From a virus: a stretch of 64,000 bases of DNA. This document shows, piece after piece, positions 1 to 64,000 of the stretch. The translations under genes and the position numbers were made by a program. The DNA is taken from the IMG/VR virus record IMGVR_UViG_3300047462_000120. One strand, 5' to 3'. The notes under the pieces were generated by a model. It was not told the DNA's origin, did no database searches, and saw only the letters and a program-made list of their open reading frames with translations. Numbering within the stretch: position 1 is the first letter of the stretch; each line of letters starts with the position of its first letter.

Positions 1-1278
1 CATACGCACACCGATGGCTACCGCCCGCGTCACCTTCGGCGCGGCCACAAGATGAATTAATTCGCCATCAGTCGCCGTTGATTTACCCAATTTGCGTTCG
101 TCGATAACTGGAGTGATCACCGTAACGGTAGACTCTCCTGTTTGGCGCGCATTGATTGCGACACTTTCCTCTTTGCTATCGAAGGCCGCGATGGACGCCA
201 ACGCCCATTGCACAAAGGGACTCGCCGCGCCAGTTTCGCCAAGGCGCAAACGGACATCGCAACCCATGCCGGGATCGAACACATCAAATTCGGGTAGGCT
301 GGAATTGATCACGTTGGACAGCGAAATAGTATTTCGCCCCCTTGAAGTGTCTCCAAGATCGTAAAATATTCTTGCAGGATTCCCCTCGCGCGTACATTTC
401 AATACTGCATCCATCCCCGCTTTTAACGTCTCTTGCTTCTCCTTTGAGCGCATTACTTGGGAGCCGTTTGCAGTATCAAAAGTCGGCCTGCCCTCGCTGT
501 CTTTGCAGTGGGCGACTCTTACCGGGCGATGGATGCGCGCGATAGTAGGAAGGCTTTCAAAATGCTGAATCTGTTGATCCGTCCAAGGCTCAAGTAGATA
601 CTTTGTTGGACTGAATCCTACGCCCCCGCCTGGGCGCGCTGAACGCATTGACTCTACCCGATCACGACGCGCAAGCAAAAGGGCCACAAATGACTCACTC
701 ATGCTACCGTACCGGCGCGGCCCATCACCGCAGTATGCTTTGCGGGTCAAGTCTCCAAGCATCGAACGCACTTGATCGCCATCCGAAACCAAGATCAGCA
801 ATGCTGGTACATTGACATTCCCATCAAAAAATTGAAACGAGCGCTCCAATATGTCTTCGGGATTGTCACTGAAAAAGGCTCCTAGTGATTTGACTTTATG
901 CTGGTGCAATCCAGCTAGGATTCGTAGATCATTTATGCGGTCATCGAAATAAGGATACCCATGGCTTGCCCCCGGCAAGCCTTTGACAGCCTTTGGATTT
1001 TCACAATACGGCCAGACAGAAATGCTCGGAATAGGCCATTGCTTCACGAATGCTTCCATTGCCGATTTAACTGCCTCCCTTGCTCGCGCGTCTGAAGCAG
1101 CTTCGCGTTCTCGCGCAACCATGGGAAAGGCGGTCGGATCAGCGGGAATGATCGCCCCGTCCAAATGCTGTTGCAGTTCGCCCAAAATCTGCGAGTGATC
1201 GAACATTTCAACATACAGACCAAGACCAAGCACGTCAATTGACGAAAGCGGATGAGACTGGGATTTTTCTGCGGTCAC
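1..1278 (-). CDS. T6SS effector adaptor, Tla3/DUF2875-like (runs off left edge; N-terminus may be truncated)
   Basis: Not in the ORF track because the stop lies outside the window. Manual translation from GTG 1278 gives an open frame to base 1 with Tla3-like motifs: DVLGLGLYV, WPIPS, ERSFQFFD..NVPALLILVSDGD, PWTDQQI..F..LP...RIHRPV, PARIFYD, RLGETGAASPFVQWALA. An in-frame TAA lies just upstream, and no N-terminal TM segment is seen. Confidence 0.8.
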   Translation of the reverse strand, partial: MTAEKSQSHPLSSIDVLGLGLYVEMFDHSQILGELQQHLDGAIIPADPTAFPMVAREREAASDARAREAVKSAMEAFVKQWPIPSISVWPYCENPKAVKGLPGASHGYPYFDDRINDLRILAGLHQHKVKSLGAFFSDNPEDILERSFQFFDGNVNVPALLILVSDGDQVRSMLGDLTRKAYCGDGPRRYGSMSESFVALLLARRDRVESMRSARPGGGVGFSPTKYLLEPWTDQQIQHFESLPTIARIHRPVRVAHCKDSEGRPTFDTANGSQVMRSKEKQETLKAGMDAVLKCTREGNPARIFYDLGDTSRGRNTISLSNVINSSLPEFDVFDPGMGCDVRLRLGETGAASPFVQWALASIAAFDSKEESVAINARQTGESTVTVITPVIDERKLGKSTATDGELIHLVAAPKVTRAVAIGVRM

Positions 1279-1384
1279 GATGGAAAAAAAAGGTGAGTCA
1301 AATTACTTTGTCGCAATCAAATACTCACCATGGCATCACAGTGAGATACATCACGTATTGTCAAATTCATCCTGGGCAATACAA

Positions 1385-2118
1385 TTATGGCAGCTTGTAA
1401 AACTTTCTCTTCTCACTCGCGGTCTTATTCGCTTCATCGACAAGTTGCGCAACCGACGCGAAATGATGCTGCAATTGTTCCCACATAAAGTTCGGCATGT
1501 TCACATACTGATTCGGCGACGCAACCAGAAATTTTCCGCATGCGGTGACCTTTTCCGGTGGGTCGTTGTCTTCTCCGAATTGGTGCGCACAAGTGTCATG
1601 CCCAAAAGCGATTTTTTCATTTCTGGTAGATTCAGGAAACAGGAAAGCGGCAGGTCGCGTTTCAGTTTCTTTATCGAACGGGAACTTTACAATCTTGCCG
1701 GTTTCGTCTAAATATCCAGCCCACCATGATCCATCATCGTTTTGTTGAGGGCCAGTAGACATCTTTAATATTTTCCGTTCACCTTTTTGGGACAGAGATA
1801 CCATATAGATAGGCCGATGTCTTTCGCTTGCTTCCCCGACGATATGCCCCGAACGGTCTTTCAATTTTACGATTCCATTTTCGGGTACACGGACTGCGTT
1901 ACCAAGAGGGTCAGGCTGAACGTCAACACCGTCCGGCTGTCCAAATAGAAAAAAACCGGGCCAAAATAGTCATCCGGAATCAAGAAAACGAGTGGTGGTG
2001 GCATAGTAACTTCCTTGTATTTTATGTAGCCGCCGTAACAGATTGCCAGCAGCGGCAAGAGCAGCCAGAGGTAGCGCGGCTTCAATCTCCAACTTCTTTT
2101 CATCATTTTCTTTACCAC
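1385..2118 (-). pseudogene. Frameshifted paralogue of the T6SS immunity-like gene 2444..3178
   Basis: ORFs 1867..2118 and 1385..1864 together align end to end with the 244-aa protein. The frame breaks at an A7 run (1949-1955), one base short relative to the intact copy (GTA TTC TTT CTA versus G TTTTTTT CTA). Confidence 0.85.
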
Positions 2119-2178
2119 TTATCTATAGTCAAATCATTCATATTTGTAGCTCATGTTTCGAGGCAATGTACATACTGA

Positions 2179-2373
2179 TCATTCCACTCGGTTTGCAGGA
2201 GTTTTCGCCTCCCACTTGTCTTTTTTCACGTCGTAGAAGTTTGGAGTGCGGCCTGTGTTCGGATCACGGTGCTGGTGAAAGTTGTTCCAAACTCCGCGCG
2301 AAGTCATTTCCGAAGGCCCATTGCGCCAACTCTGATGGAGTCTGAACCGTATCTGCTCAGGGTAAAAATACGA
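2179..2373 (-). pseudogene. Orphan 3' remnant of the T6SS effector
   Basis: Translates to SYFYPEQIRFRLHQSWRNGPSEMTSRGVWNNFHQHRDPNTGRTPNFYDVKKDKWEAKTPANRVE*, a close variant of the effector C-terminus (QIRFRLHQSWANGPSEMTTRDAWNDFHLHRDPNTGRTPNYYDVSKDRWKPHANRVE*). Confidence 0.9.
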
Positions 2374-2443
2374 ATTACGTTACTTGCCTTGGCGTTACGT
2401 GGCGATGCACTATGTACTGTTCGAGTCATTGTTTGAAATCCGG

Positions 2444-3178
2444 TTATGGCAGTTTGTAATATTTTCTTTTCTCACTGGCAGTTACGTTTGCCTCATCAAC
2501 GAGTTGCGAAACCGAATAAAAGTTATGCTGCAATTTGTCCCACATAAAATCGGGCGAGTTTACAAACTGGTTCGGTGATACAACCAAGAACTTTCCGCAG
2601 GCAGTGACTTTTTCAGGTGGGTCATCGGGTTCCCTAAACTGGTTCGCGCAAATGTCATGCTGCAAGACCATTTTCTCGTCTCTTGTGGAAACAGGAAAAA
2701 GAAATACGCTTGGAACCTTCTTTGTAGCTCGATCAAACGGAAATTTATTTACCTTTCCGTTTTCATCGATATATCCTGCCCACCAAGAGCCATCGTCGTT
2801 TTGTTGCTGACCAATGGACTCTTTCAGTATTTTCCGCTCACCAGTTTTAGACACAGATACCATATAAACGGCCCGATGACTCTCACTGGATTCTCCGACT
2901 AAATGTCCCGAACGGTCTTTCAACTTTACGATTCCATTTTCCGGTACACGCACAGCATTGCCCAGAGGGTCGCGCTGCACATCAACACCGTCCGGTTGTC
3001 CAAATAGAAAGAATACGGGGCCAAAATATTCATCCGGGATCAAAAATACGAGCGGTGGTGGCATTGTTATTTCCTTGTATTTTATGTAGCCGCCATAGCA
3101 AAGCGCCAGCAGCGGCAATAGCAGCAAAAGGTAGCGCCGATTCATTCTCCAACTTCTTTTCGTCATTTTCACTACCAC
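2444..3178 (-). CDS. Putative T6SS immunity protein, N-terminal TM anchor, DUF6843-like
   Basis: Directly downstream of the effector and duplicated. It has a basic N-terminus plus hydrophobic helix (RRYLLLLLPLLALCYGGY) and an FLIPDEYFGPVFFLFGQPDG motif reminiscent of DUF6843. Confidence 0.65.
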   Translation of the reverse strand: MVVKMTKRSWRMNRRYLLLLLPLLALCYGGYIKYKEITMPPPLVFLIPDEYFGPVFFLFGQPDGVDVQRDPLGNAVRVPENGIVKLKDRSGHLVGESSESHRAVYMVSVSKTGERKILKESIGQQQNDDGSWWAGYIDENGKVNKFPFDRATKKVPSVFLFPVSTRDEKMVLQHDICANQFREPDDPPEKVTACGKFLVVSPNQFVNSPDFMWDKLQHNFYSVSQLVDEANVTASEKRKYYKLP

Positions 3179-3243
3179 TTATCTTTAGCTAAATCATTCA
3201 GGTTTGCACTTCATATCGCATTTAGGCAGAATGAACGCGCAAG

Positions 3244-4470
3244 CTATTCCACGCGGTTCGCGTGGGGTTTCCACCTGTCTTTCGACACGTCATAATAGTT
3301 TGGAGTTCGGCCTGTGTTCGGGTCACGATGAAGGTGAAAGTCATTCCACGCATCGCGCGTAGTCATTTCCGATGGCCCATTTGCCCAACTCTGATGCAGT
3401 CTGAATCGTATCTGATCAATAGGAGTATAAGCAGACACGTACAGCGGCTTTGCAGTACTACTTCCATGTTTTGAAATATTTTCTTCCTTACCACAATCCC
3501 AAACGAACAAATCGGCTACAGTCGAGGGGAGAATTCCAATAGGGTCTAAATCAAGGCTATCCGGCTTCCTACCTGTCCTACAAAATTCTTGATGGCCGTT
3601 GGTAGGATAATCGTCTCGGTGTTCTGGCGGCCCGCCCAACACATGAGCAAACACCCATAATGTATCGCCAAAATTACCTTCCGCATCAATTTTGACGCGG
3701 ATCGCATTACCCCACATAAAACGATGATTTTCACCCGCCAAGTGTGTCGCAGGAGTACCAATGCGAACATGCGTACCCAGGAACAATTTATTTCCTGCCG
3801 CGTCCTTAATGAACCCTTCGCAATTTGGGAAGCCGTCACCATTCACCAGCGTAACAATGTCCATGTAACCGCTGACTCGTTCGACCCGAATGAACAACTC
3901 ACTAAATACATCCAAGGTCGGCACAAACGTCCAGTCGGTATGTTCCTGAACCCAACTGGATAGTGCAAACGCATGATTTTCCCCGCCATACCATGCGTCA
4001 ATCTGAACTTCCTTTTGACCGCCGTGCGGTGTGCGAACCATATCAGCGGCAAGTTTCCCTCTTGGTTTGTGCTTCTCGTTTGTGTAAGGCTCCTCGTGGC
4101 CGAAAGCACCCCAAGCTCTAGGCCCCGACTTTGAGGGATTGGATTCTTGCTTCAACTCCGCAACGGGATCATGTGCTAGGTCACCGCCCCTCGCAATATC
4201 AGTGTCGAACATATATCGCTGCCAGATACGCGATGTGACTGCATCCGCTGCTTTGTCATCACCGAAGTAACTTGGCCCCATCGAAAATCCACGATTGTCT
4301 CCATGAAAGCGGAACCCCCAGCCTTCAAACTGCGAATTCGGATGGAACGAGCGTACATTCACCTCATACTTCGCGAGTTTGACATATTTGATTGGCTTGA
4401 CGACGCCATCTGTTTGCTTTGCCGGAGTCGATTTAGTGACATGCAATGGTTTTGCGGTTGTGTCAGCCAT
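3244..4470 (-). CDS. Putative T6SS cargo effector (non-lipase; DUF3238-like motifs)
   Basis: Immediately downstream of vgrG with a strong RBS (AAGGAG) and followed by an immunity-like gene. Motifs RSFHP..FHGDNRGFS..TSRI and PTLDVF...GDGFPNCE. No GxSxG lipase motif seen. Confidence 0.65.
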   Translation of the reverse strand: MADTTAKPLHVTKSTPAKQTDGVVKPIKYVKLAKYEVNVRSFHPNSQFEGWGFRFHGDNRGFSMGPSYFGDDKAADAVTSRIWQRYMFDTDIARGGDLAHDPVAELKQESNPSKSGPRAWGAFGHEEPYTNEKHKPRGKLAADMVRTPHGGQKEVQIDAWYGGENHAFALSSWVQEHTDWTFVPTLDVFSELFIRVERVSGYMDIVTLVNGDGFPNCEGFIKDAAGNKLFLGTHVRIGTPATHLAGENHRFMWGNAIRVKIDAEGNFGDTLWVFAHVLGGPPEHRDDYPTNGHQEFCRTGRKPDSLDLDPIGILPSTVADLFVWDCGKEENISKHGSSTAKPLYVSAYTPIDQIRFRLHQSWANGPSEMTTRDAWNDFHLHRDPNTGRTPNYYDVSKDRWKPHANRVE

Positions 4471-4509
4471 GATTAATCTCCTTGGGGCCAGCCATGATTA
4501 ATCTCCTTG
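4464..4509. repeat. 21-bp direct repeat (period 25) duplicating the effector RBS and start codon at the vgrG 3' end
   Basis: CAGCCATGATTAATCTCCTTG occurs at 4464-4484 and 4489-4509. Confidence 0.95.
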
Positions 4510-7034
4510 TCGCCAACATAATACAGGTGCAGCTCGTCCTGTTTATCGTCCGTGTGTGCCAATTGTGTACGTCCTTCAGCTTCGGTTTTGCCTTCGACAT
4601 CCTCCCCCGTTGAAGGGCGATGAATTCGCATTGGCAGGTTCGGGATTTTTTCGCCGGTTGCTTGATCCTTGATATGAAAGTATTCGTTGTATGACTTCAC
4701 TTTCTGCGCGTTGAATTTGATCAATTCGTCGGTAAGAGATGTGGGGCCAGTGAGCGCATAATTTGCACCCTTTATGCTGACGCTTCCAGGGCAGTGAATA
4801 TCGATATTGCCACCCGATAGTTTGATATACGCGCCGCCAGAAGTCAGGGTCACGTGTTTGTCGGCAGATATCATCACATGCTCATTACTAGCGCTGATGA
4901 CGACACTCTTATCGGCAGAAATTTGCACGTCATCGTCTTGCGCCTGGATGATGTTCTTGTCCTTGTATGCGATGCTTTTAATTCCACCCGTTTTCGCGAA
5001 TTGGCTAATCCCTTCGCCAGCATTGATATTTACCTTTTGACCGGCTGTCAAATGCTGATTTTGTTGGGCAACGAGGTCGATATGCTGGCCGGTTGCAACT
5101 GATGTACTGAGTGGTGTCGCGAGTGCGATGCCTGCTGGCGAACTTACCGCAAATACCGGGTTGCCGCCGTTGTCACCCTTTTCGGAATTTGAACCATGCC
5201 CCAAGTCTTTGACAGCTTTACTGAGTTGCTCTTGCGGCTTCTGATCACTTGCGTTGCCTTGATTATCCGTCGCAAACTTATCAAGACTTTTTGCGATTTT
5301 TAACGCATCTTCAAGCGTCTTGATCAACTCGTCCCGCGAAAGCACTCCGCCAGCAGCATCCAATCGGCCATCTGTTGAAAGCAGCAGACCTTTATTCGCT
5401 CGCAACGCTCCCCATGCATCGGTGCGCAACTCAAATCCTTCACCGCGCGCTTCCGCAGCGCCATTTCGAGGATGCGTTAAATAGCCTAGATTTAATTGAG
5501 TTTTCTCATGTTCCGATTGCAGCTTGGAAGAAATTTGACCTGTTGTGTCGTCAAAAACCACTTGGTTGTAACGCGTGCCGCCGAATTCACGGCTCTTGAT
5601 ACCTGCCAAGGCGTGATTCGTCGGCAACGTGCCAAGCCCGCTGAATGGTGCCGGGGGGCGATTGGCATTGACCACTCTACCCGTAACGATAGGGTGCGCC
5701 GGATTGCCGTCCAAGAATGAAACAATCACCTCGTCACCGATTCTTGGCAACATCACTTCGCCGTAGCTATTCCCTGCCCAACTACTTGAGACACGAACCC
5801 ATTGCTCCCATCCGCCGTTGGGTGTTTCTCGATCCCACCATAGCCTGATTTTGACCTGGCCTAGATCATTGACCCAAATTTCTTGTCCAGCAGGGCCAAC
5901 GACGATTGCTGTCTGCGGCCCGTGTATGTAAGGCAGCGGTGTAACGCTTTTAGGTCTGTATTCAACTTTGCTTGAAACTGCTGTGAAGCTGGCGCGCCAT
6001 TCAGTATGTTCTCCTGCGGCTGTGACCCCAGGATTCTCTTTTAGAAAGGTCTGCGTGGCGAGGATTACTACCTGTTGATTGCAAGCGCGATCTGGATGCT
6101 TGCTTAACGTGAACCGAAGCCCTGATGCACCTAATGCAAGCGCACGGACATTACTGTCGGCCTCGATTGAAGCAAATTCTTGTTGCTGCTGATCCTGACG
6201 TAGCACGGAAATTTGATCACCTGATCGGTTGTCAGCATATTCCTGCTGACCCTGCCAATGGAACACTGGCAGATCGTCAAAATCGTGCTTCTTTGGTGGA
6301 TAAGTACCATGACTGACGGTCTGCAACCGAGCGGACGGGCCGCGATAATCGTAATCAGATGTGGAGTACGAACCAGACCTAATCGTTTGACCCGGCGTCC
6401 ATTGGTTGATAGTTTCCTCATCCGAAACGCCAATGCTTGCTTCCGCACGGAACGGAATCGAGTCATGCCCTGGCACTGCGCCAAACGAAGCTACTGATTT
6501 TGAAAGCACCAGTGTGTGGCTACCTTGCACGTGCGCGAATCGGTAACTGATTCCATGCGTCTCCATAAGCCTACATACAAATGCGAAATCCGACTCATTG
6601 TATTGCGCTACCAACGACAACTTTGGAAGGGATTCGCTGCCCTTCATCGAAATCGGGAACGGATAGTATCCTAGCACCGTCGATATAATTTCAAAGACCG
6701 ACTGGTTTTCAAAAATCTTGCAGTTGGCGCGATACTTCGAGAGCCATAGCCAGGGTACTAGCTTCGCTTCATACACAGTATGGCGATCATTTCGCTTTTT
6801 CCCAATCCGCTTAAAGTGCCCCACAACGGCATTCAAATAAACAGGGCTTCCAAATTGGTCAGTCACGCTAATCGTTACCGCTTTCCCGAGGAGAGAATTC
6901 GGCGCAATATCATCTTGAATTGAATGAGCAAGCAAGGTGTAGCTGAATAGCGTATTGATGCCTTCTTGACCCTCTAGTTGCCGAAAAACAAGAACGTCAT
7001 CGCCTAACGGCGTAGTCAAATTGGTGATGCGCAT
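4473..7034 (-). CDS. vgrG: Type VI secretion tip protein VgrG with DUF2345 region and C-terminal extension
   Basis: Canonical motifs: GQEGINTLFSYTL, QYNESDFAFVCRLME..GI, DYDYRGPS, GPQTAIVVGPAGQEI, WVRVSSSWAG..YG...LPRIGDEVIVSFLDGNP, GGAYIKLSGGNIDIHCPG. Confidence 0.97.
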   Translation of the reverse strand: MRITNLTTPLGDDVLVFRQLEGQEGINTLFSYTLLAHSIQDDIAPNSLLGKAVTISVTDQFGSPVYLNAVVGHFKRIGKKRNDRHTVYEAKLVPWLWLSKYRANCKIFENQSVFEIISTVLGYYPFPISMKGSESLPKLSLVAQYNESDFAFVCRLMETHGISYRFAHVQGSHTLVLSKSVASFGAVPGHDSIPFRAEASIGVSDEETINQWTPGQTIRSGSYSTSDYDYRGPSARLQTVSHGTYPPKKHDFDDLPVFHWQGQQEYADNRSGDQISVLRQDQQQQEFASIEADSNVRALALGASGLRFTLSKHPDRACNQQVVILATQTFLKENPGVTAAGEHTEWRASFTAVSSKVEYRPKSVTPLPYIHGPQTAIVVGPAGQEIWVNDLGQVKIRLWWDRETPNGGWEQWVRVSSSWAGNSYGEVMLPRIGDEVIVSFLDGNPAHPIVTGRVVNANRPPAPFSGLGTLPTNHALAGIKSREFGGTRYNQVVFDDTTGQISSKLQSEHEKTQLNLGYLTHPRNGAAEARGEGFELRTDAWGALRANKGLLLSTDGRLDAAGGVLSRDELIKTLEDALKIAKSLDKFATDNQGNASDQKPQEQLSKAVKDLGHGSNSEKGDNGGNPVFAVSSPAGIALATPLSTSVATGQHIDLVAQQNQHLTAGQKVNINAGEGISQFAKTGGIKSIAYKDKNIIQAQDDDVQISADKSVVISASNEHVMISADKHVTLTSGGAYIKLSGGNIDIHCPGSVSIKGANYALTGPTSLTDELIKFNAQKVKSYNEYFHIKDQATGEKIPNLPMRIHRPSTGEDVEGKTEAEGRTQLAHTDDKQDELHLYYVGDKEINHGWPQGD

Positions 7035-7070
7035 GGGTCAAATGAGTGAGTTGCCGAATGTTTAATATTG

Positions 7071-7466
7071 CTATAATAGCACGTTACTGTTTGTTAAAAA
7101 CGTGTCATTCCTACCAGTCACGCTTTTCCATTTGATAAGCTCGGTAAGCAGCGAGTCTGCGGGGCGCTGCCCCAACGTGGAGCGATATTTCGATCCATCT
7201 GCATTACGAACCTCATATCCTTTGTGCGTGGCTGAAAGCAACGTATCAAGAAAGATTGCCGCAAGAAATGTCGCATGCAGAGGATCAAGTCCAAGAATTT
7301 TTATTTTCGCGGGAAACAGTATGTCTACACGCGCATAGCAAAAGTGACTACCACTTTTATCTACAGGCTCGGGGTGGCTAATTTCCGCCTCGATCATTTT
7401 TGTAGTTCCGTCACTGAAGTTATACAGTTGCGTCGAAGTTTTTATGCCCGTAGGTTGGTCTATCAC
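7071..7466 (-). CDS. Hypothetical protein, DUF6968-like
   Basis: 131 aa, ATGA-type overlap with the upstream gene; pattern ISHPEP...FCYARV...ILGLDPLHATFLA. Confidence 0.55.
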   Translation of the reverse strand: MIDQPTGIKTSTQLYNFSDGTTKMIEAEISHPEPVDKSGSHFCYARVDILFPAKIKILGLDPLHATFLAAIFLDTLLSATHKGYEVRNADGSKYRSTLGQRPADSLLTELIKWKSVTGRNDTFLTNSNVLL

Positions 7467-7999
7467 TTTTCACCTCGATGTTTTTCTGCATAATCGATAG
7501 ATGCGAATGCATACGCCTCGAAAATTTCTGCAAGGCGCATATCAATCGCTCGCAGGGAATATTCGGTTGGAGAAGTGCTACTTGCGCCTGCCCGCTCAAC
7601 GTATGGAGTAACGTATTGTCCGTTCGACGTCACCATCGATATTTGCGTCGGCACTTTTTTATTGCCGACATACGTAACTGTCATTACTGCCGAATTCTGT
7701 CCCACTATCTGTGTGATCCTCTGCCCTCTATCGCGTGAAACTGTGTAGCCAAAGCCATTGTCTGCGGTTGCATATGCCAGCAGATTTTCACGAGAATATT
7801 TGTAGGCAACTCCAACTCCCGCTATCTGTGAGCGCACTAGCAGTCGATCTTTGTTGTAGGTAAGCTGAACTGTGTTTCCGTCTTCGTCTTGGCCGGATAC
7901 CACTATGTCATCGCCGGTATCAGCCCCAACTGGTGTAGCTAAGGTGTAGAACGTCATGCTCATTAACGCCACCAACACCATTTTTCTCGGTTTGATCAA
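7463..7999 (-). CDS. Secreted protein with YD/RHS-like repeats
   Basis: Signal-peptide-like N-terminus; repeated Y-x-Y/T-Y-N...R strands (LTYNKDRLL, YKYSRENLL, YTVSRDRGQRIT). Coupled to both neighbours. Confidence 0.55.
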   Translation of the reverse strand: MIKPRKMVLVALMSMTFYTLATPVGADTGDDIVVSGQDEDGNTVQLTYNKDRLLVRSQIAGVGVAYKYSRENLLAYATADNGFGYTVSRDRGQRITQIVGQNSAVMTVTYVGNKKVPTQISMVTSNGQYVTPYVERAGASSTSPTEYSLRAIDMRLAEIFEAYAFASIDYAEKHRGEK

Positions 8000-8349
8000 T
8001 CGCCACTCCCCAAATAATTGCAGTCATTTACACATATAAATTTCCTGCCCTGTCTGCGTTCGTCCAAAATTTTTCTCAAAACCACTTCTGCCATTTGAGC
8101 AAGTGCCGCGGCCTGGGCAATTGAATTCGGTAATTTTTCCCAGTCGTCGCACGCAACAGGATCGTCCAGCAATGCGTTAAGAATGCGCAGCCAGGTTTCC
8201 GCTCCCAGGTTACCTCCTGATTCAGCCGTTTTTTTAAACCGATCCCTCCATGCCTTCAAATATCGAAGTGAAAGCGGCTCATCCTTCGGCGCACGGTAAC
8301 TTGTTGGAACAATCCGAATAATTTCACGCGTCTCGCTCATTACATGCAC
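7996..8349 (-). CDS. Hypothetical protein
   Basis: 117-aa ORF in a coupled minus-strand run; start may be the third codon group (MSETRE). Confidence 0.55.
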   Translation of the reverse strand: MHVMSETREIIRIVPTSYRAPKDEPLSLRYLKAWRDRFKKTAESGGNLGAETWLRILNALLDDPVACDDWEKLPNSIAQAAALAQMAEVVLRKILDERRQGRKFICVNDCNYLGSGD

Positions 8350-8373
8350 GGCTCTGGCGACAACGGGTTTTGC

Positions 8374-8955
8374 TCAGATAAAGCGAGAGCGCATATAAGG
8401 CGAGCGCTCTGCCAAATCTCGAACTTGATCTGTGACACGAACGGTCGCTTTATCGGTGGAAGTTTTCGCGACTGCGCCACTGTACAGCGTGTATGTGGCG
8501 GAAACCTTGCTTCCTGTATTCGCTCTGAAAATTTCAATATCACCAGTTTCAGAAATGACGCAATCCAATCCTGCGGCTTTACAAAACCCCTTAACCATTT
8601 GGGCTATCGAAAGAGCGTTGCGAAAGTAGATTTTCGACGAAGGAAAAAAAGTGTCGGAGTACGGATTGCCCTTTATGTGAATGGATACGTCAGAGATGCT
8701 GCTTACGGCATCCTTCAAATCCTCCAAAGTGATATACGCCTCAAATGGTGGCTGGAAGATCACTTCTCCAAATTCCTTCGGTGTGGCCTGCCAAAATTTC
8801 GCACCATGTTCATTCGAGAAAATAAACTCCAACAGCATAGTTGGATTGATAAAGACAACTGGCATAGGCTTGTGGGGAGATGCAGTTGATTGGCAAGTTT
8901 GCGCGTCAAATATTCTGTGATCACCGATAAGCAAATCTTTTTTAATGTCATTCAT
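8374..8955 (-). CDS. Hypothetical protein
   Basis: 193-aa ORF with an AT-rich upstream region, first gene of the run leading to vgrG. Confidence 0.6.
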   Translation of the reverse strand: MNDIKKDLLIGDHRIFDAQTCQSTASPHKPMPVVFINPTMLLEFIFSNEHGAKFWQATPKEFGEVIFQPPFEAYITLEDLKDAVSSISDVSIHIKGNPYSDTFFPSSKIYFRNALSIAQMVKGFCKAAGLDCVISETGDIEIFRANTGSKVSATYTLYSGAVAKTSTDKATVRVTDQVRDLAERSPYMRSRFI

Positions 8956-9136
8956 AGAATTAAGATTTCTGTTATAGTTAAAATGAACCAGTCCCCATTT
9001 CTTTCGTGCTGCTTACCTACTTGAGTATTGGATTGTCAACTGCGAGACAGTCGAACAACAATGGGGTAAATTATTTGGAGCTTTTCAGTTTTTTTTGTAG
9101 ACTGGCAGGTTTCCCCATTTTTGCGACTGGGCTTTC

Positions 9137-10165
9137 ATGCTGGATTTCGGCAAATACGATTTGATAATCGACGCGCGGAGCGAGCGCGAGTTTCAAGAAG
9201 ACCATATTCCCGGCGCGGTGAATTTACCCGTCGCAAATACAGATGAATATGCTGAAGTCGGCACTCTCCATCGAACTGACAAGATGGCGGCGTACAAGAT
9301 CGGCGTTGAATATTCGCTGAAAAATATTGCGCGACATCTCGCCGAAACAATCTCCAAATACGACAACGACACGAAAATTCTGGTTTACTGCTTTCGCGGT
9401 GGAAAGCGAAGCAAGTTGTGGTTTGATAATTTGGAGACAATTGGCTACGACGTTGATAGGCTCAAGGGCGGCTGGAAGGCTTATCGTCACTGGGTCAATG
9501 ACAACCTGACGATCCTTCCCACACAGTTTTGCTATCGTGTTCTGTATGGCCCAACTGGGTGCGGCAAGACACGCTTACTGAAAGCAATCGAATCCGCTGG
9601 TGGACAAGTGCTTGAATTGGAAGGCTTGGCTAGGCACAACGGCTCTGTGCTTGGCGCAATTCCGGGCGTGGAACAGCCAAGCCAAAAGTATTTCGATTCT
9701 TTGCTGAATGCGCGTCTACGACAATTCGACACAAACCGTCCGGTTTGGATCGAATCTGAAAGCAAGAAGATCGGGAGAGTTCAATTGCCAGAGGCATTGC
9801 TTTCGACAATGCGACTTGGATCACCAATCCGAATTGAAGCCTCGATGAATGATCGAGTGCAGCTTTGGCGTGAGGACTATCGCCATTTTGAAGAAGACCC
9901 CCAAGCCATGCTTGAACAATTGAAACACCTTCGCCAATTTGTCGGCGGCGAAGAATTCACAGTGTGGCAAGAACTGGCAGACCGGCACGCAATGCCCGAA
10001 CTATTTGAGCGGCTAATGAAGAACCACTATGATCCATCATATCGTCGTTCAATACTGCGGCATTATCCTAAAATCGACAATTCGCACATGATGGAACTAC
10101 ACGACCTTTCACCGGCGGGCCTGAAATGGTCAGCCGAAAATTTACTGAAGACTTTCGAGAGATGA
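9137..10165 (+). CDS. mnmH: tRNA 2-selenouridine synthase / geranyltransferase (MnmH/SelU)
   Basis: Rhodanese domain (IIDARSEREFQEDHIPGAVNLPV, YCFRGGKRS, LKGGWKAYR), P-loop GPTGCGKT, LELEGLARHNGSVLG, QPSQKYFD, VWIESESKKIG. Confidence 0.95.
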   Translation: MLDFGKYDLIIDARSEREFQEDHIPGAVNLPVANTDEYAEVGTLHRTDKMAAYKIGVEYSLKNIARHLAETISKYDNDTKILVYCFRGGKRSKLWFDNLETIGYDVDRLKGGWKAYRHWVNDNLTILPTQFCYRVLYGPTGCGKTRLLKAIESAGGQVLELEGLARHNGSVLGAIPGVEQPSQKYFDSLLNARLRQFDTNRPVWIESESKKIGRVQLPEALLSTMRLGSPIRIEASMNDRVQLWREDYRHFEEDPQAMLEQLKHLRQFVGGEEFTVWQELADRHAMPELFERLMKNHYDPSYRRSILRHYPKIDNSHMMELHDLSPAGLKWSAENLLKTFER

Positions 10166-11287
10166 TCTGAATCTGTCTTTCGACGGTTTCCGCGCTATCG
10201 AACGGGCGAGCACTCCTGACCCTATGCAATTCGCCTGATTCTCTAACGAGTCGCGCAACTCTACGTTGTCTAGCCAAGTCGTAAGCCTACACGACATGAT
10301 TCGGTTAAATAGTCTTGGAACGAGAGCGACGAGGAACATGATGGGATACCCTGCTGGCAGGGTTAATCCACCTTGAATTCCTGTAAGTTTGTAATAAGGT
10401 AGGCCGATCTTCATGTGATGCTGCGCATGAAACGCATGATTCAATGTGACACAAGCCTGCATCCAACATCCGTCATCCCAGGAATAGCCAAAATCGCCCA
10501 GTTCTGGCGTATCGCGTTCCGACAATCCCCAGTGTTGGAGATATGTAATTCCTTGAATAGTAAAGGCGGTACCGACAATCTCGAATCCGTATATTGCCAG
10601 CCCTATCCAGCCTGCAAAGTAATAAAAACAAAGTGCAACGAAGAGAGTGATTGAAGATTTATGCAAGAGGCGATTTGACCACCATTTCTTGCCCAAACGA
10701 CGCAAACGGCTGGCCTCATATTCCGAAGCATTGCGATGGGAGCGCCAATAACGCATCCACGCGTATTGATAGATCGATTCCCCTGGAATAGCTGCGTCGC
10801 CGTCGATAGCATGGCCGCTTCGCGCGTGATGGCTCAAATGTTCCTCAGCAAAATGGAAGTACCCAACCGTCGCATCCATCAAAACGCCCAACGATCTATC
10901 ATTGGCCGTGCGTGTGTGGATCAACTCATGGGCAATTGCCGTGTTTAGTGAGCAAATGATCCACAATCCCATCGCGAAACCGAAGTAACCCAATGCGCTC
11001 ATTCGCACTGTCGCCAAAAGCCAGATTGCCCAAACAAGGGTGACGAACCATCCCAAGACATACAACCTGGGAACGGCATGCAGATATATTTCAAGCCACT
11101 TTGACATCTGGCTGTTGGGCGGGGATTTGTCGTTTCCGACGAAGGATCGAACCAGCGGCAACACTACAAAAAAGACAACTACCGAAAGCCAAGGAAAATT
11201 CAGATATGTGCCAACAACAAGCGCAAGTTGTGGCACCAATGAGAGTAAATATCCGGCATTTTTAACCGCCGTGCTTTCCATCTTCAT
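10142..11287 (-). CDS. AlkB-like membrane di-iron hydroxylase / fatty-acid desaturase family protein
   Basis: Several TM helices; His boxes AHELIH, EHLSHH, YLQHWGL, NHAFHAQHH; LPAGYP. Confidence 0.85.
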   Translation of the reverse strand: MKMESTAVKNAGYLLSLVPQLALVVGTYLNFPWLSVVVFFVVLPLVRSFVGNDKSPPNSQMSKWLEIYLHAVPRLYVLGWFVTLVWAIWLLATVRMSALGYFGFAMGLWIICSLNTAIAHELIHTRTANDRSLGVLMDATVGYFHFAEEHLSHHARSGHAIDGDAAIPGESIYQYAWMRYWRSHRNASEYEASRLRRLGKKWWSNRLLHKSSITLFVALCFYYFAGWIGLAIYGFEIVGTAFTIQGITYLQHWGLSERDTPELGDFGYSWDDGCWMQACVTLNHAFHAQHHMKIGLPYYKLTGIQGGLTLPAGYPIMFLVALVPRLFNRIMSCRLTTWLDNVELRDSLENQANCIGSGVLARSIARKPSKDRFRSSLESLQ

Positions 11288-11308
11288 GCGTCCCCTCCAG
11301 CGATGGGG

Positions 11309-12043
11309 TTAGCCTAGCAATCCAACTGCATCAGCTTCGGACACCGCCCTTTCAATACGTTCGACGTTAAATTTTTCTTTGATCGAATTCAGCTTCCGAT
11401 ATGCGGCACCGATTTTAATATCAAAGTGGGCAGCAATTTCGGCAGCGCCGCTTCCTTTTTTTGACAACTGAAGTATTTCGACTTCTTCCTCGACCAAGCT
11501 GAACCTTCTCATCGCTTGGCTTTTTAGCCGATTAATCCACCACAACAAAAGTTCAAGACCGAGTGCGCCAAACTGTACACGATTCTTGAGCAAAATGGGT
11601 TCACCGATTTCTTGCTCAAGTTCCGAGCCTATGTATAGCAGCCCCATTCGCTTGCTTGCAGCCATGCTTGTGTGCGTCGGCACCACAAGGCCACTTCTGA
11701 AACCATGTTGAGCACTGACCCTCATAATTTCAGCCTGTCCACTTGTCTGAACTTTTACCTTGGAGCCGACAATTGGCGCAGTGTTTGACCGAGCATACTC
11801 GAAGAATGGATCATTCAGCATCCAATTTCGCTTTTTATATATTGCGCACAATTCGGCGCTACATCCAATAAAAAAGCGATAGCTGCCGTCGATAGCAATA
11901 CTTGCTTCACTTTCTGCGGGCAAAGATGTAGTATAGACGTACCAATTTGCGCCAAGCATTTCTACAATTTTTTTAGTTAGTTCAAGTGCCTCCTGCTCAG
12001 TCGTACAATGAGCAAGTTCACCTATCGCTTCGATAGCATCCAT
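11309..12043 (-). CDS. LuxR-family regulator (autoinducer-binding domain plus HTH), LuxR solo
   Basis: Y...W..NDP, GFRSGLVVPTH, C-terminal EVEILQL..G..AAEIA HTH. Likely ATG at 12043 (the track starts at 12118). Stop is 22 bp from the next start. Confidence 0.85.
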   Translation of the reverse strand: MDAIEAIGELAHCTTEQEALELTKKIVEMLGANWYVYTTSLPAESEASIAIDGSYRFFIGCSAELCAIYKKRNWMLNDPFFEYARSNTAPIVGSKVKVQTSGQAEIMRVSAQHGFRSGLVVPTHTSMAASKRMGLLYIGSELEQEIGEPILLKNRVQFGALGLELLLWWINRLKSQAMRRFSLVEEEVEILQLSKKGSGAAEIAAHFDIKIGAAYRKLNSIKEKFNVERIERAVSEADAVGLLG

Positions 12044-12193
12044 TAGATTCAAATTCTCTCTGATTTTCCCTGCATCTTGTCTTACGAACCTAAATAGAGG
12101 TTTTGTGCATCGACGCATTGCCAGGGATAGTTATTGACCTTCTTAGTTATTCCTCTCTTTGAATTAATGGAATAGATGAATTAATACACATCA

Positions 12194-12472
12194 CTAATAT
12201 ATTTCTTCGTCTTCGTCACAGGCATAGAACATGGGTTTGCCACACCCGCTGCACTTGCTGCGGATTGCCGCGACGCGCTCGCTATGATCCGCATTTTTTG
12301 GTGTTACCACGTAGGCACCATGTTCACAGTGCTCGCATACGACGAGCGTTAATTGGAATAGCCCTGAACAATTCTCGCACTCAACTTCGTGCAACTCATC
12401 TTTCGCCAAAAGTTCCCAATCGTCTTCGTATTCCTTATTGCAATGGGGGCAGCAATAATCCGTATTCTCCAT
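12194..12472 (-). CDS. Small zinc-ribbon protein (four CxxC motifs)
   Basis: CPHC, CENC, CEHC, CSGC; GAGG RBS upstream of the ATG. Confidence 0.7.
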   Translation of the reverse strand: MENTDYCCPHCNKEYEDDWELLAKDELHEVECENCSGLFQLTLVVCEHCEHGAYVVTPKNADHSERVAAIRSKCSGCGKPMFYACDEDEEIY

Positions 12473-12697
12473 CTGACTTCCTCAATTTTTTTGATACCCG
12501 CATTGAAATATACAAGCCGGGAAACAATGGTCAGCAAAACGTTTTCCTGCAAAACGCCACGCATCACACCTTTCGTGGCCGATTTTGTCAAGATGATGAA
12601 CGTATCAGCCTTGCCGTCTTGCTAATTTCATTGAAGTGATCAGAGGAGTTGCCTCAACGCAATTCCCCATCCACTAGTGACATCTATTCCATTCATG

Positions 12698-12760
12698 AAA
12701 TGACACTTATACAAGTCATTTCCACCCAATGTACCACGAAAAACAATAATGACACTTATT
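12698..12760. promoter_or_regulatory. Operator-like repeats upstream of the XRE gene
   Basis: AATGACACTTAT occurs twice (about 12699 and 12748); AAATGAC...GTCATTT forms an inverted repeat. Confidence 0.4.
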
Positions 12761-12820
12761 CAGGGTCGTCTTATAGAGGGCTGATATCTAACATCGTCGG
12801 CTTTGGGTGTTGCGAATTCG

Positions 12821-13051
12821 ATGGAAACTGTTGAACAGCTTTGCCAAGCATTTGGCAAGAATCTGGCTAAGATCAGAAAGCGCCAGGGCTGGACACAGCT
12901 AAATTTGGCAAACGAAAGTGGCCTCGCCAGAAGCTATATCGGCGATATCGAGCGTGGCATCCGCAATCCCTCCCTATTCAATATCTGCAAACTTGCAGAT
13001 ACATTGCATATTGACGTAATCGAATTGATGCAATTTCGGAAAAAAGACTGA
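12821..13051 (+). CDS. XRE-family HTH regulator (controller C-protein-like)
   Basis: FGKNLAKIRKRQGWTQLNLANESGLARSYIGDIERGIRNPSLFNICKLADTL. Confidence 0.9.
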   Translation: METVEQLCQAFGKNLAKIRKRQGWTQLNLANESGLARSYIGDIERGIRNPSLFNICKLADTLHIDVIELMQFRKKD

Positions 13052-13065
13052 AGCCCCTAGCAGAC

Positions 13066-13428
13066 CTAGTAAAACGTCTTCGCCCAAACGTTTTTTAAGC
13101 CCTGACCAATGCCCTTGTATCCCGCCATCATTTCATCAAGCGATGGCTTGGACGACATGCTGTCTGTGCTAGTCAATCCTAGCGCTTTCGCTGCCGTGTA
13201 CGCCGGTATTGCCAACGCCAGCGAAATCGGCGCTAGGACTGGATTACTTTCTGTCCATTCGCGCGCAAATGCCTGATGCTCCGCTGGCGCCAGCGCATTT
13301 TGTGCGTTCTGATTGCCGTCCGCTTGGTCGCGCATTCGATACAAGTCTGCATGCGACATATTGCCCAGGTCGGTAGTGCTGATATTGCCCGACACGCCTC
13401 CCGGCGTGCCGATTACTTGATCTGCCAT
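13066..13428 (-). CDS. Phage hypothetical protein
   Basis: 120 aa, starts 2 nt after the giant gene's stop; motif APAEHQAFARE..NP..AIPAY. Confidence 0.75.
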   Translation of the reverse strand: MADQVIGTPGGVSGNISTTDLGNMSHADLYRMRDQADGNQNAQNALAPAEHQAFAREWTESNPVLAPISLALAIPAYTAAKALGLTSTDSMSSKPSLDEMMAGYKGIGQGLKNVWAKTFY

Positions 13429-13430
13429 GT

Positions 13431-16400
13431 TTATACCTCAGAAAGTTCGCGATGGACTGCCGCTTTCAACGCCTTCGGCGCGGTCTTTTGCGTGCGATCC
13501 AATGCTGACATCCGCATTTCCTGCACGCGCTTTACCACGGCAGGCATGCTGATGATGATCGGCGTGTCCGGGTTCTTTGCATTCCAGTCGTCGCGCATCT
13601 TGCGCGCATCGTTGACCATTTCCTTGTCGCCGGATGCCAAGCCTTGCGCCCATTGTTCCTGAATCTCTTTCGATGCCATCTTGGTCTGCCCCACGACATC
13701 GCGGGCCTGTTCGTCGGCATCCTTGACGCGATCGGTACTGTTGGGCTGGAAGCCGATCATCTTCATTACGGATTCGGTCGGCATAACGGCATTGACCTTG
13801 TAGCCGCGATCATCGCGATAGATTCCGGTATTGAGCATATCGGCCCCCTTCTGGATGTTGCGCAACGATGCTGGTAACAAGTCGCTCGCTGCGTCCAATA
13901 CCTTGCCATCGGCCAGCTTGTTGCCTGAATCGAAGGCGCGCTTGGCAAGGTCTGCAACCGGGCCAAAGACATCAGCGACATCGCTTGCATGCGAATCCTT
14001 CTTGACCAGAAAGCCAGTGCCGGGAACCAGTTTGCCAAGGCCAAAACGACCGGCCACGTCAATCGGCACACCTGGCAGTCCAGACAGGCCATGCAAGGCA
14101 ACATCAGAGCCATCCTGCCCCAAGGCATTGATCAGGAATTCCTGCTTTTCGCGCTTGCTGCTGAAGTTATAACCCATGCGCTGCAAGATGCCGTCGATGA
14201 CATCTTCCGCATCCTGTTCAAACGGCAAACCGTTCACACCACCGAGCAACATCAGGACAGCGGCCATCGTCATCGCACCTTTTCGTCCAGCAGTGCGTTC
14301 CGGCGATCCCGGTTCACCCGCCGTCGCCATACGTGACAGCAATTCCAAGTTGCTGATGCTAAATTGCTTGAAGGTCATCGCCAAGCCGCCGATAGTTGTG
14401 CGTCCCCATGTTGGCTTATTACCGGCGTTATAGACGCCTTGTGTGGCGGATACGGCATCGGCGGCGAACTTTTCGGGATTCGCAATACCTTCTTCAATCG
14501 CAGTCTTATATGCGGCAATGAAGGTGACCCGGCGATTGGTCAACTCGGCCATTGAGAACAACTTACCCCAACCGAGCGATATTTTCGACATGGTATTGCC
14601 GATTGCGGCCTTGGTATCACCGAATTTCGTGCCGTCGCCAGATTGCAATACGCCCTTGCCGTTGGCCTGCGCTTTCAACTGGTGAATTTCCTGCGGCGAC
14701 ACAATGCCCTCATCAGTCGCCCACTTCATCGCGGCATCCAGCTTGGCGTCGCCGGTTGTTTTCTTGCCAGCCAAACGCACCGCATCTAGCATACGCGCTG
14801 CCGATTTTCCTACCCCGCCGTATTGACTCAAATAGGGGAAGGCCATCGTGAAAGGCTGCGTCAAGTTGACCATTGCCGACGCGACCGAACCGCCCAGGTA
14901 TTGCGCGAACATCAAACCGCCCAAGGCAGAACCACCACCCTGCGGATTCTTGATATGTTCGGCCAGATTGACGGCAGCATCCTTTAATTCGCCATGATGC
15001 TTTGGAATCGCCTCGATCGCGTCGTTCAATTCGCCCATGTGGGCATTCATGGCGGTCAACTTGGAATTGGAATACAGGAAGCCAGCCAGCACGCGCCCTG
15101 AATCCTCGCTGAAGCCAGCGATACCCTTACGCTGGATCAGGCGTTTCATGGCGCTGCGATTGTTCTTCGCCAGCTTCAAATACGCTTGATAAGCTTCGTT
15201 GCCCGCCGCATCGTTGTTGTCCAAGCCAAGCATCGCGCCAAACAATTCAACGGTTTCCGGCGATACGCCTTGGAACAACTTATACGACTCTTTCGACATC
15301 GTACCGTGCGTGATCGTTGCATGCGGGTAGTTGGCACGCATTTGCCGTGCCATCTTTGCGGCTTCGGCCTTGTCTTCAAACATGCCAAAGTATTTTTCTT
15401 CACCACCTTGCGACACATAGACCGTGTAATCGCCGTAGCGGGACAGTGGCGCATAACCGCGATCGATCAAGTTTTGCGCTTTGTCGGATTTGGCAATCAT
15501 TTGGCTTGCCGTCTCCAAGTGCGAGTTTGCGCGATCTGGATTGCTCTTTGCCAGTTCCATGAAATGATCACGCAGCATTTCGCCCGCCTTATCAACGCTT
15601 CCGGTAGCCATTGTCGCATCGAGCATGCCCTCAGCGTCTTGACCGCCAAATTTCACCATGTCGCTGATTGCAAGATTCCTGATGCTGCGGTCTGTCGCCG
15701 CGCGGAACTCTTGATACATGCCGATTTGTTTGTCGTTCAGGCCGAAAATCGAGCGCAGTTCTTCCGGCTTCCAGACGATACCGCCTTGCAGCTCCGATTG
15801 CTCGAAACGGTCATTAATCGTGCTGTCATATTCGTCCTTTGGCAGCGCGAGCCAGCGCTTGTTTTGATCGTCGTCAATTGTCGCCTTGCGCAGCAGAACT
15901 TGGGCTTTCTGCGCGACTGACAAGGTTTTTGCAGCTTCTTCCATGTCAGCCAGCTTCAACGGCTTACCATCTATGCCACGCGCCCAGGTCAACGTCCCTT
16001 CAAAGATGGGCGCGGCGATCGCCTTGGTATCGGCTGGAGACAATGGCGACTTCCTCCAGATATCGGACATTTGCTCCAGCTTCGGAATGATCGTCGGTGC
16101 GAGGTCTGCCGCTTCATTGGCGTATGTCGAAACGTCACCAATGAAATTCTGCACGCGATCGTAGACCGCCTTGAACAACGGGCTGCGTGCGGCGAGGTTG
16201 TATTGCGTGCCGATGGTCTTATGCCACCAGTTCAGCTTACCGGCATCGTTGAATAGGTCACCAATGACATAATCAGCAGGCAAGCGTACCTCTTTGATGC
16301 TATTCCCGGCTTGGGTCAGAGCGTCGCCTAACGACCGTTTGTAGAGGTTACGGTCGGACGAAAAGTCGCCCTCAGACGGCGACGTGCGCTGACCGAGCGC

Positions 16401-19400
16401 ATCGCGACTCTGCTTCAGGAGGTAATAGAGGTCGGCATCCGTGCCATACGACAGATTCGGGAAGCCGTGCGCACGCAACCAGCTTCGCAGCATGCCGAGG
16501 AATGACTGAATCTTTGTGCGCAGTGTTGGCCTGTCTTCCGCGATATGCGCTAGTAGCTCGCTCATCATCGTGCTGATGTGCTGCTCGCTAGTGTCGCCGT
16601 GTTCGTTTGCCGATGCCGCGTGGTATTCGCTCAAGTCGATGCCGTGACGATTGGCGATATCGTTCAAGCCCCTCATCCCGCCAATAGCATGAAACAGGTC
16701 ATTCATACGTTGATCAAGGTACGGGCCAAACAACTTGTTAAATCCCTGATGGCCGTACAATTCATGAAGCAGCGTCTGTTCAAACTGCTTCGCGGTCGTG
16801 TGTTGATCCCGCACCACATAAACGGTGTTATCAGCGTGTACACCATCTATGGCATTTTCGGCATTGTCACGGATCGCCGCGTCCGTGATGAACTTCGGCA
16901 AATCGTGGAAGCTGTCTACAACGCGGATACTTGTACCAGCGAGTCCATTTTTAAAGCTGCTGACCACACCGCCAACAATTTTATCTGCGTCAGACCTACT
17001 GATCGTTGCACCTTCGCGATACGTCCCGGCGTTTGCGTCCGCGCTTTGACGCGAATACAATACCGGCGCGTCGCCGCTGGCATTGACTCCCTCATTGAGC
17101 GCAGCAGCTTGTTGCGCATTCGTTGCTTCTGGCAATGGAACATCATTTTGCAGCGGGTCGCCTTCTTTGGCTTGCGCTGCCTTATCCTGAGACAGTTCTT
17201 GGATTACTTGCTCCAGGCGCGCATTCTTGGCGTCGAGTTCGTCTTGCTTCGCAAATACGCCGCCCCTGCGTGCTTCCAAGTCTGGCAGGCTCGCCTTAGC
17301 CGTCTTCAGTTGCTTCTCCGCATCAGCTACATTATTCTTTCGCAGAGTGATATCGAGGTCGTTGTCTAGCGTCGATATCGCCATGCGCATGCCGCTCGTC
17401 GAATATGCTTCCAACGGATTTGTCTGTCCAGACGCCAAGGTAGAGCCATCCGGTCGCAACACTGCAAGCGTCGTGATATTGTAATCCGTCCAGTTCTTGC
17501 TATAGGTTGCTTCCAGAGGCAATCCCAAATAGCTGCCAAGCTGTTCAGTAATTTCCTTGTCTTTCATCATGCCGACCGTTTTTTTCGCGGCTTGCTCCGC
17601 AATATAACGCGCAGCATCCGTCCTGCCGATGTACTTGTCGCCGTCCATCGTCATTTCAAAATCGGCGGCATCTCCGAAGGCATGCGACACCTCTTCCATG
17701 TAGCTCGTTTGCGATGCCTTACGCTTACCATTGATGGCAATCGAGAACTTGGCATCCTCATCGCCCGCCTGTTGCTCCTTTTGCGCGGCATACGCGGCCT
17801 TTTTCGCCTCCTCAGCGGTGTAATAGGTCTTTCCTTCCACTTCAATCTTGCGCTCGGCAACTTTGTCTGACTGGTCAGTGAAAGCACGTTGCAGCATGTC
17901 GAGGTCTGCCCGCTGCTTCGCAATGATCGACGGCATGTTTTTGATATCACGCTGCGCGTCTTCGATCTGCGTGATAATTCCCCATTCCTTACGTGCGTGC
18001 TGACGCTTCAGCAGTTCAAGGCCGTCAATTTCCGACATCAACTTAACACGCTCAAGCAGTAACGGATCACCGGATGCAAGTGCGGCCAGTTCCGCCATAC
18101 TGACAGACGAATCATCCTCAAAATCCATTGAGAATTGCCCGTTGTAGTGACGAATACCATTGATCATCTTTAACTTGGACGCATTCAATGACCACATTTT
18201 CGCGTCAATCGTCCGCTCGGTCGCATAGGCTTTGATTGCCGCCTCGAATTTATCCATACCGTACTTCTCCAGCAAGCTGTTACCCTGGCGCTCGATCCGG
18301 CCTTCCCGTTGCTCAATGTCAGACGGCTTCCACGTCACATCAACGTGGTGCAGTCCAACCAGCCGTTGCTGAACATTTGTACCAGCACCCATACGCGGCG
18401 TCGAGCCGATCAACACGCGCGTAGTACCGTCATTAACGGAATCGAACAGCGCTTGCTTTTGCGCGTCGTTATTGGCCTCTTGAACAAAGCGGATTTCATT
18501 TGCCGGAATACCGCGCTTAATCAAGTTATCTTTGATTTGCTGGTAAGCGTTCCATCCACCATTCTGCGCGAGGCGCATCTCCTCCATCGCGTTCGGATCG
18601 TACTGTTCCAGGCTTTCACCGACACGGCGCAACGCTTCGTCGTCATTATTTGCCAGCGCTTTGCTCTGTTGCTGGAGCAACGCATCGTAGTTTTTGAGGG
18701 CGACAGCGTCTTCTCTCGCTTTCGGAACGGAGCGATCTAAGAAAACCAACTGCGTGCCGCGATCGGAATCCCATTGTTTATAGAGATTGTGAATTTCATC
18801 GGCAACGACATCCAGCTTTCCACCTTTTTCATCGCTTGGATTGCCTGGGTCTACGGCGCGCACGTCCAGCGATACCTTGCGTGCGCGATCCATCAGCTTC
18901 AGGCGCGCGATATTGCGCTCATACGGGTCATCGATCTTGGGAAGGTCATCGAATCCTGCAATGATGTTGTGCAGGAAAGCACTCTGTGCTGATGTGGGCT
19001 GGACAACGACAGATTCGCGGCCCCCGCCAGCTATCGTCGGAATAGGAAACTGCTCACCATTATTGTCTTCGGCATATGCCTTTTTGATGTCCTCGTTACT
19101 GACAGAATCCGTAAATCCGTTATACAAATCCATGAGCGAACGCATGTTCGACCATGTTCGGCCTAAGCGGTTGACTTCCTTCAGGCGTCCGGTTTCGTTA
19201 GGCTCCCATCCCGCATCCGTGGAGACAAATTGTGAGCGCCATGCGTCGAAGTGATCTAAACCAAGTTCGCTCAACTTATCGGCGGCGAGGTAGCGCATCA
19301 TGGTGTACATTTCCACCGCACTATTCGAGATCGGCGTGCCAGTAGCAAATGTGATTGTTCCTGTAGGCGACTCGCGCAGCACACGAATTTTGTTGTACAG

Positions 19401-22400
19401 GTCGAATGCCTTCTGCGAACCGGCTTTATTACCCATTCCCTTCACGCCGGTCAGCCGCGAGCTATAGAACAGGTTTTTGTACTCGTGCGCCTCGTCCACC
19501 GACAGGTCATCGATACCCATCTGCTCAAACGTCAGCAGGTTATCCTTTGTGCCGTCGCCCTTGAGCATCTCCATGCGCGCTGTGATCTTGTCGCGCAGGC
19601 GCTCCGCCTCCTTTACACCAAACGGCTTGCGGAAACCCGTATCGTTTCCACTTTCCTTTGCAGCGTCCTCTGCGTCTTGAATCGCCGCTTCAGCGGCTTT
19701 CAATTCGACTTCGAGGTAGCGTTGTTCGGTTTCCTTGGCAATCGGAATAAAGTAGAACGAACTATGTGGGACGATCACAATATCGTGATCGCCGGTTGCT
19801 ATTTTTGCGAATAATTTACGACGCTTTGAGCGTTCAAAGTCGGCCTTACCAGCAGCAAGCACCTTTGCCCCCGGATAAAGCCGATACACATCCGATGTAA
19901 ATTGCCCAACCATGTGATTTGGAACAACGATCATCGGTTTTTTTGATAGCGCCATCCGCCGACGTTCCATCGCACGCGCGATCATGGTGAACGTCTTGCC
20001 TGCGCCAACCGCATGATCTAGCATCATGAAACGTTCGGAAATTCCACGCCAGATCGCATTTTTTTGGTGTCGGCGCATTGCAATGACCGCATCAGGCACT
20101 TTGCCGGGCAAGATCAAATGCGAGCCATCGTGCTGGCGATTGACGACTGTATTGAATTTCTGGTTGAACATCGACACCAGCGCGTTGCGGCGATCGGAAT
20201 CCTTGAATACCCAATCGCTGAATTCGCTACTGATTGCCTTTGCCTTCAAAACCGCAAGCGCGGTTTCCTCCTGATTGATATGCGGCGTGCCTTTCTTGTC
20301 GTAATCAAGCACTTTCGTAGCACGGCTATTGAGCAAGTCATTGATCAACGCAGTCGATGACATGCGCGTCGTTCCCCATTCATCCTCGTTTGCACGGATA
20401 TGGGCGCTGTTTTCGATAGAATAGCTATTGGTCAGCGGGGAAAAACGCACGCGCGAATCGCCACCTGAAATGTGATCAATGAAGTCTTTGTATGTCTTTG
20501 CCGGTATCCATGCCGCGCCCAGGATCGGCGTCACGTTCTCCGCGCCCCATGATTCAGGCTGTACTTCCGTCAAAGCCTTGACGTTCTGTGGCAATCCGGC
20601 ATTTCGCGCAGCTTCCAGCTTCCGCACCACCTGGCCGGAAAGGTATTCGTTACGGCTGACGATATCGCCAGTTTCCGGGTCAGTGAAAACCAACGGCTTT
20701 TCGGCATTGAGCATTTCACTTGAAACGGATTCCTTCGGCAGTCCAAGCAATGACGCGATGCGATCCATATCCACGCGGCCAGATTCCGCCAGCGAAATGG
20801 AAAGCGCATCAGCTTGAGAATCTGCGTTTGTCGGCGGCTCATACTTCCTGACTACGCGCTCAGAAAGAATCGGGGCGGGCTTTGCTGACGCATCGCGCGC
20901 CTTTTCCCCAATTTTTTCCGCTTTCGCCTTGTTGACAGCAGGCCGGTATCCATGCTCAAGCGCCTGAACCAGTGCGCCATCCGGCATGTTTTGCACGAGC
21001 GCAGAGTTGGACGGTTCGCTGATAAAGCTATTACCAGCCACAAACTTTTTGTAGGCCGAATTCAATGCCCGGCGGTTTGTTTCGATGGTCTTTGCAGGAG
21101 CGTCTTCGGCTTCCAGCGTCAATTGCTGTTTGAGCAAATCGCGAATGCCGACGAGTTCCTTCAGACGGCTAAACCGCGTTTGCCCCAACAGTGCGCCCGC
21201 TGGTATATCGGCTTCATTCGTAAATACCTTGCGCTCGTACAAATTACGATTGGTCGCAACGTCGCCTTTCATGACCTTGACGTTCTTGCCCTGCGCATCA
21301 AGTACTGGCTCTATCCGATACCATTGACCCTGCGCGTTCATATACAGGTCTGGTGCCCACGGCGATGCCGCCGATAAGGTGCGCTTGGTCAGTTCGTAAT
21401 CACCTTCAGGTGTTTCGCGCTCGATAACCTGCTGCAAGCTGCCATCGTTGTGGAAAGCGATCGAACCTTGCTCATTTCCTTCCAGAGCGATATGCAGGGA
21501 ATCGCTCATTGCTTTGTGCCGCGCAATCGACGCATCAATGGCACTCTGCTGCTGCGCCATCACATTTTCGGGCAGACTCGCAACAGCAGCCTTGAGCATG
21601 CCTGCAAGGTCACCGCCATTGTCCAGCCTTACCGTAACGTCTTTCCCGTGCTGCATGGAACCAGAACGCTCCAGCGTCCCCATAATCATGTGCGGGTTCT
21701 GCTCGAAGTAGGAATTGACTTGCATCGGTTCACCGCCAAGGGGATCGGGAACCTTTGTTACGTTCACCCATGCCGGAACCTGCGCGGCCAATGCTTGCCG
21801 CTGCTTTTCTGCATCCTTATCGCGTTCCGGCTTGCTGCGTGCGGCGGCAAAGGCGGCTTCCATGTTGCCTTGTTCGGCCTCGTTCAATCGTTGCAAAAAC
21901 AGGATATCGGTGACAACTTGGGTGCGCGCATTTTCCCGGAACGCGGTATCCGGCAGACGAATTGCGGCCAGCAACTTGGCTTTCGACGCCAACATTTTGC
22001 GCGCAGTGGCGTCTGCCACATCGAGCAGATAGCGAGACACGACCTCGACTTGCAAGCCGCCCGGTTTGACGGCATCGAGCGATGCCAAGGTGAATTGATT
22101 GTGAATCGAAAGGCGGTTCAATTCCGGCTTGAATTGAAATCGCAACGATTGATTACCGAATGGTGGATTACCAATGGACAGGTCAAATGCGCCATCGGTC
22201 AACGGCACATTCTGGAAGCCACTATTCAATACAGTTTCGTGCGGGTAGAGCGCTTGCGCGATACGTGATGTCAAGCTGTCGTATTCAACACCGACAAACT
22301 TGGTGTTGTGCGCCAAGTCTTCAGGAATCAAACCGAGGAAGTTGCCTGTCCCCATCGACGACTCAAGCGTCAAACCACCCTTGAAACCGAGTTGACGCGC

Positions 22401-23420
22401 GGCGTCCCACATGGCGTTGACAACGGTTTGCGACGTGTAGTGCGAATCCAGTGTCGAACGCGACGCAAGCGCAAATTCTTTAGGAGAGAGCAGCGCGGCC
22501 AGTTCGGGGCCGCGCTTCTTCCAGGCGTCCTTGTATTCCCCTGTCAGGGGGTCAGGGAAAGCATTTGCCAAACCGCCCCAACCGACATAGCGCGCAAGAA
22601 TGGCTTGCTCGGTGGGTGTTGCGCGACGATTTTCCGACTCGATCGCTTTGAGGGTGCGGATTGCAAGCAGGTTGTCGTTGAACTTCTCGACTTCGCCGCC
22701 TTTACCGAGTCGGACATCATCGGTAATGCGGAAATTCTGCGCCGGGATCGATGGCGCATTGCTCGGCGTTGGCCGGGGTGTTAGGTCGGCTCGATCTCGT
22801 TGTCCGGGTCGTGCGGATCGAACATCATGTCCTGATACCGCCTCTCCAATTCGGCCCGCTCGATCTCTTCCCAATCGTCGGGGTCTGGTTCCTCCGGTCG
22901 CAGGAGAATGAAGTGCTTCAGCGCCACTTCCTCCGCCGCGTGCGCCGGATATCCCTGTTGCATCAAGTCCGATATCTCGTCGAACGCCTTCCTTGCTGCC
23001 GTCTGAGTCGCTTCGTTGAACTCCCCGGCCCGTTGCAGTTCGGCTGTCTTCTCCGGCAGCCACTGCTCCCAGTGGTCGCGCGCCATCTTCGCGAGTGTTG
23101 TTCTGTCCATCGTTACCGCCTTCACCGTTTATTTTTCCGGCCGCAAGTTTATCCGAATTGCTTCCGTTTACAAAATTAGTAACTTCCGGGGCAAATTCGC
23201 CCCAATCTACGGTGTGTCCATCATTCGCAGCGATAGCATTGATCTGCGCAACGATTCCTGTGCGTTCTTGGTGCGCCTCGTTGAGCATCAAATGCGCCGC
23301 TGTCATGTACGCTTCGGCTTTGGTGACGCCATCCGTATCCATCACTTCGGCAACTCGTTCTTTGAGCGCGGCCATTTCGGACTTTGGGTAAGATGCCAAG
23401 CAAAAGGAAGGAGATGCCAT
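13431..23420 (-). CDS. Giant DarB-like polyvalent protein (about 3329 aa): N6-type DNA methyltransferase, SNF2/DEAD helicase, metallopeptidase-like, PLxRFG region
   Basis: LARYVGWGG, ESSMGTGNF, IGNPPFG (about 22150-22175); DHAVGAGKT (about 20000), DEAHEYKN (about 19490), TGTPISN, WKPSDIEQREGRIERQGN; HELYGHQG (about 16760); APLSRYG (about 15440). ATG 23420 is preferred over 23519 because the extension spans a terminator/promoter. Confidence 0.92.
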   Translation of the reverse strand: MASPSFCLASYPKSEMAALKERVAEVMDTDGVTKAEAYMTAAHLMLNEAHQERTGIVAQINAIAANDGHTVDWGEFAPEVTNFVNGSNSDKLAAGKINGEGGNDGQNNTREDGARPLGAVAAGEDSRTATGRGVQRSDSDGSKEGVRRDIGLDATGISGARGGGSGAEALHSPATGGTRPRRLGRDRAGRIGEAVSGHDVRSARPGQRDRADLTPRPTPSNAPSIPAQNFRITDDVRLGKGGEVEKFNDNLLAIRTLKAIESENRRATPTEQAILARYVGWGGLANAFPDPLTGEYKDAWKKRGPELAALLSPKEFALASRSTLDSHYTSQTVVNAMWDAARQLGFKGGLTLESSMGTGNFLGLIPEDLAHNTKFVGVEYDSLTSRIAQALYPHETVLNSGFQNVPLTDGAFDLSIGNPPFGNQSLRFQFKPELNRLSIHNQFTLASLDAVKPGGLQVEVVSRYLLDVADATARKMLASKAKLLAAIRLPDTAFRENARTQVVTDILFLQRLNEAEQGNMEAAFAAARSKPERDKDAEKQRQALAAQVPAWVNVTKVPDPLGGEPMQVNSYFEQNPHMIMGTLERSGSMQHGKDVTVRLDNGGDLAGMLKAAVASLPENVMAQQQSAIDASIARHKAMSDSLHIALEGNEQGSIAFHNDGSLQQVIERETPEGDYELTKRTLSAASPWAPDLYMNAQGQWYRIEPVLDAQGKNVKVMKGDVATNRNLYERKVFTNEADIPAGALLGQTRFSRLKELVGIRDLLKQQLTLEAEDAPAKTIETNRRALNSAYKKFVAGNSFISEPSNSALVQNMPDGALVQALEHGYRPAVNKAKAEKIGEKARDASAKPAPILSERVVRKYEPPTNADSQADALSISLAESGRVDMDRIASLLGLPKESVSSEMLNAEKPLVFTDPETGDIVSRNEYLSGQVVRKLEAARNAGLPQNVKALTEVQPESWGAENVTPILGAAWIPAKTYKDFIDHISGGDSRVRFSPLTNSYSIENSAHIRANEDEWGTTRMSSTALINDLLNSRATKVLDYDKKGTPHINQEETALAVLKAKAISSEFSDWVFKDSDRRNALVSMFNQKFNTVVNRQHDGSHLILPGKVPDAVIAMRRHQKNAIWRGISERFMMLDHAVGAGKTFTMIARAMERRRMALSKKPMIVVPNHMVGQFTSDVYRLYPGAKVLAAGKADFERSKRRKLFAKIATGDHDIVIVPHSSFYFIPIAKETEQRYLEVELKAAEAAIQDAEDAAKESGNDTGFRKPFGVKEAERLRDKITARMEMLKGDGTKDNLLTFEQMGIDDLSVDEAHEYKNLFYSSRLTGVKGMGNKAGSQKAFDLYNKIRVLRESPTGTITFATGTPISNSAVEMYTMMRYLAADKLSELGLDHFDAWRSQFVSTDAGWEPNETGRLKEVNRLGRTWSNMRSLMDLYNGFTDSVSNEDIKKAYAEDNNGEQFPIPTIAGGGRESVVVQPTSAQSAFLHNIIAGFDDLPKIDDPYERNIARLKLMDRARKVSLDVRAVDPGNPSDEKGGKLDVVADEIHNLYKQWDSDRGTQLVFLDRSVPKAREDAVALKNYDALLQQQSKALANNDDEALRRVGESLEQYDPNAMEEMRLAQNGGWNAYQQIKDNLIKRGIPANEIRFVQEANNDAQKQALFDSVNDGTTRVLIGSTPRMGAGTNVQQRLVGLHHVDVTWKPSDIEQREGRIERQGNSLLEKYGMDKFEAAIKAYATERTIDAKMWSLNASKLKMINGIRHYNGQFSMDFEDDSSVSMAELAALASGDPLLLERVKLMSEIDGLELLKRQHARKEWGIITQIEDAQRDIKNMPSIIAKQRADLDMLQRAFTDQSDKVAERKIEVEGKTYYTAEEAKKAAYAAQKEQQAGDEDAKFSIAINGKRKASQTSYMEEVSHAFGDAADFEMTMDGDKYIGRTDAARYIAEQAAKKTVGMMKDKEITEQLGSYLGLPLEATYSKNWTDYNITTLAVLRPDGSTLASGQTNPLEAYSTSGMRMAISTLDNDLDITLRKNNVADAEKQLKTAKASLPDLEARRGGVFAKQDELDAKNARLEQVIQELSQDKAAQAKEGDPLQNDVPLPEATNAQQAAALNEGVNASGDAPVLYSRQSADANAGTYREGATISRSDADKIVGGVVSSFKNGLAGTSIRVVDSFHDLPKFITDAAIRDNAENAIDGVHADNTVYVVRDQHTTAKQFEQTLLHELYGHQGFNKLFGPYLDQRMNDLFHAIGGMRGLNDIANRHGIDLSEYHAASANEHGDTSEQHISTMMSELLAHIAEDRPTLRTKIQSFLGMLRSWLRAHGFPNLSYGTDADLYYLLKQSRDALGQRTSPSEGDFSSDRNLYKRSLGDALTQAGNSIKEVRLPADYVIGDLFNDAGKLNWWHKTIGTQYNLAARSPLFKAVYDRVQNFIGDVSTYANEAADLAPTIIPKLEQMSDIWRKSPLSPADTKAIAAPIFEGTLTWARGIDGKPLKLADMEEAAKTLSVAQKAQVLLRKATIDDDQNKRWLALPKDEYDSTINDRFEQSELQGGIVWKPEELRSIFGLNDKQIGMYQEFRAATDRSIRNLAISDMVKFGGQDAEGMLDATMATGSVDKAGEMLRDHFMELAKSNPDRANSHLETASQMIAKSDKAQNLIDRGYAPLSRYGDYTVYVSQGGEEKYFGMFEDKAEAAKMARQMRANYPHATITHGTMSKESYKLFQGVSPETVELFGAMLGLDNNDAAGNEAYQAYLKLAKNNRSAMKRLIQRKGIAGFSEDSGRVLAGFLYSNSKLTAMNAHMGELNDAIEAIPKHHGELKDAAVNLAEHIKNPQGGGSALGGLMFAQYLGGSVASAMVNLTQPFTMAFPYLSQYGGVGKSAARMLDAVRLAGKKTTGDAKLDAAMKWATDEGIVSPQEIHQLKAQANGKGVLQSGDGTKFGDTKAAIGNTMSKISLGWGKLFSMAELTNRRVTFIAAYKTAIEEGIANPEKFAADAVSATQGVYNAGNKPTWGRTTIGGLAMTFKQFSISNLELLSRMATAGEPGSPERTAGRKGAMTMAAVLMLLGGVNGLPFEQDAEDVIDGILQRMGYNFSSKREKQEFLINALGQDGSDVALHGLSGLPGVPIDVAGRFGLGKLVPGTGFLVKKDSHASDVADVFGPVADLAKRAFDSGNKLADGKVLDAASDLLPASLRNIQKGADMLNTGIYRDDRGYKVNAVMPTESVMKMIGFQPNSTDRVKDADEQARDVVGQTKMASKEIQEQWAQGLASGDKEMVNDARKMRDDWNAKNPDTPIIISMPAVVKRVQEMRMSALDRTQKTAPKALKAAVHRELSEV
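22781..23110 (-). CDS. Nested gene in the +1 frame inside the DarB-like giant (about 109 aa, remote TnpV-like pattern)
   Basis: GAAGGCGG RBS-like sequence before ATG 23110; GC-rich third positions; helical protein-like sequence. The giant frame over the same bases is a G/R/A/D-rich linker. Confidence 0.7.
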   Translation of the reverse strand: MDRTTLAKMARDHWEQWLPEKTAELQRAGEFNEATQTAARKAFDEISDLMQQGYPAHAAEEVALKHFILLRPEEPDPDDWEEIERAELERRYQDMMFDPHDPDNEIEPT

Positions 23421-23456
23421 GTGCGTTACTTTCTTGGAAAAATTGAGACGAAGGCG

Positions 23457-23487
23457 AAAAAAAACCGCGCCAGTTAAATTGGCGCGG
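23457..23487 (-). terminator. Intrinsic terminator between the two giant genes
   Basis: Perfect 8-bp stem CCGCGCCA/TGGCGCGG, 7-nt loop, followed by T8 on the minus strand. Confidence 0.8.
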
Positions 23488-23506
23488 GATTGTAGGGTTT
23501 GTTTCA
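23482..23506 (-). promoter_or_regulatory. Phage promoter-like motif, copy 1 (TGAAACAA-n4-TACAATCCCGCGC)
   Basis: Same motif at 33620-33644 and 58957-58981; each lies just upstream of a minus-strand start and contains a TACAAT -10-like hexamer. Confidence 0.7.
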
Positions 23507-23562
23507 GAATTTCCTGCATCGATTTGCAGGATTTTTTTCACTGCTCTATTTGATGGTCATGC

Positions 23563-26500
23563 CTAACCTGTCATACAGGCGATAAAATCTTCCAGCGCCT
23601 TGACGCGAAAAGAGACATCACGCATTGCAACATCGGCAGGAATGCTCTTTTGCGACGGCTTACCTGTATCCGCATCGCGCACATCGACATCCACCCGGAT
23701 ATCGGAAAGAGGTTTGATCGGCAGTCTCGCTAGGTCTGGCTCTGTAGAATCATTCTTGCCGAAAAGGTGAGCGGCATCAGCATCACTGGCGACGATTTGC
23801 CCATTCGCTTTTGCCGCAGCCAATTCGCGTTCGTGTTCGATCTGTTCTGCCTTGGCCTGATCGACGGTTTGCCGCTTATCGGCGTTGCCATCCTTCGTTT
23901 CCGTAGACTTACCCAGGCGGGATAGCGCAACCTCCGCATATTTACGCCCAACTTTATCCAGCGGGTAGTACCGCCCCAGCTCACGATTGACTAACGCATA
24001 TTTCGGCACTGCTCCCTTTGAAATATTCTCGATCGACGTATATCCCTCGGATATGTGCCGGTCGATTACATCCTTCCCGGAAATGATCGTGTTGTCCTCG
24101 TTACTGGTACGGAATCTCTGATTGCTCGCTGCTTTCTCCGCATCCGCTGCATCTTCTGCGGCTTGCTTGGCCTTGAAAGCCGCTGCCTTGGCTTTTTCGT
24201 GTGCCTTGTCTTGCTCTGGCGTTACGCCAGCCCATTCCTTGAGTTTTTCCCATGCAGCACCCTGCGCCTTTGGCAGTTTTTCACCAGTGAACTCTGCGAA
24301 GACTTTCTTAGACTTGTCGTTAAGACCGTTGGTGATCCACTTCAGGTGATAGGCATCCTTGTTGATCAAATCATCGGCAAATTGGCGATGAAAATCAGTT
24401 GGCGTCGGGCTGACACCTTTACGGCCTTCGGCCAGCAGTTGCGCATAGCGTGTGGCGATCGCGTTGGGGTCGAGCGGCTTCCGGCCATCCTGCTCGGCGT
24501 TGATTTTCTCCAGGGTAGGCGGCGCATCACGTTTGCCGTCTATGGATTCCTGTATGACCTGGCTTTTTCCAGTCGCTTGCTCTGGTTCGTCCAGGCCGCG
24601 CAGCTTCATTTCCTTCGCAATCGGGTCTGCGCGCTTCGGCAGTTCGTCCCTTGCCTGCATGAGTTGAGCATCCGACATCTGCTTGACAGATAGGCGGTTT
24701 AAGTCCTTCGCACTCAGCTTTGGTTCGTCCGCTTGTGTTTCTGCTGGTTGATCGGCAGTGGCGCTGGCCTGCACCTTGCCTGATTTAATGTCGGCCACTT
24801 CCTGAGCCAAAGCGTTGCGAGCGTCGGCGTAGTCGTAGTTGCCGTAGTGATCGCTAATCAGGTCGTGAATGCGTTGCTCAGATACGCCAGCCTTCAAAGC
24901 CTGCTTGACCGCACCCGATGCTTCCGGGTATTGCGCCGTCAGCTTTTCTTCCTTCGGCATATCTATATAGTTGTTTGCCATGAAGAACGCGTAAGCGAAA
25001 CCTTCCGGCGTCACACTGCGCGCGTTCTTGGTCGCTTGACTCTTGCCACCATACTTTGCCCACATCTTGCTGCCTTCGGTCGGCTCAACATGCGCAGTAG
25101 GCAAGTCAGCGTTGAAATTCCCCCATAGCATTGTCTTTTTAGTGTACGGCTCGCCAAAATGATTCGGGTCGAACGACATGCGCGCCTTCGGCAAGCCGGT
25201 AAGGTCTTCAATGCGGCCGACAGGGTTTTCCAGGCACCATACCGCAGGCCGGAAATACTCAATCGTGCGCAAGGTTTGGAATACCAGTTGCTTGGATGCC
25301 TCGGTACGGCCATCCGCATCCTTGGCAGCAAAGTGCCTGCTACCGCTTGACGCAAAATCAGTGCATGGGGTCGCGGCCAGGATCGCGTACACATCCGTCA
25401 AGTCATAATTCTCGTTGAAATATTCCGCTGAAAAATCATGAACATCTTGCCCGGTCTGGATATCCATCGTGACCACGTTGTATCCCGCTTCTTTCCACGG
25501 TTTAGACCATTCGCCGGATAGATCGAACAGCGATAACACGGTCTTTTGCGAGTTTTCAGACCGATATTGTTCGCCTTGCTGTTTGGCGTGTTCCTTCCAG
25601 CCTTCGACAACCTTTTTCGCCGCTTCAACAGACATCACAGGCTGATCTTTGACGCGCTGGCCGGTAATGGTTCGCTTGTCAGGATCGGCAAAGAGGTTCG
25701 CCCACTCATCCGTGATTTCCTTGAAGTCGCTCTTGTCCATCGTCAGAGGGACAATGCTTTCGTCAATATCGGCTTGACGGATCTTGTTCGCTTGGTCTGC
25801 GGTCTTATCGTATTTCACATCACGATTCAACGGCGTGCCGGTGTTTTGAGCATGTTCTGGCGCTGTCGATACGCTCTTGGGCTTCGATTCAGCAGCAGAA
25901 GTATTTTTTGCAGCCAATGAAGCATCGATCGCAGCGCGCGCGCCATCCTTCGTTGCGAATGGGCCAGCTACAAAACTGCCAAATTGCTTGCCGTTTCCCT
26001 TCAGGTCGCGAGCCATGAAGCCGTTGCCCATTGACGGCATGTAAATCGAATGGCCCTTGTATCTTTCAGGGTTATTGTTTGCTTCAGTCGGCTTTGATGG
26101 CGCTGCGTAGCCAGTCACAGCGTCAGGATGGGTGTTCGCCACATCCATTTCGCTATCGGTTCCAGGGTGAAACTCAGCGATTGCGTTGTACGCGGCTTTC
26201 CATTGGCGCGGGCTGATTTTATCGACATGCGGTGCAATGGCAGGATTCGCGCGCATCAGCTTTGATGCCTCCGTTACCGCCTGCGCGAGCGATCGCGCAC
26301 CCTTTCGCACCAATAATTCGATAACCTTTGACAAAGCTGGCAGAAGATCGCCAGCGGTATGCTGCTGACCCGTGATATTCAGCTTCGCGCCGAACACGTC
26401 ACCCAATACGTCGCCCAAATGTGCGAGCGCATCGGCCATTTCACTATCAAACGCGATATCTTCCGCCGACTTTTGCGGTGCGGCAGGTTGTTCTGGAGTC

Positions 26501-29500
26501 TTTTCAGGCGCAACGGCGCGCGCTTGCCGTTCTTTCTCTGCTTCTGCGGCGCGCAGCTTGGCAGCTTCGCGTTCTTCCTTCAGACGACGTGCGCGCTCCA
26601 ATCCGGGAGGAACCTTAACCGCCGCGTTGACATCGGAAACGATAGACCCTTCCGGCGCATTTCGCGCAAATGGCTGTTTGGTATTGCCATTCTTGAGCCA
26701 ATCCTTGAACGCGTCCATCGACGTTTCGGCAATGTTATTGCCGCCCGTCCAGTCCTTGTCATAGTTGGACTGGTAAGCGTCGCGCGCCTCCTGCATCGAG
26801 TTGAAACCAAGCATAACCTTATGCTCATCAGGTTTGCCGGTTTCAGGATTGGCCTGATCGACAACGAACACTTTTTTGCTGTCTTCATGCTTGCCGATAA
26901 AGGCGTCGATATGGTCTTTGTCCATACCAACCGTACCCCTGATGTAGCCGTAGTGATGCTGCACCGTGGTTTCCCAAGGCGTACCGTCGCGCGCGACGCC
27001 GGAACGGGTAGAGCCTGCCGGATTTTCGACAGAGATATCCAGACCATTGAAGCGCACATGGCCCTTCGCATAGTTGCCCGCTTCCTTTTGCGCGTCAGTC
27101 GGCTCGGCAAGATCATTGAGCGGCGATGTCGCCGCTTCATGGGCAGCGCGATCGAGCGCGGTTAATGGCGCGCTGTGCGCTTCTTGATCTTCATTTGCAC
27201 CAGAACGGCCAGATCGTGCAAGTCCATCAACCGCTGCGCGCTGAGTGTTTTCGGTTGAAACGTTCTGCGCTTCATTTCTTCCCGCGTGGTCAAGTCCAAT
27301 TTGATCATTTTTTCGTGCAATTCCGGGTTCCAGACTACCGGACGATACATTTCCATTGACATCATGTGCCTTGATAGCTTGTTGGTAATAAGACCTTTGC
27401 CGGTCGTTCAACTTGAAAATCTTGGTTGACCCAGGCTTGTGCAAAATGTTGCCGCTCGGCGTCTTCAGGCGCATTCCCTGTGCGATTGCCGCATCGACGA
27501 CTACTGTGTTCACTTTGCCGGAACGTACTGCCGGTGCAACTACCTTTTCTGGTACGGCGTCGGTGAGTTCATTCGGTGAACTCGCTTCGGGCCTGATCGC
27601 ATCATCAATGTAGTCGTGGTCTTCGTCGGTAAGGCGCGGGTTAATGTAGCCATCGCGCTTGAGCAGAGCAGCATAAGCATCTTTCTTATTCTCTGATGCA
27701 ATGGCGTCATTGCTCAAAACTTGCTCACGCAACGCAGCGCGGTTCGCATCAGCCTGCGCTTTGTATGCCGCTGCTGTGCGGGCATCAGCGGCCTTGATCG
27801 CTTCGTCTTGTTGCTGCGCCGCTGCGCGAGCGGCCTGCTGCTGTTGCAGCGCTTCGATGCGCGATTGCTCGGCCTGTGCAGCAGCATTGCGATCACGGTC
27901 TTCTTTGAGCAAGCCTTCCATTTGCGCATGCTCACCGAATCCTGTCGGAGAAAACATTGCGCGCGTGGTCGCCATATCCTGTAACGCCTGATGCGAGATA
28001 GGTGGCAAGATCGAATCCATCGACCCCGGCTCCGCTGGCGTCTGCAAATGCTGTACGGCATTCAGGATGGATTGCGACAGAAAGCGGGTCGGCGCAGCGG
28101 TGTAGCCACCATCGGCATGCGGAATTATTGTCAGTGGCTTTTCACCTGACATATTCCAACGCGGGATCGCGTCCTGCAAGTATTGCAGGCCAAACGGTTG
28201 CCCCATCGTTGAGAACTTTTGCAGATTTTCCAGACCGGCCGTGTTCTGCACCTTTTCCGGTGCGGTATAGTCAATCGCGTTGGGGTGCGGGTGATTTGCA
28301 GGGTCGGTCGGGTCATAGAGCGACAATGGCTGCTTTACCGTCGATGGGTCAACCGGTTTCGATGTCGGCGTGTAGTCGATGGACTTGCTCAAGTCGGCAT
28401 TTGCATTCGCAATTGCGGCTGTCGCGGTCTGACCGGCGTTTGCTGCGCGCGTGAGTGTGCCAGTCTCAGGCACTAATTGCGGGTCAACCTGACCGGCTGC
28501 ATGCTGTCCGTGCGCAAGCGCACCAGTGCCAACACCCATGACTGCGCCGGAAACGAGACTATCTGCTGCGGCGTTCTCCACGCCCCTCATCAAGTCCGGT
28601 TCCCCATTGGCGACGTTGGTGAAATACTGTTCTTGCGCAGCCTGCGGCATACCCTGCAATACGCCTTGATGCAATGCCTCCTTACCCATTTGCATGAGTT
28701 TGTTGCCCGCAACGCCCACCGAATCCGCTCCGGTCGCCATTTGCAGCTTGGAGTCCCCCATCAGTTTGCCAGTACCGTAGGTAAGCAAGCCAGTTCCTAC
28801 ACCTGCTGCAATAGAAGGAAGTGCATAGTCGTCATAGCTTCGGCCATTTTCTGCCGCAGTCTCCGCGATATTACCGGCACTTATTGATCCCATTGACGCT
28901 GCGCCAACAGCATGCAGCGTGTTGCTTGCATTATTGATCGCCGTTTCCGCCGCACTCTTGACCGGAACGCCACTTGCTGCTGATGCTGCCTTTGCCGCTG
29001 CCGTGTCTGCCTGCAAAGCTGCTTGCGCTGCCGCCTGTTCCGTTCCTCCTGCTGATAGAACGCTCTTTGCTGCGGCCATGCCCTCATCACTGGCAAGCGC
29101 AGCCTTCAAACCAATGCGAGCAGCAGTCAAGCCGCCCAGGGCGTAAGTTTCACCGATATCTGGAAGAGATTCGACAATGCCACCCATCAAAGCGCGCGGA
29201 TTCTGCACGCCAGCAATGATCTTGTTGACAAAGCCGTCTGCGCTTGCAACCTTCTGATCCGACGCCTTTTGGCTATCACTCAAATAATCGCCAAGAAATT
29301 GATTTGTGGCTTCGGGGTCATAACCCACCGAGCGCAACGCATCGCCAGCCATACCGCCAGATACCAAGTCGGCGCGGCCGACCCAACTCTTGCCATAGTC
29401 AACGACGCCTTGTGCCGCTTTAATTCCCATATCGCCTATCGTGCGCATTACACCAGCTTGCGGGGGGGGCGGCGGGGGCGGTTGAACTGAATTAACGTAA

Positions 29501-29583
29501 GCATCGAAATCCGATAAATCCGATTGAGGCTCGTTGCTTGGCTGCTCGTACTGCGGTAGTGGCTTTCTGTTCGCCATGTTCAT
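23563..29583 (-). CDS. Large polyvalent virion/ejection protein (2006 aa) with pyrophosphatase-like (InPase) and C5 cytosine-methyltransferase-like domains
   Basis: AGNYAKGH..NGLDISVENP..HYGYIRGT.G.DKDHID..DEHKVMLGF (about 26740-27080); LSLFDLSG, TPCTDFASSG, LENPVGRI, YTKKT (about 25120-25540); Ala/Gly-rich hydrophobic N-terminal part. Confidence 0.88.
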   Translation of the reverse strand: MNMANRKPLPQYEQPSNEPQSDLSDFDAYVNSVQPPPPPPPQAGVMRTIGDMGIKAAQGVVDYGKSWVGRADLVSGGMAGDALRSVGYDPEATNQFLGDYLSDSQKASDQKVASADGFVNKIIAGVQNPRALMGGIVESLPDIGETYALGGLTAARIGLKAALASDEGMAAAKSVLSAGGTEQAAAQAALQADTAAAKAASAASGVPVKSAAETAINNASNTLHAVGAASMGSISAGNIAETAAENGRSYDDYALPSIAAGVGTGLLTYGTGKLMGDSKLQMATGADSVGVAGNKLMQMGKEALHQGVLQGMPQAAQEQYFTNVANGEPDLMRGVENAAADSLVSGAVMGVGTGALAHGQHAAGQVDPQLVPETGTLTRAANAGQTATAAIANANADLSKSIDYTPTSKPVDPSTVKQPLSLYDPTDPANHPHPNAIDYTAPEKVQNTAGLENLQKFSTMGQPFGLQYLQDAIPRWNMSGEKPLTIIPHADGGYTAAPTRFLSQSILNAVQHLQTPAEPGSMDSILPPISHQALQDMATTRAMFSPTGFGEHAQMEGLLKEDRDRNAAAQAEQSRIEALQQQQAARAAAQQQDEAIKAADARTAAAYKAQADANRAALREQVLSNDAIASENKKDAYAALLKRDGYINPRLTDEDHDYIDDAIRPEASSPNELTDAVPEKVVAPAVRSGKVNTVVVDAAIAQGMRLKTPSGNILHKPGSTKIFKLNDRQRSYYQQAIKAHDVNGNVSSGSLEPGIARKNDQIGLDHAGRNEAQNVSTENTQRAAVDGLARSGRSGANEDQEAHSAPLTALDRAAHEAATSPLNDLAEPTDAQKEAGNYAKGHVRFNGLDISVENPAGSTRSGVARDGTPWETTVQHHYGYIRGTVGMDKDHIDAFIGKHEDSKKVFVVDQANPETGKPDEHKVMLGFNSMQEARDAYQSNYDKDWTGGNNIAETSMDAFKDWLKNGNTKQPFARNAPEGSIVSDVNAAVKVPPGLERARRLKEEREAAKLRAAEAEKERQARAVAPEKTPEQPAAPQKSAEDIAFDSEMADALAHLGDVLGDVFGAKLNITGQQHTAGDLLPALSKVIELLVRKGARSLAQAVTEASKLMRANPAIAPHVDKISPRQWKAAYNAIAEFHPGTDSEMDVANTHPDAVTGYAAPSKPTEANNNPERYKGHSIYMPSMGNGFMARDLKGNGKQFGSFVAGPFATKDGARAAIDASLAAKNTSAAESKPKSVSTAPEHAQNTGTPLNRDVKYDKTADQANKIRQADIDESIVPLTMDKSDFKEITDEWANLFADPDKRTITGQRVKDQPVMSVEAAKKVVEGWKEHAKQQGEQYRSENSQKTVLSLFDLSGEWSKPWKEAGYNVVTMDIQTGQDVHDFSAEYFNENYDLTDVYAILAATPCTDFASSGSRHFAAKDADGRTEASKQLVFQTLRTIEYFRPAVWCLENPVGRIEDLTGLPKARMSFDPNHFGEPYTKKTMLWGNFNADLPTAHVEPTEGSKMWAKYGGKSQATKNARSVTPEGFAYAFFMANNYIDMPKEEKLTAQYPEASGAVKQALKAGVSEQRIHDLISDHYGNYDYADARNALAQEVADIKSGKVQASATADQPAETQADEPKLSAKDLNRLSVKQMSDAQLMQARDELPKRADPIAKEMKLRGLDEPEQATGKSQVIQESIDGKRDAPPTLEKINAEQDGRKPLDPNAIATRYAQLLAEGRKGVSPTPTDFHRQFADDLINKDAYHLKWITNGLNDKSKKVFAEFTGEKLPKAQGAAWEKLKEWAGVTPEQDKAHEKAKAAAFKAKQAAEDAADAEKAASNQRFRTSNEDNTIISGKDVIDRHISEGYTSIENISKGAVPKYALVNRELGRYYPLDKVGRKYAEVALSRLGKSTETKDGNADKRQTVDQAKAEQIEHERELAAAKANGQIVASDADAAHLFGKNDSTEPDLARLPIKPLSDIRVDVDVRDADTGKPSQKSIPADVAMRDVSFRVKALEDFIACMTG
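27162..27365 (-). CDS. Candidate nested gene in the +1 frame inside the 2006-aa protein
   Basis: 67-aa protein-like ORF (YRPVVWNPELHEKMIKLDLTTREEMKRRTF) with three clustered ATGs. The host frame there is a low-complexity linker. RBS is weak. Confidence 0.5.
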   Translation of the reverse strand: MMSMEMYRPVVWNPELHEKMIKLDLTTREEMKRRTFQPKTLSAQRLMDLHDLAVLVQMKIKKRTARH

Positions 29584-29615
29584 GTAATCCTTGTTATTTT
29601 TAATGCGTTAGCGCG

Positions 29616-31763
29616 TTACCATCCAGCCGCTTGGCGCGCGATTCTGATTTGCCTAAGCTGTGCATTGGTCATATAGCCGGAATTGGCATCAAACCAATTT
29701 GAGAAATTCAACCTGTCTGCACGTGATGCTCCAGGCTTGATGAGCGCCAGTTGATCGGGGAGATTTTTATTGACGTTGTCGGTCGCCGTTTGAATGACAT
29801 TTGCACGCCGCGTTAGATCGGCACCACTGAATTTATTCATCAAAGCGATTTTTTGATTTTGCTCGGCGATATTCACGCCGCCCCGCGTCGTAAGAATTGG
29901 GGCAGGATTCGCTGCTGCTCGCCTATCTGATGCAACTTGACGGTTTATCTGGGCGAGCATGGCCTGCTTTTCTTGCATTCCCTCCGCGTTCGGCGGGTTC
30001 CACGCCATGATCAAATCGCGCGAGGGATTATCAAGCCCTTGTTGATCGCCGGTCGGGTTGCCGTTTGCGTCCTTGTAATATGGAGAATCGGGGTCTTTAC
30101 CTGACAGGGGCGGCGCGTTTGGTGCCTGCGCTTGCGCTGGAGATTGCGCAGAGCTGGAACCATTACCGGAATTGCTGGAAGTGATGGGCTGCTGCGGCAG
30201 CCTTTGCAAAGCATTGGCACGCAACTGCGCTAGTTTTTCAGGGTCGCCGCCTGCGGCCTTTATTAGTTTCGCGTCGGTTGAATACGCATAATCGATACCG
30301 CTCATGGTATCGCCACCATTAATGCGCGCTTGCGCCTGGGCGACTTTCCGCGCAAAGGATGCGCCGGAAGGATCAAGCGTCATAACGCCGGTAGTTGGGT
30401 CAGGCTGCGTGTAAATCTTTTGCAGATAGGCATCGTCCTTGTCGTTCCACGTCGGCGCTTGCGGATTGCCCATCGCCGCTATCTTTCTCGCCTCAAGAAT
30501 GCGCTGCTCACGCATGTTATCGTCCTGATTCTTGCGATAGCCTTCCATCGTGTCGGCCTGCTTCATATGGAAAGCATCGTCACGCTGGTAATGCTCATCC
30601 ATCATCTTGGTTGATGCTGCCTTGTCAGCCAATGCCATGCGCTGATCTGCCGACAGCAATTGATACTGCGCCTGCGTCGTATCAATCGTGATCGGCCCGT
30701 TTCGACCAGCCAGCGTCACGAATTTCGTCGGTTGCGAAACACCATTGATGAGCGTGTCACCATCTTGCGCCTTGATGAATCGCGCATCGCGATAGCTGCC
30801 GACGCTATTGAAGCGGTCTAAAGCTTCCTGATACTGGCCTTGCGCCATCAAATCAATCGCCGCATGAACGCCTTCCTGCTTCAGCATGTTGATGTTCCTC
30901 ACTGCTGCGGTATATTCTGGTGGTGAAATTCGCCCATCCATCGATTGCCGATTCAACAGTTCAAGCTGCTGATCCAGCGTCGAATTGAAATTGCTTGGTT
31001 GCGGAATGCCGGTCGCTTGATTGACAATCGACTGATTCGGCGCAACCTGCGCAGCAGAGGCCAAACTCCCGCTTGTTGACGGTTGCGGCGATGCTGCCGA
31101 TTGTGGTGCAGCGGGAGTCGTAGCGTCAGGCGCTACGGAAGACGGCGCACTTGCCGCCGTACCGTCTGCATTTGCTGGCGTTGCAGGCTGGCTGTTCGTA
31201 GCAGATTGTCCTGATCCTGAGCCGTTTGACGATACCGTCGCGGCTGGCGCACGCGGATCGGGAACCGCAACCGGAATGGCAGGGGTTACGGATGGGTCTT
31301 GCCCTTGATCCTGCGCCGGTTGCGCGGTCGGCGATTGCGGCGCTTGTGACGCGGAGTCAGTCGATTGTGCAGGCTGTGCCGGTTGCGCAGATTGATTCCC
31401 GCCGTCGGTTGCCGATTGCGGACTGACCACATTGACCGGAACCGACGTTTTCAATCCACCTACCTTGAAAAGTGGTGAAGGTGTTGCGCCCTGGTTAAAC
31501 TGGTCAGAATTGCCCGCGTCGGTCGGTTGCTGTCCCTGATTCTGCGCCTGTTGCTGCGCGTCGTATTTCGCCTTGATGTCCGCTGCATCCGCGAGATTCT
31601 TGTCGCGATTGGTTTTTGCGATGTTGCGTTGATATTCAACGAAGTCTTGATCTTGCTCCGCGCGCTGCTCCGCTGCCGCAAGCCTATCCTGCTGCGCTTG
31701 ATTGTCTTGGTTGGCGTTAAAGCCTTCGTAACCTGCGCCAAGTCCTGCGAAATTGATTCCCAT
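29616..31763 (-). CDS. Putative internal virion (ejection) protein
   Basis: 715 aa, Q/A/P/S-rich, located between a gp7-like gene and the giant proteins. Confidence 0.7.
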   Translation of the reverse strand: MGINFAGLGAGYEGFNANQDNQAQQDRLAAAEQRAEQDQDFVEYQRNIAKTNRDKNLADAADIKAKYDAQQQAQNQGQQPTDAGNSDQFNQGATPSPLFKVGGLKTSVPVNVVSPQSATDGGNQSAQPAQPAQSTDSASQAPQSPTAQPAQDQGQDPSVTPAIPVAVPDPRAPAATVSSNGSGSGQSATNSQPATPANADGTAASAPSSVAPDATTPAAPQSAASPQPSTSGSLASAAQVAPNQSIVNQATGIPQPSNFNSTLDQQLELLNRQSMDGRISPPEYTAAVRNINMLKQEGVHAAIDLMAQGQYQEALDRFNSVGSYRDARFIKAQDGDTLINGVSQPTKFVTLAGRNGPITIDTTQAQYQLLSADQRMALADKAASTKMMDEHYQRDDAFHMKQADTMEGYRKNQDDNMREQRILEARKIAAMGNPQAPTWNDKDDAYLQKIYTQPDPTTGVMTLDPSGASFARKVAQAQARINGGDTMSGIDYAYSTDAKLIKAAGGDPEKLAQLRANALQRLPQQPITSSNSGNGSSSAQSPAQAQAPNAPPLSGKDPDSPYYKDANGNPTGDQQGLDNPSRDLIMAWNPPNAEGMQEKQAMLAQINRQVASDRRAAANPAPILTTRGGVNIAEQNQKIALMNKFSGADLTRRANVIQTATDNVNKNLPDQLALIKPGASRADRLNFSNWFDANSGYMTNAQLRQIRIARQAAGW

Positions 31764-31778
31764 GATCTGCTTTCCTTA

Positions 31779-32552
31779 TCAAGTACCAAGGCTTTCGCCA
31801 TCGGAATTTGTCCATCCATCGTTGCCGCCGCTGTACATATTTTGTGAAGTCATGCCGTTAGGGGCTTCGCTGAACGATGGCTCCCAATTGACTTTTGAAA
31901 GACCATTGATGAAGCCGGAAGTCAAAGCACCCATGCTAGAGGCGGTACCCGATGCAAGACGTTGCTGATTGTTGGCGACAGCCATTGCGCCATTAGCGGC
32001 GTTGGCAAGCCCGGTCGATGCATTGGTGACCAAGTTTTTGCCCAGTCCAAGCGAGTCCATTTGTCGGCCCCAGGCTTCATTCTTGATATTCATGCGCGCC
32101 TGCGTTTGCGCTGTTGCGCCCATTGCCGCGCCCTTGATTTGCAAATCAGTGTTTGCGGCTTGCGCAGCGGGACTGGATGGATCAAGCCCCGGTGTGCGGG
32201 CAAGATTGGCTTGCGCTTGACCTATTTCACTGGAAACATTGGCTTGAGCCGCACCTGCTGCCTGATCTTCGTTGGCCTGCGAATCGAAGTTCTGCGCGGT
32301 GTTGACCATCTGCCCTTCCATGGGCTGATAAATCTGCTTATAGGTGTTGTACTGATCTGTTGCGATCTGACCTTGATAAGCATTTGCATTCGTCGCTTGC
32401 TGGCTCGCGGATGCGGCCTTGTTCGCAGCGCTGTTGGACGCGATACCGCCGACAACCGCCGCCCCCGCAATTGCAGCGGCCACTTTGCAATAGCGAACAT
32501 CGCCATTGAGCATGTCGTTTTGCTTTCGTTCGCTTCTAAGAGCGCGAGGCAT
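31779..32552 (-). CDS. Putative DNA-transfer/ejection protein (P22 gp7-like position and composition)
   Basis: Strong RBS AGGAG; basic leader then VAAAIAGAAVVGGIASNSAANKAA; A/G/N/Q-rich. Confidence 0.7.
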   Translation of the reverse strand: MPRALRSERKQNDMLNGDVRYCKVAAAIAGAAVVGGIASNSAANKAASASQQATNANAYQGQIATDQYNTYKQIYQPMEGQMVNTAQNFDSQANEDQAAGAAQANVSSEIGQAQANLARTPGLDPSSPAAQAANTDLQIKGAAMGATAQTQARMNIKNEAWGRQMDSLGLGKNLVTNASTGLANAANGAMAVANNQQRLASGTASSMGALTSGFINGLSKVNWEPSFSEAPNGMTSQNMYSGGNDGWTNSDGESLGT

Positions 32553-32553
32553 A

Positions 32554-33018
32554 TCAATCTCCTAGATATTTTGTGTAAAGTGTTTCGGTGGCGGTGAAGC
32601 CCAGGTATTCAAAGAGGCGACCGCTTTTGCCATCTGCCGTGTGGAGCTTTGCGCCAGTGAATAGCTTCCTGACGCCCAGTTTTTTCATTTCCTCTTCCAC
32701 CTTTTTGAATAAGCGGATGCCAATGCGTCCCTTGCGGTATTGCGGCAACAGGTAATAGACATCGGTAATGCCGTGCAAAGTGCTGAGGTAATGCAAGTGG
32801 CCGCTGACGATGGCGACGTGATAGCCAATCATGTTGCCGTCGTCGCGCACCGTGACCACTTGCAGGTTTCCGGCATCACATATCGCCTGATATTTATCGC
32901 GTGCGATATCGAGCGGTACCTTGTCCTGTCCGAGTGCAATTTCGTGCCAATGCCGAACGAGGATTGGCTCCATGTCTGGCAGCGCGTCTGCCCATTTTTC
33001 TACTTGGTAGGTAATCAT
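32554..33018 (-). CDS. GNAT-family acetyltransferase
   Basis: YYLLPQYRKGRIGIRLFKKVEEEMKKLG acetyl-CoA motif; FEYLGF. Confidence 0.85.
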   Translation of the reverse strand: MITYQVEKWADALPDMEPILVRHWHEIALGQDKVPLDIARDKYQAICDAGNLQVVTVRDDGNMIGYHVAIVSGHLHYLSTLHGITDVYYLLPQYRKGRIGIRLFKKVEEEMKKLGVRKLFTGAKLHTADGKSGRLFEYLGFTATETLYTKYLGD

Positions 33019-33584
33019 TTCGATGTACGGATATCGACGATCAAGTGGATGCGATCGGTCTGGCCCTCGTTGCGTACTTCGTGTTCGACGGCGTTATCGA
33101 ACCACCACACTTCGCCTACACGCATATTCAATACTTCATCGCCACATCGGAAATGCGATTGCTCATTCGATGCAATGACGATATGAAAACGGTCGTAGTA
33201 GGCGGCGTGCGCGGCGGTATCCGCATGCGGATAGATGCGCCCGCCAGGAGCGATCTTGTTGACCATGCAGCGGCCAAGGCGTTCGCCTGCCACGCGCGAC
33301 ATCAATTGCATGATCAAGATGCGCGCTTCCGGCAACACCTTGTATGGCGGGTAGTCGATGGATTCGTGCTGGTCGTAGGTACTCAGGTGCTTCTTTACTT
33401 CCTCTTCAGTCTCGTACACTGACTTGACTGGAAAACGCAACATGATCGACTCGATTTCACCGAATGGGCCTTGCGGGTAGTCACGCAGATACGTGTCTTC
33501 GCGCCACAACTCAGGGCGACGCTTGATCGCAAGCGCCAATGGGAGGATGTCCACGCCATCGGCGACTTTCATAAAATTTTTCAT
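33015..33584 (-). CDS. Aspartyl/asparaginyl beta-hydroxylase-family 2OG-Fe(II) oxygenase
   Basis: IAPGGRIYPHAD, RFHIVI, GEVWWFDNAVEHEVRNEGQTDRIHLIVDI. Confidence 0.9.
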   Translation of the reverse strand: MKNFMKVADGVDILPLALAIKRRPELWREDTYLRDYPQGPFGEIESIMLRFPVKSVYETEEEVKKHLSTYDQHESIDYPPYKVLPEARILIMQLMSRVAGERLGRCMVNKIAPGGRIYPHADTAAHAAYYDRFHIVIASNEQSHFRCGDEVLNMRVGEVWWFDNAVEHEVRNEGQTDRIHLIVDIRTSK

Positions 33585-33619
33585 TGCTATCCTTTGCATT
33601 AAATTGGGGAATTTTTAAT

Positions 33620-33644
33620 GCGCGGGATTGTAGACATTGTTTCA
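33620..33644 (-). promoter_or_regulatory. Phage promoter-like motif, copy 2
   Basis: GCGCGGGATTGTA-gaca-TTGTTTCA on the plus strand, just upstream of the hydroxylase gene. Confidence 0.7.
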
Positions 33645-33675
33645 CTTTGCGACGTGTGCCTTTTTTCACGTGACG

Positions 33676-34092
33676 CTAAGGCTTTGGATGCGCAGACTTG
33701 ATCGCGTCTATCGTGGAATAGTATTTTTCTAATTTCGATCCATCGCCGCGCGAGGCCCAGTACATTGCGTCGGCAAAATCAGATAGATCGGGATACGACA
33801 GGCGACGCGTTTCCAGCACAGCGCGCAAATGATCATTCGCGCGCTCGGCGTCGCTCCTGGCATCGACGGCTATCCGCTCAGGCATCTTCCAAGTCCACCC
33901 AGGCGGCAGATTGCGCTTTGAAAACAATTCGGCAGGTGTGTAACTACAGAGTGCGCCATTGGCGACATACTGCGTTTCACGATCCGCTTGCGCCGCGATG
34001 ACATTGCCAGTCTGGTACGCAATCATCTCTTCCGGCATAGTGCCTGTCGCAATGATGTTCCCGACATCGTCGTATCGTAAGAAATGCGTCAT
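33676..34092 (-). CDS. Putative tail-fibre assembly chaperone
   Basis: ATGA coupling to the upstream gene; C-terminal RRLSYPDL..DA..AIKSAHPKP pattern. Confidence 0.6.
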   Translation of the reverse strand: MTHFLRYDDVGNIIATGTMPEEMIAYQTGNVIAAQADRETQYVANGALCSYTPAELFSKRNLPPGWTWKMPERIAVDARSDAERANDHLRAVLETRRLSYPDLSDFADAMYWASRGDGSKLEKYYSTIDAIKSAHPKP

Positions 34093-35549
34093 CGCATCAC
34101 TCCCAAAATCGTTACTGCCCAATTGCAGAGTGACCACGTACCGCCGCCCGGCCAATCGTTCGTGAACCACAAGGTAAAACTATGCGTACCTGCGCTTGCC
34201 GTGACCACGTCCGAGGCCACATGTGATGAAGTCAGGCCCGCGTATGCGGTATCGGCTGAATCCAAGACGGTTGCGCCGTCCATCCGAATCTGTACACGCG
34301 TATTGCCGCCCCCGGTAGGCGCGCTGGTCTGCCACGTCACCAATAGCGATACCTTCGTGGCGACTGGATAGGTCACAGTCAGCGATCCGGCGGCAATCTG
34401 ACTCCAGAAGTAGCTTCCTGATCCGCTGAATGTGCCACCGCCGTATCCGCTAACCGAAGCCGGTACCGTTACCGAATTCCCGGCGATTTGCAGCGTGCCT
34501 ATTGCGGCTTGGGCGATGACGCCGCTTTGCGCCGTGATCGTCCCGGTAGCCATGCTTGACGCGGTGATCGAATTCTTGACGACAAGATCACCACGAATGG
34601 AGACTAGCCCGGTTGCCGAATCAATGGCGAACGGCACAATGTCGGGTCTTCCCGGCGAGCCGACAGCGAAGGTATCGGCCAGAACGAGGAAAGAGGAAGA
34701 CGTGACGCCAGTAACGCCAACTGCGCTATTCAGCGAAACACCAGCAACATAAGCTTTTCCCGGTGTCGATAGGTTCATCGACACACTCCATTTTGCATTG
34801 AGGCCGGTCACTGCATCAGTCGCGGTGCTAAGGTTTTGCTGCAACGTCGCCGAACTGATCGGCAAATTAGTCACAGGATCGGTGATCGCTGTCTGCACCT
34901 GCTGCCACTTCGTCGCCGTTGCACCTGTCGCATTGACGGCGGCAAGCTGGTTATCCTGAATCAGCGCAGTATTCCCGCCGATGCTGGCCCATATCGTGTT
35001 GATTGCCGATGCAAGCGAGTTGTCTTTGTTCACCCGGTAGGATTGCTCCAGCGTGTAGGCAGAAACGCTCGACCCAATAGTGGCGTAGATGCCATTGTTG
35101 GCGAGAACGGCGACATCGTTGCTTCCTGCGGTGACGGTCGTGGCATCCTGAATCGCTGACCCGGTCGCTTGCGCTGCCTGCGCAAGATCATAGGCAAAGC
35201 TGCCTTGCACCGTTTCGGGCGAGGCGATCAATTGCACCTGTTTGAACATGTCTTGCCATGCCGGTGACTGCACGATGCTTGATTGCAGTGCATTCGCCAG
35301 TGCGTTCATGGCGGGGGCATTGCCAGTTGCCAGACCGTTCGCAATCGATGGCGCAAGCGCGGCGGTGATTTGATTCGCCACCCCTGTATCCTGCTTGATC
35401 TTCGACATCGTCAGGAATGCGTTGTCGCCATTACCTACATCTCCGTTGCGTACAGCAATGCCGTCACTGATAGCGCGCAGAACTTGGCGCGTGTTGGCGT
35501 CGGTGATCGCGTTGAGCGCTGATTGCGGTATTGCGGGTACGTTTGCCAT
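34089..35549 (-). CDS. Tail/host-specificity protein with DUF1983-like segment
   Basis: AKWSVSM...VAGVSL...SSSFLVLADTFAV..PFAID motif. Confidence 0.75.
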   Translation of the reverse strand: MANVPAIPQSALNAITDANTRQVLRAISDGIAVRNGDVGNGDNAFLTMSKIKQDTGVANQITAALAPSIANGLATGNAPAMNALANALQSSIVQSPAWQDMFKQVQLIASPETVQGSFAYDLAQAAQATGSAIQDATTVTAGSNDVAVLANNGIYATIGSSVSAYTLEQSYRVNKDNSLASAINTIWASIGGNTALIQDNQLAAVNATGATATKWQQVQTAITDPVTNLPISSATLQQNLSTATDAVTGLNAKWSVSMNLSTPGKAYVAGVSLNSAVGVTGVTSSSFLVLADTFAVGSPGRPDIVPFAIDSATGLVSIRGDLVVKNSITASSMATGTITAQSGVIAQAAIGTLQIAGNSVTVPASVSGYGGGTFSGSGSYFWSQIAAGSLTVTYPVATKVSLLVTWQTSAPTGGGNTRVQIRMDGATVLDSADTAYAGLTSSHVASDVVTASAGTHSFTLWFTNDWPGGGTWSLCNWAVTILGVMR

Positions 35550-37393
35550 TACACTTCCTTGAGTCCTTGACCCGATTGTGCCAGTTTCAGACGCTTGAAA
35601 ATCCCACTGCCGATAATCTCAATCTGCCAACGGTCACAAATCGGCAAGCCTGGAAAGGTTTGATATGGCCCCGCCGGTAGACGGAACACGGTTTGCCCGG
35701 TTGGTATTTGCACCGAATAGCCGAGTACGCCATATTGGTAAAAATTGATCGTGAAGTTACCGACACATTCCGCCTGCGCAATTGCAAAGATCGTCGGATC
35801 AGCGAAAATGTGGTTATCGCTTTTCCAGCGCAGCGTCGCATAGTTCCCGCCTGCGAACTGGTTCAACGACGTGCCGTTGACGGTGTACATCTGGTCAGTC
35901 GTGACCAGCACCGACGCCGTTTGCGCTACCAGATTCGGCAAATCCGTCATGGCTCCGTCTGCTTCGTCAAGATCGATCATGAAGGCCGTGAACGCATTGC
36001 TCTTGGAGAAAAATAGGATGCGGCCATCGTAGTAGGCCATCTGCATATCCGACAGCGTGTTATTGCAGCGCGCGCGCCATGTCGCACGCGTAAAAAAACG
36101 TTCGGACAAGCGCATGTCGGCTTGACCACCGTTGATCACGACAATGCCCTCATGCGAGGCGTAGAACACCATGCCCTTAACGTTCAGGATTGCCCACTTC
36201 GACACACCCGCTTGCGGAATGTCGAGTATGGTTTGCGACATGGCGTCCGGGCTGATACCTGATACGAGAACGGGATTGCTCAATGTCGTCACCAACGCGC
36301 CGGTACCACAAGCAACAGCACCGACAACCGCATATTTGAAGACAATCACATAACTAGGAGGCCATGACCAAGGCCGGTAAGCGTCGGAAAACCACATCTC
36401 ATTGCCTTTCCAAGCCGCCAAAATGCCATTGCCCAGGTAAATCAACCCTTGCAGAGCGGGCGGCGGCGGATAGGCATCGAAATACTGTAGCGGCGTGCTA
36501 AGTGAAGCAGAGGTGGATGTGTCATTAACGGCGACAGGCCCAGTCGATCCGAAAGCGGACAGTGCATAGTAATAGTCTGACGACGCGCTACCGTTGGACG
36601 TATGGTAAATGCGCGCCTCGTTGATCGGCACATAGCTACCGTAGCCGTCAAAATTTACTTGCACGGTCACCGTGCTGTACGAAGTCTGATTGTTGTAAGA
36701 GATCGTCTGCACATTGACGACCGTGGCATCGCTTGGCGGGCCTTCCTCGTTGTAAATATTGGCGTAGGTGTAGGTATATGCCCGTGTCTCTGTGAAAACC
36801 TGCACTTGCGCCGCGACAGCAGCATCGCGCGCAGCTTGTGCCGCCGCAAGATCGGATGCCGACTGATCCTGCACGGCTTGCAAGCGGGCTGCATAGGTTG
36901 CCGCCGGTTGCATTGGTACAGCAGCAGCAGCGGCTTGCGCCGCTTGCAAATCTGCCGCGCTTGGCGGTGTGCCTTTCGGCATCGTCGGCAATACCACGTT
37001 GACCACTGGCGCCACTGTTGGCCTGGGAACTCCAACGGTATAGACAGAGGTTGGCGCAGCAGCGTTTGCCGTCGCAAGCGAGCGCGGTGTGACTTGAAAG
37101 CCGCCTATCAGGGAAGTAAAGTACAGTCGATCATTCGCGACGCCGGAACCAAGCGGACTGATCACCGCATCCGTATCGATCGGCCAAGCGTAAAACCGCA
37201 AGCCGTCCTCGCTCCAAATCGAACGCACGGCAAATGGCAATGTCTTCAGATTGAAGTCACTATTGAGCGATACCAATTGACTGGCATAAGAAAAATCAAT
37301 GTTCTCTGCCGCTGTCGCCCCGGTAGGCGGTAATGCCGTATCCGGATAACGGGGAAATAGCCCACCGAAGTTATCGATCTTGACTGGTTGCAT
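35549..37393 (-). CDS. Podovirus tail nozzle/stabilisation protein
   Basis: IDNFGGLFPR...AENIDF N-terminus, FSDAYRPWSWP, beta-rich, 614 aa; positional context. Confidence 0.7.
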   Translation of the reverse strand: MQPVKIDNFGGLFPRYPDTALPPTGATAAENIDFSYASQLVSLNSDFNLKTLPFAVRSIWSEDGLRFYAWPIDTDAVISPLGSGVANDRLYFTSLIGGFQVTPRSLATANAAAPTSVYTVGVPRPTVAPVVNVVLPTMPKGTPPSAADLQAAQAAAAAVPMQPAATYAARLQAVQDQSASDLAAAQAARDAAVAAQVQVFTETRAYTYTYANIYNEEGPPSDATVVNVQTISYNNQTSYSTVTVQVNFDGYGSYVPINEARIYHTSNGSASSDYYYALSAFGSTGPVAVNDTSTSASLSTPLQYFDAYPPPPALQGLIYLGNGILAAWKGNEMWFSDAYRPWSWPPSYVIVFKYAVVGAVACGTGALVTTLSNPVLVSGISPDAMSQTILDIPQAGVSKWAILNVKGMVFYASHEGIVVINGGQADMRLSERFFTRATWRARCNNTLSDMQMAYYDGRILFFSKSNAFTAFMIDLDEADGAMTDLPNLVAQTASVLVTTDQMYTVNGTSLNQFAGGNYATLRWKSDNHIFADPTIFAIAQAECVGNFTINFYQYGVLGYSVQIPTGQTVFRLPAGPYQTFPGLPICDRWQIEIIGSGIFKRLKLAQSGQGLKEV

Positions 37394-37396
37394 GCG

Positions 37397-37933
37397 CTAC
37401 TTATCGGTTGGGGTGTTGTATTGCTCGCGCAAGGCGCTATAGGCGTCTTGTAGCGCCTTCAATTGTTCGGCGTTGGGTTCGCAGACTTCGCGGTAGTTGC
37501 GGGCTGCGAGTTCAAGCTGTTCGCCACAGGAAGAATCAGCATACGTGGCGGTGCTGCCAGTGCCGAATCCAATGGCGGAAGACGTGGACAAGTTACTGCC
37601 GGTACTGGCGTAGAGCATGCCGACAGCAGCGCCAGGGACAGTACAGGTGCCAGCTTTCGCCAGCTTCGCTTTAAGCATTGCAATTTCATTTTCGGTATTC
37701 GCTTTCTGTGCATTGAGTTGATTGGTCAGGTTTGCACCCATCGTAGCCAGTGTTTCAGTTGCGACTTGCTCCTTATTTCGTGCCGTTTCTGTGTCGGACA
37801 CGGTCACTTTCGCAACTGTGACTTGCTGCGCTTGCTTTTCGTATCGGTAACCCCAATACGCGCCCGCACTCACGCTGACGATGATGGTCAACACGAATGC
37901 GAGCCAGATACGTGGATTGAATAAATTCAGCAT
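37397..37933 (-). CDS. Rz: Rz-like inner-membrane spanin
   Basis: N-terminal TM helix plus coiled-coil, downstream of the endolysin, with an embedded lipoprotein ORF. Confidence 0.8.
   Translation of the reverse strand: MLNLFNPRIWLAFVLTIIVSVSAGAYWGYRYEKQAQQVTVAKVTVSDTETARNKEQVATETLATMGANLTNQLNAQKANTENEIAMLKAKLAKAGTCTVPGAAVGMLYASTGSNLSTSSAIGFGTGSTATYADSSCGEQLELAARNYREVCEPNAEQLKALQDAYSALREQYNTPTDK
37459..37689 (-). CDS. Rz1: Rz1-like outer-membrane spanin lipoprotein embedded in Rz
   Basis: Basic N-terminus, hydrophobic stretch and lipobox LSAC, followed by a Pro-rich mature part; alternative frame inside Rz. Confidence 0.8.
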   Translation of the reverse strand: MKLQCLKRSWRKLAPVLSLALLSACSTPVPAVTCPRLPPLDSALAAPPRMLILPVANSLNSQPATTAKSANPTPNN

Positions 37934-37941
37934 GTTTTTCC

Positions 37942-38493
37942 TTAATCGCCGTGGTGAATAATTTCGATCTTTGAGAAGCGCACGCCGTTCATGGCATAGC
38001 GTTGCGCGATCCACACTGGTTCTGGCAAGTCATGCACACCTTCATTTTTTCCGGTGTGATGTTCCTTGCAGAGCGCACGGCCATTGACACGCATATCGTC
38101 AACAAACAGATAGGGATCGGCTGGCCGGTACCATTTGGTTGCGGGTACCTGCTCGCCGCTATCTGGATCAGACCATGCTGGAACATCCTGCCAAGTCGCC
38201 CCAACTGAAAAGGTTTCCCAGTCGAAGTCAGGAAAATCCTTTCTGATCAGTGCGTCGGGTGAAAAATCGACTTCTTCCGCAAAGCTGCGTTCAATCGGGA
38301 AGTGATGCGCTTCAATCGGATGTCCGGTCTGTGCTGCGGTACGCTGGCAAATCCAGCAGCGGCCATCGACGCGTTCCAACAATTGCAGGCGGGATTTTTT
38401 GAATAGGTTGGTCGTCACGCGCGGCGCATGGCCTGGAATGAACACGTCTACCTTGAACGTGTCGACTTCTTCATGTACGGTTTCTACGGTCAT
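37942..38493 (-). CDS. Cys/His-motif (HNH-like) protein in the lysis cassette
   Basis: RCWIC, IEAHHFP, LCKEHH..GVH; ATGA-coupled to the endolysin stop. Confidence 0.6.
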   Translation of the reverse strand: MTVETVHEEVDTFKVDVFIPGHAPRVTTNLFKKSRLQLLERVDGRCWICQRTAAQTGHPIEAHHFPIERSFAEEVDFSPDALIRKDFPDFDWETFSVGATWQDVPAWSDPDSGEQVPATKWYRPADPYLFVDDMRVNGRALCKEHHTGKNEGVHDLPEPVWIAQRYAMNGVRFSKIEIIHHGD

Positions 38494-38969
38494 TTCGTTA
38501 CCTCTGTTGTTACGGGGCGCACACACCAGTCGCGCTCGAACCGGCGGCGGGCAAGCAAACCTGCTACCGGCTTGCCGTCCACGTTGTCCCAGGCGAGCAA
38601 GCCATTGCATGCGCCGACGTAATCGCCTGCATTGAGTTTCTTCAGCAAGGAAGATTTACAAAACGCTTCGCTGCCGACGTTGTAAGCAAACAGCGTGAAA
38701 GCGTCGTATTGGTTTTCATTGAGCGGGACGGTCGTGCATTGCAAGACTTCCTCACCCTTCGATTTGAGTTGTGTCGTCAGCAGCGCTTTGCACTCTGCCG
38801 GGGTGTAAGTCTTGCCCGGTACGACATCTTTCCCGGCATAGCCTTCACAAACCGTCCACACATCGCCGACATCGCGATAGGGAACGTAGCGCGTACCTTC
38901 CCATCGCGATGTCGCGGCGATCAGAGCCGCGCTGACGACGCCAATCAGCCACTTGTTTTTAAAGTTCAT
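38490..38969 (-). CDS. SAR-type endolysin (GH24 lysozyme)
   Basis: N-terminal SAR helix; E-8aa-D-5aa-T triad (WEGTRYVPYRDVGDVWT); FAYNVG; GLLARRRFE. Confidence 0.95.
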   Translation of the reverse strand: MNFKNKWLIGVVSAALIAATSRWEGTRYVPYRDVGDVWTVCEGYAGKDVVPGKTYTPAECKALLTTQLKSKGEEVLQCTTVPLNENQYDAFTLFAYNVGSEAFCKSSLLKKLNAGDYVGACNGLLAWDNVDGKPVAGLLARRRFERDWCVRPVTTEVTK

Positions 38970-39207
38970 AGTCGTCGTCTTCCCTGTCTTCCCTGTCTTC
39001 CCTGTCTTCCTTGTTGATCTTGTAGCCCTTGTATTCGCGATACCAGTGCCAGCACTTGTACGAAATCAAGACCGTCAGGTAGATCAGCGTCGCCAGTTGC
39101 ACCAATGCGGGAACCTCGATACCGGCGATGGTTGCGCCGGATACTGCGACAGGCGGGGTCGCTTTCAGCGCCATATCTGAAACCGTTTCTTTTACATCCA
39201 TAGTCAT
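38959..39207 (-). CDS. Holin-like membrane protein (possible M-T-M dual start)
   Basis: 82 aa, hydrophobic segments, charged tail, directly upstream of the endolysin. Confidence 0.75.
   Translation of the reverse strand: MTMDVKETVSDMALKATPPVAVSGATIAGIEVPALVQLATLIYLTVLISYKCWHWYREYKGYKINKEDREDREDREDDDYEL
38977..39011. repeat. 9-bp tandem repeat (GTCTTCCCT, about 3.9 copies) encoding EDR repeats in the holin tail
   Basis: Read directly from the sequence. Confidence 0.95.
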
Positions 39208-39235
39208 CTTTAGCTAGTTGAAAAAATTGAAGACG

Positions 39236-39259
39236 AAAAAAAACCGCCCGAAGGCGGTT
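39236..39259 (-). terminator. Intrinsic terminator between tail genes and lysis cassette
   Basis: AACCGCC-cgaa-GGCGGTT stem with an A8 run on the left (U-tract on the minus strand). Confidence 0.8.
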
Positions 39260-39277
39260 ATGTGAAGTTGATGCTGA

Positions 39278-39619
39278 TCAGGGATTGCGAATGTAGCCTT
39301 CAAGTACCGGCGAATTCTTGCAGTGATCCGTTTGTATCCAATCCAGCAATCGACATAGCAGGCATCCCCACTGTCGGCCTTCCTGCATCGCGCGGTAAGC
39401 ACGCGTACTGATGTAATCGCCAATCTGCCCGTTGGTGACGATGTTGCCCAACAGGTCGTAACCGCAAGCTAGGTCAAACGCCTTTTGCGGAGCGAATATC
39501 AAGGCCCACAAAGCACGCGGAATTGCCAGGATCACCGTCAACTGGCAGAGGATCAGAATCAGTAAAATGCCGAAGCGTTTCAAAATCGAATTTGCTACTT
39601 GTTTCATGAGATTGTCCAT
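39278..39619 (-). CDS. Phage hypothetical membrane protein
   Basis: 113 aa with a TM helix; ISTRAYRA...W..LLCRLLD...DHC motif. Confidence 0.7.
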   Translation of the reverse strand: MDNLMKQVANSILKRFGILLILILCQLTVILAIPRALWALIFAPQKAFDLACGYDLLGNIVTNGQIGDYISTRAYRAMQEGRQWGCLLCRLLDWIQTDHCKNSPVLEGYIRNP

Positions 39620-40113
39620 CCTTGCGTAATGTCGAAAGCACCGATTGTTTGCGGCGTCAACGCGTCTATCTCATCGAGAATTTTCCATTTCGCGCGATAG
39701 GTCGCGCTGATGAAATTACCGACCGCCAAGCCAAGCGCCTGCATTTGCGCTGGCGTCATTGCATGCGTAACATCTTGCGCATCGCGGAAGCTTTGCACAG
39801 GACTTGTCACGCCTTGCCCCGCCAGGATCAATGCTTCCGTAGCTAATCCGTTGATATTGATACGGTCGCTGTATCCAGGTGGGTCTCTTGTCTGGATCGT
39901 TCCTACCACGGCGGTAATGGCAGGAGAGATGACCGTCACACCATCGTCTGCCAGTGTTGCCGGAATCTCCGGTGAGAACGTGTAGGGAAAACCGGCATAT
40001 TGCATGATCAGTCTTTGCGCTTCCAGCGCATCGCGCAATGCCTGCTGCTGCTGTGTAAAGGTCGTCACAGATTGCGCTTGATCTGCGGGAGACAGGAAAA
40101 TGATATTGTCCAA
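39604..40113 (-). CDS. DUF4376-like tail-fibre chaperone
   Basis: FRDAQDVTHAMTPAQMQALGLAV...YRAKW pattern, downstream of a fibre gene. Confidence 0.7.
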   Translation of the reverse strand: MDNIIFLSPADQAQSVTTFTQQQQALRDALEAQRLIMQYAGFPYTFSPEIPATLADDGVTVISPAITAVVGTIQTRDPPGYSDRININGLATEALILAGQGVTSPVQSFRDAQDVTHAMTPAQMQALGLAVGNFISATYRAKWKILDEIDALTPQTIGAFDITQGWTIS

Positions 40114-40114
40114 G

Positions 40115-42730
40115 TTATCGTGCCCTCAAATAGTTACTTGCCGGGCCAGCCGGAACGAACACCGAAGGAATTGGTGCGGCTGGATTGACTGTCGTGAGTG
40201 AATTTGTCGTTGTGTACACGTTGGGTAGCCCCGCTGGTGTAGCGTCGCCCGACACTTGCAGGTAATCAGGCGCGATGGAAAACGAAGCAAGACTATTCGG
40301 TGTCAGCATCAACGAATTGCGCGCCGTGTTCGAGATGGCTGCGGTATCGCCAAGTAGAAATGAACCGTTATATCCAAATACACGACGCAAATTGTTTGTT
40401 ACCGTCGCAGTCAGACTGATATTCGTGACTGGAAAGGCATTCACAACCAGAGTCGGGCCATCGGTTGTACTCATCTTCCAAACATTCAATACGGTCGATG
40501 CTGTACTGTTGCTGATATACGCGTACACCAAGTAGGACACGCCCATCGATACCACTTCCCACATTGCGTAGCCTGATGGAGTACCCTGCATGCCGCTTGT
40601 TCCGCTGGAAATCAGCGGTATGGCTGTTCCGCCGAAATAGACATAGAGAGAGTTGGCGATGTTGTTATTCGCTACCGTCTGTATGACGTAGACGATTCCC
40701 CCAGAACTCAGGACATCCAGTCCCGACACCGAAGCAGTCTGGTTCGCCGTTCCGGTCGCATACGTCGCGATGTTCGTCAGAGAATTGGTTGCGATACTGG
40801 GAATCGTACCAATCGCAACTTGAGGTTGCGCGCTAGTGGTGGAACCGCTGATGACCCAAGCAGGACTCGCCAGCACGTAAGCATTTAATAGTCCACTCCA
40901 TTTTGGCGTACAAACATTGCCGCTTGGTTGCCCCGGTAACGTGTAACCCTGCACTGTGGTGCTGCTGGTGGATATACCGCTGGTCGTTCCATATGCGCTA
41001 CCAATGATGCCGTTGGTGATCGATCCACCGTTGTACGAAAATACAGGTAAATTCGACACCTGCTGCAAATAGTTGCCGGAAGAGTTCTGCATCGCCACCC
41101 AATACAATCCTGCACCCGCTGCGATCAACATCGGAGACGACAAGATATATTGCGTAGCGGTTTGTGCCGCAATGCCGATGTATTGCGACACAGGTACAGC
41201 AGGACAAGATAGCGTCGTCAGCGCGGCATTGAGCTTGAACAGGAAAAACGTGTAGTCGTAAATCGACGCGCCGCTATAGGTCAACACTCCCGCACCCGCA
41301 TAGTAGGCTCCGTTCCAGTTGGCGACACCAGACCATGACATCCATTGCGCTGAAGTGTTCCCAATTTGCGATACGGGGAACCATAAATTGATGGCAATAC
41401 CCGTACTGCAAGTCGCCCCGGTAGCTACCGCCACCATCGCATTGGTTCGCTGATAGCCGTAATTCGGATCACTCGCGCCTGAATAGGCCACCACCAACGT
41501 ATTGTTAAGCCACATCGCTTTCGCGCCCTGGTAGTAAGACGTATCACCTGCGCCACCCATCAAGGCCATTTGGTTGTAGCTGATGATCGTCGGACTGATG
41601 GTATTGTATGAAGCACCGGAAAAAAAATAGACACCCGATTGCGCTATCGCATAAACCGGCCCGACCCATGTACCCGTATCAACGAAATTGATGTTGGCGT
41701 TCGATGCTCCCGCCGCCAAGTATCCCGTGTTATAAGTCGTCCAAGTCGCGGTAGCCAGTGTCGTCGTGCTGCTGACGGCGACATAGGTATAGTTCGATGT
41801 CGTCACCGCAATGTAGTAAAGACCTGTACGCGCAGAATAATAAATATTCGCAAGCCCGGAAACAGTCTGGCCGGATATGGCAATTGCCGTCGTCACGACG
41901 CTAAACGATGCACCGTTATTGGTACTCTTGAGCAGAATATTGTTGGCGCAAACAACGAGAATTTCCGTGTTTGCTCCCGCTCCACCGCCCTGGACGATAT
42001 TGAATGCCGGGGTACCAGCCGAAGTATTCTCCAATACGACTGTCCACGCCGATAGATTTGTCGATGAAGAAATGCGATAACCGCTGCCAGTGGTGCTTCC
42101 CCCAATCGCGTACCAAATACCATTGATTTGTGTCAGCCGGATGTACCCATTTGGCATACTCAATGCCGGGAGACTGTAGAACGTGGGATTTGCCAGGGTC
42201 GCTAGATTCGTCGTCGAGAAAATCGAACCATTGGCTTCAAGGAAATACCAAGTACCATTCAACGAATTGTAGAACACATCGACTATCAGCATGCCCGCCA
42301 GCGGTGTAACCGGTACAAAGGGCGTGTAGTTCTGCAAATCGCTTGAACTGATCCAGCCTATCGTATTGGACGTGTCATTCGGACTAAATAAGTAATAGGT
42401 ATTGCCGACATAGAATCCCTTGGTCGATAGCTGCCCAGCAGAAGATATCAAGCCTGCGAAGAAACCTGACGCTGGCACGTTAGCCGCCATCTGGAAACCG
42501 GCAAGACTGACCTGCGTGGTCGGCAACATGACATCGTTGGTCGCACCCAAAGCAGCAGGTAGCAAAGGGTCACAACTGGATTGCGGAATCAACGAGGGAT
42601 TCGTCGTGTTCACATACAATTCATTGGCCGAAGTCACGTATTGATTGGTTCCGGCGCTAGCAAGCGCTGGCATCGGTACGGACATGCCCGGTGGAATACC
42701 GGAACTCCCGAAAAATTTATTGATATTCAT
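40115..42730 (-). CDS. Tail fibre/receptor-binding protein, beta-propeller-like
   Basis: S/T/N/G-rich; BNR-like repeats (SSDLQNY, SSTNLSAW, KSTNNGASF); ATGA coupling. Confidence 0.7.
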   Translation of the reverse strand: MNINKFFGSSGIPPGMSVPMPALASAGTNQYVTSANELYVNTTNPSLIPQSSCDPLLPAALGATNDVMLPTTQVSLAGFQMAANVPASGFFAGLISSAGQLSTKGFYVGNTYYLFSPNDTSNTIGWISSSDLQNYTPFVPVTPLAGMLIVDVFYNSLNGTWYFLEANGSIFSTTNLATLANPTFYSLPALSMPNGYIRLTQINGIWYAIGGSTTGSGYRISSSTNLSAWTVVLENTSAGTPAFNIVQGGGAGANTEILVVCANNILLKSTNNGASFSVVTTAIAISGQTVSGLANIYYSARTGLYYIAVTTSNYTYVAVSSTTTLATATWTTYNTGYLAAGASNANINFVDTGTWVGPVYAIAQSGVYFFSGASYNTISPTIISYNQMALMGGAGDTSYYQGAKAMWLNNTLVVAYSGASDPNYGYQRTNAMVAVATGATCSTGIAINLWFPVSQIGNTSAQWMSWSGVANWNGAYYAGAGVLTYSGASIYDYTFFLFKLNAALTTLSCPAVPVSQYIGIAAQTATQYILSSPMLIAAGAGLYWVAMQNSSGNYLQQVSNLPVFSYNGGSITNGIIGSAYGTTSGISTSSTTVQGYTLPGQPSGNVCTPKWSGLLNAYVLASPAWVISGSTTSAQPQVAIGTIPSIATNSLTNIATYATGTANQTASVSGLDVLSSGGIVYVIQTVANNNIANSLYVYFGGTAIPLISSGTSGMQGTPSGYAMWEVVSMGVSYLVYAYISNSTASTVLNVWKMSTTDGPTLVVNAFPVTNISLTATVTNNLRRVFGYNGSFLLGDTAAISNTARNSLMLTPNSLASFSIAPDYLQVSGDATPAGLPNVYTTTNSLTTVNPAAPIPSVFVPAGPASNYLRAR

Positions 42731-43788
42731 GCTGTGATACACCACCCTTGAAGCGCACCGAAGTAAGTCAGTTTTATGGTCAGATAATTCGTGGAAACCG
42801 TGATCGCTACTGGGTTAAGCCACATGAAATTCCTGCCATTGAGCGCAAGCGTCAGATTATTTTTTGCAAATGTCCCCTTCGTATTGCAGAAGGCAACGGT
42901 TTGATTGATTGCCGGATTTGCCGGAAGAGTCAGCGAGAACGCCGCGCCCGTGGTATCGCAGTCGTATGCGCCACTCGCGACGGCGTTGGTCGCGCTGTTG
43001 ATTGGCGTCCAGATGATCTTGTTGGCAGTGATCGCCGCTTGCACGAAAGCCGCGCTGACGCCATCGCTCACGACATACCAACTGCCGCCGCTGGCTGCGA
43101 TCATCAGGTTTTCACCTGCGGCTACGGTCAGCGTATTGCTTGCGACACCCGTTGCGTTAATGATCGTTTCTACCGCGTTCGCCTGGATGACCCCGCCGAC
43201 AGAACCACCAAGGAAAGTCATCGTCGCACCATTCGGCGCGGATGCAATCGCTGGCATCGTTGCGACATTACCGCCCACGCCTTGAAACTCACCCCATCCA
43301 TTCAATTCAGCGAGTGTGATCACCGTCGATGCACCGATGCCAATCCCCGCGCCGGGGAACTGCAAGCCCGACTGCTTGACGAACGCGGTATTGGCAACCA
43401 GCAGCGAGTTATCGAACTGCGCGGGAGAAGCCGATAGCGTAGGCGTCGTCAATACTGCCGAGTTCTTAGGGGCCAGCGATCCGGCTGTACCTGCCGTATA
43501 GCGCAGTTCAATGAAGTCGCCATTGTTGTACGCCAGCGGCGCGGTGTTTTCGAGACCACGCGCACCCACTGTCAGCACGTCGCCCGTGCGTCCGATACAA
43601 CTCGCCACCTCCCAGTTGGCCTCGAATCCGTTCACATGCTGGAACATCGTGAACAGAAAGAAGTCGCCATTCGACGGCGATGGAAATTTCGCGCCGTCGC
43701 CAGCGTTCAGCGTAATCGACATCGTGTTGACTGCAATTGCGCCGTTCAATGTCGATGTGGCGTTATTTGCGAAAAGTTGCGCCATCAA
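42727..43788 (-). CDS. Tail fibre proximal protein
   Basis: LFANNATSTL...GDVLTVGARGLENT anchor region; ANTAFV motif; YDCDTTGAAFSLTLPANP. Confidence 0.75.
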   Translation of the reverse strand: MMAQLFANNATSTLNGAIAVNTMSITLNAGDGAKFPSPSNGDFFLFTMFQHVNGFEANWEVASCIGRTGDVLTVGARGLENTAPLAYNNGDFIELRYTAGTAGSLAPKNSAVLTTPTLSASPAQFDNSLLVANTAFVKQSGLQFPGAGIGIGASTVITLAELNGWGEFQGVGGNVATMPAIASAPNGATMTFLGGSVGGVIQANAVETIINATGVASNTLTVAAGENLMIAASGGSWYVVSDGVSAAFVQAAITANKIIWTPINSATNAVASGAYDCDTTGAAFSLTLPANPAINQTVAFCNTKGTFAKNNLTLALNGRNFMWLNPVAITVSTNYLTIKLTYFGALQGWCITA

Positions 43789-44066
43789 TACACTTTCATT
43801 TTGATGTAAAACGAATCCTGAACGATGCGGCCATCGTTAGTGGTTGCTATCACGACGACCTCATACTTTTTCCCAACGACGCCACCTGTGATCCAGACCT
43901 TGACGATGGTGTTGACGCAAAGAGTCGATTGAACAATCAGCGCCGGATCGCTGACCGTGGTAACGGCACTCGCAATAAAGTCGTCGCCCTCCAGGTCTTG
44001 CGAATAATCAATCGAGTAGCTTTCTTTCTCCGCTGGCTGCTTGATGAAGGTACCCAACACGCTCAC
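43785..44066 (-). CDS. Phage fibre-tail adaptor-like protein
   Basis: FIKQPAEKESYSIDY...VKVWITGG..G..Y...TNDGR motif. Confidence 0.7.
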   Translation of the reverse strand: MSVLGTFIKQPAEKESYSIDYSQDLEGDDFIASAVTTVSDPALIVQSTLCVNTIVKVWITGGVVGKKYEVVVIATTNDGRIVQDSFYIKMKVY

Positions 44067-44067
44067 G

Positions 44068-45195
44068 TTATGCCTCCTTTTGCATGATGCGATTGACGAA
44101 CGGGCGCTGCATGACCCGGTCTATGAATGGCCGGATCATGGTTCGCTCAGGTGGATCGAGCGAATCGGCATTGACCAAGGGATTGGCAAGCAACGTTGTC
44201 GATGACGCGAACGTGCCGCCACCTTGTTGAAGCAATCCGGCGAATGCGGTCAGCGTGCCTACGGCATTTGCTGTCCAGTTGCCGGTCTTTTCATTTACTC
44301 CGGTCGCTGAAACCGTAACCGTAGACTGAAATGACACGCTGGCTTGAACGCCGAGGTTGTAGGTAGCCGTTAGCATACCCATCCCGTTCATGGCGTTCAC
44401 CGTTCCTTGCGTCAGTACGTTCTGTGCTGCGGTAAAGGTCAGCGCGCCAGCCATCAGGATAGGTGTCGGATTCTGCGTTACCTGACCCAGTGCGGTAAGC
44501 GATCCAGTGCAAATGATCCAGCCTGCATCGGCTGCGCCTGTCGCAGATAACGTCCCGATACCGGCAAGCTGCGCCGCGCCGCCCTGGATAAGCGCGTCGA
44601 TGGCAACGCATGCCGAGGATGCCGATGGATTGGCGAAACAAAACGCAGTGCGCAACGCCGATGCAGACAGATTGCCGCCGATGGGAACGACATTCACGTA
44701 ACCATCACGGTAGGTATAGCTTGATCCGTTTGGCGTCGTACTGGCATCCGCTGACATAGCGCCGTTCGACACGAACGATGCAGCGGTACCGGCAATGTAA
44801 AGTGGTACCGCCGTCGTGCCGACACTATTTCCAACGAACGCGGCGCTACCGTTCTGGATATCGGTACCTGTCGCCTGGAACGATCCGGTTGCGGGAAAAT
44901 AGGATTCGGTATTGGTCGCGGCAAGCGTGCCGCTTGTACCGAAACTTGCCGTCGATGTGTACAGTAAGCCTGGCTTCGCCTGAATCGTGCCGCTTGCATC
45001 GGCATACGCGCCACCCATAGCAAAATAGGTGAAGGTAGAAACCAGCGCGCCATTCGCGACAAACTGAGGCGCATCGGTAACGATGCGGGTGCCGGTAGCA
45101 GCTACGCTACCGCTTGCGACAATCAGTGCCGCGCCCGCGACGACCGCTCTGACGCTGCCGTTTAGCGCGGCACGATTGAGACTAAAGCCGTCCAT
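44068..45195 (-). CDS. Phage structural protein (A/G/T-rich)
   Basis: 375 aa in the tail module. Confidence 0.65.
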   Translation of the reverse strand: MDGFSLNRAALNGSVRAVVAGAALIVASGSVAATGTRIVTDAPQFVANGALVSTFTYFAMGGAYADASGTIQAKPGLLYTSTASFGTSGTLAATNTESYFPATGSFQATGTDIQNGSAAFVGNSVGTTAVPLYIAGTAASFVSNGAMSADASTTPNGSSYTYRDGYVNVVPIGGNLSASALRTAFCFANPSASSACVAIDALIQGGAAQLAGIGTLSATGAADAGWIICTGSLTALGQVTQNPTPILMAGALTFTAAQNVLTQGTVNAMNGMGMLTATYNLGVQASVSFQSTVTVSATGVNEKTGNWTANAVGTLTAFAGLLQQGGGTFASSTTLLANPLVNADSLDPPERTMIRPFIDRVMQRPFVNRIMQKEA

Positions 45196-45201
45196 CTGCG
45201 A

Positions 45202-45612
45202 TTAGTCCATCGAGGCGACGAGGGTGCCGGGTGCGAACGACAACACGTCACCGATTTGCAGCGTCTTCGGTGAAGTCATGGGCGCAGAAAACAGCATGTT
45301 GCCTGCCGCACTATTGTCGTAGATCGCAACGAAAGTAATCGTGATCGCGGAACCCGTTACGGCTGGAAAAGTCACTGCCGCGACATTGGAGCATTGGCTC
45401 CCCGTGCCGGATGGCGATGGAGCGGTGAATGTTCCAGTCGGCATGCGCTGGTACCATGTACCGCCGCCGACTTCGTTTTGACTTCCCGCTTGCGTCGGGT
45501 CGGCTGTGCAGAGCGCCAGACGCAATGCGCTCACCGTCGGTGCAGTAAAATTTGTGCCGCGCAAAAGCGCATTCAGCAGATTGGTCTGCGAATAAGTGGA
45601 AAGACCTGCCAT
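45202..45612 (-). CDS. Phage tail protein
   Basis: LRLALCTADP, NVAAVTFP, IYDNSAAGNML, GDVLSFAPG motifs. Confidence 0.75.
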   Translation of the reverse strand: MAGLSTYSQTNLLNALLRGTNFTAPTVSALRLALCTADPTQAGSQNEVGGGTWYQRMPTGTFTAPSPSGTGSQCSNVAAVTFPAVTGSAITITFVAIYDNSAAGNMLFSAPMTSPKTLQIGDVLSFAPGTLVASMD

Positions 45613-45623
45613 TTATTTTCCTG

Positions 45624-46238
45624 TTAAGTTTGTTTCTCTACTGCGGCCTTGCCCGCGAGCGATTCGGTAAAGGACGTGAGATACCCCTGTGCGACTTCGG
45701 CGTTAGCCGCGTACTCGCTGTCTTTGCTGAAGGCGCGGTAGAGGATGTAATCGACCAGTGCGCCGATGTAGGTGTCGGGAATCAGGAGCGCATCGTTGAG
45801 TCCGATGTCGGCGGGAATGGCGTAGTAGCTCATCTCCACACTGCCCATGCCGGTAGCCGGTTGCGGCGGGAACACGTAGAAAGCCAACGGTTCCATGTCC
45901 GTGTACATCGTGTGTTGCACCGTAGACTTGGCCTGTGCCGCGTACCAATTCGGTATGTGTGCATCCATCAGGTCACGGCTTACCGGCCTTATCGCCGCGC
46001 CGTTGACATTGCGTGCGATGGCACGGAGTTCCCTTGCATCCGCTGGCATCGATTGACGTGGGCCAGGGGCCAACATCGGCGTTGCGAATTTCACATAGAT
46101 GTTGGGCTTGATGCTTGCCGCTTCACGCTGACCGTCGCAGAGATAAATCAATAGCTCGGTAGCAGGCCAGCGAATGCCGGTGACATCAAGCAGCAGGGTA
46201 GACGCGCGACTGATTACGGCGTTAGCGATTGCGGCCAT
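45624..46238 (-). CDS. Head-tail adaptor-like protein (DUF6682-like)
   Basis: RWPATELLIYL, FYVFPP, LVDYILYRAFSKDSEY. Confidence 0.75.
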   Translation of the reverse strand: MAAIANAVISRASTLLLDVTGIRWPATELLIYLCDGQREAASIKPNIYVKFATPMLAPGPRQSMPADARELRAIARNVNGAAIRPVSRDLMDAHIPNWYAAQAKSTVQHTMYTDMEPLAFYVFPPQPATGMGSVEMSYYAIPADIGLNDALLIPDTYIGALVDYILYRAFSKDSEYAANAEVAQGYLTSFTESLAGKAAVEKQT

Positions 46239-46888
46239 TACATGAACCTCCTTGGCCTGACATATGAAGCAGCGCGACCGAACGACTTTTCAGCGCGGAT
46301 GCGCGCCCGTGTACGCTCCGATTCATAGGTGCTTTGATGCAGGCTCCACGCAGCACTGGTGAACGGTTGTCCGGGCAAGCGCATCAATCTCGACACTGCT
46401 CCTTGACCGATGGCGTCCGCATACTCGAAAAGGATGTCGTCAACCGTCGTCGCCGTTCGGGTCGGCTTCGTCGCCACTTTCATCGTGATCGCTGCCGGTG
46501 ACGTGAAGGCGGGCGCAACATCGAAAAGAAACGTGTTGTTTGGGGTGAGTTGCACCGCACAGGGAACACCGCCTACAACATTTGCGCCTGCGAATAGCTG
46601 ATTGAATGCGTCCGGTCTGCTGACGACATCGCCGGATTTGAACTGGCTCAATGCGCGGGCATTGAACCAAGCTTCCAGAATTTGATGCGTCACCGTGCCG
46701 TTCGGTGTGTCGAGATCGTTTTCGATCACACCCTGGACGGCGTCCATCGGATCGAGCGCTAATTGCACGACGCTGGAACGCATGCAAAAATCGATGCATA
46801 CGTCGCGCACCATCTGCTCCATGAGCGGGCCTGGACAGCCGGGTACGTACATCAGCACATAGGGCGCGAAGTCGCTGAGTTGTGCCAT
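46238..46888 (-). CDS. Phage adaptor/tail-tube-like protein
   Basis: PYVLMYVPGCP...DFC; IGQGAVSRLMRLPGQPF; coupled to its neighbour. Confidence 0.7.
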   Translation of the reverse strand: MAQLSDFAPYVLMYVPGCPGPLMEQMVRDVCIDFCMRSSVVQLALDPMDAVQGVIENDLDTPNGTVTHQILEAWFNARALSQFKSGDVVSRPDAFNQLFAGANVVGGVPCAVQLTPNNTFLFDVAPAFTSPAAITMKVATKPTRTATTVDDILFEYADAIGQGAVSRLMRLPGQPFTSAAWSLHQSTYESERTRARIRAEKSFGRAASYVRPRRFM

Positions 46889-46894
46889 GAGCGA

Positions 46895-47254
46895 TCACGT
46901 TTGCGCCTTCAAGAATTCGTGGACGGTGTAGTTGAAGCGCTTGACTTCGCGAGCCTTGGTCGTGCCGTCCCGCGCACCTTCGTACACGGTGTAGACGGCG
47001 TTATCCAATGCGTGCTTAAGTTCTTCGGCAATTTCCACCTTGATACCGCGTGGAATCAACACGTTCGCGCCATTGACTTGAACGAAAACAGGTTGACTAC
47101 CCACTTCACCTTCGCCCTGATGGATGGTAAGACTGACCTTATTACCGCTAAAGTTGTCGCCGTGATCGGTGATCGTGACCTTTTGCGATTCGACTTCGTT
47201 CTCACCCACGACCGGATCGTCGATGCTCGTGACTTTGGAATTTGCTTTACTCAT
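46895..47254 (-). CDS. Phage hypothetical protein
   Basis: VFVQVNG...IPRG..V motif common in head modules. Confidence 0.7.
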   Translation of the reverse strand: MSKANSKVTSIDDPVVGENEVESQKVTITDHGDNFSGNKVSLTIHQGEGEVGSQPVFVQVNGANVLIPRGIKVEIAEELKHALDNAVYTVYEGARDGTTKAREVKRFNYTVHEFLKAQT

Positions 47255-47277
47255 ACTGGGTGTGCTTTAGAAATGAC

Positions 47278-47303
47278 AAAGGCCCGCATCAACGGGCCTT
47301 TTT
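47278..47303. terminator. Hairpin terminator downstream of the head genes
   Basis: AAA-GGCCCG-catcaa-CGGGCC-TTTTT. Confidence 0.7.
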
Positions 47304-47356
47304 GTGGATTCAATAGGAAAAGCCGGGATGTCCCGGCAAATGGATTTACGACCGAA

Positions 47357-47827
47357 TTAGAACGGCACGGTTGGCAAGACGCTCAAGTCCACATAGGTGA
47401 TCGCCATGCCTGCCGAATCCAGCGGGGTCGTATTGGCGACGAATGGAATCGTGTTGGTGACGACCTTGATTGCGCCGATAGGACAGATACCCGGAGGAAC
47501 ATCCGGCATCACGGGAACGGTCGTCGAAATGCCTAGTTGGATAAAAGTTTCCTCGCCACCTTGAAACGTGAAGACGTTGCCGTTGACATCCAGACCGACA
47601 ACGTAATACTGCGTGATGCCAACTGCTTGCGGCGGGTGCGTCGAAAACGCCTGCGCAGCCAACGCGGGCTTCGATTTGAAGATGCCATCAATGGTGTATT
47701 GATAAGCGGATGCCGACTTGAATCCGGTTGCACCCGCTGCGTTGATCGCCAAACCGCCAGCGGAGAAATTCTTGTTAGCCAGCAGGTCATGCAAAGTTTG
47801 TTCGGTAATGTTGCGCAATGCGCCCAT
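47357..47827 (-). CDS. Putative capsid decoration/minor head protein
   Basis: 156 aa directly after the capsid gene; P.VP.G.CPIGAIKV motif. Confidence 0.6.
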   Translation of the reverse strand: MGALRNITEQTLHDLLANKNFSAGGLAINAAGATGFKSASAYQYTIDGIFKSKPALAAQAFSTHPPQAVGITQYYVVGLDVNGNVFTFQGGEETFIQLGISTTVPVMPDVPPGICPIGAIKVVTNTIPFVANTTPLDSAGMAITYVDLSVLPTVPF

Positions 47828-47904
47828 GCGTATTTCCTTGTTATTCGGTAGGGTTGAGGCAGCCTGGAAATAGCCAGGCCGGTTTGAGGTAGCGATGCGG
47901 GGGA

Positions 47905-48906
47905 TTACGCAGTTACCGCGACTTCACAGCGGCACATCCATTGGTCATTGAGAATCACCGCGCCTTGCATGGCCTTCCACGACACGCGCCCGCGTTGCGC
48001 CAGTGGATCGCTATCGCTTGGCGTCGCGTTGACCACCATCGGCGTCAATGCGAACATGCCTTTCAGTGCCACGATTGCGTAGGAGTTGGCAGCGACGTAG
48101 AGAATCGGGTACACATCGGCATTGACGCCGGATGTGGAAGTCATCAGTCCCTTGGCTGCGCCCGCATCGGGCCATGGCTGGAAGATGGTGGACGACAGGT
48201 ATCGCACATCTTCGACTTTGCCGATTTCATTTTCGTAAGGTGACATCGAGCCGTACTTTTCGACAGGCACGAACACAACTTTGCCGTCGGCACCGAGCAT
48301 GTTGCGGATGTCGGCTTCGCAATCGGGGTGAATCAAGCCGATGAAAGACTTGGCTGTTGGCTCAGTACCATACGACGGTGTCGATTTGGTTACTTTCGTG
48401 ATCTGCTCGGCGTTTTGACGTTTCAGCGCCTTCGTTGCTTTGCGCTGCACCGCAAGCGAAATAGGCGTGTTGACGGCATTGCGCATTGCGCCGTTCGCGT
48501 ACACCACGTTCGCGCCGCCTTTGAGCACGCCGAAACGCATGGTCTCGATCATCTGCGCCGCTTGCTCGCCCAACAGTTCGATGGACTCATTCAACACCGC
48601 ATCTTCATGGGTGTCCATGATGATGTCGGTGATCGTAATCATTGAACCGTACTGCGTCAGCGTGCATGGAATGTCGGTCGTGGACAGTGTGAGCGAGCCG
48701 GGTGTGACGCCTTCGGCCAGTGCGGTCGGCGCATTCGGCAACGCGTTATAGCGTCGGAAAACAATCGTCTTGCTGTTCTGTGCCGGTAATGGTTTCGATT
48801 GACCGAACTTTTCCAGAACCATGAAAGGGATTGCCCGCTTCAACAACTCCTTTTCGGCGTATGCAGCGGTACGTGGCGAGATGTCGCCATATTGAGTAAA
48901 TGCCAT
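47905..48906 (-). CDS. Major capsid protein, N4-gp56 family
   Basis: YGDISPRTAAYAEKELLKRA, LAEGVTP, QYGSMITITD, EIGKVEDVRY, DPLAQRG; ATG 48906 has an AGGA RBS. Confidence 0.93.
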   Translation of the reverse strand: MAFTQYGDISPRTAAYAEKELLKRAIPFMVLEKFGQSKPLPAQNSKTIVFRRYNALPNAPTALAEGVTPGSLTLSTTDIPCTLTQYGSMITITDIIMDTHEDAVLNESIELLGEQAAQMIETMRFGVLKGGANVVYANGAMRNAVNTPISLAVQRKATKALKRQNAEQITKVTKSTPSYGTEPTAKSFIGLIHPDCEADIRNMLGADGKVVFVPVEKYGSMSPYENEIGKVEDVRYLSSTIFQPWPDAGAAKGLMTSTSGVNADVYPILYVAANSYAIVALKGMFALTPMVVNATPSDSDPLAQRGRVSWKAMQGAVILNDQWMCRCEVAVTA

Positions 48907-49157
48907 TCGGGGGATTCCTAAATAGAAGATGAGCGCAGAGTCGGAGTCAGAAATGCGAATCCGCGCGACGCGGCGAGCGCTCAAGGGGACTAATGCCTGT
49001 CCTATTCACGTGCCGCAAATGAAAAAGCCGGTCAAGCAGACGCGAAACCAATGCGGCGCTCACGGCGTATCGCAATGTGTTCCTTCGTCTGCCGACCGGC
49101 AGGTGTTATGTGGTTGCTGGTGATCCGCACCAGCAACGGCGTGTTACGACTTACGGC
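48907..49157 (-). other. Structured 250-nt intergenic leader upstream of the capsid gene
   Basis: 10-bp stem GTTGCTGGTG/CACCAGCAAC (49113-49137); long stem GCCGGTC..GCAGACG/CGTCTGC..GACCGGC (49027-49100) followed by TTTTTC on the minus strand; GAGCGC/GCGCTC enclosing stem (48931-48982). Confidence 0.55.
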
Positions 49158-50123
49158 TTATGCTTCGTTCCAAGCGGCGGCGTAATCATCCGCTCCTGCA
49201 CTTGGCGAACTCGGCAAGCGCAAGCCACTAGATCGAACGCCTTCGGCGGCGTCTGCACCATCGTCGTCATCGTCGCCGCCATCGTCATCGCTACCGCTGG
49301 AAAGCGATTGCTTGTATTGCGTCAACAGCGCCACGATTTCATCGGAACTGCCTGAATCGATGACGCGCTTGGAGTTCGCCTGATCGTCTGGCGACTGACT
49401 GTCTACCCAGTCTTTGAATTGCTTCGAGTCCGTGACTTCCATAAAATCGGCGTGCGCGGCGGCGATGGCCTTGAAATGGTTCTGTTGGCGCTCGGCGCGT
49501 AATTCCTTGATCAGTTGATCGACGGTCGCGGCAACCTTGCTCGATGCGTCACCACCGCCTTTGCCGACGACCTGTTTAATCAGTTGCGTAATCTGCTGTA
49601 CGAAGTCTTCGCCAAAGTCTGCGGCCAGTGCCGTCGCGGGATCGCTCGAATCGTCGCCACTACCTCCCTCTGCATTGTCGTCGGCATCAGGTGAGTCGGT
49701 GCCGTTACCGCTGTCGTCGCCACCATCCCCGCCGTTGTCGGTCGATCCGCCTGTAGTCTTGGCTGACTGATCTGCGCCCGCACGGGGATTGCTCTGTGCT
49801 GCCTCTTTGTCGGCCAGTTCCTTTTCCTTAGCTTTCAAACGACCTTCCCAAGACCGCAATTGCTGTTCGTTCTTCGGTGCGCCTGGAGCGGCGTCGGCTG
49901 CTGCCGGGTCTGCTGTCGCAGAAGCGTCCGCCGATGCATCGGCTGCTGGTGCCGCTGCCGTATCATCAGCAGACGCAGCAGAAGCATCGCTTGATGCATC
50001 CGGCTCGCCATCAGCGCCCGGTGGAAAATCCGATGCTGCCGAATCGCCACTTGGCGCATCTGGCTTGTTGAATTCATCCGCAAACTCTTCGTGTGCGGTC
50101 TTCATTTTCTTGCTGCTTGCCAT
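49158..50123 (-). CDS. Scaffolding protein
   Basis: Acidic, low-complexity, between portal and capsid; ends DDYAAAWNEA. Confidence 0.75.
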   Translation of the reverse strand: MASSKKMKTAHEEFADEFNKPDAPSGDSAASDFPPGADGEPDASSDASAASADDTAAAPAADASADASATADPAAADAAPGAPKNEQQLRSWEGRLKAKEKELADKEAAQSNPRAGADQSAKTTGGSTDNGGDGGDDSGNGTDSPDADDNAEGGSGDDSSDPATALAADFGEDFVQQITQLIKQVVGKGGGDASSKVAATVDQLIKELRAERQQNHFKAIAAAHADFMEVTDSKQFKDWVDSQSPDDQANSKRVIDSGSSDEIVALLTQYKQSLSSGSDDDGGDDDDDGADAAEGVRSSGLRLPSSPSAGADDYAAAWNEA

Positions 50124-50155
50124 GTACTTATCTCCTGTTTGCTTGAATATGCGAT

Positions 50156-50401
50156 TTACACCCGTGGTGACTTGCCACGATCCGGGTTAGCGATGCAGTC
50201 ATAGAGCGCCTTGACTTGCAGCGCCGCGCCTTGCTTGCGCTCCAGTCTTTCCGGGCTAATCGTCACAAGTTCCGCTTGGTAGGTTTCGTACAGTGCGGCG
50301 AGCAATCGGAGCAAGTGCCGTGTCGCATCCGAACTGCGGTAATCGATCACTGCACCGAGTTCTGCTGCGACACTGTCGCGAAGCTGTTGATCAGTCTTCA
50401 T
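50156..50401 (-). CDS. Phage hypothetical protein
   Basis: 81 aa, ATGA-coupled to the portal stop. Confidence 0.7.
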   Translation of the reverse strand: MKTDQQLRDSVAAELGAVIDYRSSDATRHLLRLLAALYETYQAELVTISPERLERKQGAALQVKALYDCIANPDRGKSPRV

Positions 50402-52830
50402 GTCGGCCCAGGCTCCGCTTTGCTTTGCCCCATCCCGACGTGTTCACCAACGCGCTCGCCCACGTTTGCGCCAACATTTGCGCTTGGCGGGGTCAGCGGG
50501 TCACTGCCTTGTCCCGAACTTGCCGCATCATCCATTGACGGTTGCGATTGGTCAGGTGGCGCGGCTGCTGCCTGTGGCGGTACAGGAAGATTCGCCGTCG
50601 CCATGCCGGGCGGTACCGGGCCATCCGCTGCCGGGTTCGTTTGTGCTGAACCCGGCTGTGCAGAATTGGACGGTACCGGCCCGCCTGTTTGCGGCGCTCC
50701 CGGCTGCGCTGTAATCGCCGGGGTGTGATCGACCCATCCTGCCGACTTGAGGATGGCATCGCCTGCCGGAGCGACTTCAGGTCGTTCCGTCGCCACGCCG
50801 CCAGCTTCCATGCCTGCGTATGCGGTATCCACATTGGCTTTCACTGTCAGTGCTTTGATGCGATCAACATCGGCCAAGGTCTTGGAAATTTCCGCCTGCA
50901 TTTGATCCAGCTTCGCTTGCGTCAACTGCATGTTGAGCGCTTGAATCTGTTGCTGCGCTTGCTGCTGCGCTGCCGCTGCTTGTTGCGCTGCCTGGCTATT
51001 CTGTTGTGCGGCAACTTCTTCCTCGGTCATGACAACGTCTTTCAGGTCGTGCGCCTCGGCGCGCTGGCGCAAAAGTTGGGCGCGCTTGATATACGGCGCA
51101 TCGAGCGGGTTGGATGACATCTGCGCAAATTGATCAAGCTGTTGCGCTCGTACCTCTTTTGCCATTAACGAAGCCGTACCGCGCGCCGTCACGTCGAAGT
51201 CTCCCTTGACAGAATTGTCCGGGTTGAACTGCATGTTCCACTTGTACAGCGCTTCGATGAATGGCCGGGTGATGCCTTCATCGTAGTTGGTGATCAGGTC
51301 TTTCATGACGATGGATGCCGAAGACATCAACATTGACATACCTGACGCCGTACCAGCAGCGCCCGACGTGGCGTTTTCGCCCTGCATGTAACGCGGTATC
51401 GCCGTCACATCGTCTGCATTGGCTTGAAACATCTGGACGATAGGCATCAACTCTTCGATGCCGCTATCGACTTTGACGACGCGCAGTGCTGGCGAATTCG
51501 GGTCGTCGCCGTTGCGCTTCCAAATCTTGAACGGAAACATTTCGTCGGCGTCCTCGTCATCCGCGAGCAGCTTCATGTTGGCCTCGATCTGCGGGCCAGC
51601 AGTCAGCGCCGCGTGATCCAGCACCATACGTGTCGCAGCGTTGATCATTTCCTGATCATCCCGCATGACCGTACAGATACCGTCGCCAAAGATAGACGTT
51701 TCGTCTTTGTCGAAGTAGTACATGTGATACGGCCACGTCACGCCGTTAATCGGCGTCAGCACGACCTTGATCACTTCACCGTTCGGGAACATCCACACAT
51801 TGCTGAAGAATGTCTCGTGCAAGCGATTGGGTGGCACGGTCACGCCGGAATTCGATAGCGTCTCGCCGTCGATCCATCCCCATCGCTCCAGCACTTCGTA
51901 CAGGCCGTCATCCTTGGTCGTGGTGGACATGCGCTTACCAAGCTGACGAATCTCCGCATCGAACTGGCGTATGTTTTGCATACCGTTCGGATTCGACAAG
52001 ATGTAGTCCGTGATCTTCGCACCGTCGAAGCTCTTGCGTTCTGCCAGCGCAGCAAGAACCGGGCGCGTCAGCAAGTGCCGCTCCCACACGTAGCGACAGT
52101 TTTCCAACTCGGTTGCGGCCATATCTGGGTAGAATCGCCACAGAGGGACGTAGTCAACGAATGGCACGACGTAAGATTCCGTCTGCATCTTCCACTTGCG
52201 CTTGACCAGCGTGAATTTCGTTCGCGTCTTGCGTTCGACCAACGGCGCTTTCAGGATGCCGGTGCCATACAGGTGACCGGAATGCAGCACCATGCGCGCA
52301 GTTTTCTTGTAACGGGATTCCGACAACTGGTCATCCATCACTTTGGTCATGCCGTCTGCGGCGGTCGCTACGGCTTTGACAATCGCTTGATCCAATTCCT
52401 GCTTTGTTGGAGGACGGCCAAGCTCCTGCATCAACACCTGCGCGATTGTGCTGACCGTTTCGTCGTCCAGGCTAGGTACTGGCGACGGATCGATAGTCCA
52501 GTTCCGTTCGCTGCCGGATGGGAATAACAGGTCTGCGACACGTGCATCAACCGTCTTCACTTTGACGCGCGATGCCCGGTTGAACGCTTTGGAGCGGTGC
52601 TTGCCTATCAGTGATTCGACCTCCGGGTCGTAGATGCCGCGATATTGCCGCAAATCCTTCAACCAGCGTTGCTCGGTCGGCATGCGTTGCATTTCCGCGT
52701 GCTTGAATTCGCTGATCAGCATCGTGCCGAGCGCATCAATCTCCTGATAGGGCGCAATCGAATCGGTATTCATGCCCGCTGCTGCGGCGGCGATGTATTC
52801 GTTCTGCTCCTGTTGCTGTTGGTCGTTCAT
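50398..52830 (-). CDS. Portal protein
   Basis: WLKDLRQYRGIY, YGTGILKAP, DVTAIPRYMQG, TASGMSMLM, KGDFDVTARG; follows the terminase. Confidence 0.9.
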   Translation of the reverse strand: MNDQQQQEQNEYIAAAAAGMNTDSIAPYQEIDALGTMLISEFKHAEMQRMPTEQRWLKDLRQYRGIYDPEVESLIGKHRSKAFNRASRVKVKTVDARVADLLFPSGSERNWTIDPSPVPSLDDETVSTIAQVLMQELGRPPTKQELDQAIVKAVATAADGMTKVMDDQLSESRYKKTARMVLHSGHLYGTGILKAPLVERKTRTKFTLVKRKWKMQTESYVVPFVDYVPLWRFYPDMAATELENCRYVWERHLLTRPVLAALAERKSFDGAKITDYILSNPNGMQNIRQFDAEIRQLGKRMSTTTKDDGLYEVLERWGWIDGETLSNSGVTVPPNRLHETFFSNVWMFPNGEVIKVVLTPINGVTWPYHMYYFDKDETSIFGDGICTVMRDDQEMINAATRMVLDHAALTAGPQIEANMKLLADDEDADEMFPFKIWKRNGDDPNSPALRVVKVDSGIEELMPIVQMFQANADDVTAIPRYMQGENATSGAAGTASGMSMLMSSASIVMKDLITNYDEGITRPFIEALYKWNMQFNPDNSVKGDFDVTARGTASLMAKEVRAQQLDQFAQMSSNPLDAPYIKRAQLLRQRAEAHDLKDVVMTEEEVAAQQNSQAAQQAAAAQQQAQQQIQALNMQLTQAKLDQMQAEISKTLADVDRIKALTVKANVDTAYAGMEAGGVATERPEVAPAGDAILKSAGWVDHTPAITAQPGAPQTGGPVPSNSAQPGSAQTNPAADGPVPPGMATANLPVPPQAAAAPPDQSQPSMDDAASSGQGSDPLTPPSANVGANVGERVGEHVGMGQSKAEPGPT

Positions 52831-52833
52831 AGT

Positions 52834-52947
52834 TCAATCTACGTTGTACTGCCCGCGCCACATCGCGATCAAAATCCACAGGTAGGCTCCGATTGCCAAG
52901 CAACCGACAGCAGCCAACAGGTAAAGTAGATAAGTCAGAAAGTGCAT
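52834..52947 (-). CDS. Small single-TM phage protein
   Basis: 37-aa hydrophobic ORF with GGGCGC/AGGA-like spacing after a hairpin; fills the gap before the portal. Confidence 0.5.
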   Translation of the reverse strand: MHFLTYLLYLLAAVGCLAIGAYLWILIAMWRGQYNVD

Positions 52948-53014
52948 AGCGCCCAAAATAAAAAAGCCTCTGGAAAGGGGTTGGTTGTTACTGCATGTGA
53001 TTGCTTGGCGTGTC

Positions 53015-53386
53015 TTACTCTTCCCACGCCTTGCGATAGGCTTCCTGCGGGGTGTCTTCCTCACCGTCGTCGTCGCGTGCTGCCGGTGCTTTGCCTGCGG
53101 CGACTACTGCAACCGGCGCGGCTCCCGGCTTGGCTGGCGGGGCAGCTTGCGCCACTTTGCCATCCTTGCCGACTGATGGTGCGGCGCTGGTCGTCGGGAT
53201 GGAGTTATCCACTGCGCTTGCTGATCCGTGGCTGTCGCTGTTCTGCGTGGGTGCGTTGGCAGCGTCGGCGATGATCGTCACTGCGGGAATGATTGCAGCG
53301 GAAGCCGGTGCCGGTGGATCATGCCCCCAAATCTTACGGGCGGCTGTCTCGTAGTCTTTATGCTCTGCGTCGCGCGGATTGATCAT
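53015..53386 (-). CDS. Phage hypothetical low-complexity protein
   Basis: 123 aa, ends EAYRKAWEE, similar to the scaffold C-terminus. Confidence 0.65.
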   Translation of the reverse strand: MINPRDAEHKDYETAARKIWGHDPPAPASAAIIPAVTIIADAANAPTQNSDSHGSASAVDNSIPTTSAAPSVGKDGKVAQAAPPAKPGAAPVAVVAAGKAPAARDDDGEEDTPQEAYRKAWEE

Positions 53387-53403
53387 GGTGCGTTCCTCTT
53401 TTG

Positions 53404-54927
53404 TTAATAGCCTGCTCGCGAAGGAGCCTTCTTGTTGCTGCGTCGATGCCCTCGATCTTCGCGTACTGCTTTCGATGCGACGTTTTCTGCGAATGTTAAG
53501 GCGATGGCGTCGCCACCGTCGGGCGAGCGGATGCCGCGCTTGCGCATGTCGTCTTTCGATTCGATCAAGCGCGTACCATTACTTGCGTACTTATAGCCCG
53601 GCGCGGAAATATCAGCGATCAGTGCCGTATCGTTCGGCAAGCGGCACGGTTGATCTTCCAGAAATTCTTTCATCCGGTACCACATCTCCGCGCGCTTGTT
53701 GGCGTAGAGTTCGCCGTCCTCTGCTTTTGACGCAGAGTTGACGCCGATTGCCGGAATGTTCAGCTCAAGCAAGCGGTCAAAGATGCCGCTGCCGATACCA
53801 ATCTTGTCGATGAATAGCGCGTCCGGCTCGAATTCCTTCCAGTAAGCCGCGAGCAAACCGGCGACTTCCATCGGCCCCTTTTTCTCGTGGTATTCAATAC
53901 GGAAGACGGTGCGACCATGACGAAAGGCGATTGCCGTGCGGTCAGCGCCGTACTCTGCCGGGTCACAAGCAATGACAAATGCGCCCACTCTCTCGCGATA
54001 GCTGCTGTTGACTGCGGCCATCACGGTCGTCGGATTGATCAGCGGATCGTTCGTCGCTGTACGGAATGCAAGCGATGCAGTTGCGGGATACTCTTGATCG
54101 AACAACCACTCGAATCCCGCGCCGTATAGAATGATCTTGTTGCGTCGCCAAGCCATCTGCGCACGGTCAAGACCATAAGCTTCCATGTATTTGTAGTCAT
54201 CCGGGGACAACTCAAAATTCGCTGGAACAATGGCGCGGTATTCATCCTGCCAAAACCACGGCACGAAGATGGCGATGTATTCACCGATACCGGCTTCGGC
54301 GTCCTGCCAAAGCAAATGGAACTTGTTGCCAATGCCGTTCGCTGTCGATTCAAGGATGATTTCGGTGCCGTCAACGTCTGCGACAGTGTTGCCAAGGCCC
54401 GCGAAGTGCATTTCGGGACTATCCCAGAAGCCGAACTCGGAACCATGCAAAAATTGCGCGGTGTTGGAACGCCCAACGTCTTTCGATCCAGCAGTGGCAA
54501 GCAGGTAGCCGCCGTCCAGCGTCGAGAACTTCAGTTCCTTGGCATTTGTCGCACTCGTGGCAGGCGCAATCGGATTGTTTTCATGGTAGCGTTTGACCAT
54601 GTTAAACAGGTTGTCCGTCGCTTTCTGCTCATGGGCAACGATGAAAGCCTTCACACCGAAGTTCATCGACGTGCGATGATAGAAGCGGGAACCGATGTAG
54701 GTGGATGCGCCTTGTTGCCGTCCCTTCAGGATCAACGCACGTACCTTGCCGGTGCGTTCAAGCTGCTCTTGCAAGCGATGATGGATGTGCCGCTGTGCGC
54801 GATTGAATACCAGCGGAACCTTGCGACCTTGCTTGTCCAGAATGAACATGCAGGTCTTGGCGTGCAACTCTTGTTCGTTGCGCAGTCGGGCAATCGCGGC
54901 GATCTTTGCAGCGTTATTGCTTGCCAT
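53404..54927 (-). CDS. Terminase large subunit
   Basis: ILKGRQQGAST, HGSEFGFW, ESTANG, CDPAEYGADRT, SPDGGDA. Confidence 0.95.
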   Translation of the reverse strand: MASNNAAKIAAIARLRNEQELHAKTCMFILDKQGRKVPLVFNRAQRHIHHRLQEQLERTGKVRALILKGRQQGASTYIGSRFYHRTSMNFGVKAFIVAHEQKATDNLFNMVKRYHENNPIAPATSATNAKELKFSTLDGGYLLATAGSKDVGRSNTAQFLHGSEFGFWDSPEMHFAGLGNTVADVDGTEIILESTANGIGNKFHLLWQDAEAGIGEYIAIFVPWFWQDEYRAIVPANFELSPDDYKYMEAYGLDRAQMAWRRNKIILYGAGFEWLFDQEYPATASLAFRTATNDPLINPTTVMAAVNSSYRERVGAFVIACDPAEYGADRTAIAFRHGRTVFRIEYHEKKGPMEVAGLLAAYWKEFEPDALFIDKIGIGSGIFDRLLELNIPAIGVNSASKAEDGELYANKRAEMWYRMKEFLEDQPCRLPNDTALIADISAPGYKYASNGTRLIESKDDMRKRGIRSPDGGDAIALTFAENVASKAVREDRGHRRSNKKAPSRAGY

Positions 54928-55549
54928 CAGCCAACGCAATCTGCTTCAATACTGTTTCGATGCCGCCTTCGCTATTGCTTTCTTTCTGATCCAAGCCGAA
55001 AGCTTCACGCTCCAGGGCGACAAGCGACTTCAGCGAATCCGCCAGCGTCTTCATCGTCGAAGATCGACCCGCCAAGCTGATGACCTTGTTGAATAGATCG
55101 TTGCGCTTGTCCGTACCTTTATCGTCGGGACTGGACATGATTTCTGCCAACTGCGTGTACAGGTCAAGGTTGTCCGTCTGGTGCTCAAGTTCGCCCAAGA
55201 GACTCATCGTGATCCTGCGTGCGCGCTGAATATCCGTGCGATGGGACAGAACGATGTCGGTCTGCACTTGCGCGTTGATATCGACAAGTACGCGCTCCGA
55301 AAGCTCGGTTTCTGTGCGTACCACGCTGCGTACCGTTGCGGTGCGTACCAAGTTTTCTGCCTTGGCTTTGATCTTTGGAGCAAGATCGCGCTGCCAGTCG
55401 TCCTTCTTTGCACGTTTGCGGATGGCACCTTCTGTTACGCCAAACTCCGCTTCCAGCATACGCAGCGATTTGATACCGGCGCGGTACTCACGCTCAATGG
55501 CAATCCAATCAATCGCCTGTTTCTTGCTTACTTCCTTGTTTATTGACAT
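54914..55549 (-). CDS. Terminase small subunit
   Basis: IDWIAIEREYRAG..SLR...GVTEGAIRKRAKKDDW HTH; overlaps the large-subunit start. Confidence 0.88.
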   Translation of the reverse strand: MSINKEVSKKQAIDWIAIEREYRAGIKSLRMLEAEFGVTEGAIRKRAKKDDWQRDLAPKIKAKAENLVRTATVRSVVRTETELSERVLVDINAQVQTDIVLSHRTDIQRARRITMSLLGELEHQTDNLDLYTQLAEIMSSPDDKGTDKRNDLFNKVISLAGRSSTMKTLADSLKSLVALEREAFGLDQKESNSEGGIETVLKQIALADGKQ

Positions 55550-55916
55550 GTGGTTTCACTTCATCCGGCGACAGGTCACGGCACGACAAGGAGCCATTCC
55601 CACCGAGAATCAGCGCTTGCACTCTGTCGGGCGCAACATGGAGCGTCGTCAACACAACGCATTGTTTGTCTACAGTGCGTGCGACTCGTTGAGCCTCACG
55701 TCTGCGTGTTTCGATATCCCGCGTTTGATCAAGCGCTTCGACGGACGGCGAAGGCTTGGCACCATAAAGAAGGAGATGGCATTTCGTGCTATGAGCGGTT
55801 TTCACGTGGTTAGAGGCGCTTGTCGGCGCAACCAGCCTGGAAAGCTTGGAGATATCGCGACTGCGATCAATCGAATCCTGCAACGCTTGCCGCCTCAGTA
55901 GTACGCACGCACTCAT
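55509..55916 (-). CDS. Hypothetical protein
   Basis: TAATG coupling to the upstream stop; otherwise unsupported. Confidence 0.4.
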   Translation of the reverse strand: MSACVLLRRQALQDSIDRSRDISKLSRLVAPTSASNHVKTAHSTKCHLLLYGAKPSPSVEALDQTRDIETRRREAQRVARTVDKQCVVLTTLHVAPDRVQALILGGNGSLSCRDLSPDEVKPHVNKQGSKQETGD

Positions 55917-56209
55917 TACGCGCCTTTGCGGGCGACAAGCATGAAGTAGCGCTCGCCAACACGCCAGCGATAGCCAGCCGGGTCTTTTGCAGTCATGCGC
56001 TTGGCTTGCGACTTTGATTTGATGATGCGCGGCTGGACGCGATTTTCCTTGATGAACTTCACCAAACCGGACATCAATTCCGGCCCGACATCGATCAGCT
56101 TGCGTTTGTCGTCGACAGCTTTATGCAGATCGGTCAATGCCTTGGCGACTTCCGGGTCGGCTTCATTCGGGATTTCAACGTGTTCGGTACTTGAGGCGTG
56201 GTGTGTCAT
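55916..56209 (-). CDS. Phage hypothetical protein
   Basis: 97 aa, protein-like composition. Confidence 0.65.
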   Translation of the reverse strand: MTHHASSTEHVEIPNEADPEVAKALTDLHKAVDDKRKLIDVGPELMSGLVKFIKENRVQPRIIKSKSQAKRMTAKDPAGYRWRVGERYFMLVARKGA

Positions 56210-56654
56210 GCGTTCATCCAGTTACGCGCCTATTGCGCTGATTGATAGGGGAAATGTTTGCCTGGGTTGCGCTGCTTCGGCGCTAATTCAGACTGGCGGT
56301 ATGCGCGGAGGTAACCGGCAACTCCGACATCAGGGCGAACAGGCGATTGAGCGACCGGCGTGCGCCGCGCCACTTCGTCTGTTCATGGCACTCATCGTGT
56401 GCGCTTGGTGGTGCGGAGCCATCAACGCTGATCCCGTGTGCCAACTCCAAGAGAATTTCATCCCTGCCTGAATCGACCTCGATTGCGGCGCGCTCCCACG
56501 GCATTGCCGGGTTACGAGCGGAATCTATGGTCATCGGTTCGATGCAAATCGGTGCCAGAGGCGTAGGAGCCTTCTTGCAGCGGATCGGCGCAGCGACCGG
56601 GCATGTTGGATTGTGTGGAGCGGGCTGGTTCATACGATTGACGGCATGTGAAAT

Positions 56655-56688
56655 AAAAAAGCCCCGGCGCATTGCTGCGACCAGGGCA
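56655..56688 (-). terminator. Intrinsic terminator
   Basis: GC-rich stem GCCCCGG...CCAGGGC with an A6 run on the left. Confidence 0.65.
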
Positions 56689-56834
56689 AGGCGTCAAAGC
56701 TGACGCGAGGGGTAAAATTGTGTGCTGTGACAGGAGACAGCGAAACGATGTCACCTCAAGGATAGCGATTCCAATTACCTGAATCCTCATTCTTGAAAGG
56801 ACAAGGCCCGAAGTCGGCAATCCGGCTTCGGGCC

Positions 56835-56910
56835 ATACTGAAGGCGGGGATCGAACCCGCAAATGTGGCCGAGTTTCCACGGCTGCAATACCTAATCTGC
56901 CACTCCAGTA
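56835..56910 (-). tRNA. tRNA-like element with an atypical anticodon arm (possible pseudo-tRNA)
   Basis: Minus strand: acceptor TACTGGA/TTCAGTA, D-arm GCAG-ATTAGGTA-TTGC, T-arm GCGGG-TTCGATC-CCCGC. The anticodon arm is GCCG-TGGAAACT-CGGC (4 bp plus 8-nt loop). No encoded CCA. Confidence 0.6.
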
Positions 56911-56950
56911 ACCGCTGCGACCAAGATCGCGGCGGATTTAAGCTCGACCA

Positions 56951-57193
56951 CTACATCAGCAGCCCGGCGATTTTGCCAGCCACCATGCGTGCGCGCGTCG
57001 CTTCGGCAACCGATTTATCGTGTTCGATTGCCGCCGATTCATGCACCGCTTTATGCTTGGCGGCATCGCTCAGATGGCTATCCGCATGCAAAATCAGTTC
57101 GCTGTGCATGTCCTTGAACTGCTTGGTGATGGCGTCAACGGTGCGCGGTCGTGCCATCGTGCGATGAATTCGCTTAACCATTGTCTTGATCAT
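56951..57193 (-). CDS. Phage hypothetical protein
   Basis: Helical ORF of about 80 aa overlapping the upstream stop. Confidence 0.6.
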   Translation of the reverse strand: MIKTMVKRIHRTMARPRTVDAITKQFKDMHSELILHADSHLSDAAKHKAVHESAAIEHDKSVAEATRARMVAGKIAGLLM

Positions 57194-57506
57194 TGACTTC
57201 TCCTGGGTGTTGCGCCATGAACAGCGCGCGCATCTTGGCGATGAAGGATTCGACGGTAGCCTTGATACCGGCGATGGCGGTACTTCCGGCAGCATCGACA
57301 CTGGCCTCTGTGCTGCCTAGGTCGTCTTCCAGCTTTTGCAGCAAGTCCAAATGCGGCGTAGCGACCGCAGTTGTCGCGACTGGGATCGCAGTATCGCTCG
57401 TTGGCGTCGATGTCGCCAAGGTAGTGGTCGTATCGGATGTTGTAGCGGTAGCGTTCGCCACGGCTGGCGATGGCTGAGTAGCGGTATTTGTTTCTTGAAT
57501 CGGCAT
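57174..57506 (-). CDS. Phage hypothetical T/A-rich protein
   Basis: 110 aa with an AGGA RBS. Confidence 0.65.
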   Translation of the reverse strand: MPIQETNTATQPSPAVANATATTSDTTTTLATSTPTSDTAIPVATTAVATPHLDLLQKLEDDLGSTEASVDAAGSTAIAGIKATVESFIAKMRALFMAQHPGEVNDQDNG

Positions 57507-57552
57507 ATTGTTCCTGTATGTGGTTGCACATTTAAATCAGCCGCAGAAATGC

Positions 57553-57581
57553 AAAAAGCCCCGCTTTTGCGAGGCTTTTTT
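57553..57581. terminator. Bidirectional intrinsic terminator after the moron
   Basis: AAAAAGCC...GGCTTTTTT. Confidence 0.75.
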
Positions 57582-57713
57582 GGATTGCTTTTCTACAGAT
57601 TCAGTTTTTCAATCTACTGAAATGAGACTGAATTTTGACAGGTTCGTGCCATTTTGTCGCTGCCTAAAATCTGCCATTCTTTTGGCACATCGGGCAACCG
57701 GATTCGCCGGGCA

Positions 57714-58226
57714 TTACGCCTTCCGAACAAACGTCGCGCTACTGCCACGTCCATCCTTCGTTACCTTGTCCTTGCCGGACTGACTAGAGAAATTCGACCA
57801 GCGCCCCCTCAATTTCTCCATCATCTTTGGTGTCATCTTGATGCCTTTGAAATCTGGTGTGGCGAGAGCGGCGCTCATTACCTGTTCATTAGTCACAGGT
57901 TCTGACAACAGACTGAGCCAAAATTCACTTCCAGTACTCGGCAATGTGTCCTTACCAGTCTTTTTAGTGGCTACCGACTTTTTTGCCGCATTTTTGACTA
58001 CGGGCTTGGTGCGAGAGATACGCTTCGTTGTGATCGGTGCAGCTTTTTGAGGCTTCGACCGAGGAATACGCTTTGCGGTCGGCTTAGTCGATTCGGCCTC
58101 GGTATCATTTTCCGTTTCAACCAAGTCTTCCAAAGTTGCAATCGTTTCCTGAATCTTGCTCAAACGCTCCAGCGTGCTCGCTTCCTCTTGCCTCATTTTT
58201 TCGAGTGCCATTTTTGAGTATGACAT
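57714..58226 (-). CDS. Moron-like gene: coiled-coil, Lys-rich linker and small C-terminal domain (putative DNA-binding)
   Basis: Own AT-rich upstream region, GAGGG RBS and downstream terminator; linker KSVATKKTGK. Confidence 0.7.
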   Translation of the reverse strand: MSYSKMALEKMRQEEASTLERLSKIQETIATLEDLVETENDTEAESTKPTAKRIPRSKPQKAAPITTKRISRTKPVVKNAAKKSVATKKTGKDTLPSTGSEFWLSLLSEPVTNEQVMSAALATPDFKGIKMTPKMMEKLRGRWSNFSSQSGKDKVTKDGRGSSATFVRKA

Positions 58227-58319
58227 TTTTCCCTCTTCGTAGTTAGTTAATTAGAATACGCTATTGTAACCGCGAATTACTATATTAGTCACTTTGAACC
58301 GCTCTTTATTCTATATGGG

Positions 58320-58354
58320 TTAGTTTATTTCTAACCCGATTAGTTTTTTTCTAA
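58320..58354. promoter_or_regulatory. Tandem palindromic operator-like sites TTAG-N7-CTAA (two copies, period 20 bp)
   Basis: TTAGTTTATTTCTAA at 58320-58334 and TTAGTTTTTTTCTAA at 58340-58354. Confidence 0.55.
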
Positions 58355-58358
58355 TCGC

Positions 58359-58937
58359 TCAGGCGCTTTCACTGATCAATGCAGTACGCGCAAGACGTTC
58401 CTTGATATCACTCGCCAAACCTGCGTTAGCATTTTCTGCTGCCCTTTGAATCGACGGCGCCAGCGCATATGCAGCTTCACCGAATTTCTTCACGCGGTTG
58501 TAGTAGGTTCGATGCGGCAAATCCTCCCAGTCTGGATGGCCCGGCTTGACGTTAGCCGGATCAGCACATCCCTTGCGCGGAGCACCCAACAAAACGCATA
58601 TCTGCTTGACCAGTTGTGCGTTCGGGTAGTTTTTAGGGTTGTAGAAATGATCGAACGCCTTGAACCACTCTGCATATTTGCGATTGTCCTTACACGCATG
58701 GACAGCGCCATTGAAAAACTGCATGAACGGATCATTGCGTGCGTTCGGCGGCAATCCTGTCCGTACTGGGTCACCCTTTTCGGGCGGCGATTGTCCTTGT
58801 AGACGGCCCAACAAACTGACGCCGCTCGGTTTCATGTAGAACTCACGCGTTCGGCACCAGTTTGCCCAAGCCTGACAACAAGCCGCGACCTTGTCAGCAT
58901 GCTCGTTGCCAGTTCGATTCGTTTTACTTTGCTTCAT
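58359..58937 (-). CDS. Putative late-gene regulator (Q-like position)
   Basis: Located between the replication/nin-like genes and the packaging genes; AWANWCR and TYYNRV motifs; function inferred from position. Confidence 0.45.
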   Translation of the reverse strand: MKQSKTNRTGNEHADKVAACCQAWANWCRTREFYMKPSGVSLLGRLQGQSPPEKGDPVRTGLPPNARNDPFMQFFNGAVHACKDNRKYAEWFKAFDHFYNPKNYPNAQLVKQICVLLGAPRKGCADPANVKPGHPDWEDLPHRTYYNRVKKFGEAAYALAPSIQRAAENANAGLASDIKERLARTALISESA

Positions 58938-58956
58938 TGCATATCTCCCAAAAATT

Positions 58957-58981
58957 GCGCGGGATTGTATGCATTGTTTCA
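58957..58981 (-). promoter_or_regulatory. Phage promoter-like motif, copy 3
   Basis: GCGCGGGATTGTA-tgca-TTGTTTCA, 20 nt upstream of ATG 58937. Confidence 0.7.
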
Positions 58982-58999
58982 GTTGTGCTCGAAAATTCT

Positions 59000-59230
59000 T
59001 CAGGGTTTATGCCTCGAATCCACAATCGACATACCGCAATCTTTCGCCCAGGTCACGAAGCGATCCGCCCAAACCGGATCGCCTAGCTCCCACGCGGCGA
59101 CATCGCGCAGTCGTTGCATTGGCGAATTCGCTTCGATACGAGCGTCCATGATGTCATCGGATTCATCCAGTCCCAAGCGTTGACGGATTGCCCGCAAGAT
59201 GTAGGTCGGTATGCTTTGCTTTCTCATCAT
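59000..59230 (-). CDS. Phage hypothetical protein
   Basis: 76 aa, ATGA-coupled; RQRLGLDE..D motif. Confidence 0.7.
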   Translation of the reverse strand: MMRKQSIPTYILRAIRQRLGLDESDDIMDARIEANSPMQRLRDVAAWELGDPVWADRFVTWAKDCGMSIVDSRHKP

Positions 59231-59811
59231 TGCAACTGGCCTTTGCTATGCGGGATTCCAAGGTATTTGGCGAGCGACGCAAAGCTTTGACCCCGTTCTT
59301 TCTTGTCGGCTGCGCGGGATATCCACTTGCCAGTTCCAGGCCAGTAGTCAACAAGTCGCCCATCGTTGTTGATGATAATGTGCGCGCCCAGGTTACGCTC
59401 CTCGAACGAAATGCCATGTGCGCGAAGTTGATCTGGAGCGCTTTCACGTTTCTCCGCGCGGCGTAAGCTGTCGGCTTGCCGAAGCTCTTGATACATCTCA
59501 ATCATGTCGCCCATTTTTTTCTCCCCGCTATCTGTGTGTGATTTTTCAAAGACCAGTTTCTTTTCAAACTGACCATCAGGTACGTACTGCGCTATGGCAA
59601 GTCCGCTTTCAACCATTTGGCGCAACCAAGTGCCCAACTGTTCGGGCGAAAACGACAAGCCTTTACGCACCAGCTTGTTTCGCATGTCGTAGCAATCGTG
59701 TGGCGTCGTCACTGTAGCGAGCACTTCTTTCATGGCCCGTACTGCATTTTCCTTGGTAAGTCGCTGAAGACGCGGGCGCTGTGTCGCGCTATTGCTTGCT
59801 CTCTGTTTCAA
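59227..59811 (-). CDS. Phage protein: wHTH-like N-half plus separate-looking C-half
   Basis: Internal GGAG plus ATG at 59514 begins MGDM...VDYWPGTGKW. Confidence 0.65.
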   Translation of the reverse strand: MKQRASNSATQRPRLQRLTKENAVRAMKEVLATVTTPHDCYDMRNKLVRKGLSFSPEQLGTWLRQMVESGLAIAQYVPDGQFEKKLVFEKSHTDSGEKKMGDMIEMYQELRQADSLRRAEKRESAPDQLRAHGISFEERNLGAHIIINNDGRLVDYWPGTGKWISRAADKKERGQSFASLAKYLGIPHSKGQLQ

Positions 59812-59906
59812 AATTCACCATCCCGCGTTGCTAGTTTTTGTAATTTCTGTAATCGATTTACACTTCAAAAGCCGCTGATCATCGCCGCGTTTGCCACTTG
59901 ATCTGC

Positions 59907-60068
59907 TCAAGGCTTAAACGTTACGGCACCGTTCACGATCACCGCACCCGCCCAATAGCTCGCCTGCCAATAGTCACCGGCAAAGCCCAAGCGGATCGCT
60001 GCCAACGCCGATAGCGCCAATATCAGGTAATTGAAAATCCGTGGGTCGTTAAATACGGCCATTGTCAT
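59907..60068 (-). CDS. Small two-TM phage protein (53 aa, below the ORF-track cutoff)
   Basis: MTMAVFNDPRIFNYLILALSALAAIRLGFAGDYWQASYWAGAVIVNGAVTFKP*; ATGA-coupled to the upstream gene. Confidence 0.65.
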   Translation of the reverse strand: MTMAVFNDPRIFNYLILALSALAAIRLGFAGDYWQASYWAGAVIVNGAVTFKP

Positions 60069-60664
60069 GCCGCTTTCAAAGTGATGATTTGGGCATGCAC
60101 TTGCTTGTTGGCCGCTTCCGTGCCTTCGCGCTTTCGATCACGCGCACGAATCTCCCGCATTCCCGGCGCTTGCAAGCGGACGATCTTATCTAGCAATTGC
60201 TGTACATCCTCCGGTTCGACAATCAACTCCTGGGTTTCCGGGCGATTCGCAAACAGTTCCGCAAATAACGGTAGCCGGTGCAATTCGCCTTCATTCACTT
60301 CGACTGCCAAGGGATCGGTATCGATCCGCTTGTGGCTGCGCAAATCCAGGCTTACCGCTCTCACGTGAAAATTACCGACCGTGGCGATATGTTCAATTTC
60401 GATATACCCGACTGGATCATCCATGCCACGCATTAATCGCCCCTGATTCATATAGCGAAATGGTTCGTCCAGATATCCCGTGGCTGTGACCCCCGCGCCA
60501 GGATGATGGAACATAAAGCGGTCACGCATACGACGCGGATCAATTTGCGTTGCTATCTGCCAACCGCTTCGCCCAAGGCGATAGGTATCCGATTCCCACC
60601 CGGCGAAAGCGACTGGTATTGGGCGGCTCTGTAGCGCCCAGTGCTTATGCTGTGAAGGAACCAT
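60065..60664 (-). CDS. Phage hypothetical protein
   Basis: 199 aa; FAGWESDTYRLGRSGWQI motif; overlaps the upstream 62-aa gene. Confidence 0.75.
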   Translation of the reverse strand: MVPSQHKHWALQSRPIPVAFAGWESDTYRLGRSGWQIATQIDPRRMRDRFMFHHPGAGVTATGYLDEPFRYMNQGRLMRGMDDPVGYIEIEHIATVGNFHVRAVSLDLRSHKRIDTDPLAVEVNEGELHRLPLFAELFANRPETQELIVEPEDVQQLLDKIVRLQAPGMREIRARDRKREGTEAANKQVHAQIITLKAA

Positions 60665-60833
60665 CGGAAATGCTTGCTTTCAAGTCTTCAATTTCGGCAT
60701 TGATGTTTCTGACGACCTGCTCGGCGGCGTACAGTTTGCGAATGGCAACTGTCAGCGCTGCGGTTGCCTCGGCTTTCTTTTCATTGGCGATTTGCTTGCG
60801 CGCATCAGCTTCTACTTGTTTTATATCAATCAT
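60645..60833 (-). CDS. Phage coiled-coil protein
   Basis: 62 aa with a strong AAGGA RBS. Confidence 0.7.
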   Translation of the reverse strand: MIDIKQVEADARKQIANEKKAEATAALTVAIRKLYAAEQVVRNINAEIEDLKASISDGSFTA

Positions 60834-60937
60834 GCGTGATCCTTGTTATTGAAAATTTAAAAGGGAAAACCTTGTGCCACCATTTACGGCTAGTCAGTTT
60901 GATTTTCATCGCCTTGACCGCCGCACATCTACGTTCC

Positions 60938-61270
60938 TCAGCTATCTCTGCCTTTGCCTGCGCAACGATATCCTTCAACTCTTCTTCGGGAATTCCCACT
61001 ACCGGCTCCTGTTATTCTCCGCATGGTCGCCCTTGCTTGATCGACCATCTTCGTTTTTCGCTCGCGGCGATGCGCGAGTTCCGCGTTGACTTGCCTGATG
61101 AACTGATTGACCGCATGTTTGCCATCCCTTAATCGCATCGCCTCGAAAACACCAGCATGCGAATGCGCTGGCGCATCAGCCGTTTTTCGCACCTGACAGC
61201 AATGCGCTGACTTGGTGAATCGTCCGCCGTTCGCGATACACAAGGGACACTTTTCTAATTCGCTATCCAT
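60938..61270 (-). CDS. Phage hypothetical protein
   Basis: 110 aa, CxxC...CC motif, overlapping neighbours. Confidence 0.6.
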   Translation of the reverse strand: MDSELEKCPLCIANGGRFTKSAHCCQVRKTADAPAHSHAGVFEAMRLRDGKHAVNQFIRQVNAELAHRRERKTKMVDQARATMRRITGAGSGNSRRRVEGYRCAGKGRDS

Positions 61271-61548
61271 AGTCTCGATGCCCCCTTTAACGCCTTACTT
61301 TTTTTTGAATAGATCAGGTTGTATCTTGATAGCCGATACATCGCGGTACGCACTTCCGTAACGGACAACTCCATGCGCTCTGCGACATCTACGGCTTTCA
61401 TGCCAGCTATCGGGGCGGTGTTTGCTTTCAAAAACGCCAGTACCAAATGCGCGGTCGGTGACAATTTGAATCGACGCCGCTTGACTGGTACGAAGTCACC
61501 CTTAATGTCCTGCTGAAGCTGTTTCACGATTTGTGCAAACCGACTCAT
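61255..61548 (-). CDS. Winged-HTH protein
   Basis: MKAVDVAERMELSVTEVRTAMYRLSRYNLI. Confidence 0.7.
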   Translation of the reverse strand: MSRFAQIVKQLQQDIKGDFVPVKRRRFKLSPTAHLVLAFLKANTAPIAGMKAVDVAERMELSVTEVRTAMYRLSRYNLIYSKKSKALKGASRLWIAN

Positions 61549-62314
61549 TCACGCCTTCCTCTCCGGTAAATTGCGCAACCAACCGCGCTACCTTTTCCTT
61601 GCTTTTACGATCTGCTTCATGCCTTTCCCTCTGCCTCTGCTGTCGCAACCTGCTTAGTTTCGCTTCGGGCGGCTCCAGCGTTGCAATCATTTGCTTGACC
61701 CGCGCAAGGTTCTGTCGTCTGCGTTCTAACTCGGCCTCAACGGAGACACCCGGCAATAGCAATGGCTTTGGTTCTGGCGATGGCAGCGCATAGGCTTTGT
61801 TCGGTTTGATCTTGTTTGAATCAATCGCACTCGTAAGCGCAAGCTGGCGCTGCTCCGCATCAGTACCAAGTGAGGCGAACCACTTGGCTGGTAGATGCCT
61901 GCTGCGCGCTGACAGGACGGCCCGTGTATAAGATTCTATGAACGCGCGGCGCGCACCGATCTTGTCTCCCGCATTCAGGATTGATCTGCAATCGGCCAGG
62001 GCTGCGCTTGTCTCTTCCGTCCAAATGACCGTAGCAACTTCATCGCAGCTTTGCAGGGCAATTGCCCACGCTTCATCCGCACTCGGTCGGCCATCGGCTT
62101 CCAGGCAACGAACAATGATCGCATTTGGAATGGGTGCGAAATTCCGTTCCTCAAGGCGGTACCCAGCCATTGCACTTTCAACCGTCGCTAACGAAAACGG
62201 CGACAACTGCTCCCACCAGAATTTTGCCAATTCACCTGTCGGCATAGGCTTGCCGTAGGCCATCATCGTTGCGGCCAGCAGCTTCGCAAATGCAATACGA
62301 TCACTGCGCGTCAT
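61502..62314 (-). CDS. Replication protein P-like / helicase-loader-like protein
   Basis: Follows the initiator; FAPIPNAI, RPSADEAWA, IGARRAFIESY motifs. Confidence 0.65.
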   Translation of the reverse strand: MTRSDRIAFAKLLAATMMAYGKPMPTGELAKFWWEQLSPFSLATVESAMAGYRLEERNFAPIPNAIIVRCLEADGRPSADEAWAIALQSCDEVATVIWTEETSAALADCRSILNAGDKIGARRAFIESYTRAVLSARSRHLPAKWFASLGTDAEQRQLALTSAIDSNKIKPNKAYALPSPEPKPLLLPGVSVEAELERRRQNLARVKQMIATLEPPEAKLSRLRQQRQRERHEADRKSKEKVARLVAQFTGEEGVNESVCTNRETASAGH

Positions 62315-63195
62315 CGCAACGACTCCATATCAATCGTTCGCGAATCATCAGCAGCGGGCGGTGACGCGCCTAAGAACTCTGCCATCGCCCGCGCATTTGC
62401 GGATTCCAACGAATCAGGTGCGCTCGAACGGGCCTGCACACCATCCAGGCCGATGAAGTAGTCAATCTTCTCGGCATTACGCAAAATCAAGTCCAACCCG
62501 TTGAATTTTGTGTTGCGACTATTCTGTCCCATATTGTGCGGAGTCTTGCTGCATCCACGAATGGCGTGGCATACATCTGAAGCAGAATAGTTCTCCAACG
62601 CGCTCATGATCAAGTTCTTGCGGTTTGTATCCAGCTTCGACTTTGGCGAGTCCATGACCTTCTGCCAGTAGGCAAAAATCTGTTCAATCGTCTGGTCGAG
62701 GGCTGTTTGCTCGACAGTGCTTTTGACCTTTATCTTTTCTTCTCTTTTCTTATCTTCTTTAGGTAACGCTTCGCTAACGCTCAGAGCGTTACCAACAGCG
62801 TTACTAACCACGTTACCCACAGCGTTACCATTAGCGTTAGAACTAGCGTTACTTTTATGATTCGCTACACGCTTTGCTGTCTGAGCGCGCTTTTTTGCCG
62901 ATGCGCCATTGTGATTGTCGAAATTCGGCAGCGAAAGGCCAACATCGGTAACGCGCAACCAACCGACATCAACCATCGCCTGCGCAAAACCGCTAACGCA
63001 CAAAATCCGATCCAGTAACGCTAAGGTAACGCTCACAGCGTTACCATCAACGGTTTGTTGATCGAACCAGCGCCACACCCTGAACAATTTGCCAACAGTA
63101 AAATCAGGGTCATCCCAACCCATTTTTGTAGTGATAGCAAACACTTCAGGCTTATCAGGAGTTGCACATTCCATCTTCAGCCATTCGCCAGCCAT
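62311..63195 (-). CDS. Phage replication initiator (lambda O-like organisation)
   Basis: MAGEWLKM...GKLFRVWRWFD, PNFDNHNG; internal iterons; C-terminal IFAYWQ...LDLILRN. Confidence 0.8.
   Translation of the reverse strand: MAGEWLKMECATPDKPEVFAITTKMGWDDPDFTVGKLFRVWRWFDQQTVDGNAVSVTLALLDRILCVSGFAQAMVDVGWLRVTDVGLSLPNFDNHNGASAKKRAQTAKRVANHKSNASSNANGNAVGNVVSNAVGNALSVSEALPKEDKKREEKIKVKSTVEQTALDQTIEQIFAYWQKVMDSPKSKLDTNRKNLIMSALENYSASDVCHAIRGCSKTPHNMGQNSRNTKFNGLDLILRNAEKIDYFIGLDGVQARSSAPDSLESANARAMAEFLGASPPAADDSRTIDMESLR
62725..62853. repeat. Iteron array, probable phage replication origin
   Basis: AGCGTTAC-like units at 62785, 62797, 62809, 62821, 62833, 62845 (period 12), inverted copies at 62763 and 62774, and an adjacent pyrimidine-rich T tract. 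Confidence 0.75.
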
Positions 63196-63229
63196 TAATT
63201 TTTCACTCCCGACTGCGTATCGCTCATGG

Positions 63230-63511
63230 CTACTCCGACACAACAAGTTGGTACTGGTACAGACCACGCCGGACATGCCTGCGCTTTACCACGTGCGCGC
63301 CAAAGCGGTTTTTGCGCAAGTGACGCAGTTGTGCGCTTACGCTGGTCTCCGGGTCTTTGGTCTTGCAGGATATTTCGCGCAGTGTTCGCCACTGCCCATC
63401 CTTCATCAATGTGAAGACACGATCCAACTGTTTGGACAGGCGATTGTTATCGCGTATCGGAGAGTAGTCAGCACCATCGAAAAAGGCGCTGTTTGCTTCA
63501 GTGCTTTGCAT
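63230..63511 (-). CDS. Phage HTH protein
   Basis: MKDGQWRTLREI...SVSAQLRHLRK..FG motif. Confidence 0.75.
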   Translation of the reverse strand: MQSTEANSAFFDGADYSPIRDNNRLSKQLDRVFTLMKDGQWRTLREISCKTKDPETSVSAQLRHLRKNRFGAHVVKRRHVRRGLYQYQLVVSE

Positions 63512-63522
63512 ATTCGTTACCC

Positions 63523-63942
63523 CTAGTTTTCGATCATATTCATCACCAATTGCAGCAAATGTAATTGGCTCCCATATCGCGCCTCGAAGCGGGCCTTGAA
63601 TGGGTGTACTGCGATTAATTCCTTGTCGTTGCCGGTGCCGTCCTGATGATGACCAGCACAGAGCGGCAAAACCAATCTGTGACAACCTGGCTTTGTTCTT
63701 CCGTCGATGTGATGTATCGATACGTAATCAGTGGGTCGTCCATCCAGATGGCACGCGATGCAGCCAACCAGCGCGGCCATGCGACTCCAAAGATTCTTTT
63801 CATCGGCTGTTACTGCGCGTTGCCGCGTCTGCAACCTCTTCGGCCTTGGTGAGCATTTCACGCTCAGTTGGGCGACATCACGCCTGATACGGATTGTCGA
63901 GCGCCTTAACGGTGTCTTTCGGCTAAGTGATGATCGTCTCAT
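63523..63942 (-). CDS. Ref-family (recombination enhancement) HNH-like nuclease
   Basis: GCIAC, SIHHIDGRTKPGCH, VLPLCAGHHQ, VHPFKARFE..YG. Confidence 0.85.
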   Translation of the reverse strand: MRRSSLSRKTPLRRSTIRIRRDVAQLSVKCSPRPKRLQTRQRAVTADEKNLWSRMAALVGCIACHLDGRPTDYVSIHHIDGRTKPGCHRLVLPLCAGHHQDGTGNDKELIAVHPFKARFEARYGSQLHLLQLVMNMIEN

Positions 63943-64000
63943 CCGCAAAGACCATATGATGAGGAACATTCGGCTGGATCGATCAACGTATCCAACAGCG

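What the first reader, a model, noticed from the sequence alone, without database searches (positions are those of the whole stretch)
22781..23125. Complete gene nested in the +1 frame inside the DarB-like giant
Seen: a 109-aa ORF (MDRTTLAKMARDHWEQWLPEKTAELQRAGEF...AEEVALKHFILLRPE...) with an RBS-like GAAGGCGG, GC-rich third positions and amphipathic helices. The giant's frame stays open across it as a G/R/A/D-rich linker, and its residues GEGGNDG are the RBS and ATG read out of frame. Inference: the giant grew by reading through a captured small gene while both frames remain in use, i.e. same-strand dual coding. The ARxHW..P...L...G.....AEEV pattern recalls TnpV-like proteins.
Basis: partly seen in the sequence, partly recalled or inferred. 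Interest (0 to 1): 0.78.

Follow-up and report, generated by a model that had tools for sequence, protein, structure and literature searches.

The report
Small gene nested inside giant phage protein
A conserved 109-residue protein gene lies wholly inside the coding sequence of a 3,329-residue DarB-like phage virion protein, in another reading frame. Comparison with about 100 related loci shows selection on both frames, so many annotated phage genomes probably hide an unannotated partner gene.

Summary
On the minus strand, a 109-aa ORF (22781-23110) with its own Shine-Dalgarno-like site lies in the +1 frame inside a giant methyltransferase-helicase ORF. The giant's true start is 23420, not 23519.

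- **The nested frame is the protein-shaped one.** GC by codon position is 0.66/0.37/0.77. dN/dS is 0.11-0.34, against 1.0-2.1 for the same DNA read in the giant frame. The AlphaFold model is confident, and 1,372 homologue clusters are almost all small proteins.
- **The giant frame is still kept open.** It has no stop in any giant-linked locus (25 lineage representatives and 12 isolated phages). Redrawing the window's nested codons from the giant's own usage predicts 7.5 stops. Pooled, T-ending codons before AA/AG/GA codons are 0/840 against 111/1954 elsewhere.
- **Stand-alone homologues are relaxed.** Four of seven stand-alone lineages carry 2-6 stops in that frame.
- **The giant cannot start after the nested gene.** There is almost never a start codon after the nested stop, conserved giant-frame sequence lies upstream, and no slippery site was found.

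The same geometry occurs unannotated in Atu_ph08, SopranoGao/LASTA, VvAW1, Pavtok, POI1126 and Bcep22.

The small protein is distantly TnpV-like and its function is unknown. Translation of both frames is inferred, not shown.

The parts
22781..23110 (-). Nested gene: ATG at 23110, TAA at 22781-22783, 109 aa, acidic (pI 4.4). Four predicted helices plus an acidic tail. It lies in the +1 frame relative to the giant.
   Evidence: ORF and translation. (GC1/2/3 0.66/0.37/0.77). (dN/dS 0.11-0.34). (AlphaFold2 pLDDT 83.5, above 90 for residues 1-70). (homologues). (pI).
23116..23123 (-). Shine-Dalgarno-like GAAGGCGG, 5 nt upstream of the nested ATG. In the giant frame it encodes part of E-G-G-N.
   Evidence: sequence; purine-rich SD-like sites stand at the same place in most related loci and in the isolated phages.
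13431..23420 (-). Giant DarB-like polyvalent virion protein (N6-methyltransferase plus SNF2-type helicase and C-terminal modules), 3,329 aa from the conserved MASPS start. The longest ORF would extend to 23519.
   Evidence: (weak SNF2, ResIII, Helicase_C and Eco57I-methylase hits). (MTase region matches 95 phage records; those annotated are mostly called DarB-like antirestriction). (start and terminator).
22781..23110 (-). Giant-frame read-through linker (giant residues 104-214 counted from 23420). It is 81% G/R/A/D/S/T/E/P and 12% hydrophobic, with no amino-acid-level constraint but no stop codons.
   Evidence: composition. (giant-frame dN/dS 1.0-2.1). (stop avoidance).
23111..23420 (-). N-terminal domain of the giant, upstream of the nested gene and coding in the giant frame.
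   Evidence: GC pattern fits the giant frame. (40-88% identical in 11 related loci). (dN/dS 0.10-0.22).
20970..22769 (-). Start of the conserved methyltransferase module of the giant. The NFRITDD motif begins about 15 codons after the nested stop, and NPPF lies further on.
   Evidence: alignment A4, 21 sequences.
23465..23487 (-). Intrinsic terminator hairpin with a T-run between the upstream 2,006-aa gene and the giant's real start.
   Evidence: sequence. (8-pair stem, 7 G-C pairs, T8 tail).

Best explanation
This is a true same-strand nested gene pair.

The DNA at 22781-23110 primarily encodes a small, folded, acidic helical protein, a distant relative of TnpV, translated from its own Shine-Dalgarno site and ATG. 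The same DNA, read one base earlier, is also translated as a low-complexity, probably disordered linker. That linker joins the giant's N-terminal domain to its methyltransferase-helicase body.

Selection acts on the small protein's amino-acid sequence. On the giant frame it acts only to exclude stop codons, achieved by avoiding T-ending nested codons before AA-, AG- or GA-starting codons.

Both products most likely come from one mRNA: ribosomes starting at 23420 make the giant, and ribosomes starting internally at 23110 make the small protein.

The small gene sits immediately before the methyltransferase module in essentially every relative, so I infer that the small protein is a functional partner of that module, such as a chaperone, packaging factor or regulatory subunit.

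What is shown: ORF geometry, conservation, frame-specific selection and stop avoidance. What is inferred: translation of both frames from one mRNA, and the partner function.
For: 1. **The nested frame is a real gene.**
   - The codon-position GC signature fits the nested frame.
   - dN/dS is 0.11-0.34 in 11 pairwise comparisons, against 1.0-2.1 for the same DNA in the giant frame.
   - ATG and SD-like sites are conserved.
   - The fold prediction is confident.
   - A profile search finds 1,372 clusters at E<=1e-3, and nearly all of the 150 best listed are 73-300 aa proteins.
   - Stand-alone copies occur in other contexts.
2. **The giant frame is kept open by selection.**
   - It has 0 stops across the nested gene in all of about 55 unique giant-linked sequences.
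   - For 20 lineage representatives, synonymous shuffling predicts 19.2 stops; 0 are observed.
   - For the window alone, 7.5 stops are expected from the giant's codon usage, and P(0) is below 0.002.
   - T at the nested third position is 0.06 against 0.21 in the giant. In low-GC phages it is 0.03-0.07 against 0.27-0.33.
   - Pooled, at-risk T-ending codons are 0/840 against 111/1954 elsewhere, Fisher P 2.7e-18.
   - Stand-alone homologues match the neutral expectation: 14 stops observed against 15.9 expected, with four of seven lineages carrying stops.
3. **The giant must be read across the nested gene.**
   - There is almost never an ATG/GTG/TTG between the nested stop and the conserved MTase motif.
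   - Conserved giant-frame coding sequence lies upstream: a roughly 100-aa domain in the window's group, at least 990 aa with homology to the window's 2,006-aa protein in L089-L092, and a conserved N-terminal peptide in the high-GC group.
   - RefSeq annotates single 4,369-4,877-aa CDSs across the site in SopranoGao and Atu_ph08.
4. **No frameshift signal.** No -1 slippery heptamer or homopolymer run occurs in 21 lineage representatives.
5. **No internal promoter.** No internal promoter-like site was found between the giant's start and the nested ATG.
Against: - There is no direct evidence here of translation of either frame; no proteomics or ribosome profiling was available.
- Beyond staying open, the giant-frame linker shows no amino-acid constraint. 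The argument for its translation therefore rests on stop avoidance and on the lack of any alternative start.
- Three stand-alone homologues (L016, L097, L099) also lack stops in that frame. The contrast with giant-linked copies is statistical, not absolute.
- The lineages are related, so pooled P-values overstate independence.
- Two sequences show in-frame fusions of the small-protein segment, to the upstream part in phage PBC5 gp22 and to the downstream part in L038. These could be sequencing errors, or a hint that fused forms are tolerated or made.
Confidence: 0.8

Rival explanations
1. Programmed -1 ribosomal frameshift, or transcriptional slippage, near the end of the small gene. The small ORF would be the true 5' part of the methyltransferase-helicase protein, as with IS orfA-orfB or dnaX, and the open giant frame upstream would be incidental.
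For: The frame offset is constant (giant = nested -1) in about 70 loci. The nested stop always lies 1-15 codons before the conserved MTase motif, and no start codon follows it. One contig (L038) carries an in-frame fusion of the small ORF's first part to the giant frame.
Against: No X XXY YYZ heptamer or homopolymer run occurs in the nested genes of 21 lineage representatives. Frameshifting needs the giant frame open only after the slip site, yet it is stop-free over the whole nested gene with strong at-risk codon avoidance. Conserved giant-frame coding sequence with no stop lies upstream of the nested ATG, at least 990 aa in L089-L092.
Confidence: 0.07
2. Three separate products and no dual coding. 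The upstream domain, the small protein and the MTase-helicase body would be made separately. The body would initiate at a non-canonical codon or by termination-reinitiation after the nested stop, and the giant frame across the small gene would not be productively translated.
For: Metagenome gene callers split the locus this way, for example in L005 a 113-aa gene followed by a giant fragment from a TTG. Giant-frame dN/dS across the overlap is 1 or more.
Against: The upstream giant-frame ORF has no stop in any giant-linked locus, so ribosomes that start there must run through. In the window and most lineages no ATG/GTG/TTG stands near the nested stop. Stop avoidance in the giant frame would be unexplained.
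Confidence: 0.06
3. Chance or artefact. The nested ORF would be a spurious open frame in GC-rich DNA, or the giant frame would be open because of compensating sequencing errors.
For: GC-rich DNA often has long spurious ORFs. The window protein has no Pfam hit.
Against: The nested frame carries the coding signature and the purifying selection and has 1,372 homologue clusters. The geometry recurs in independent assemblies and in isolated phages, including genomes of about 46-50% GC.
Confidence: 0.02

Closest known systems
Phage lambda Rz/Rz1 spanin genes (established knowledge: Rz1 is wholly embedded in the +1 frame of Rz)
   Same: A complete small gene with its own start lies embedded in the +1 frame of a larger same-strand phage gene. 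The two products are functionally linked.
   Different: Here the outer gene is a giant of more than 3,000 residues. The overlapped outer segment is an unconstrained linker kept only stop-free. The inner gene looks like the older one, with widespread stand-alone homologues, and a physical partnership of the two products is not shown.
TnpV (Pfam PF14198) of Tn4451-type elements, and the structurally similar DUF1896 (PF08989)
   Same: It is a small all-helical protein of about 100 aa. Pfam matches are weak (E 0.05-0.16 for two relatives; 5 of 58 relatives, best E 8.6e-6). The predicted fold matches TnpV-tagged Atlas clusters at TM 0.64-0.77 over 74-78 residues, and a DUF1896 cluster.
   Different: The window protein does not reach any Pfam threshold. 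It sits in a phage virion-protein gene, not in a transposon. TnpV itself has no established biochemical function (my knowledge), so the resemblance gives no mechanism.
DarB of phage P1 and the DarB-like giants of Bcep22/PBC5-like phages (Atu_ph08 gp21, Bcep22 gp75)
   Same: The host ORF is of this kind: an N6-methyltransferase plus SNF2 helicase in a giant virion protein. PMC6630229 describes Atu_ph08 gp21 (4,877 aa) as a DarB homologue conserved among PBC5-like phages.
   Different: None of the 12 isolated-phage records examined annotates the nested gene. The P1-like phage D6 darB lacks it, as its giant frame opens only about 320 nt before the MTase match and has no nested ORF. In the window the polyvalent protein is split into a 2,006-aa and a 3,329-aa gene with a terminator between them.
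Overprinted genes of small phages (phiX174 B within A, E within D; established knowledge)
   Same: There is same-strand dual use of DNA, with one frame more constrained than the other and the less constrained frame encoding low-complexity or disordered sequence.
   Different: This is a large dsDNA phage or prophage with no obvious need for genome compression. The larger gene is the one overprinted on the smaller.

Membership tests
Same-strand embedded (nested) overlapping gene pair | The inner ORF, with its own start and stop, lies wholly inside the outer ORF on the same strand in a different frame. | tested here: met
   nested 22781-23110, giant 13431-23420, offset +1.
Same-strand embedded (nested) overlapping gene pair | Both frames are under selection, not one of them open by chance. 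| tested here: met
   Nested frame: dN/dS 0.11-0.34. Giant frame: 0 stops against 7.5 expected in the window, and 0/840 against 111/1954 at-risk T-ending codons pooled. Stand-alone copies are relaxed.
Same-strand embedded (nested) overlapping gene pair | Both protein products are made. | not testable with these tools
   No proteomic or ribosome-profiling data were on hand. Gill et al. 2011 on Bcep22 virion proteins is not held.
TnpV (PF14198) | A match to the Pfam model at the gathering score (27 bits). | tested here: not met
   The window protein has no hit at E<=1. Two of 8 relatives score 12-14 bits. Five of 58 profile hits match at E<=0.01, best 8.6e-6.
TnpV (PF14198) | The same fold. | tested here: inconclusive
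   The Atlas search puts TnpV-tagged clusters among the best matches (TM 0.64-0.77, rmsd 1.1-2.6 over 74-78 residues). These are predicted models of short helical proteins, and the PDB gives nothing significant.
TnpV (PF14198) | Location on a Tn4451-type mobilisable transposon next to a TnpX resolvase. | tested here: not met
   The window is a phage or prophage with terminase, portal/adaptor and internal virion protein genes.
DarB-like polyvalent virion protein (host ORF) | An N6-adenine methyltransferase module followed by an SNF2/DEAD-type helicase in one giant ORF of a phage. | tested here: met
   Weak Pfam hits to Eco57I methylase, ResIII, SNF2-rel_dom and Helicase_C. NPPF motif. tblastn of residues 251-700 matches 95 phage records; those annotated are mostly called DarB-like antirestriction.
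Programmed -1 frameshift gene (orfA-orfB type) | A slippery heptamer or slippage-prone run near the end of the upstream ORF. | tested here: not met
   None in 21 lineage representatives.

The most novel reading that the evidence does not exclude
The hidden small protein is the missing accessory factor of DarB-like giants in Bcep22/PBC5-type phages. It would be a dedicated chaperone or packaging adaptor, a functional stand-in for P1 DarA, which these phages lack according to PMC6630229. Nesting its gene in the giant's own linker would couple its synthesis to the giant's mRNA and set the ratio of the two products. If so, a whole class of anti-restriction virion proteins has an obligatory, so far unannotated, second subunit.
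Probability: 0.15. Interest if true: 0.85.

Novelty: new variant of a known kind. Interest (0 to 1): 0.72.

Why it matters
**Annotation.** Gene callers and curators keep one frame and discard the other. The RefSeq and GenBank phage records examined annotate only the giant. Metagenome pipelines call the small gene and truncate the giant. A conserved protein family (1,372 clusters at 50% identity) is therefore missing from the records of the isolated phages examined, including phages studied for therapy or biocontrol, such as those of Klebsiella, Burkholderia, Ralstonia, Erwinia and Agrobacterium.

**Evolution.** This is a clean, widely replicated natural example of overprinting in the unusual direction: a large protein's linker is laid over an older, folded small-protein gene. 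The cost is visible as a codon-usage distortion in the small gene, namely loss of T-ending codons.

**Function.** The strict position of the small gene just before the methyltransferase module suggests a partner for DarB-like anti-restriction proteins. This can be tested in tractable phage-host pairs.

Tried and rejected
- **Complex prediction**, small protein against the giant's methyltransferase region (alignments A2 and A4): no verdict, score 0.00. This is not evidence either way.
- **The search for related loci in genome contigs**: 54 pattern matches, none confirmed.
- **tblastn against PLSDB plasmids**: no match.
- **Foldseek against the PDB**: nothing at E<=0.001. The best was 2apl (PG0816) at E 1.5.
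- **Pfam on the window protein**: no family.
- **PHROGs**: only phrog_938, labelled 'endolysin'. That is a 2,185-position profile of giant proteins, and its end matches the small protein. An in-frame fusion like that of phage PBC5 gp22 would explain it, so it is not an endolysin function.
- **The genome search 'own'**: no genome is held for this window.
- **Gill et al. 2011** (Bcep22 virion proteins, PMC3187461): not held.
- **Literature searches** for DarB with overlapping gene, PLxRFG, polyvalent proteins with frameshift, TnpV, and embedded gene/overprinting: no description of this nested gene.
- **Reduced synonymous divergence in the overlap**: dS and third-position divergence are lower than in the upstream flank and usually, though not in every pair, lower than in the MTase flank. 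High GC3 in the nested gene confounds this, so I do not use it as evidence.
- **Rejected idea**: that the giant starts at 23519. A terminator lies between 23519 and 23420.
Full report
**What is in the window**

- The longest ORF on the minus strand runs 13431..23519, 3,362 aa.
- A second minus-strand ORF, 22781..23125, lies inside it one base out of register.
- GAAGGCGG lies at 23116-23123, 5 nt upstream of that ATG. Read in the giant frame, the same bases give E-G-G-N-D-G.
- GC by codon position in this stretch is 0.66/0.37/0.77 in the nested frame and 0.78/0.66/0.38 in the giant frame. The flanks fit the giant frame.
- The first ATG of the long ORF (23519) lies upstream of an intrinsic terminator at 23465-23487. 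Relatives begin at the conserved MASPS... ATG. I therefore place the giant's start at 23420, giving 3,329 aa. That is still 310 nt upstream of the nested start.
- The surroundings are a phage or prophage: terminase, portal/adaptor and internal virion protein genes, and a 2,006-aa polyvalent protein gene just upstream.

**The nested frame is a real gene**

- A word-indexed search found six homologues of 65-94% identity, all called as 103-114-aa proteins.
- A profile of 25 family members (A2) found 1,372 clusters at E<=1e-3 and 617 at 1e-10 among 1.84 billion representatives. Nearly all of the 150 best listed are proteins of 73-300 aa with the domain at their start.
- Between the window and its closer relatives, dN/dS in the nested frame is 0.11-0.34. 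The same DNA read in the giant frame gives 1.0-2.1, the flanking N-terminal domain 0.10-0.22 and the flanking MTase region 0.04-0.12.
- AlphaFold2 on A2 gives pLDDT 83.5, above 90 for residues 1-70. The model has four helices and a less certain acidic tail. The protein's pI is 4.4.
- SD-like purine runs precede the start in most lineages.

**The giant frame is kept open by selection**

- Scans with A2 returned 79 metagenome and 7 IMG/VR loci.
- In every locus with both a nested homologue (27-94% identity) and the giant's methyltransferase domain, the giant frame equals the nested frame minus one and is stop-free across the whole nested gene. The one exception is contig L038, which has an in-frame fusion.
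- Synonymous-codon shuffling keeps each gene's own codon usage, so it is conservative. It predicts 19.2 stops over 20 lineage representatives (below 80% identity); none is observed.
- For the window alone, drawing codons from the giant's usage predicts 7.5 stops, and 0 of 500 redraws were stop-free. T at the third position is 0.06 in the nested gene and 0.21 in the giant.
- Pooled over 25 representatives, a T-ending codon precedes an AA-, AG- or GA-starting codon 0 times in 840, against 111 in 1,954 other contexts (Fisher P 2.7e-18). The lineages are related, so this overstates independence.
- Stand-alone homologues with no giant downstream behave neutrally: 14 stops observed against 15.9 expected.
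  - Stops occur in the L001, L014/L017, L019 and L052 lineages.
  - None occur in L016, L097 and L099.

**The giant has to be read across the nested gene**

- The nested stop sits inside giant codons (cTAAc or cTAGc), 1-15 codons before the conserved NFRITDD or RFRPxGQDDLAPSG motif. There is almost never an ATG, GTG or TTG in the giant frame between them, and none in the window.
- Upstream of the nested start, the giant frame encodes conserved sequence with no stop:
  - a roughly 100-aa domain in the window's group;
  - at least 990 aa, partly homologous to the window's 2,006-aa protein, in L089-L092;
  - a conserved N-terminal peptide behind a GTG in the high-GC group.
- No -1 slippery heptamer or homopolymer run occurs in 21 representatives.
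- No promoter-like site lies between the giant's start and the nested start.
- The giant-frame segment is 81% G/R/A/D/S/T/E/P and 12% hydrophobic, against 54% and 29% in the rest of the giant. This fits a disordered linker whose sequence is free as long as it stays open.

**Isolated phages**

- tblastn and a profile scan found the same +1 nested ORF directly before the methyltransferase domain, under a single annotated DarB-like or giant CDS (Itty13 is annotated on the opposite strand), in:
  - Agrobacterium phage Atu_ph08;
  - Klebsiella phage SopranoGao, examined in detail; LASTA and SJM3 give the same tblastn match under their annotated giant CDS;
  - Microcystis phage Mwe-JY07;
  - Pseudomonas phage Itty13;
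  - Vibrio phage VvAW1;
  - Ochrobactrum phage POI1126;
  - Erwinia phage Pavtok;
  - Burkholderia phage Bcep22, weakly.
- ORFs of the same geometry, not recognised by the profile, lie in Ralstonia phage Cimandef, Pseudomonas phage 8P, Pseudoalteromonas phage Y7 and Bacteroides phage BKO1-TP3.
  - The Bcep22/Cimandef type aligns to A2 by hhalign at 63% probability, E 7e-5.
  - Y7 aligns to the Bcep22 type at 78% probability.
- In loci of about 46-50% GC, T3 is 0.03-0.07 in the nested gene against 0.27-0.33 in the giant. There 4.6-8.0 stops are expected and none is seen.
- The P1-like phage D6 and a Streptococcus phage lack the nested gene.
- In phage PBC5 the segment is in frame as the C-terminus of gp22, and the giant frame reopens about 290 nt upstream of it. 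This explains the PHROG hit to a 2,185-position profile. It may be a frameshift error in an old sequence.

**What the small protein is**

- The window protein has no Pfam family.
- TnpV (PF14198) appears weakly in relatives.
- The best Atlas fold matches are small hypothetical proteins, two clusters of them tagged TnpV, plus DUF1896. The PDB gives nothing significant.
- I call it a distant TnpV-like helical protein of unknown biochemical function.
- Its fixed place before the methyltransferase module is the basis for inferring a partner role. The complex prediction returned no verdict.
- PMC6630229 notes that Atu_ph08 and Bcep22 lack a DarA homologue, thought to be needed for DarB packaging in P1. 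That makes a packaging or chaperone role worth testing, but it remains speculation.

**Novelty**

- Nested same-strand genes are known in phages (lambda Rz/Rz1, phiX174; my knowledge).
- I found no description of a nested gene in DarB-like giants in the searchable literature, and the phage records I examined do not annotate it.
- The unusual features are:
  - the direction, with a giant's linker laid over an older small gene;
  - the breadth of conservation;
  - the clear codon-usage footprint.

**Verdict**

Expression of both frames, and the small protein's function, remain to be shown.

Noticed in passing
window 27162-27365 (minus strand): Another note of this scan flagged a second +1-frame ORF (67 aa) inside the upstream 2,006-aa polyvalent gene. 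It shows the same signature. GC1/2/3 is 0.49/0.31/0.68 in its own frame against 0.69/0.49/0.31 in the host frame, T3 is 0.09, and the host frame reads G/A/R/N-rich sequence. No homologue search was done.
   Followed up: partly
window 23465-23487 (minus strand): An intrinsic terminator (8-bp stem, T8 tail) lies between the 2,006-aa gene and the giant's real start at 23420. The first 33 codons of the longest ORF (23519-23421) are probably not coding.
   Followed up: yes
L026 2892-2988, L034, L053, L065, L066, L091 just upstream of the nested ATG: In the high-GC relatives the giant frame upstream of the nested start encodes a conserved peptide...RRRRY.K..EGQLSFEDLL... L062 has QDTLDLFDE and L091 has GQTSLFDWE. 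These resemble beta-clamp-binding motifs (QLSLF type; from memory). Not tested.
   Followed up: no
L095 (Sinorhizobium phage PBC5, NC_003324) 2950-3285; L038 about 480-520: Two sequences carry frameshifts relative to their relatives. These fuse the small-protein segment in frame to the upstream giant part (PBC5 gp22) or to the downstream MTase part (L038). They are either sequencing errors or natural fused variants. P0063 and P0155 look like similar shifted forms.
   Followed up: partly
L001-L004, L009-L010 (nested homologue at L001 6001-6315): A stand-alone homologue (65% identical) lies divergently next to a type I-E-like cas3/cse2 operon, at the edge of a prophage-like block with Lar and HTH_17 genes. 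It has two stops in the frame that the giant would use.
   Followed up: partly
L106 (Pseudomonas phage Itty13, NC_070969): The RefSeq CDSs over the DarB-like region are annotated on the strand opposite to the MTase and nested-gene matches. This suggests a mis-annotation of that record.
   Followed up: no
L097 3501-3821: Another stand-alone family member sits in a phage replication module (DEAD/ResIII helicase, VRR_NUC, DUF5681, AAA_25). The small protein therefore also exists away from giant methyltransferases.
   Followed up: no

Follow-up and report, generated by a model that had tools for sequence, protein, structure and literature searches.

Does the linker of a giant phage protein conceal a second gene in another reading frame, or is the open frame seen there an accident of its sequence? 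The question arises on the minus strand of the window, a 64,000-nt stretch of viral DNA (IMG/VR record IMGVR_UViG_3300047462_000120). The first-pass annotation had proposed that a 67-aa minus-strand ORF at 27162–27365 lies nested in the +1 frame of the gene for a 2006-aa protein, beneath a host-frame linker reading HDVNGNVSS... just ahead of the InPase domain (host residues 830–964). The ORF was located exactly as claimed, and both the host-frame reading and the geometry were confirmed: the 67 codons plus stop begin at base 2 of host codon 740 and underlie host codons 740–808 (Table 1). The 2006-aa host matches PF18823 (E 1e-55), the methyltransferase family phrog_757 and the DarB-like phrog_10089, and its locus is a virion/ejection-protein module, not a lysis cassette. 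Our analysis points to a probably real embedded protein-coding gene, putatively translated, at 27162–27362 (minus strand), which would occupy the +1 frame of the linker joining the N-terminal module of the giant to its InPase domain.

Table 1. Features of the nested ORF and its host gene, in window coordinates.
Feature	Position	Strand	Remark
Host gene, 2006-aa polyvalent virion-type protein with InPase and C5-methylase-like domains	23563..29583	−	
InPase domain, host residues 830–964 (Pfam)	26692..27096	−	Directly downstream of linker
Host-frame linker, codons 740–808 (HDVNGNV...APLT)	27160..27366	−	Least conserved host stretch hereabouts
Putative nested CDS, 66 codons plus TAA (27162–27164)	27162..27362	−	ATG common to all four sequences
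Extra upstream in-frame ATG, yielding the 67-aa form	27363..27365	−	Window and L054 only
AAGG, Shine–Dalgarno-like tetramer	27369..27372	−	6 nt upstream of conserved ATG
17-nt block GATGTCAATGGAAATGT, identical in 4/4 sequences	27347..27363	−	Three nested-frame ATGs (M-S-M-E-M)
Block invariant except for one T/C position	27208..27228	−	Nested MDLHDLA; host DGLAR(S/P)G
Invariant block GCGCCATTAA, terminating in nested stop codon	27162..27171	−	Four-sequence alignment

Judged from one sequence alone, the nested ORF does not exceed the length expected by chance. Nine ATG-initiated ORFs of at least 50 aa occur in the +1 frame of the 2006-aa gene, and six of these reach 67 aa or more. When codons are permuted or synonymously shuffled, ORFs of 67 aa or longer number 3.5 ± 1.5, at least one appears in 99% of shuffles, and the span itself remains stop-free in 20% of synonymous reshuffles. 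Such figures suit a chance ORF, in which a drifting spacer happens to avoid +1 stops and owes its conservation to shared ancestry or to recent exchange of the segment among four lineages, a reading that we consider improbable. What exceeds chance is the behaviour of the ORF across homologues and its frame-specific composition.

Composition distinguishes this span from the rest of the gene. Its +1 codon-usage log-odds are 0.19–0.39 per codon, against −0.48 ± 0.21 (maximum −0.095) for the +1 frame elsewhere and 0.35 ± 0.09 for real frames; the host GC3 drops to 0.30, the lowest in the gene (0.57 ± 0.07). Codon usage and GC3 periodicity thus shift to the +1 frame within the span, a genuine-gene signature that is unique in the gene and not expected of a chance ORF. 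Scanning the codon usage of 19 genes, we found 27 windows won by another sense frame, of which 21 lie on the nested ORFs of two giants (the second is described below); clear wins of this kind occur only in these two. A marginal codon-usage signal at 5865–6029 contains no ORF. Because the +1 frame has phage-normal codon usage and GC3 phase and the host frame lacks both, the small-gene frame looks native to the segment and that of the giant looks like a secondary one.

The comparative set comprised the window and three contigs with this linker: L054 (= L001), L052 and L053 (= L002). These four sequences, the only ones found, form two cherries, so that every comparative test has low power. Scans of viral, genome and metagenome contigs for more homologues recovered conserved flanks only, DNA-pattern scans of viral contigs yielded nothing beyond the same two contigs and some chance 17-mers, and a search for shorter protein fragments found none. 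Reads from four sequencing runs gave short, low-depth fragments that were identical or fell outside the span and so carried no information on it. All holders of the sequence are moss or soil metagenome DNA contigs, with no RNA holder among those listed. Farther relatives of the 2006-aa giant have different linkers, without the nested ORF.

In all three linker-bearing homologues the +1 frame is open, with an identical ATG (27362) and an identical TAA. Accumulation of stops in this frame, which the first-pass annotation had named in advance as evidence against a gene, is therefore absent. The gene has 11 other sense ORFs of 50 aa or more in alternative frames; these served as controls, and all 11 are broken in at least one alignable homologue. 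Neutral simulation on a four-taxon tree (98 parsimony events over 204 nt, host frame kept open) left all four sequences stop-free in 1.2% of runs (P = 0.012), and with the start and stop also required in place in 0.1% (P = 0.001). These results argue against a chance ORF, although the distances across the span are star-like (~0.24 for most pairs) and come from four sequences only. Two other frames over the span were rejected: the antisense 77-aa ORF at 27126–27359 (plus strand) has stops in L054 and L053 and shows no excess conservation in its frame, and the +2 sense frame is full of stops.

Selection signals follow the same boundaries. Host synonymous differences number 10 against 40.9 expected over codons 741–765 and 0 against 26.9 expected over codons 772–796, the deepest dip in the gene; the 27208..27228 block falls within the latter 25-codon window. 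Pairs differ at 0.00–0.17 of four-fold sites in the span and at 0.27–0.57 in the adjoining flanks. Variable columns at host codon positions 1/2/3 number 29/21/24 of 66 in the span, an even spread such as unconstrained DNA (and hence a chance ORF) would show; the flanks give 24/20/66 of 100 and 23/16/83 of 157. The synonymous-site constraint is, however, bounded by the ATG and TAA of the nested ORF, with frozen blocks that start at the one and finish at the other, which a chance ORF leaves unaccounted for. In the 17-nt block, host third positions vary in 1/6 codons, compared with 5/9 immediately upstream, and third-position variation returns immediately past the block that ends in the stop codon.

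The ratio of non-synonymous to synonymous change also switches frame. Across the six pairs, dN/dS in the span is 0.63–1.98 for the host frame and 0.38–0.62 for the +1 frame; in the flanks it is 0.07–0.16 for the host and 1.2–4.0 for +1. The two frames are equal in the L052–L053 pair (host 0.63, +1 0.62). An apparent host dN/dS of at least 1 in overlaps is an artefact that forms the topic of PMC4316641. We then re-placed the observed substitutions by permutation, holding host codon position and base fixed. The +1 frame was conserved above random in 6/6 pairs (z 1.8–3.95; P 0.03 and 0.009 for the independent cherries), the host frame gave z of at most 0.3 in 5/6 pairs, and no other frame was consistent. 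Such +1-specific conservative substitution is again not expected of a chance ORF. Within the gene, +1 identity tops host identity only over this span, where the +2 frame (0.57) is not far under +1 (0.63). Counted by event, synonymous changes are only slightly enriched in the +1 frame (26/96 events, 20% expected), and the apparent purifying selection on the +1 protein is a modest effect. Comparison of the four sequences shows that selection maintains the frame of 66 codons together with its ATG and TAA, and that the host frame over the same 200 nt is held free of stops but otherwise drifts. The nested-gene reading is thus supported by the frozen host synonymous sites, the dN/dS frame switch, the conservative substitutions confined to +1 and the +1 composition.

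Frozen third positions might instead mark a nucleic-acid element that constrains the host codons, such as a structured RNA, a promoter or regulatory site within the gene, or a recombination junction. The three invariant blocks of 10–21 nucleotides would fit such an element, relatives do swap modules at this junction, and a second synonymous dip at host codons 1692–1716 has no conserved ORF: the 54-aa +1 ORF there is broken in L053, and we rejected it as a further candidate, no other frame being conserved there. Yet the span folds no more stably than its shuffles (MFE z +0.76), its covariation term is ~0, it has no Rfam match and no sigma-70-like promoter, and terminator-like sites number 1 against 1.4 expected. 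An element of this kind, which we rate as very unlikely indeed, would also leave the +1-specific conservative substitutions, the +1 dN/dS below 1, the intact ORF and the coding-type composition unexplained.

How would the embedded gene be translated? We propose that ribosomes initiate internally on the late transcript of the giant gene, using the conserved AUG that lies 6 nt past AAGG. The distance from AAGG to ATG equals that of bona fide window genes; its context is tcAAGGcacatgATG, compared with acAAGGattacATG of the 2006-aa giant itself and other window genes. AAGGC is unchanged in 4/4 sequences, but AAGG is largely forced, since it is mostly dictated by host Lys-Ala, which is conserved. 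The extra codon at 27363..27365, an ATG in the 67-aa form, is ACG in L052 and GCG in L053.

The same selection signals would arise if ribosomes underwent programmed frameshifting (+1 or −2) near codon 740, yielding a truncated giant of 740 N-terminal residues with a 66-residue alternative tail; in three homologues no +1 stop intervenes over the ~35 codons ahead of the ATG. We nevertheless hold a frameshift to be quite improbable. The four sequences contain no slippery or conserved shift motif upstream, in the window a +1 stop precedes the ATG by 14 codons, and the synonymous constraint begins at the ATG cluster and not further upstream; three in-frame ATGs and a correctly spaced AAGG are conserved.

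The native codon usage and GC3 phase of the +1 frame could also be left over from a domain, for instance a winged helix resembling FtsK-gamma, that the giant once read in frame and that two compensating frameshifts displaced, so that it now decays unexpressed. Relative L003 has, at this very junction, an FtsK_gamma domain of 63 residues, and the best local hhalign match pairs RLMDLHDLAVLV of the peptide with RLMESMEAAGIV of FtsK-gamma at about the same relative place. The similarity is, however, insignificant: BLASTP gives no alignment, hhalign assigns a probability of 0.1%, and P values are 0.23 for the Smith–Waterman shuffle and 0.6 for the ungapped profile. A Pfam search of the peptide for FtsK gamma (PF09397) returned no match even at E 10. 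A remnant should moreover have acquired stops after ~0.5 substitutions per site (P 0.012), and conservative replacements are not expected of one, so we judge a decaying relic to be very unlikely.

The embedded-gene reading also accords with how the host frame behaves. Host-frame identity to the three homologues is 43/60, 34/60 and 29/59 in the linker, compared with 51–54/60 in the flanks; the linker stays open and otherwise evolves like a passive spacer. An AF2 model of host residues 500–1000 (5 sequences; pLDDT 47.5) scores lowest in the linker (25–32), but is no useful test of disorder because the InPase domain is poorly modelled too.

The predicted product is a protein of ~8 kDa with a pI of 10.2, no Cys, no lipobox, no signal peptide and an N-terminus that is not hydrophobic. 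AF2 models the peptide as three helices at moderate confidence (pLDDT 68). No homologue was found in a word search of 5.8 billion proteins or in a profile search of 1.84 billion, and the tblastn check that the first-pass annotation had called for, run in six frames over 50,697 phage and 72,556 plasmid records, gave no match. The peptide belongs to no family in Pfam or PHROGs, where a Rop-like match for 1/4 members stays below threshold (15.7 bits, cut-off 27). A PDB profile search and ESM Atlas features gave no match, comparison of the fold with PDB, BFVD and the Atlas gave no meaningful match, and the window holds no paralogue. Gene callers forbid a gene inside a gene; a nested gene would therefore be invisible in annotated phage genomes and protein databases, which is probably why the peptide has no homologues on record.

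We would picture a small, basic, mostly helical protein of ~8 kDa, co-expressed with the giant. Rz1-type o-spanins are encoded in lysis cassettes and combine a signal peptide that bears a lipobox Cys with a Pro-rich mature part; we rejected this identity for a peptide that has neither Cys nor a hydrophobic N-terminus and whose neighbours are virion/ejection genes. As an arrangement, lambda Rz/Rz1 is still instructive. There the part coding for mature Rz1 lies within a mutationally silent Rz stretch of ~40 codons, and nowhere in the nest does one stretch serve both proteins (PMC5295617). In both systems a small gene with its own start (here predicted) lies wholly within a larger one in the +1 frame, and here too the nested frame is conserved while the host frame drifts. 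The two differ in that there is no sequence relation between them, and in that the host here is a 2006-aa polyvalent protein, whereas Rz is a 153-aa spanin. Our leading but rather doubtful guess at function, modelled on Rz/Rz1 and on the small helpers of injected anti-restriction giants, is that the small protein works with the virion/ejection giants in packaging or delivery, or acts as a nucleic-acid-binding helper.

A second case lies next door. The neighbouring 3362-aa DarB-like giant contains a nested +1-frame gene at 22781–23125, whose peptide is 93/76/72% identical across its homologue set, compared with 86/59/60% for its host frame. Like the nested ORF of the 2006-aa giant, it is small, separately started and in the +1 frame, and the coding signal changes frame there. 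The two peptides are unrelated in sequence, the neighbour's being acidic and ~109 aa long, that of the 2006-aa giant basic and 66 aa.

Embedded genes made by overprinting are familiar from phiX174 (E in D, B in A); in the classical case, codon usage is atypical in the new frame. The present locus resembles these in that one DNA stretch would supply two sense frames, with host synonymous change suppressed. It differs in that the nested frame is genome-typical in usage and the host frame atypical, which suggests a giant reading through a pre-existing or inserted small gene and not the de novo birth of a new one. Overlapping and embedded genes of small phages and bacteria are the subject of reviews (PMC8227390, PMC7017920).

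The polyvalent proteins of phages and conjugative elements include InPase and FtsK modules (Iyer et al. 2017, PMC5512222), and the host giant resembles this class in combining a phage-type InPase with a methylase beside ejection proteins, with an FtsK domain in a relative. A term search of that paper (PMC5512222) found no mention of overlapping or linker-nested genes. If the nested gene is real, the linkers of polyvalent anti-defence giants would be more than spacers, offering room to encode small partner proteins; what the host frame spells in the linker would follow from the nested gene as a by-product, and analyses of evolutionary rate or disorder in such giants would be misread at these sites. 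The 200-nt span would also make a small, clean test case for internal initiation in very long bacterial genes, as its three ATGs can be silenced while the giant stays unchanged.

It is possible, if far from assured, that small genes with translation of their own are a regular feature of the domain linkers of injected polyvalent giants. The two neighbouring giants would each carry one, acidic in one case and basic in the other; selection would act on the nested frame, with its native codon usage, the giant would read through it, and the products would be dedicated partners such as helpers in packaging, ejection or counter-defence. Were this so, it would amount to a widespread, unannotated layer of the phage proteome, and to a route by which small genes may be captured into, or released from, giant ORFs.

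The window comes from a podovirus-like phage or prophage from moss metagenomes. Its terminase, portal, major head, internal virion and DNA-ejection protein genes come before the minus-strand genes listed first in the table. The 2006-aa product carries both InPase and C5-methylase-like domains and is therefore a polyvalent protein of the phage type (PMC5512222). Beneath its linker directly ahead of the InPase domain (host-frame reading HDVNGNVSS...), the first-pass annotation had placed a 67-aa ORF in the +1 frame, and the ORF is there as described. Judged from one sequence alone it means little. The gene's +1 frame has six ATG-initiated ORFs of 67 aa or longer, with 3.5 ± 1.5 of that size expected by chance (codon and synonymous shuffles), and 20% of reshuffles preserving the host protein leave the span of the nested ORF open. 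An AAGG upstream of the nested ATG sits in a context (tcAAGGcacatgATG) similar to the giant's own (acAAGGattacATG) and to those of other window genes, but is mostly dictated by a conserved host Lys-Ala.

Features in the window and in homologous contigs (prefix L)
Feature	Position	Strand	Description
715-aa protein gene		minus	
2006-aa giant (host) gene	23563–29583	minus	InPase (Pfam), residues 830–964; C5-methylase-like, about residues 1340–1550
3362-aa giant gene	13431–23519	minus	DarB-like
Nested ORF	27162–27365	minus	67 aa, +1 frame, host codons 740–808
Neighbouring giant's nested ORF	22781–23125	minus	+1 frame of 3362-aa gene
The same ORF in L052	L052:3871–4212		
Antisense ORF	27126–27359	plus	77 aa
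Control ORF	26580–27140	minus	186 aa from ATG, +1 frame, under InPase domain
Second synonymous dip	24436–24510		Host codons 1692–1716
ORF at second dip	24366–24530		54 aa, +1 frame
Marginal +1 codon-usage win	5865–6029		In 853-aa gene (4473–7034)
Start of 3362-aa gene	23355–23519		First ~55 codons
L003 junction	L003:3409–3588		FtsK_gamma winged helix PF09397, E 9e-23
L055 junction	L055:2933–3328		Short Ala/Pro-rich linker
L093 junction	L093:1877–1966		Massilia violaceinigra plasmid, 5555-aa giant; short Ala/Pro-rich linker

Viral, genome and metagenome contigs were scanned and a 5.8-billion protein set was searched twice, yielding only three further lineages that share the ORF-bearing linker: L054 (= L001), L052 and L053 (= L002), with local host identities of 82, 73 and 70%. 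More distant relatives of the giant keep both flanking modules with different content at the linker junction. This boundary between the InPase domain and the conserved module upstream of it is therefore a place where modules are swapped, and the ORF-bearing spacer is a one-clade trait. One local resemblance (RLMDLHDLAVLV versus RLMESMEAAGIV) could mark the ORF as an FtsK-gamma relic, but it was not significant in four tests.

Stops accumulating among homologues had been named in the first-pass annotation as the evidence against a gene here, and none were found: the +1 frame is open in all three linker homologues, starting at a shared ATG (window position 27362; the upstream ATG at 27365 is missing from two of the three) and ending at a shared TAA inside an invariant GCGCCATTAA. 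Over this span stops occur in the +2 frame and in each of the three antisense frames. The antisense ORF covering nearly the same span has stops in L054 and L053, shows no frame-specific conservation and was rejected. The gene contains 12 alternative-frame sense ORFs that reach 50 aa, candidate included, and of these only the nested ORF is stop-free in every homologue; those of 186, 127 and 115 aa are each interrupted. The 186-aa ORF, the longest of the set, begins right after the candidate and serves as negative control; with two to three stops per homologue, it is a chance ORF. In a neutral simulation of sequence evolution (four-taxon tree, 98 parsimony events in 204 nt, host frame forced open), 1.2% of runs left all four sequences with an open +1 frame, and 0.1% did so with start and stop in place.

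A codon-alignment scan places the deepest synonymous dip of the whole gene over the nested ORF, with 0 synonymous differences observed versus 26.9 expected at host codons 772–796 and 10 versus 40.9 at codons 741–765. Pairwise four-fold site differences are 0.00–0.17 in the span versus 0.27–0.57 in the adjoining flanks, and variable columns at host positions 1/2/3 number 29/21/24 of 66 in the span versus 24/20/66 of 100 and 23/16/83 of 157 in the flanks. Host third-position variation ceases at the ATG cluster (invariant 17-mer GATGTCAATGGAAATGT) and returns right past the TAA. RNA structure, an Rfam family or a promoter could each cause such constraint, but all were looked for and are unsupported. 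A frameshift isoform of the host protein is disfavoured by the lack of a conserved shift site, by a +1 stop 14 codons upstream in the window and by constraint that begins at the ATG. The second-deepest dip of the gene (7 observed versus 44 expected) has no conserved alternative frame, and the 54-aa ORF there is broken in L053; this dip lies where the alignment picks up again past a variable module, and a recombination junction or nucleic-acid element may therefore account for it.

Nei–Gojobori dN/dS over six pairs is 0.63–1.98 for the host frame and 0.38–0.62 for the +1 frame in the span, versus 0.07–0.16 and 1.2–4.0 in the flanks. Nowhere else in the gene does +1 identity exceed host identity. 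The +1 replacements are protein-like (I/V, D/E, Y/F, M/L, K/R), and P8, W11 and an MDLHDLA block are invariant. When observed substitutions were shuffled among sites sharing host codon position and base, every one of the six pairs showed the actual placement to be more conservative than random for the +1 protein (z 1.8–3.95; P 0.03 and 0.009 for the independent cherries); the host protein did no better than random in five of six, and no other frame was consistent. This selection signal is of moderate strength rather than overwhelming: counted by event, synonymous changes are only slightly enriched in the +1 frame, dN/dS is equal in both frames for one cherry, and +2 identity in the span is just slightly below +1 identity.

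Composition adds a line of evidence that needs one sequence only and is independent of the comparisons. Scored against the phage's codon usage, the +1 frame reaches 0.19–0.39 log-odds per codon in the span; outside it, the values are 0.35 ± 0.09 for real frames and −0.48 ± 0.21 for the +1 frame, which never rises above −0.095. Host GC3 in the span is the gene minimum (0.30; mean 0.57, s.d. 0.07), and the +1 frame shows a normal GC1/2/3 pattern (0.50/0.31/0.70). The nested frame thus looks native to the segment's DNA, which argues against classical de novo overprinting and favours a giant gene reading through an inserted or pre-existing small gene. An unbiased scan covering 19 genes gave the win to a non-annotated sense frame in only 27 of 2528 windows, 5 on the candidate and 16 on the neighbouring giant's nested ORF. 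The marginal win within the 853-aa gene (two windows, with no ORF reaching 40 aa) is probably noise. At the start of the 3362-aa gene, windows one and two favour the +2 frame over the annotated one on codon usage; the annotated start may lie too far upstream, or a further small overlap may exist.

From these comparisons, the candidate is likely a real embedded gene, with translation predicted. Its product would have 66 residues (~8 kDa, pI 10.2, Cys-free), modelled as three helices (H13–21, H27–31, H42–62; pLDDT 68), and sequence and structure searches returned zero homologues and zero fold matches. In the neighbouring giant, the nested peptide is 93, 76 and 72% identical in L054, L052 and L053, exceeding its host frame (86, 59 and 60%) among these homologues. 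Gene calling in L052 makes that ORF a separate 113-aa gene and starts the giant only downstream. The literature searched contained no description of genes nested in polyvalent-protein linkers. Of described architectures, lambda Rz/Rz1 comes closest: Rz1 lies entirely in the +1 frame of Rz, its mature part in a mutationally silent Rz linker (PMC5295617). The logic is the same, but the proteins and context are unrelated, and the nested peptide lacks the features of Rz1 membership. By analogy alone, the product of the nested ORF might act as a small partner made together with the injected giants.
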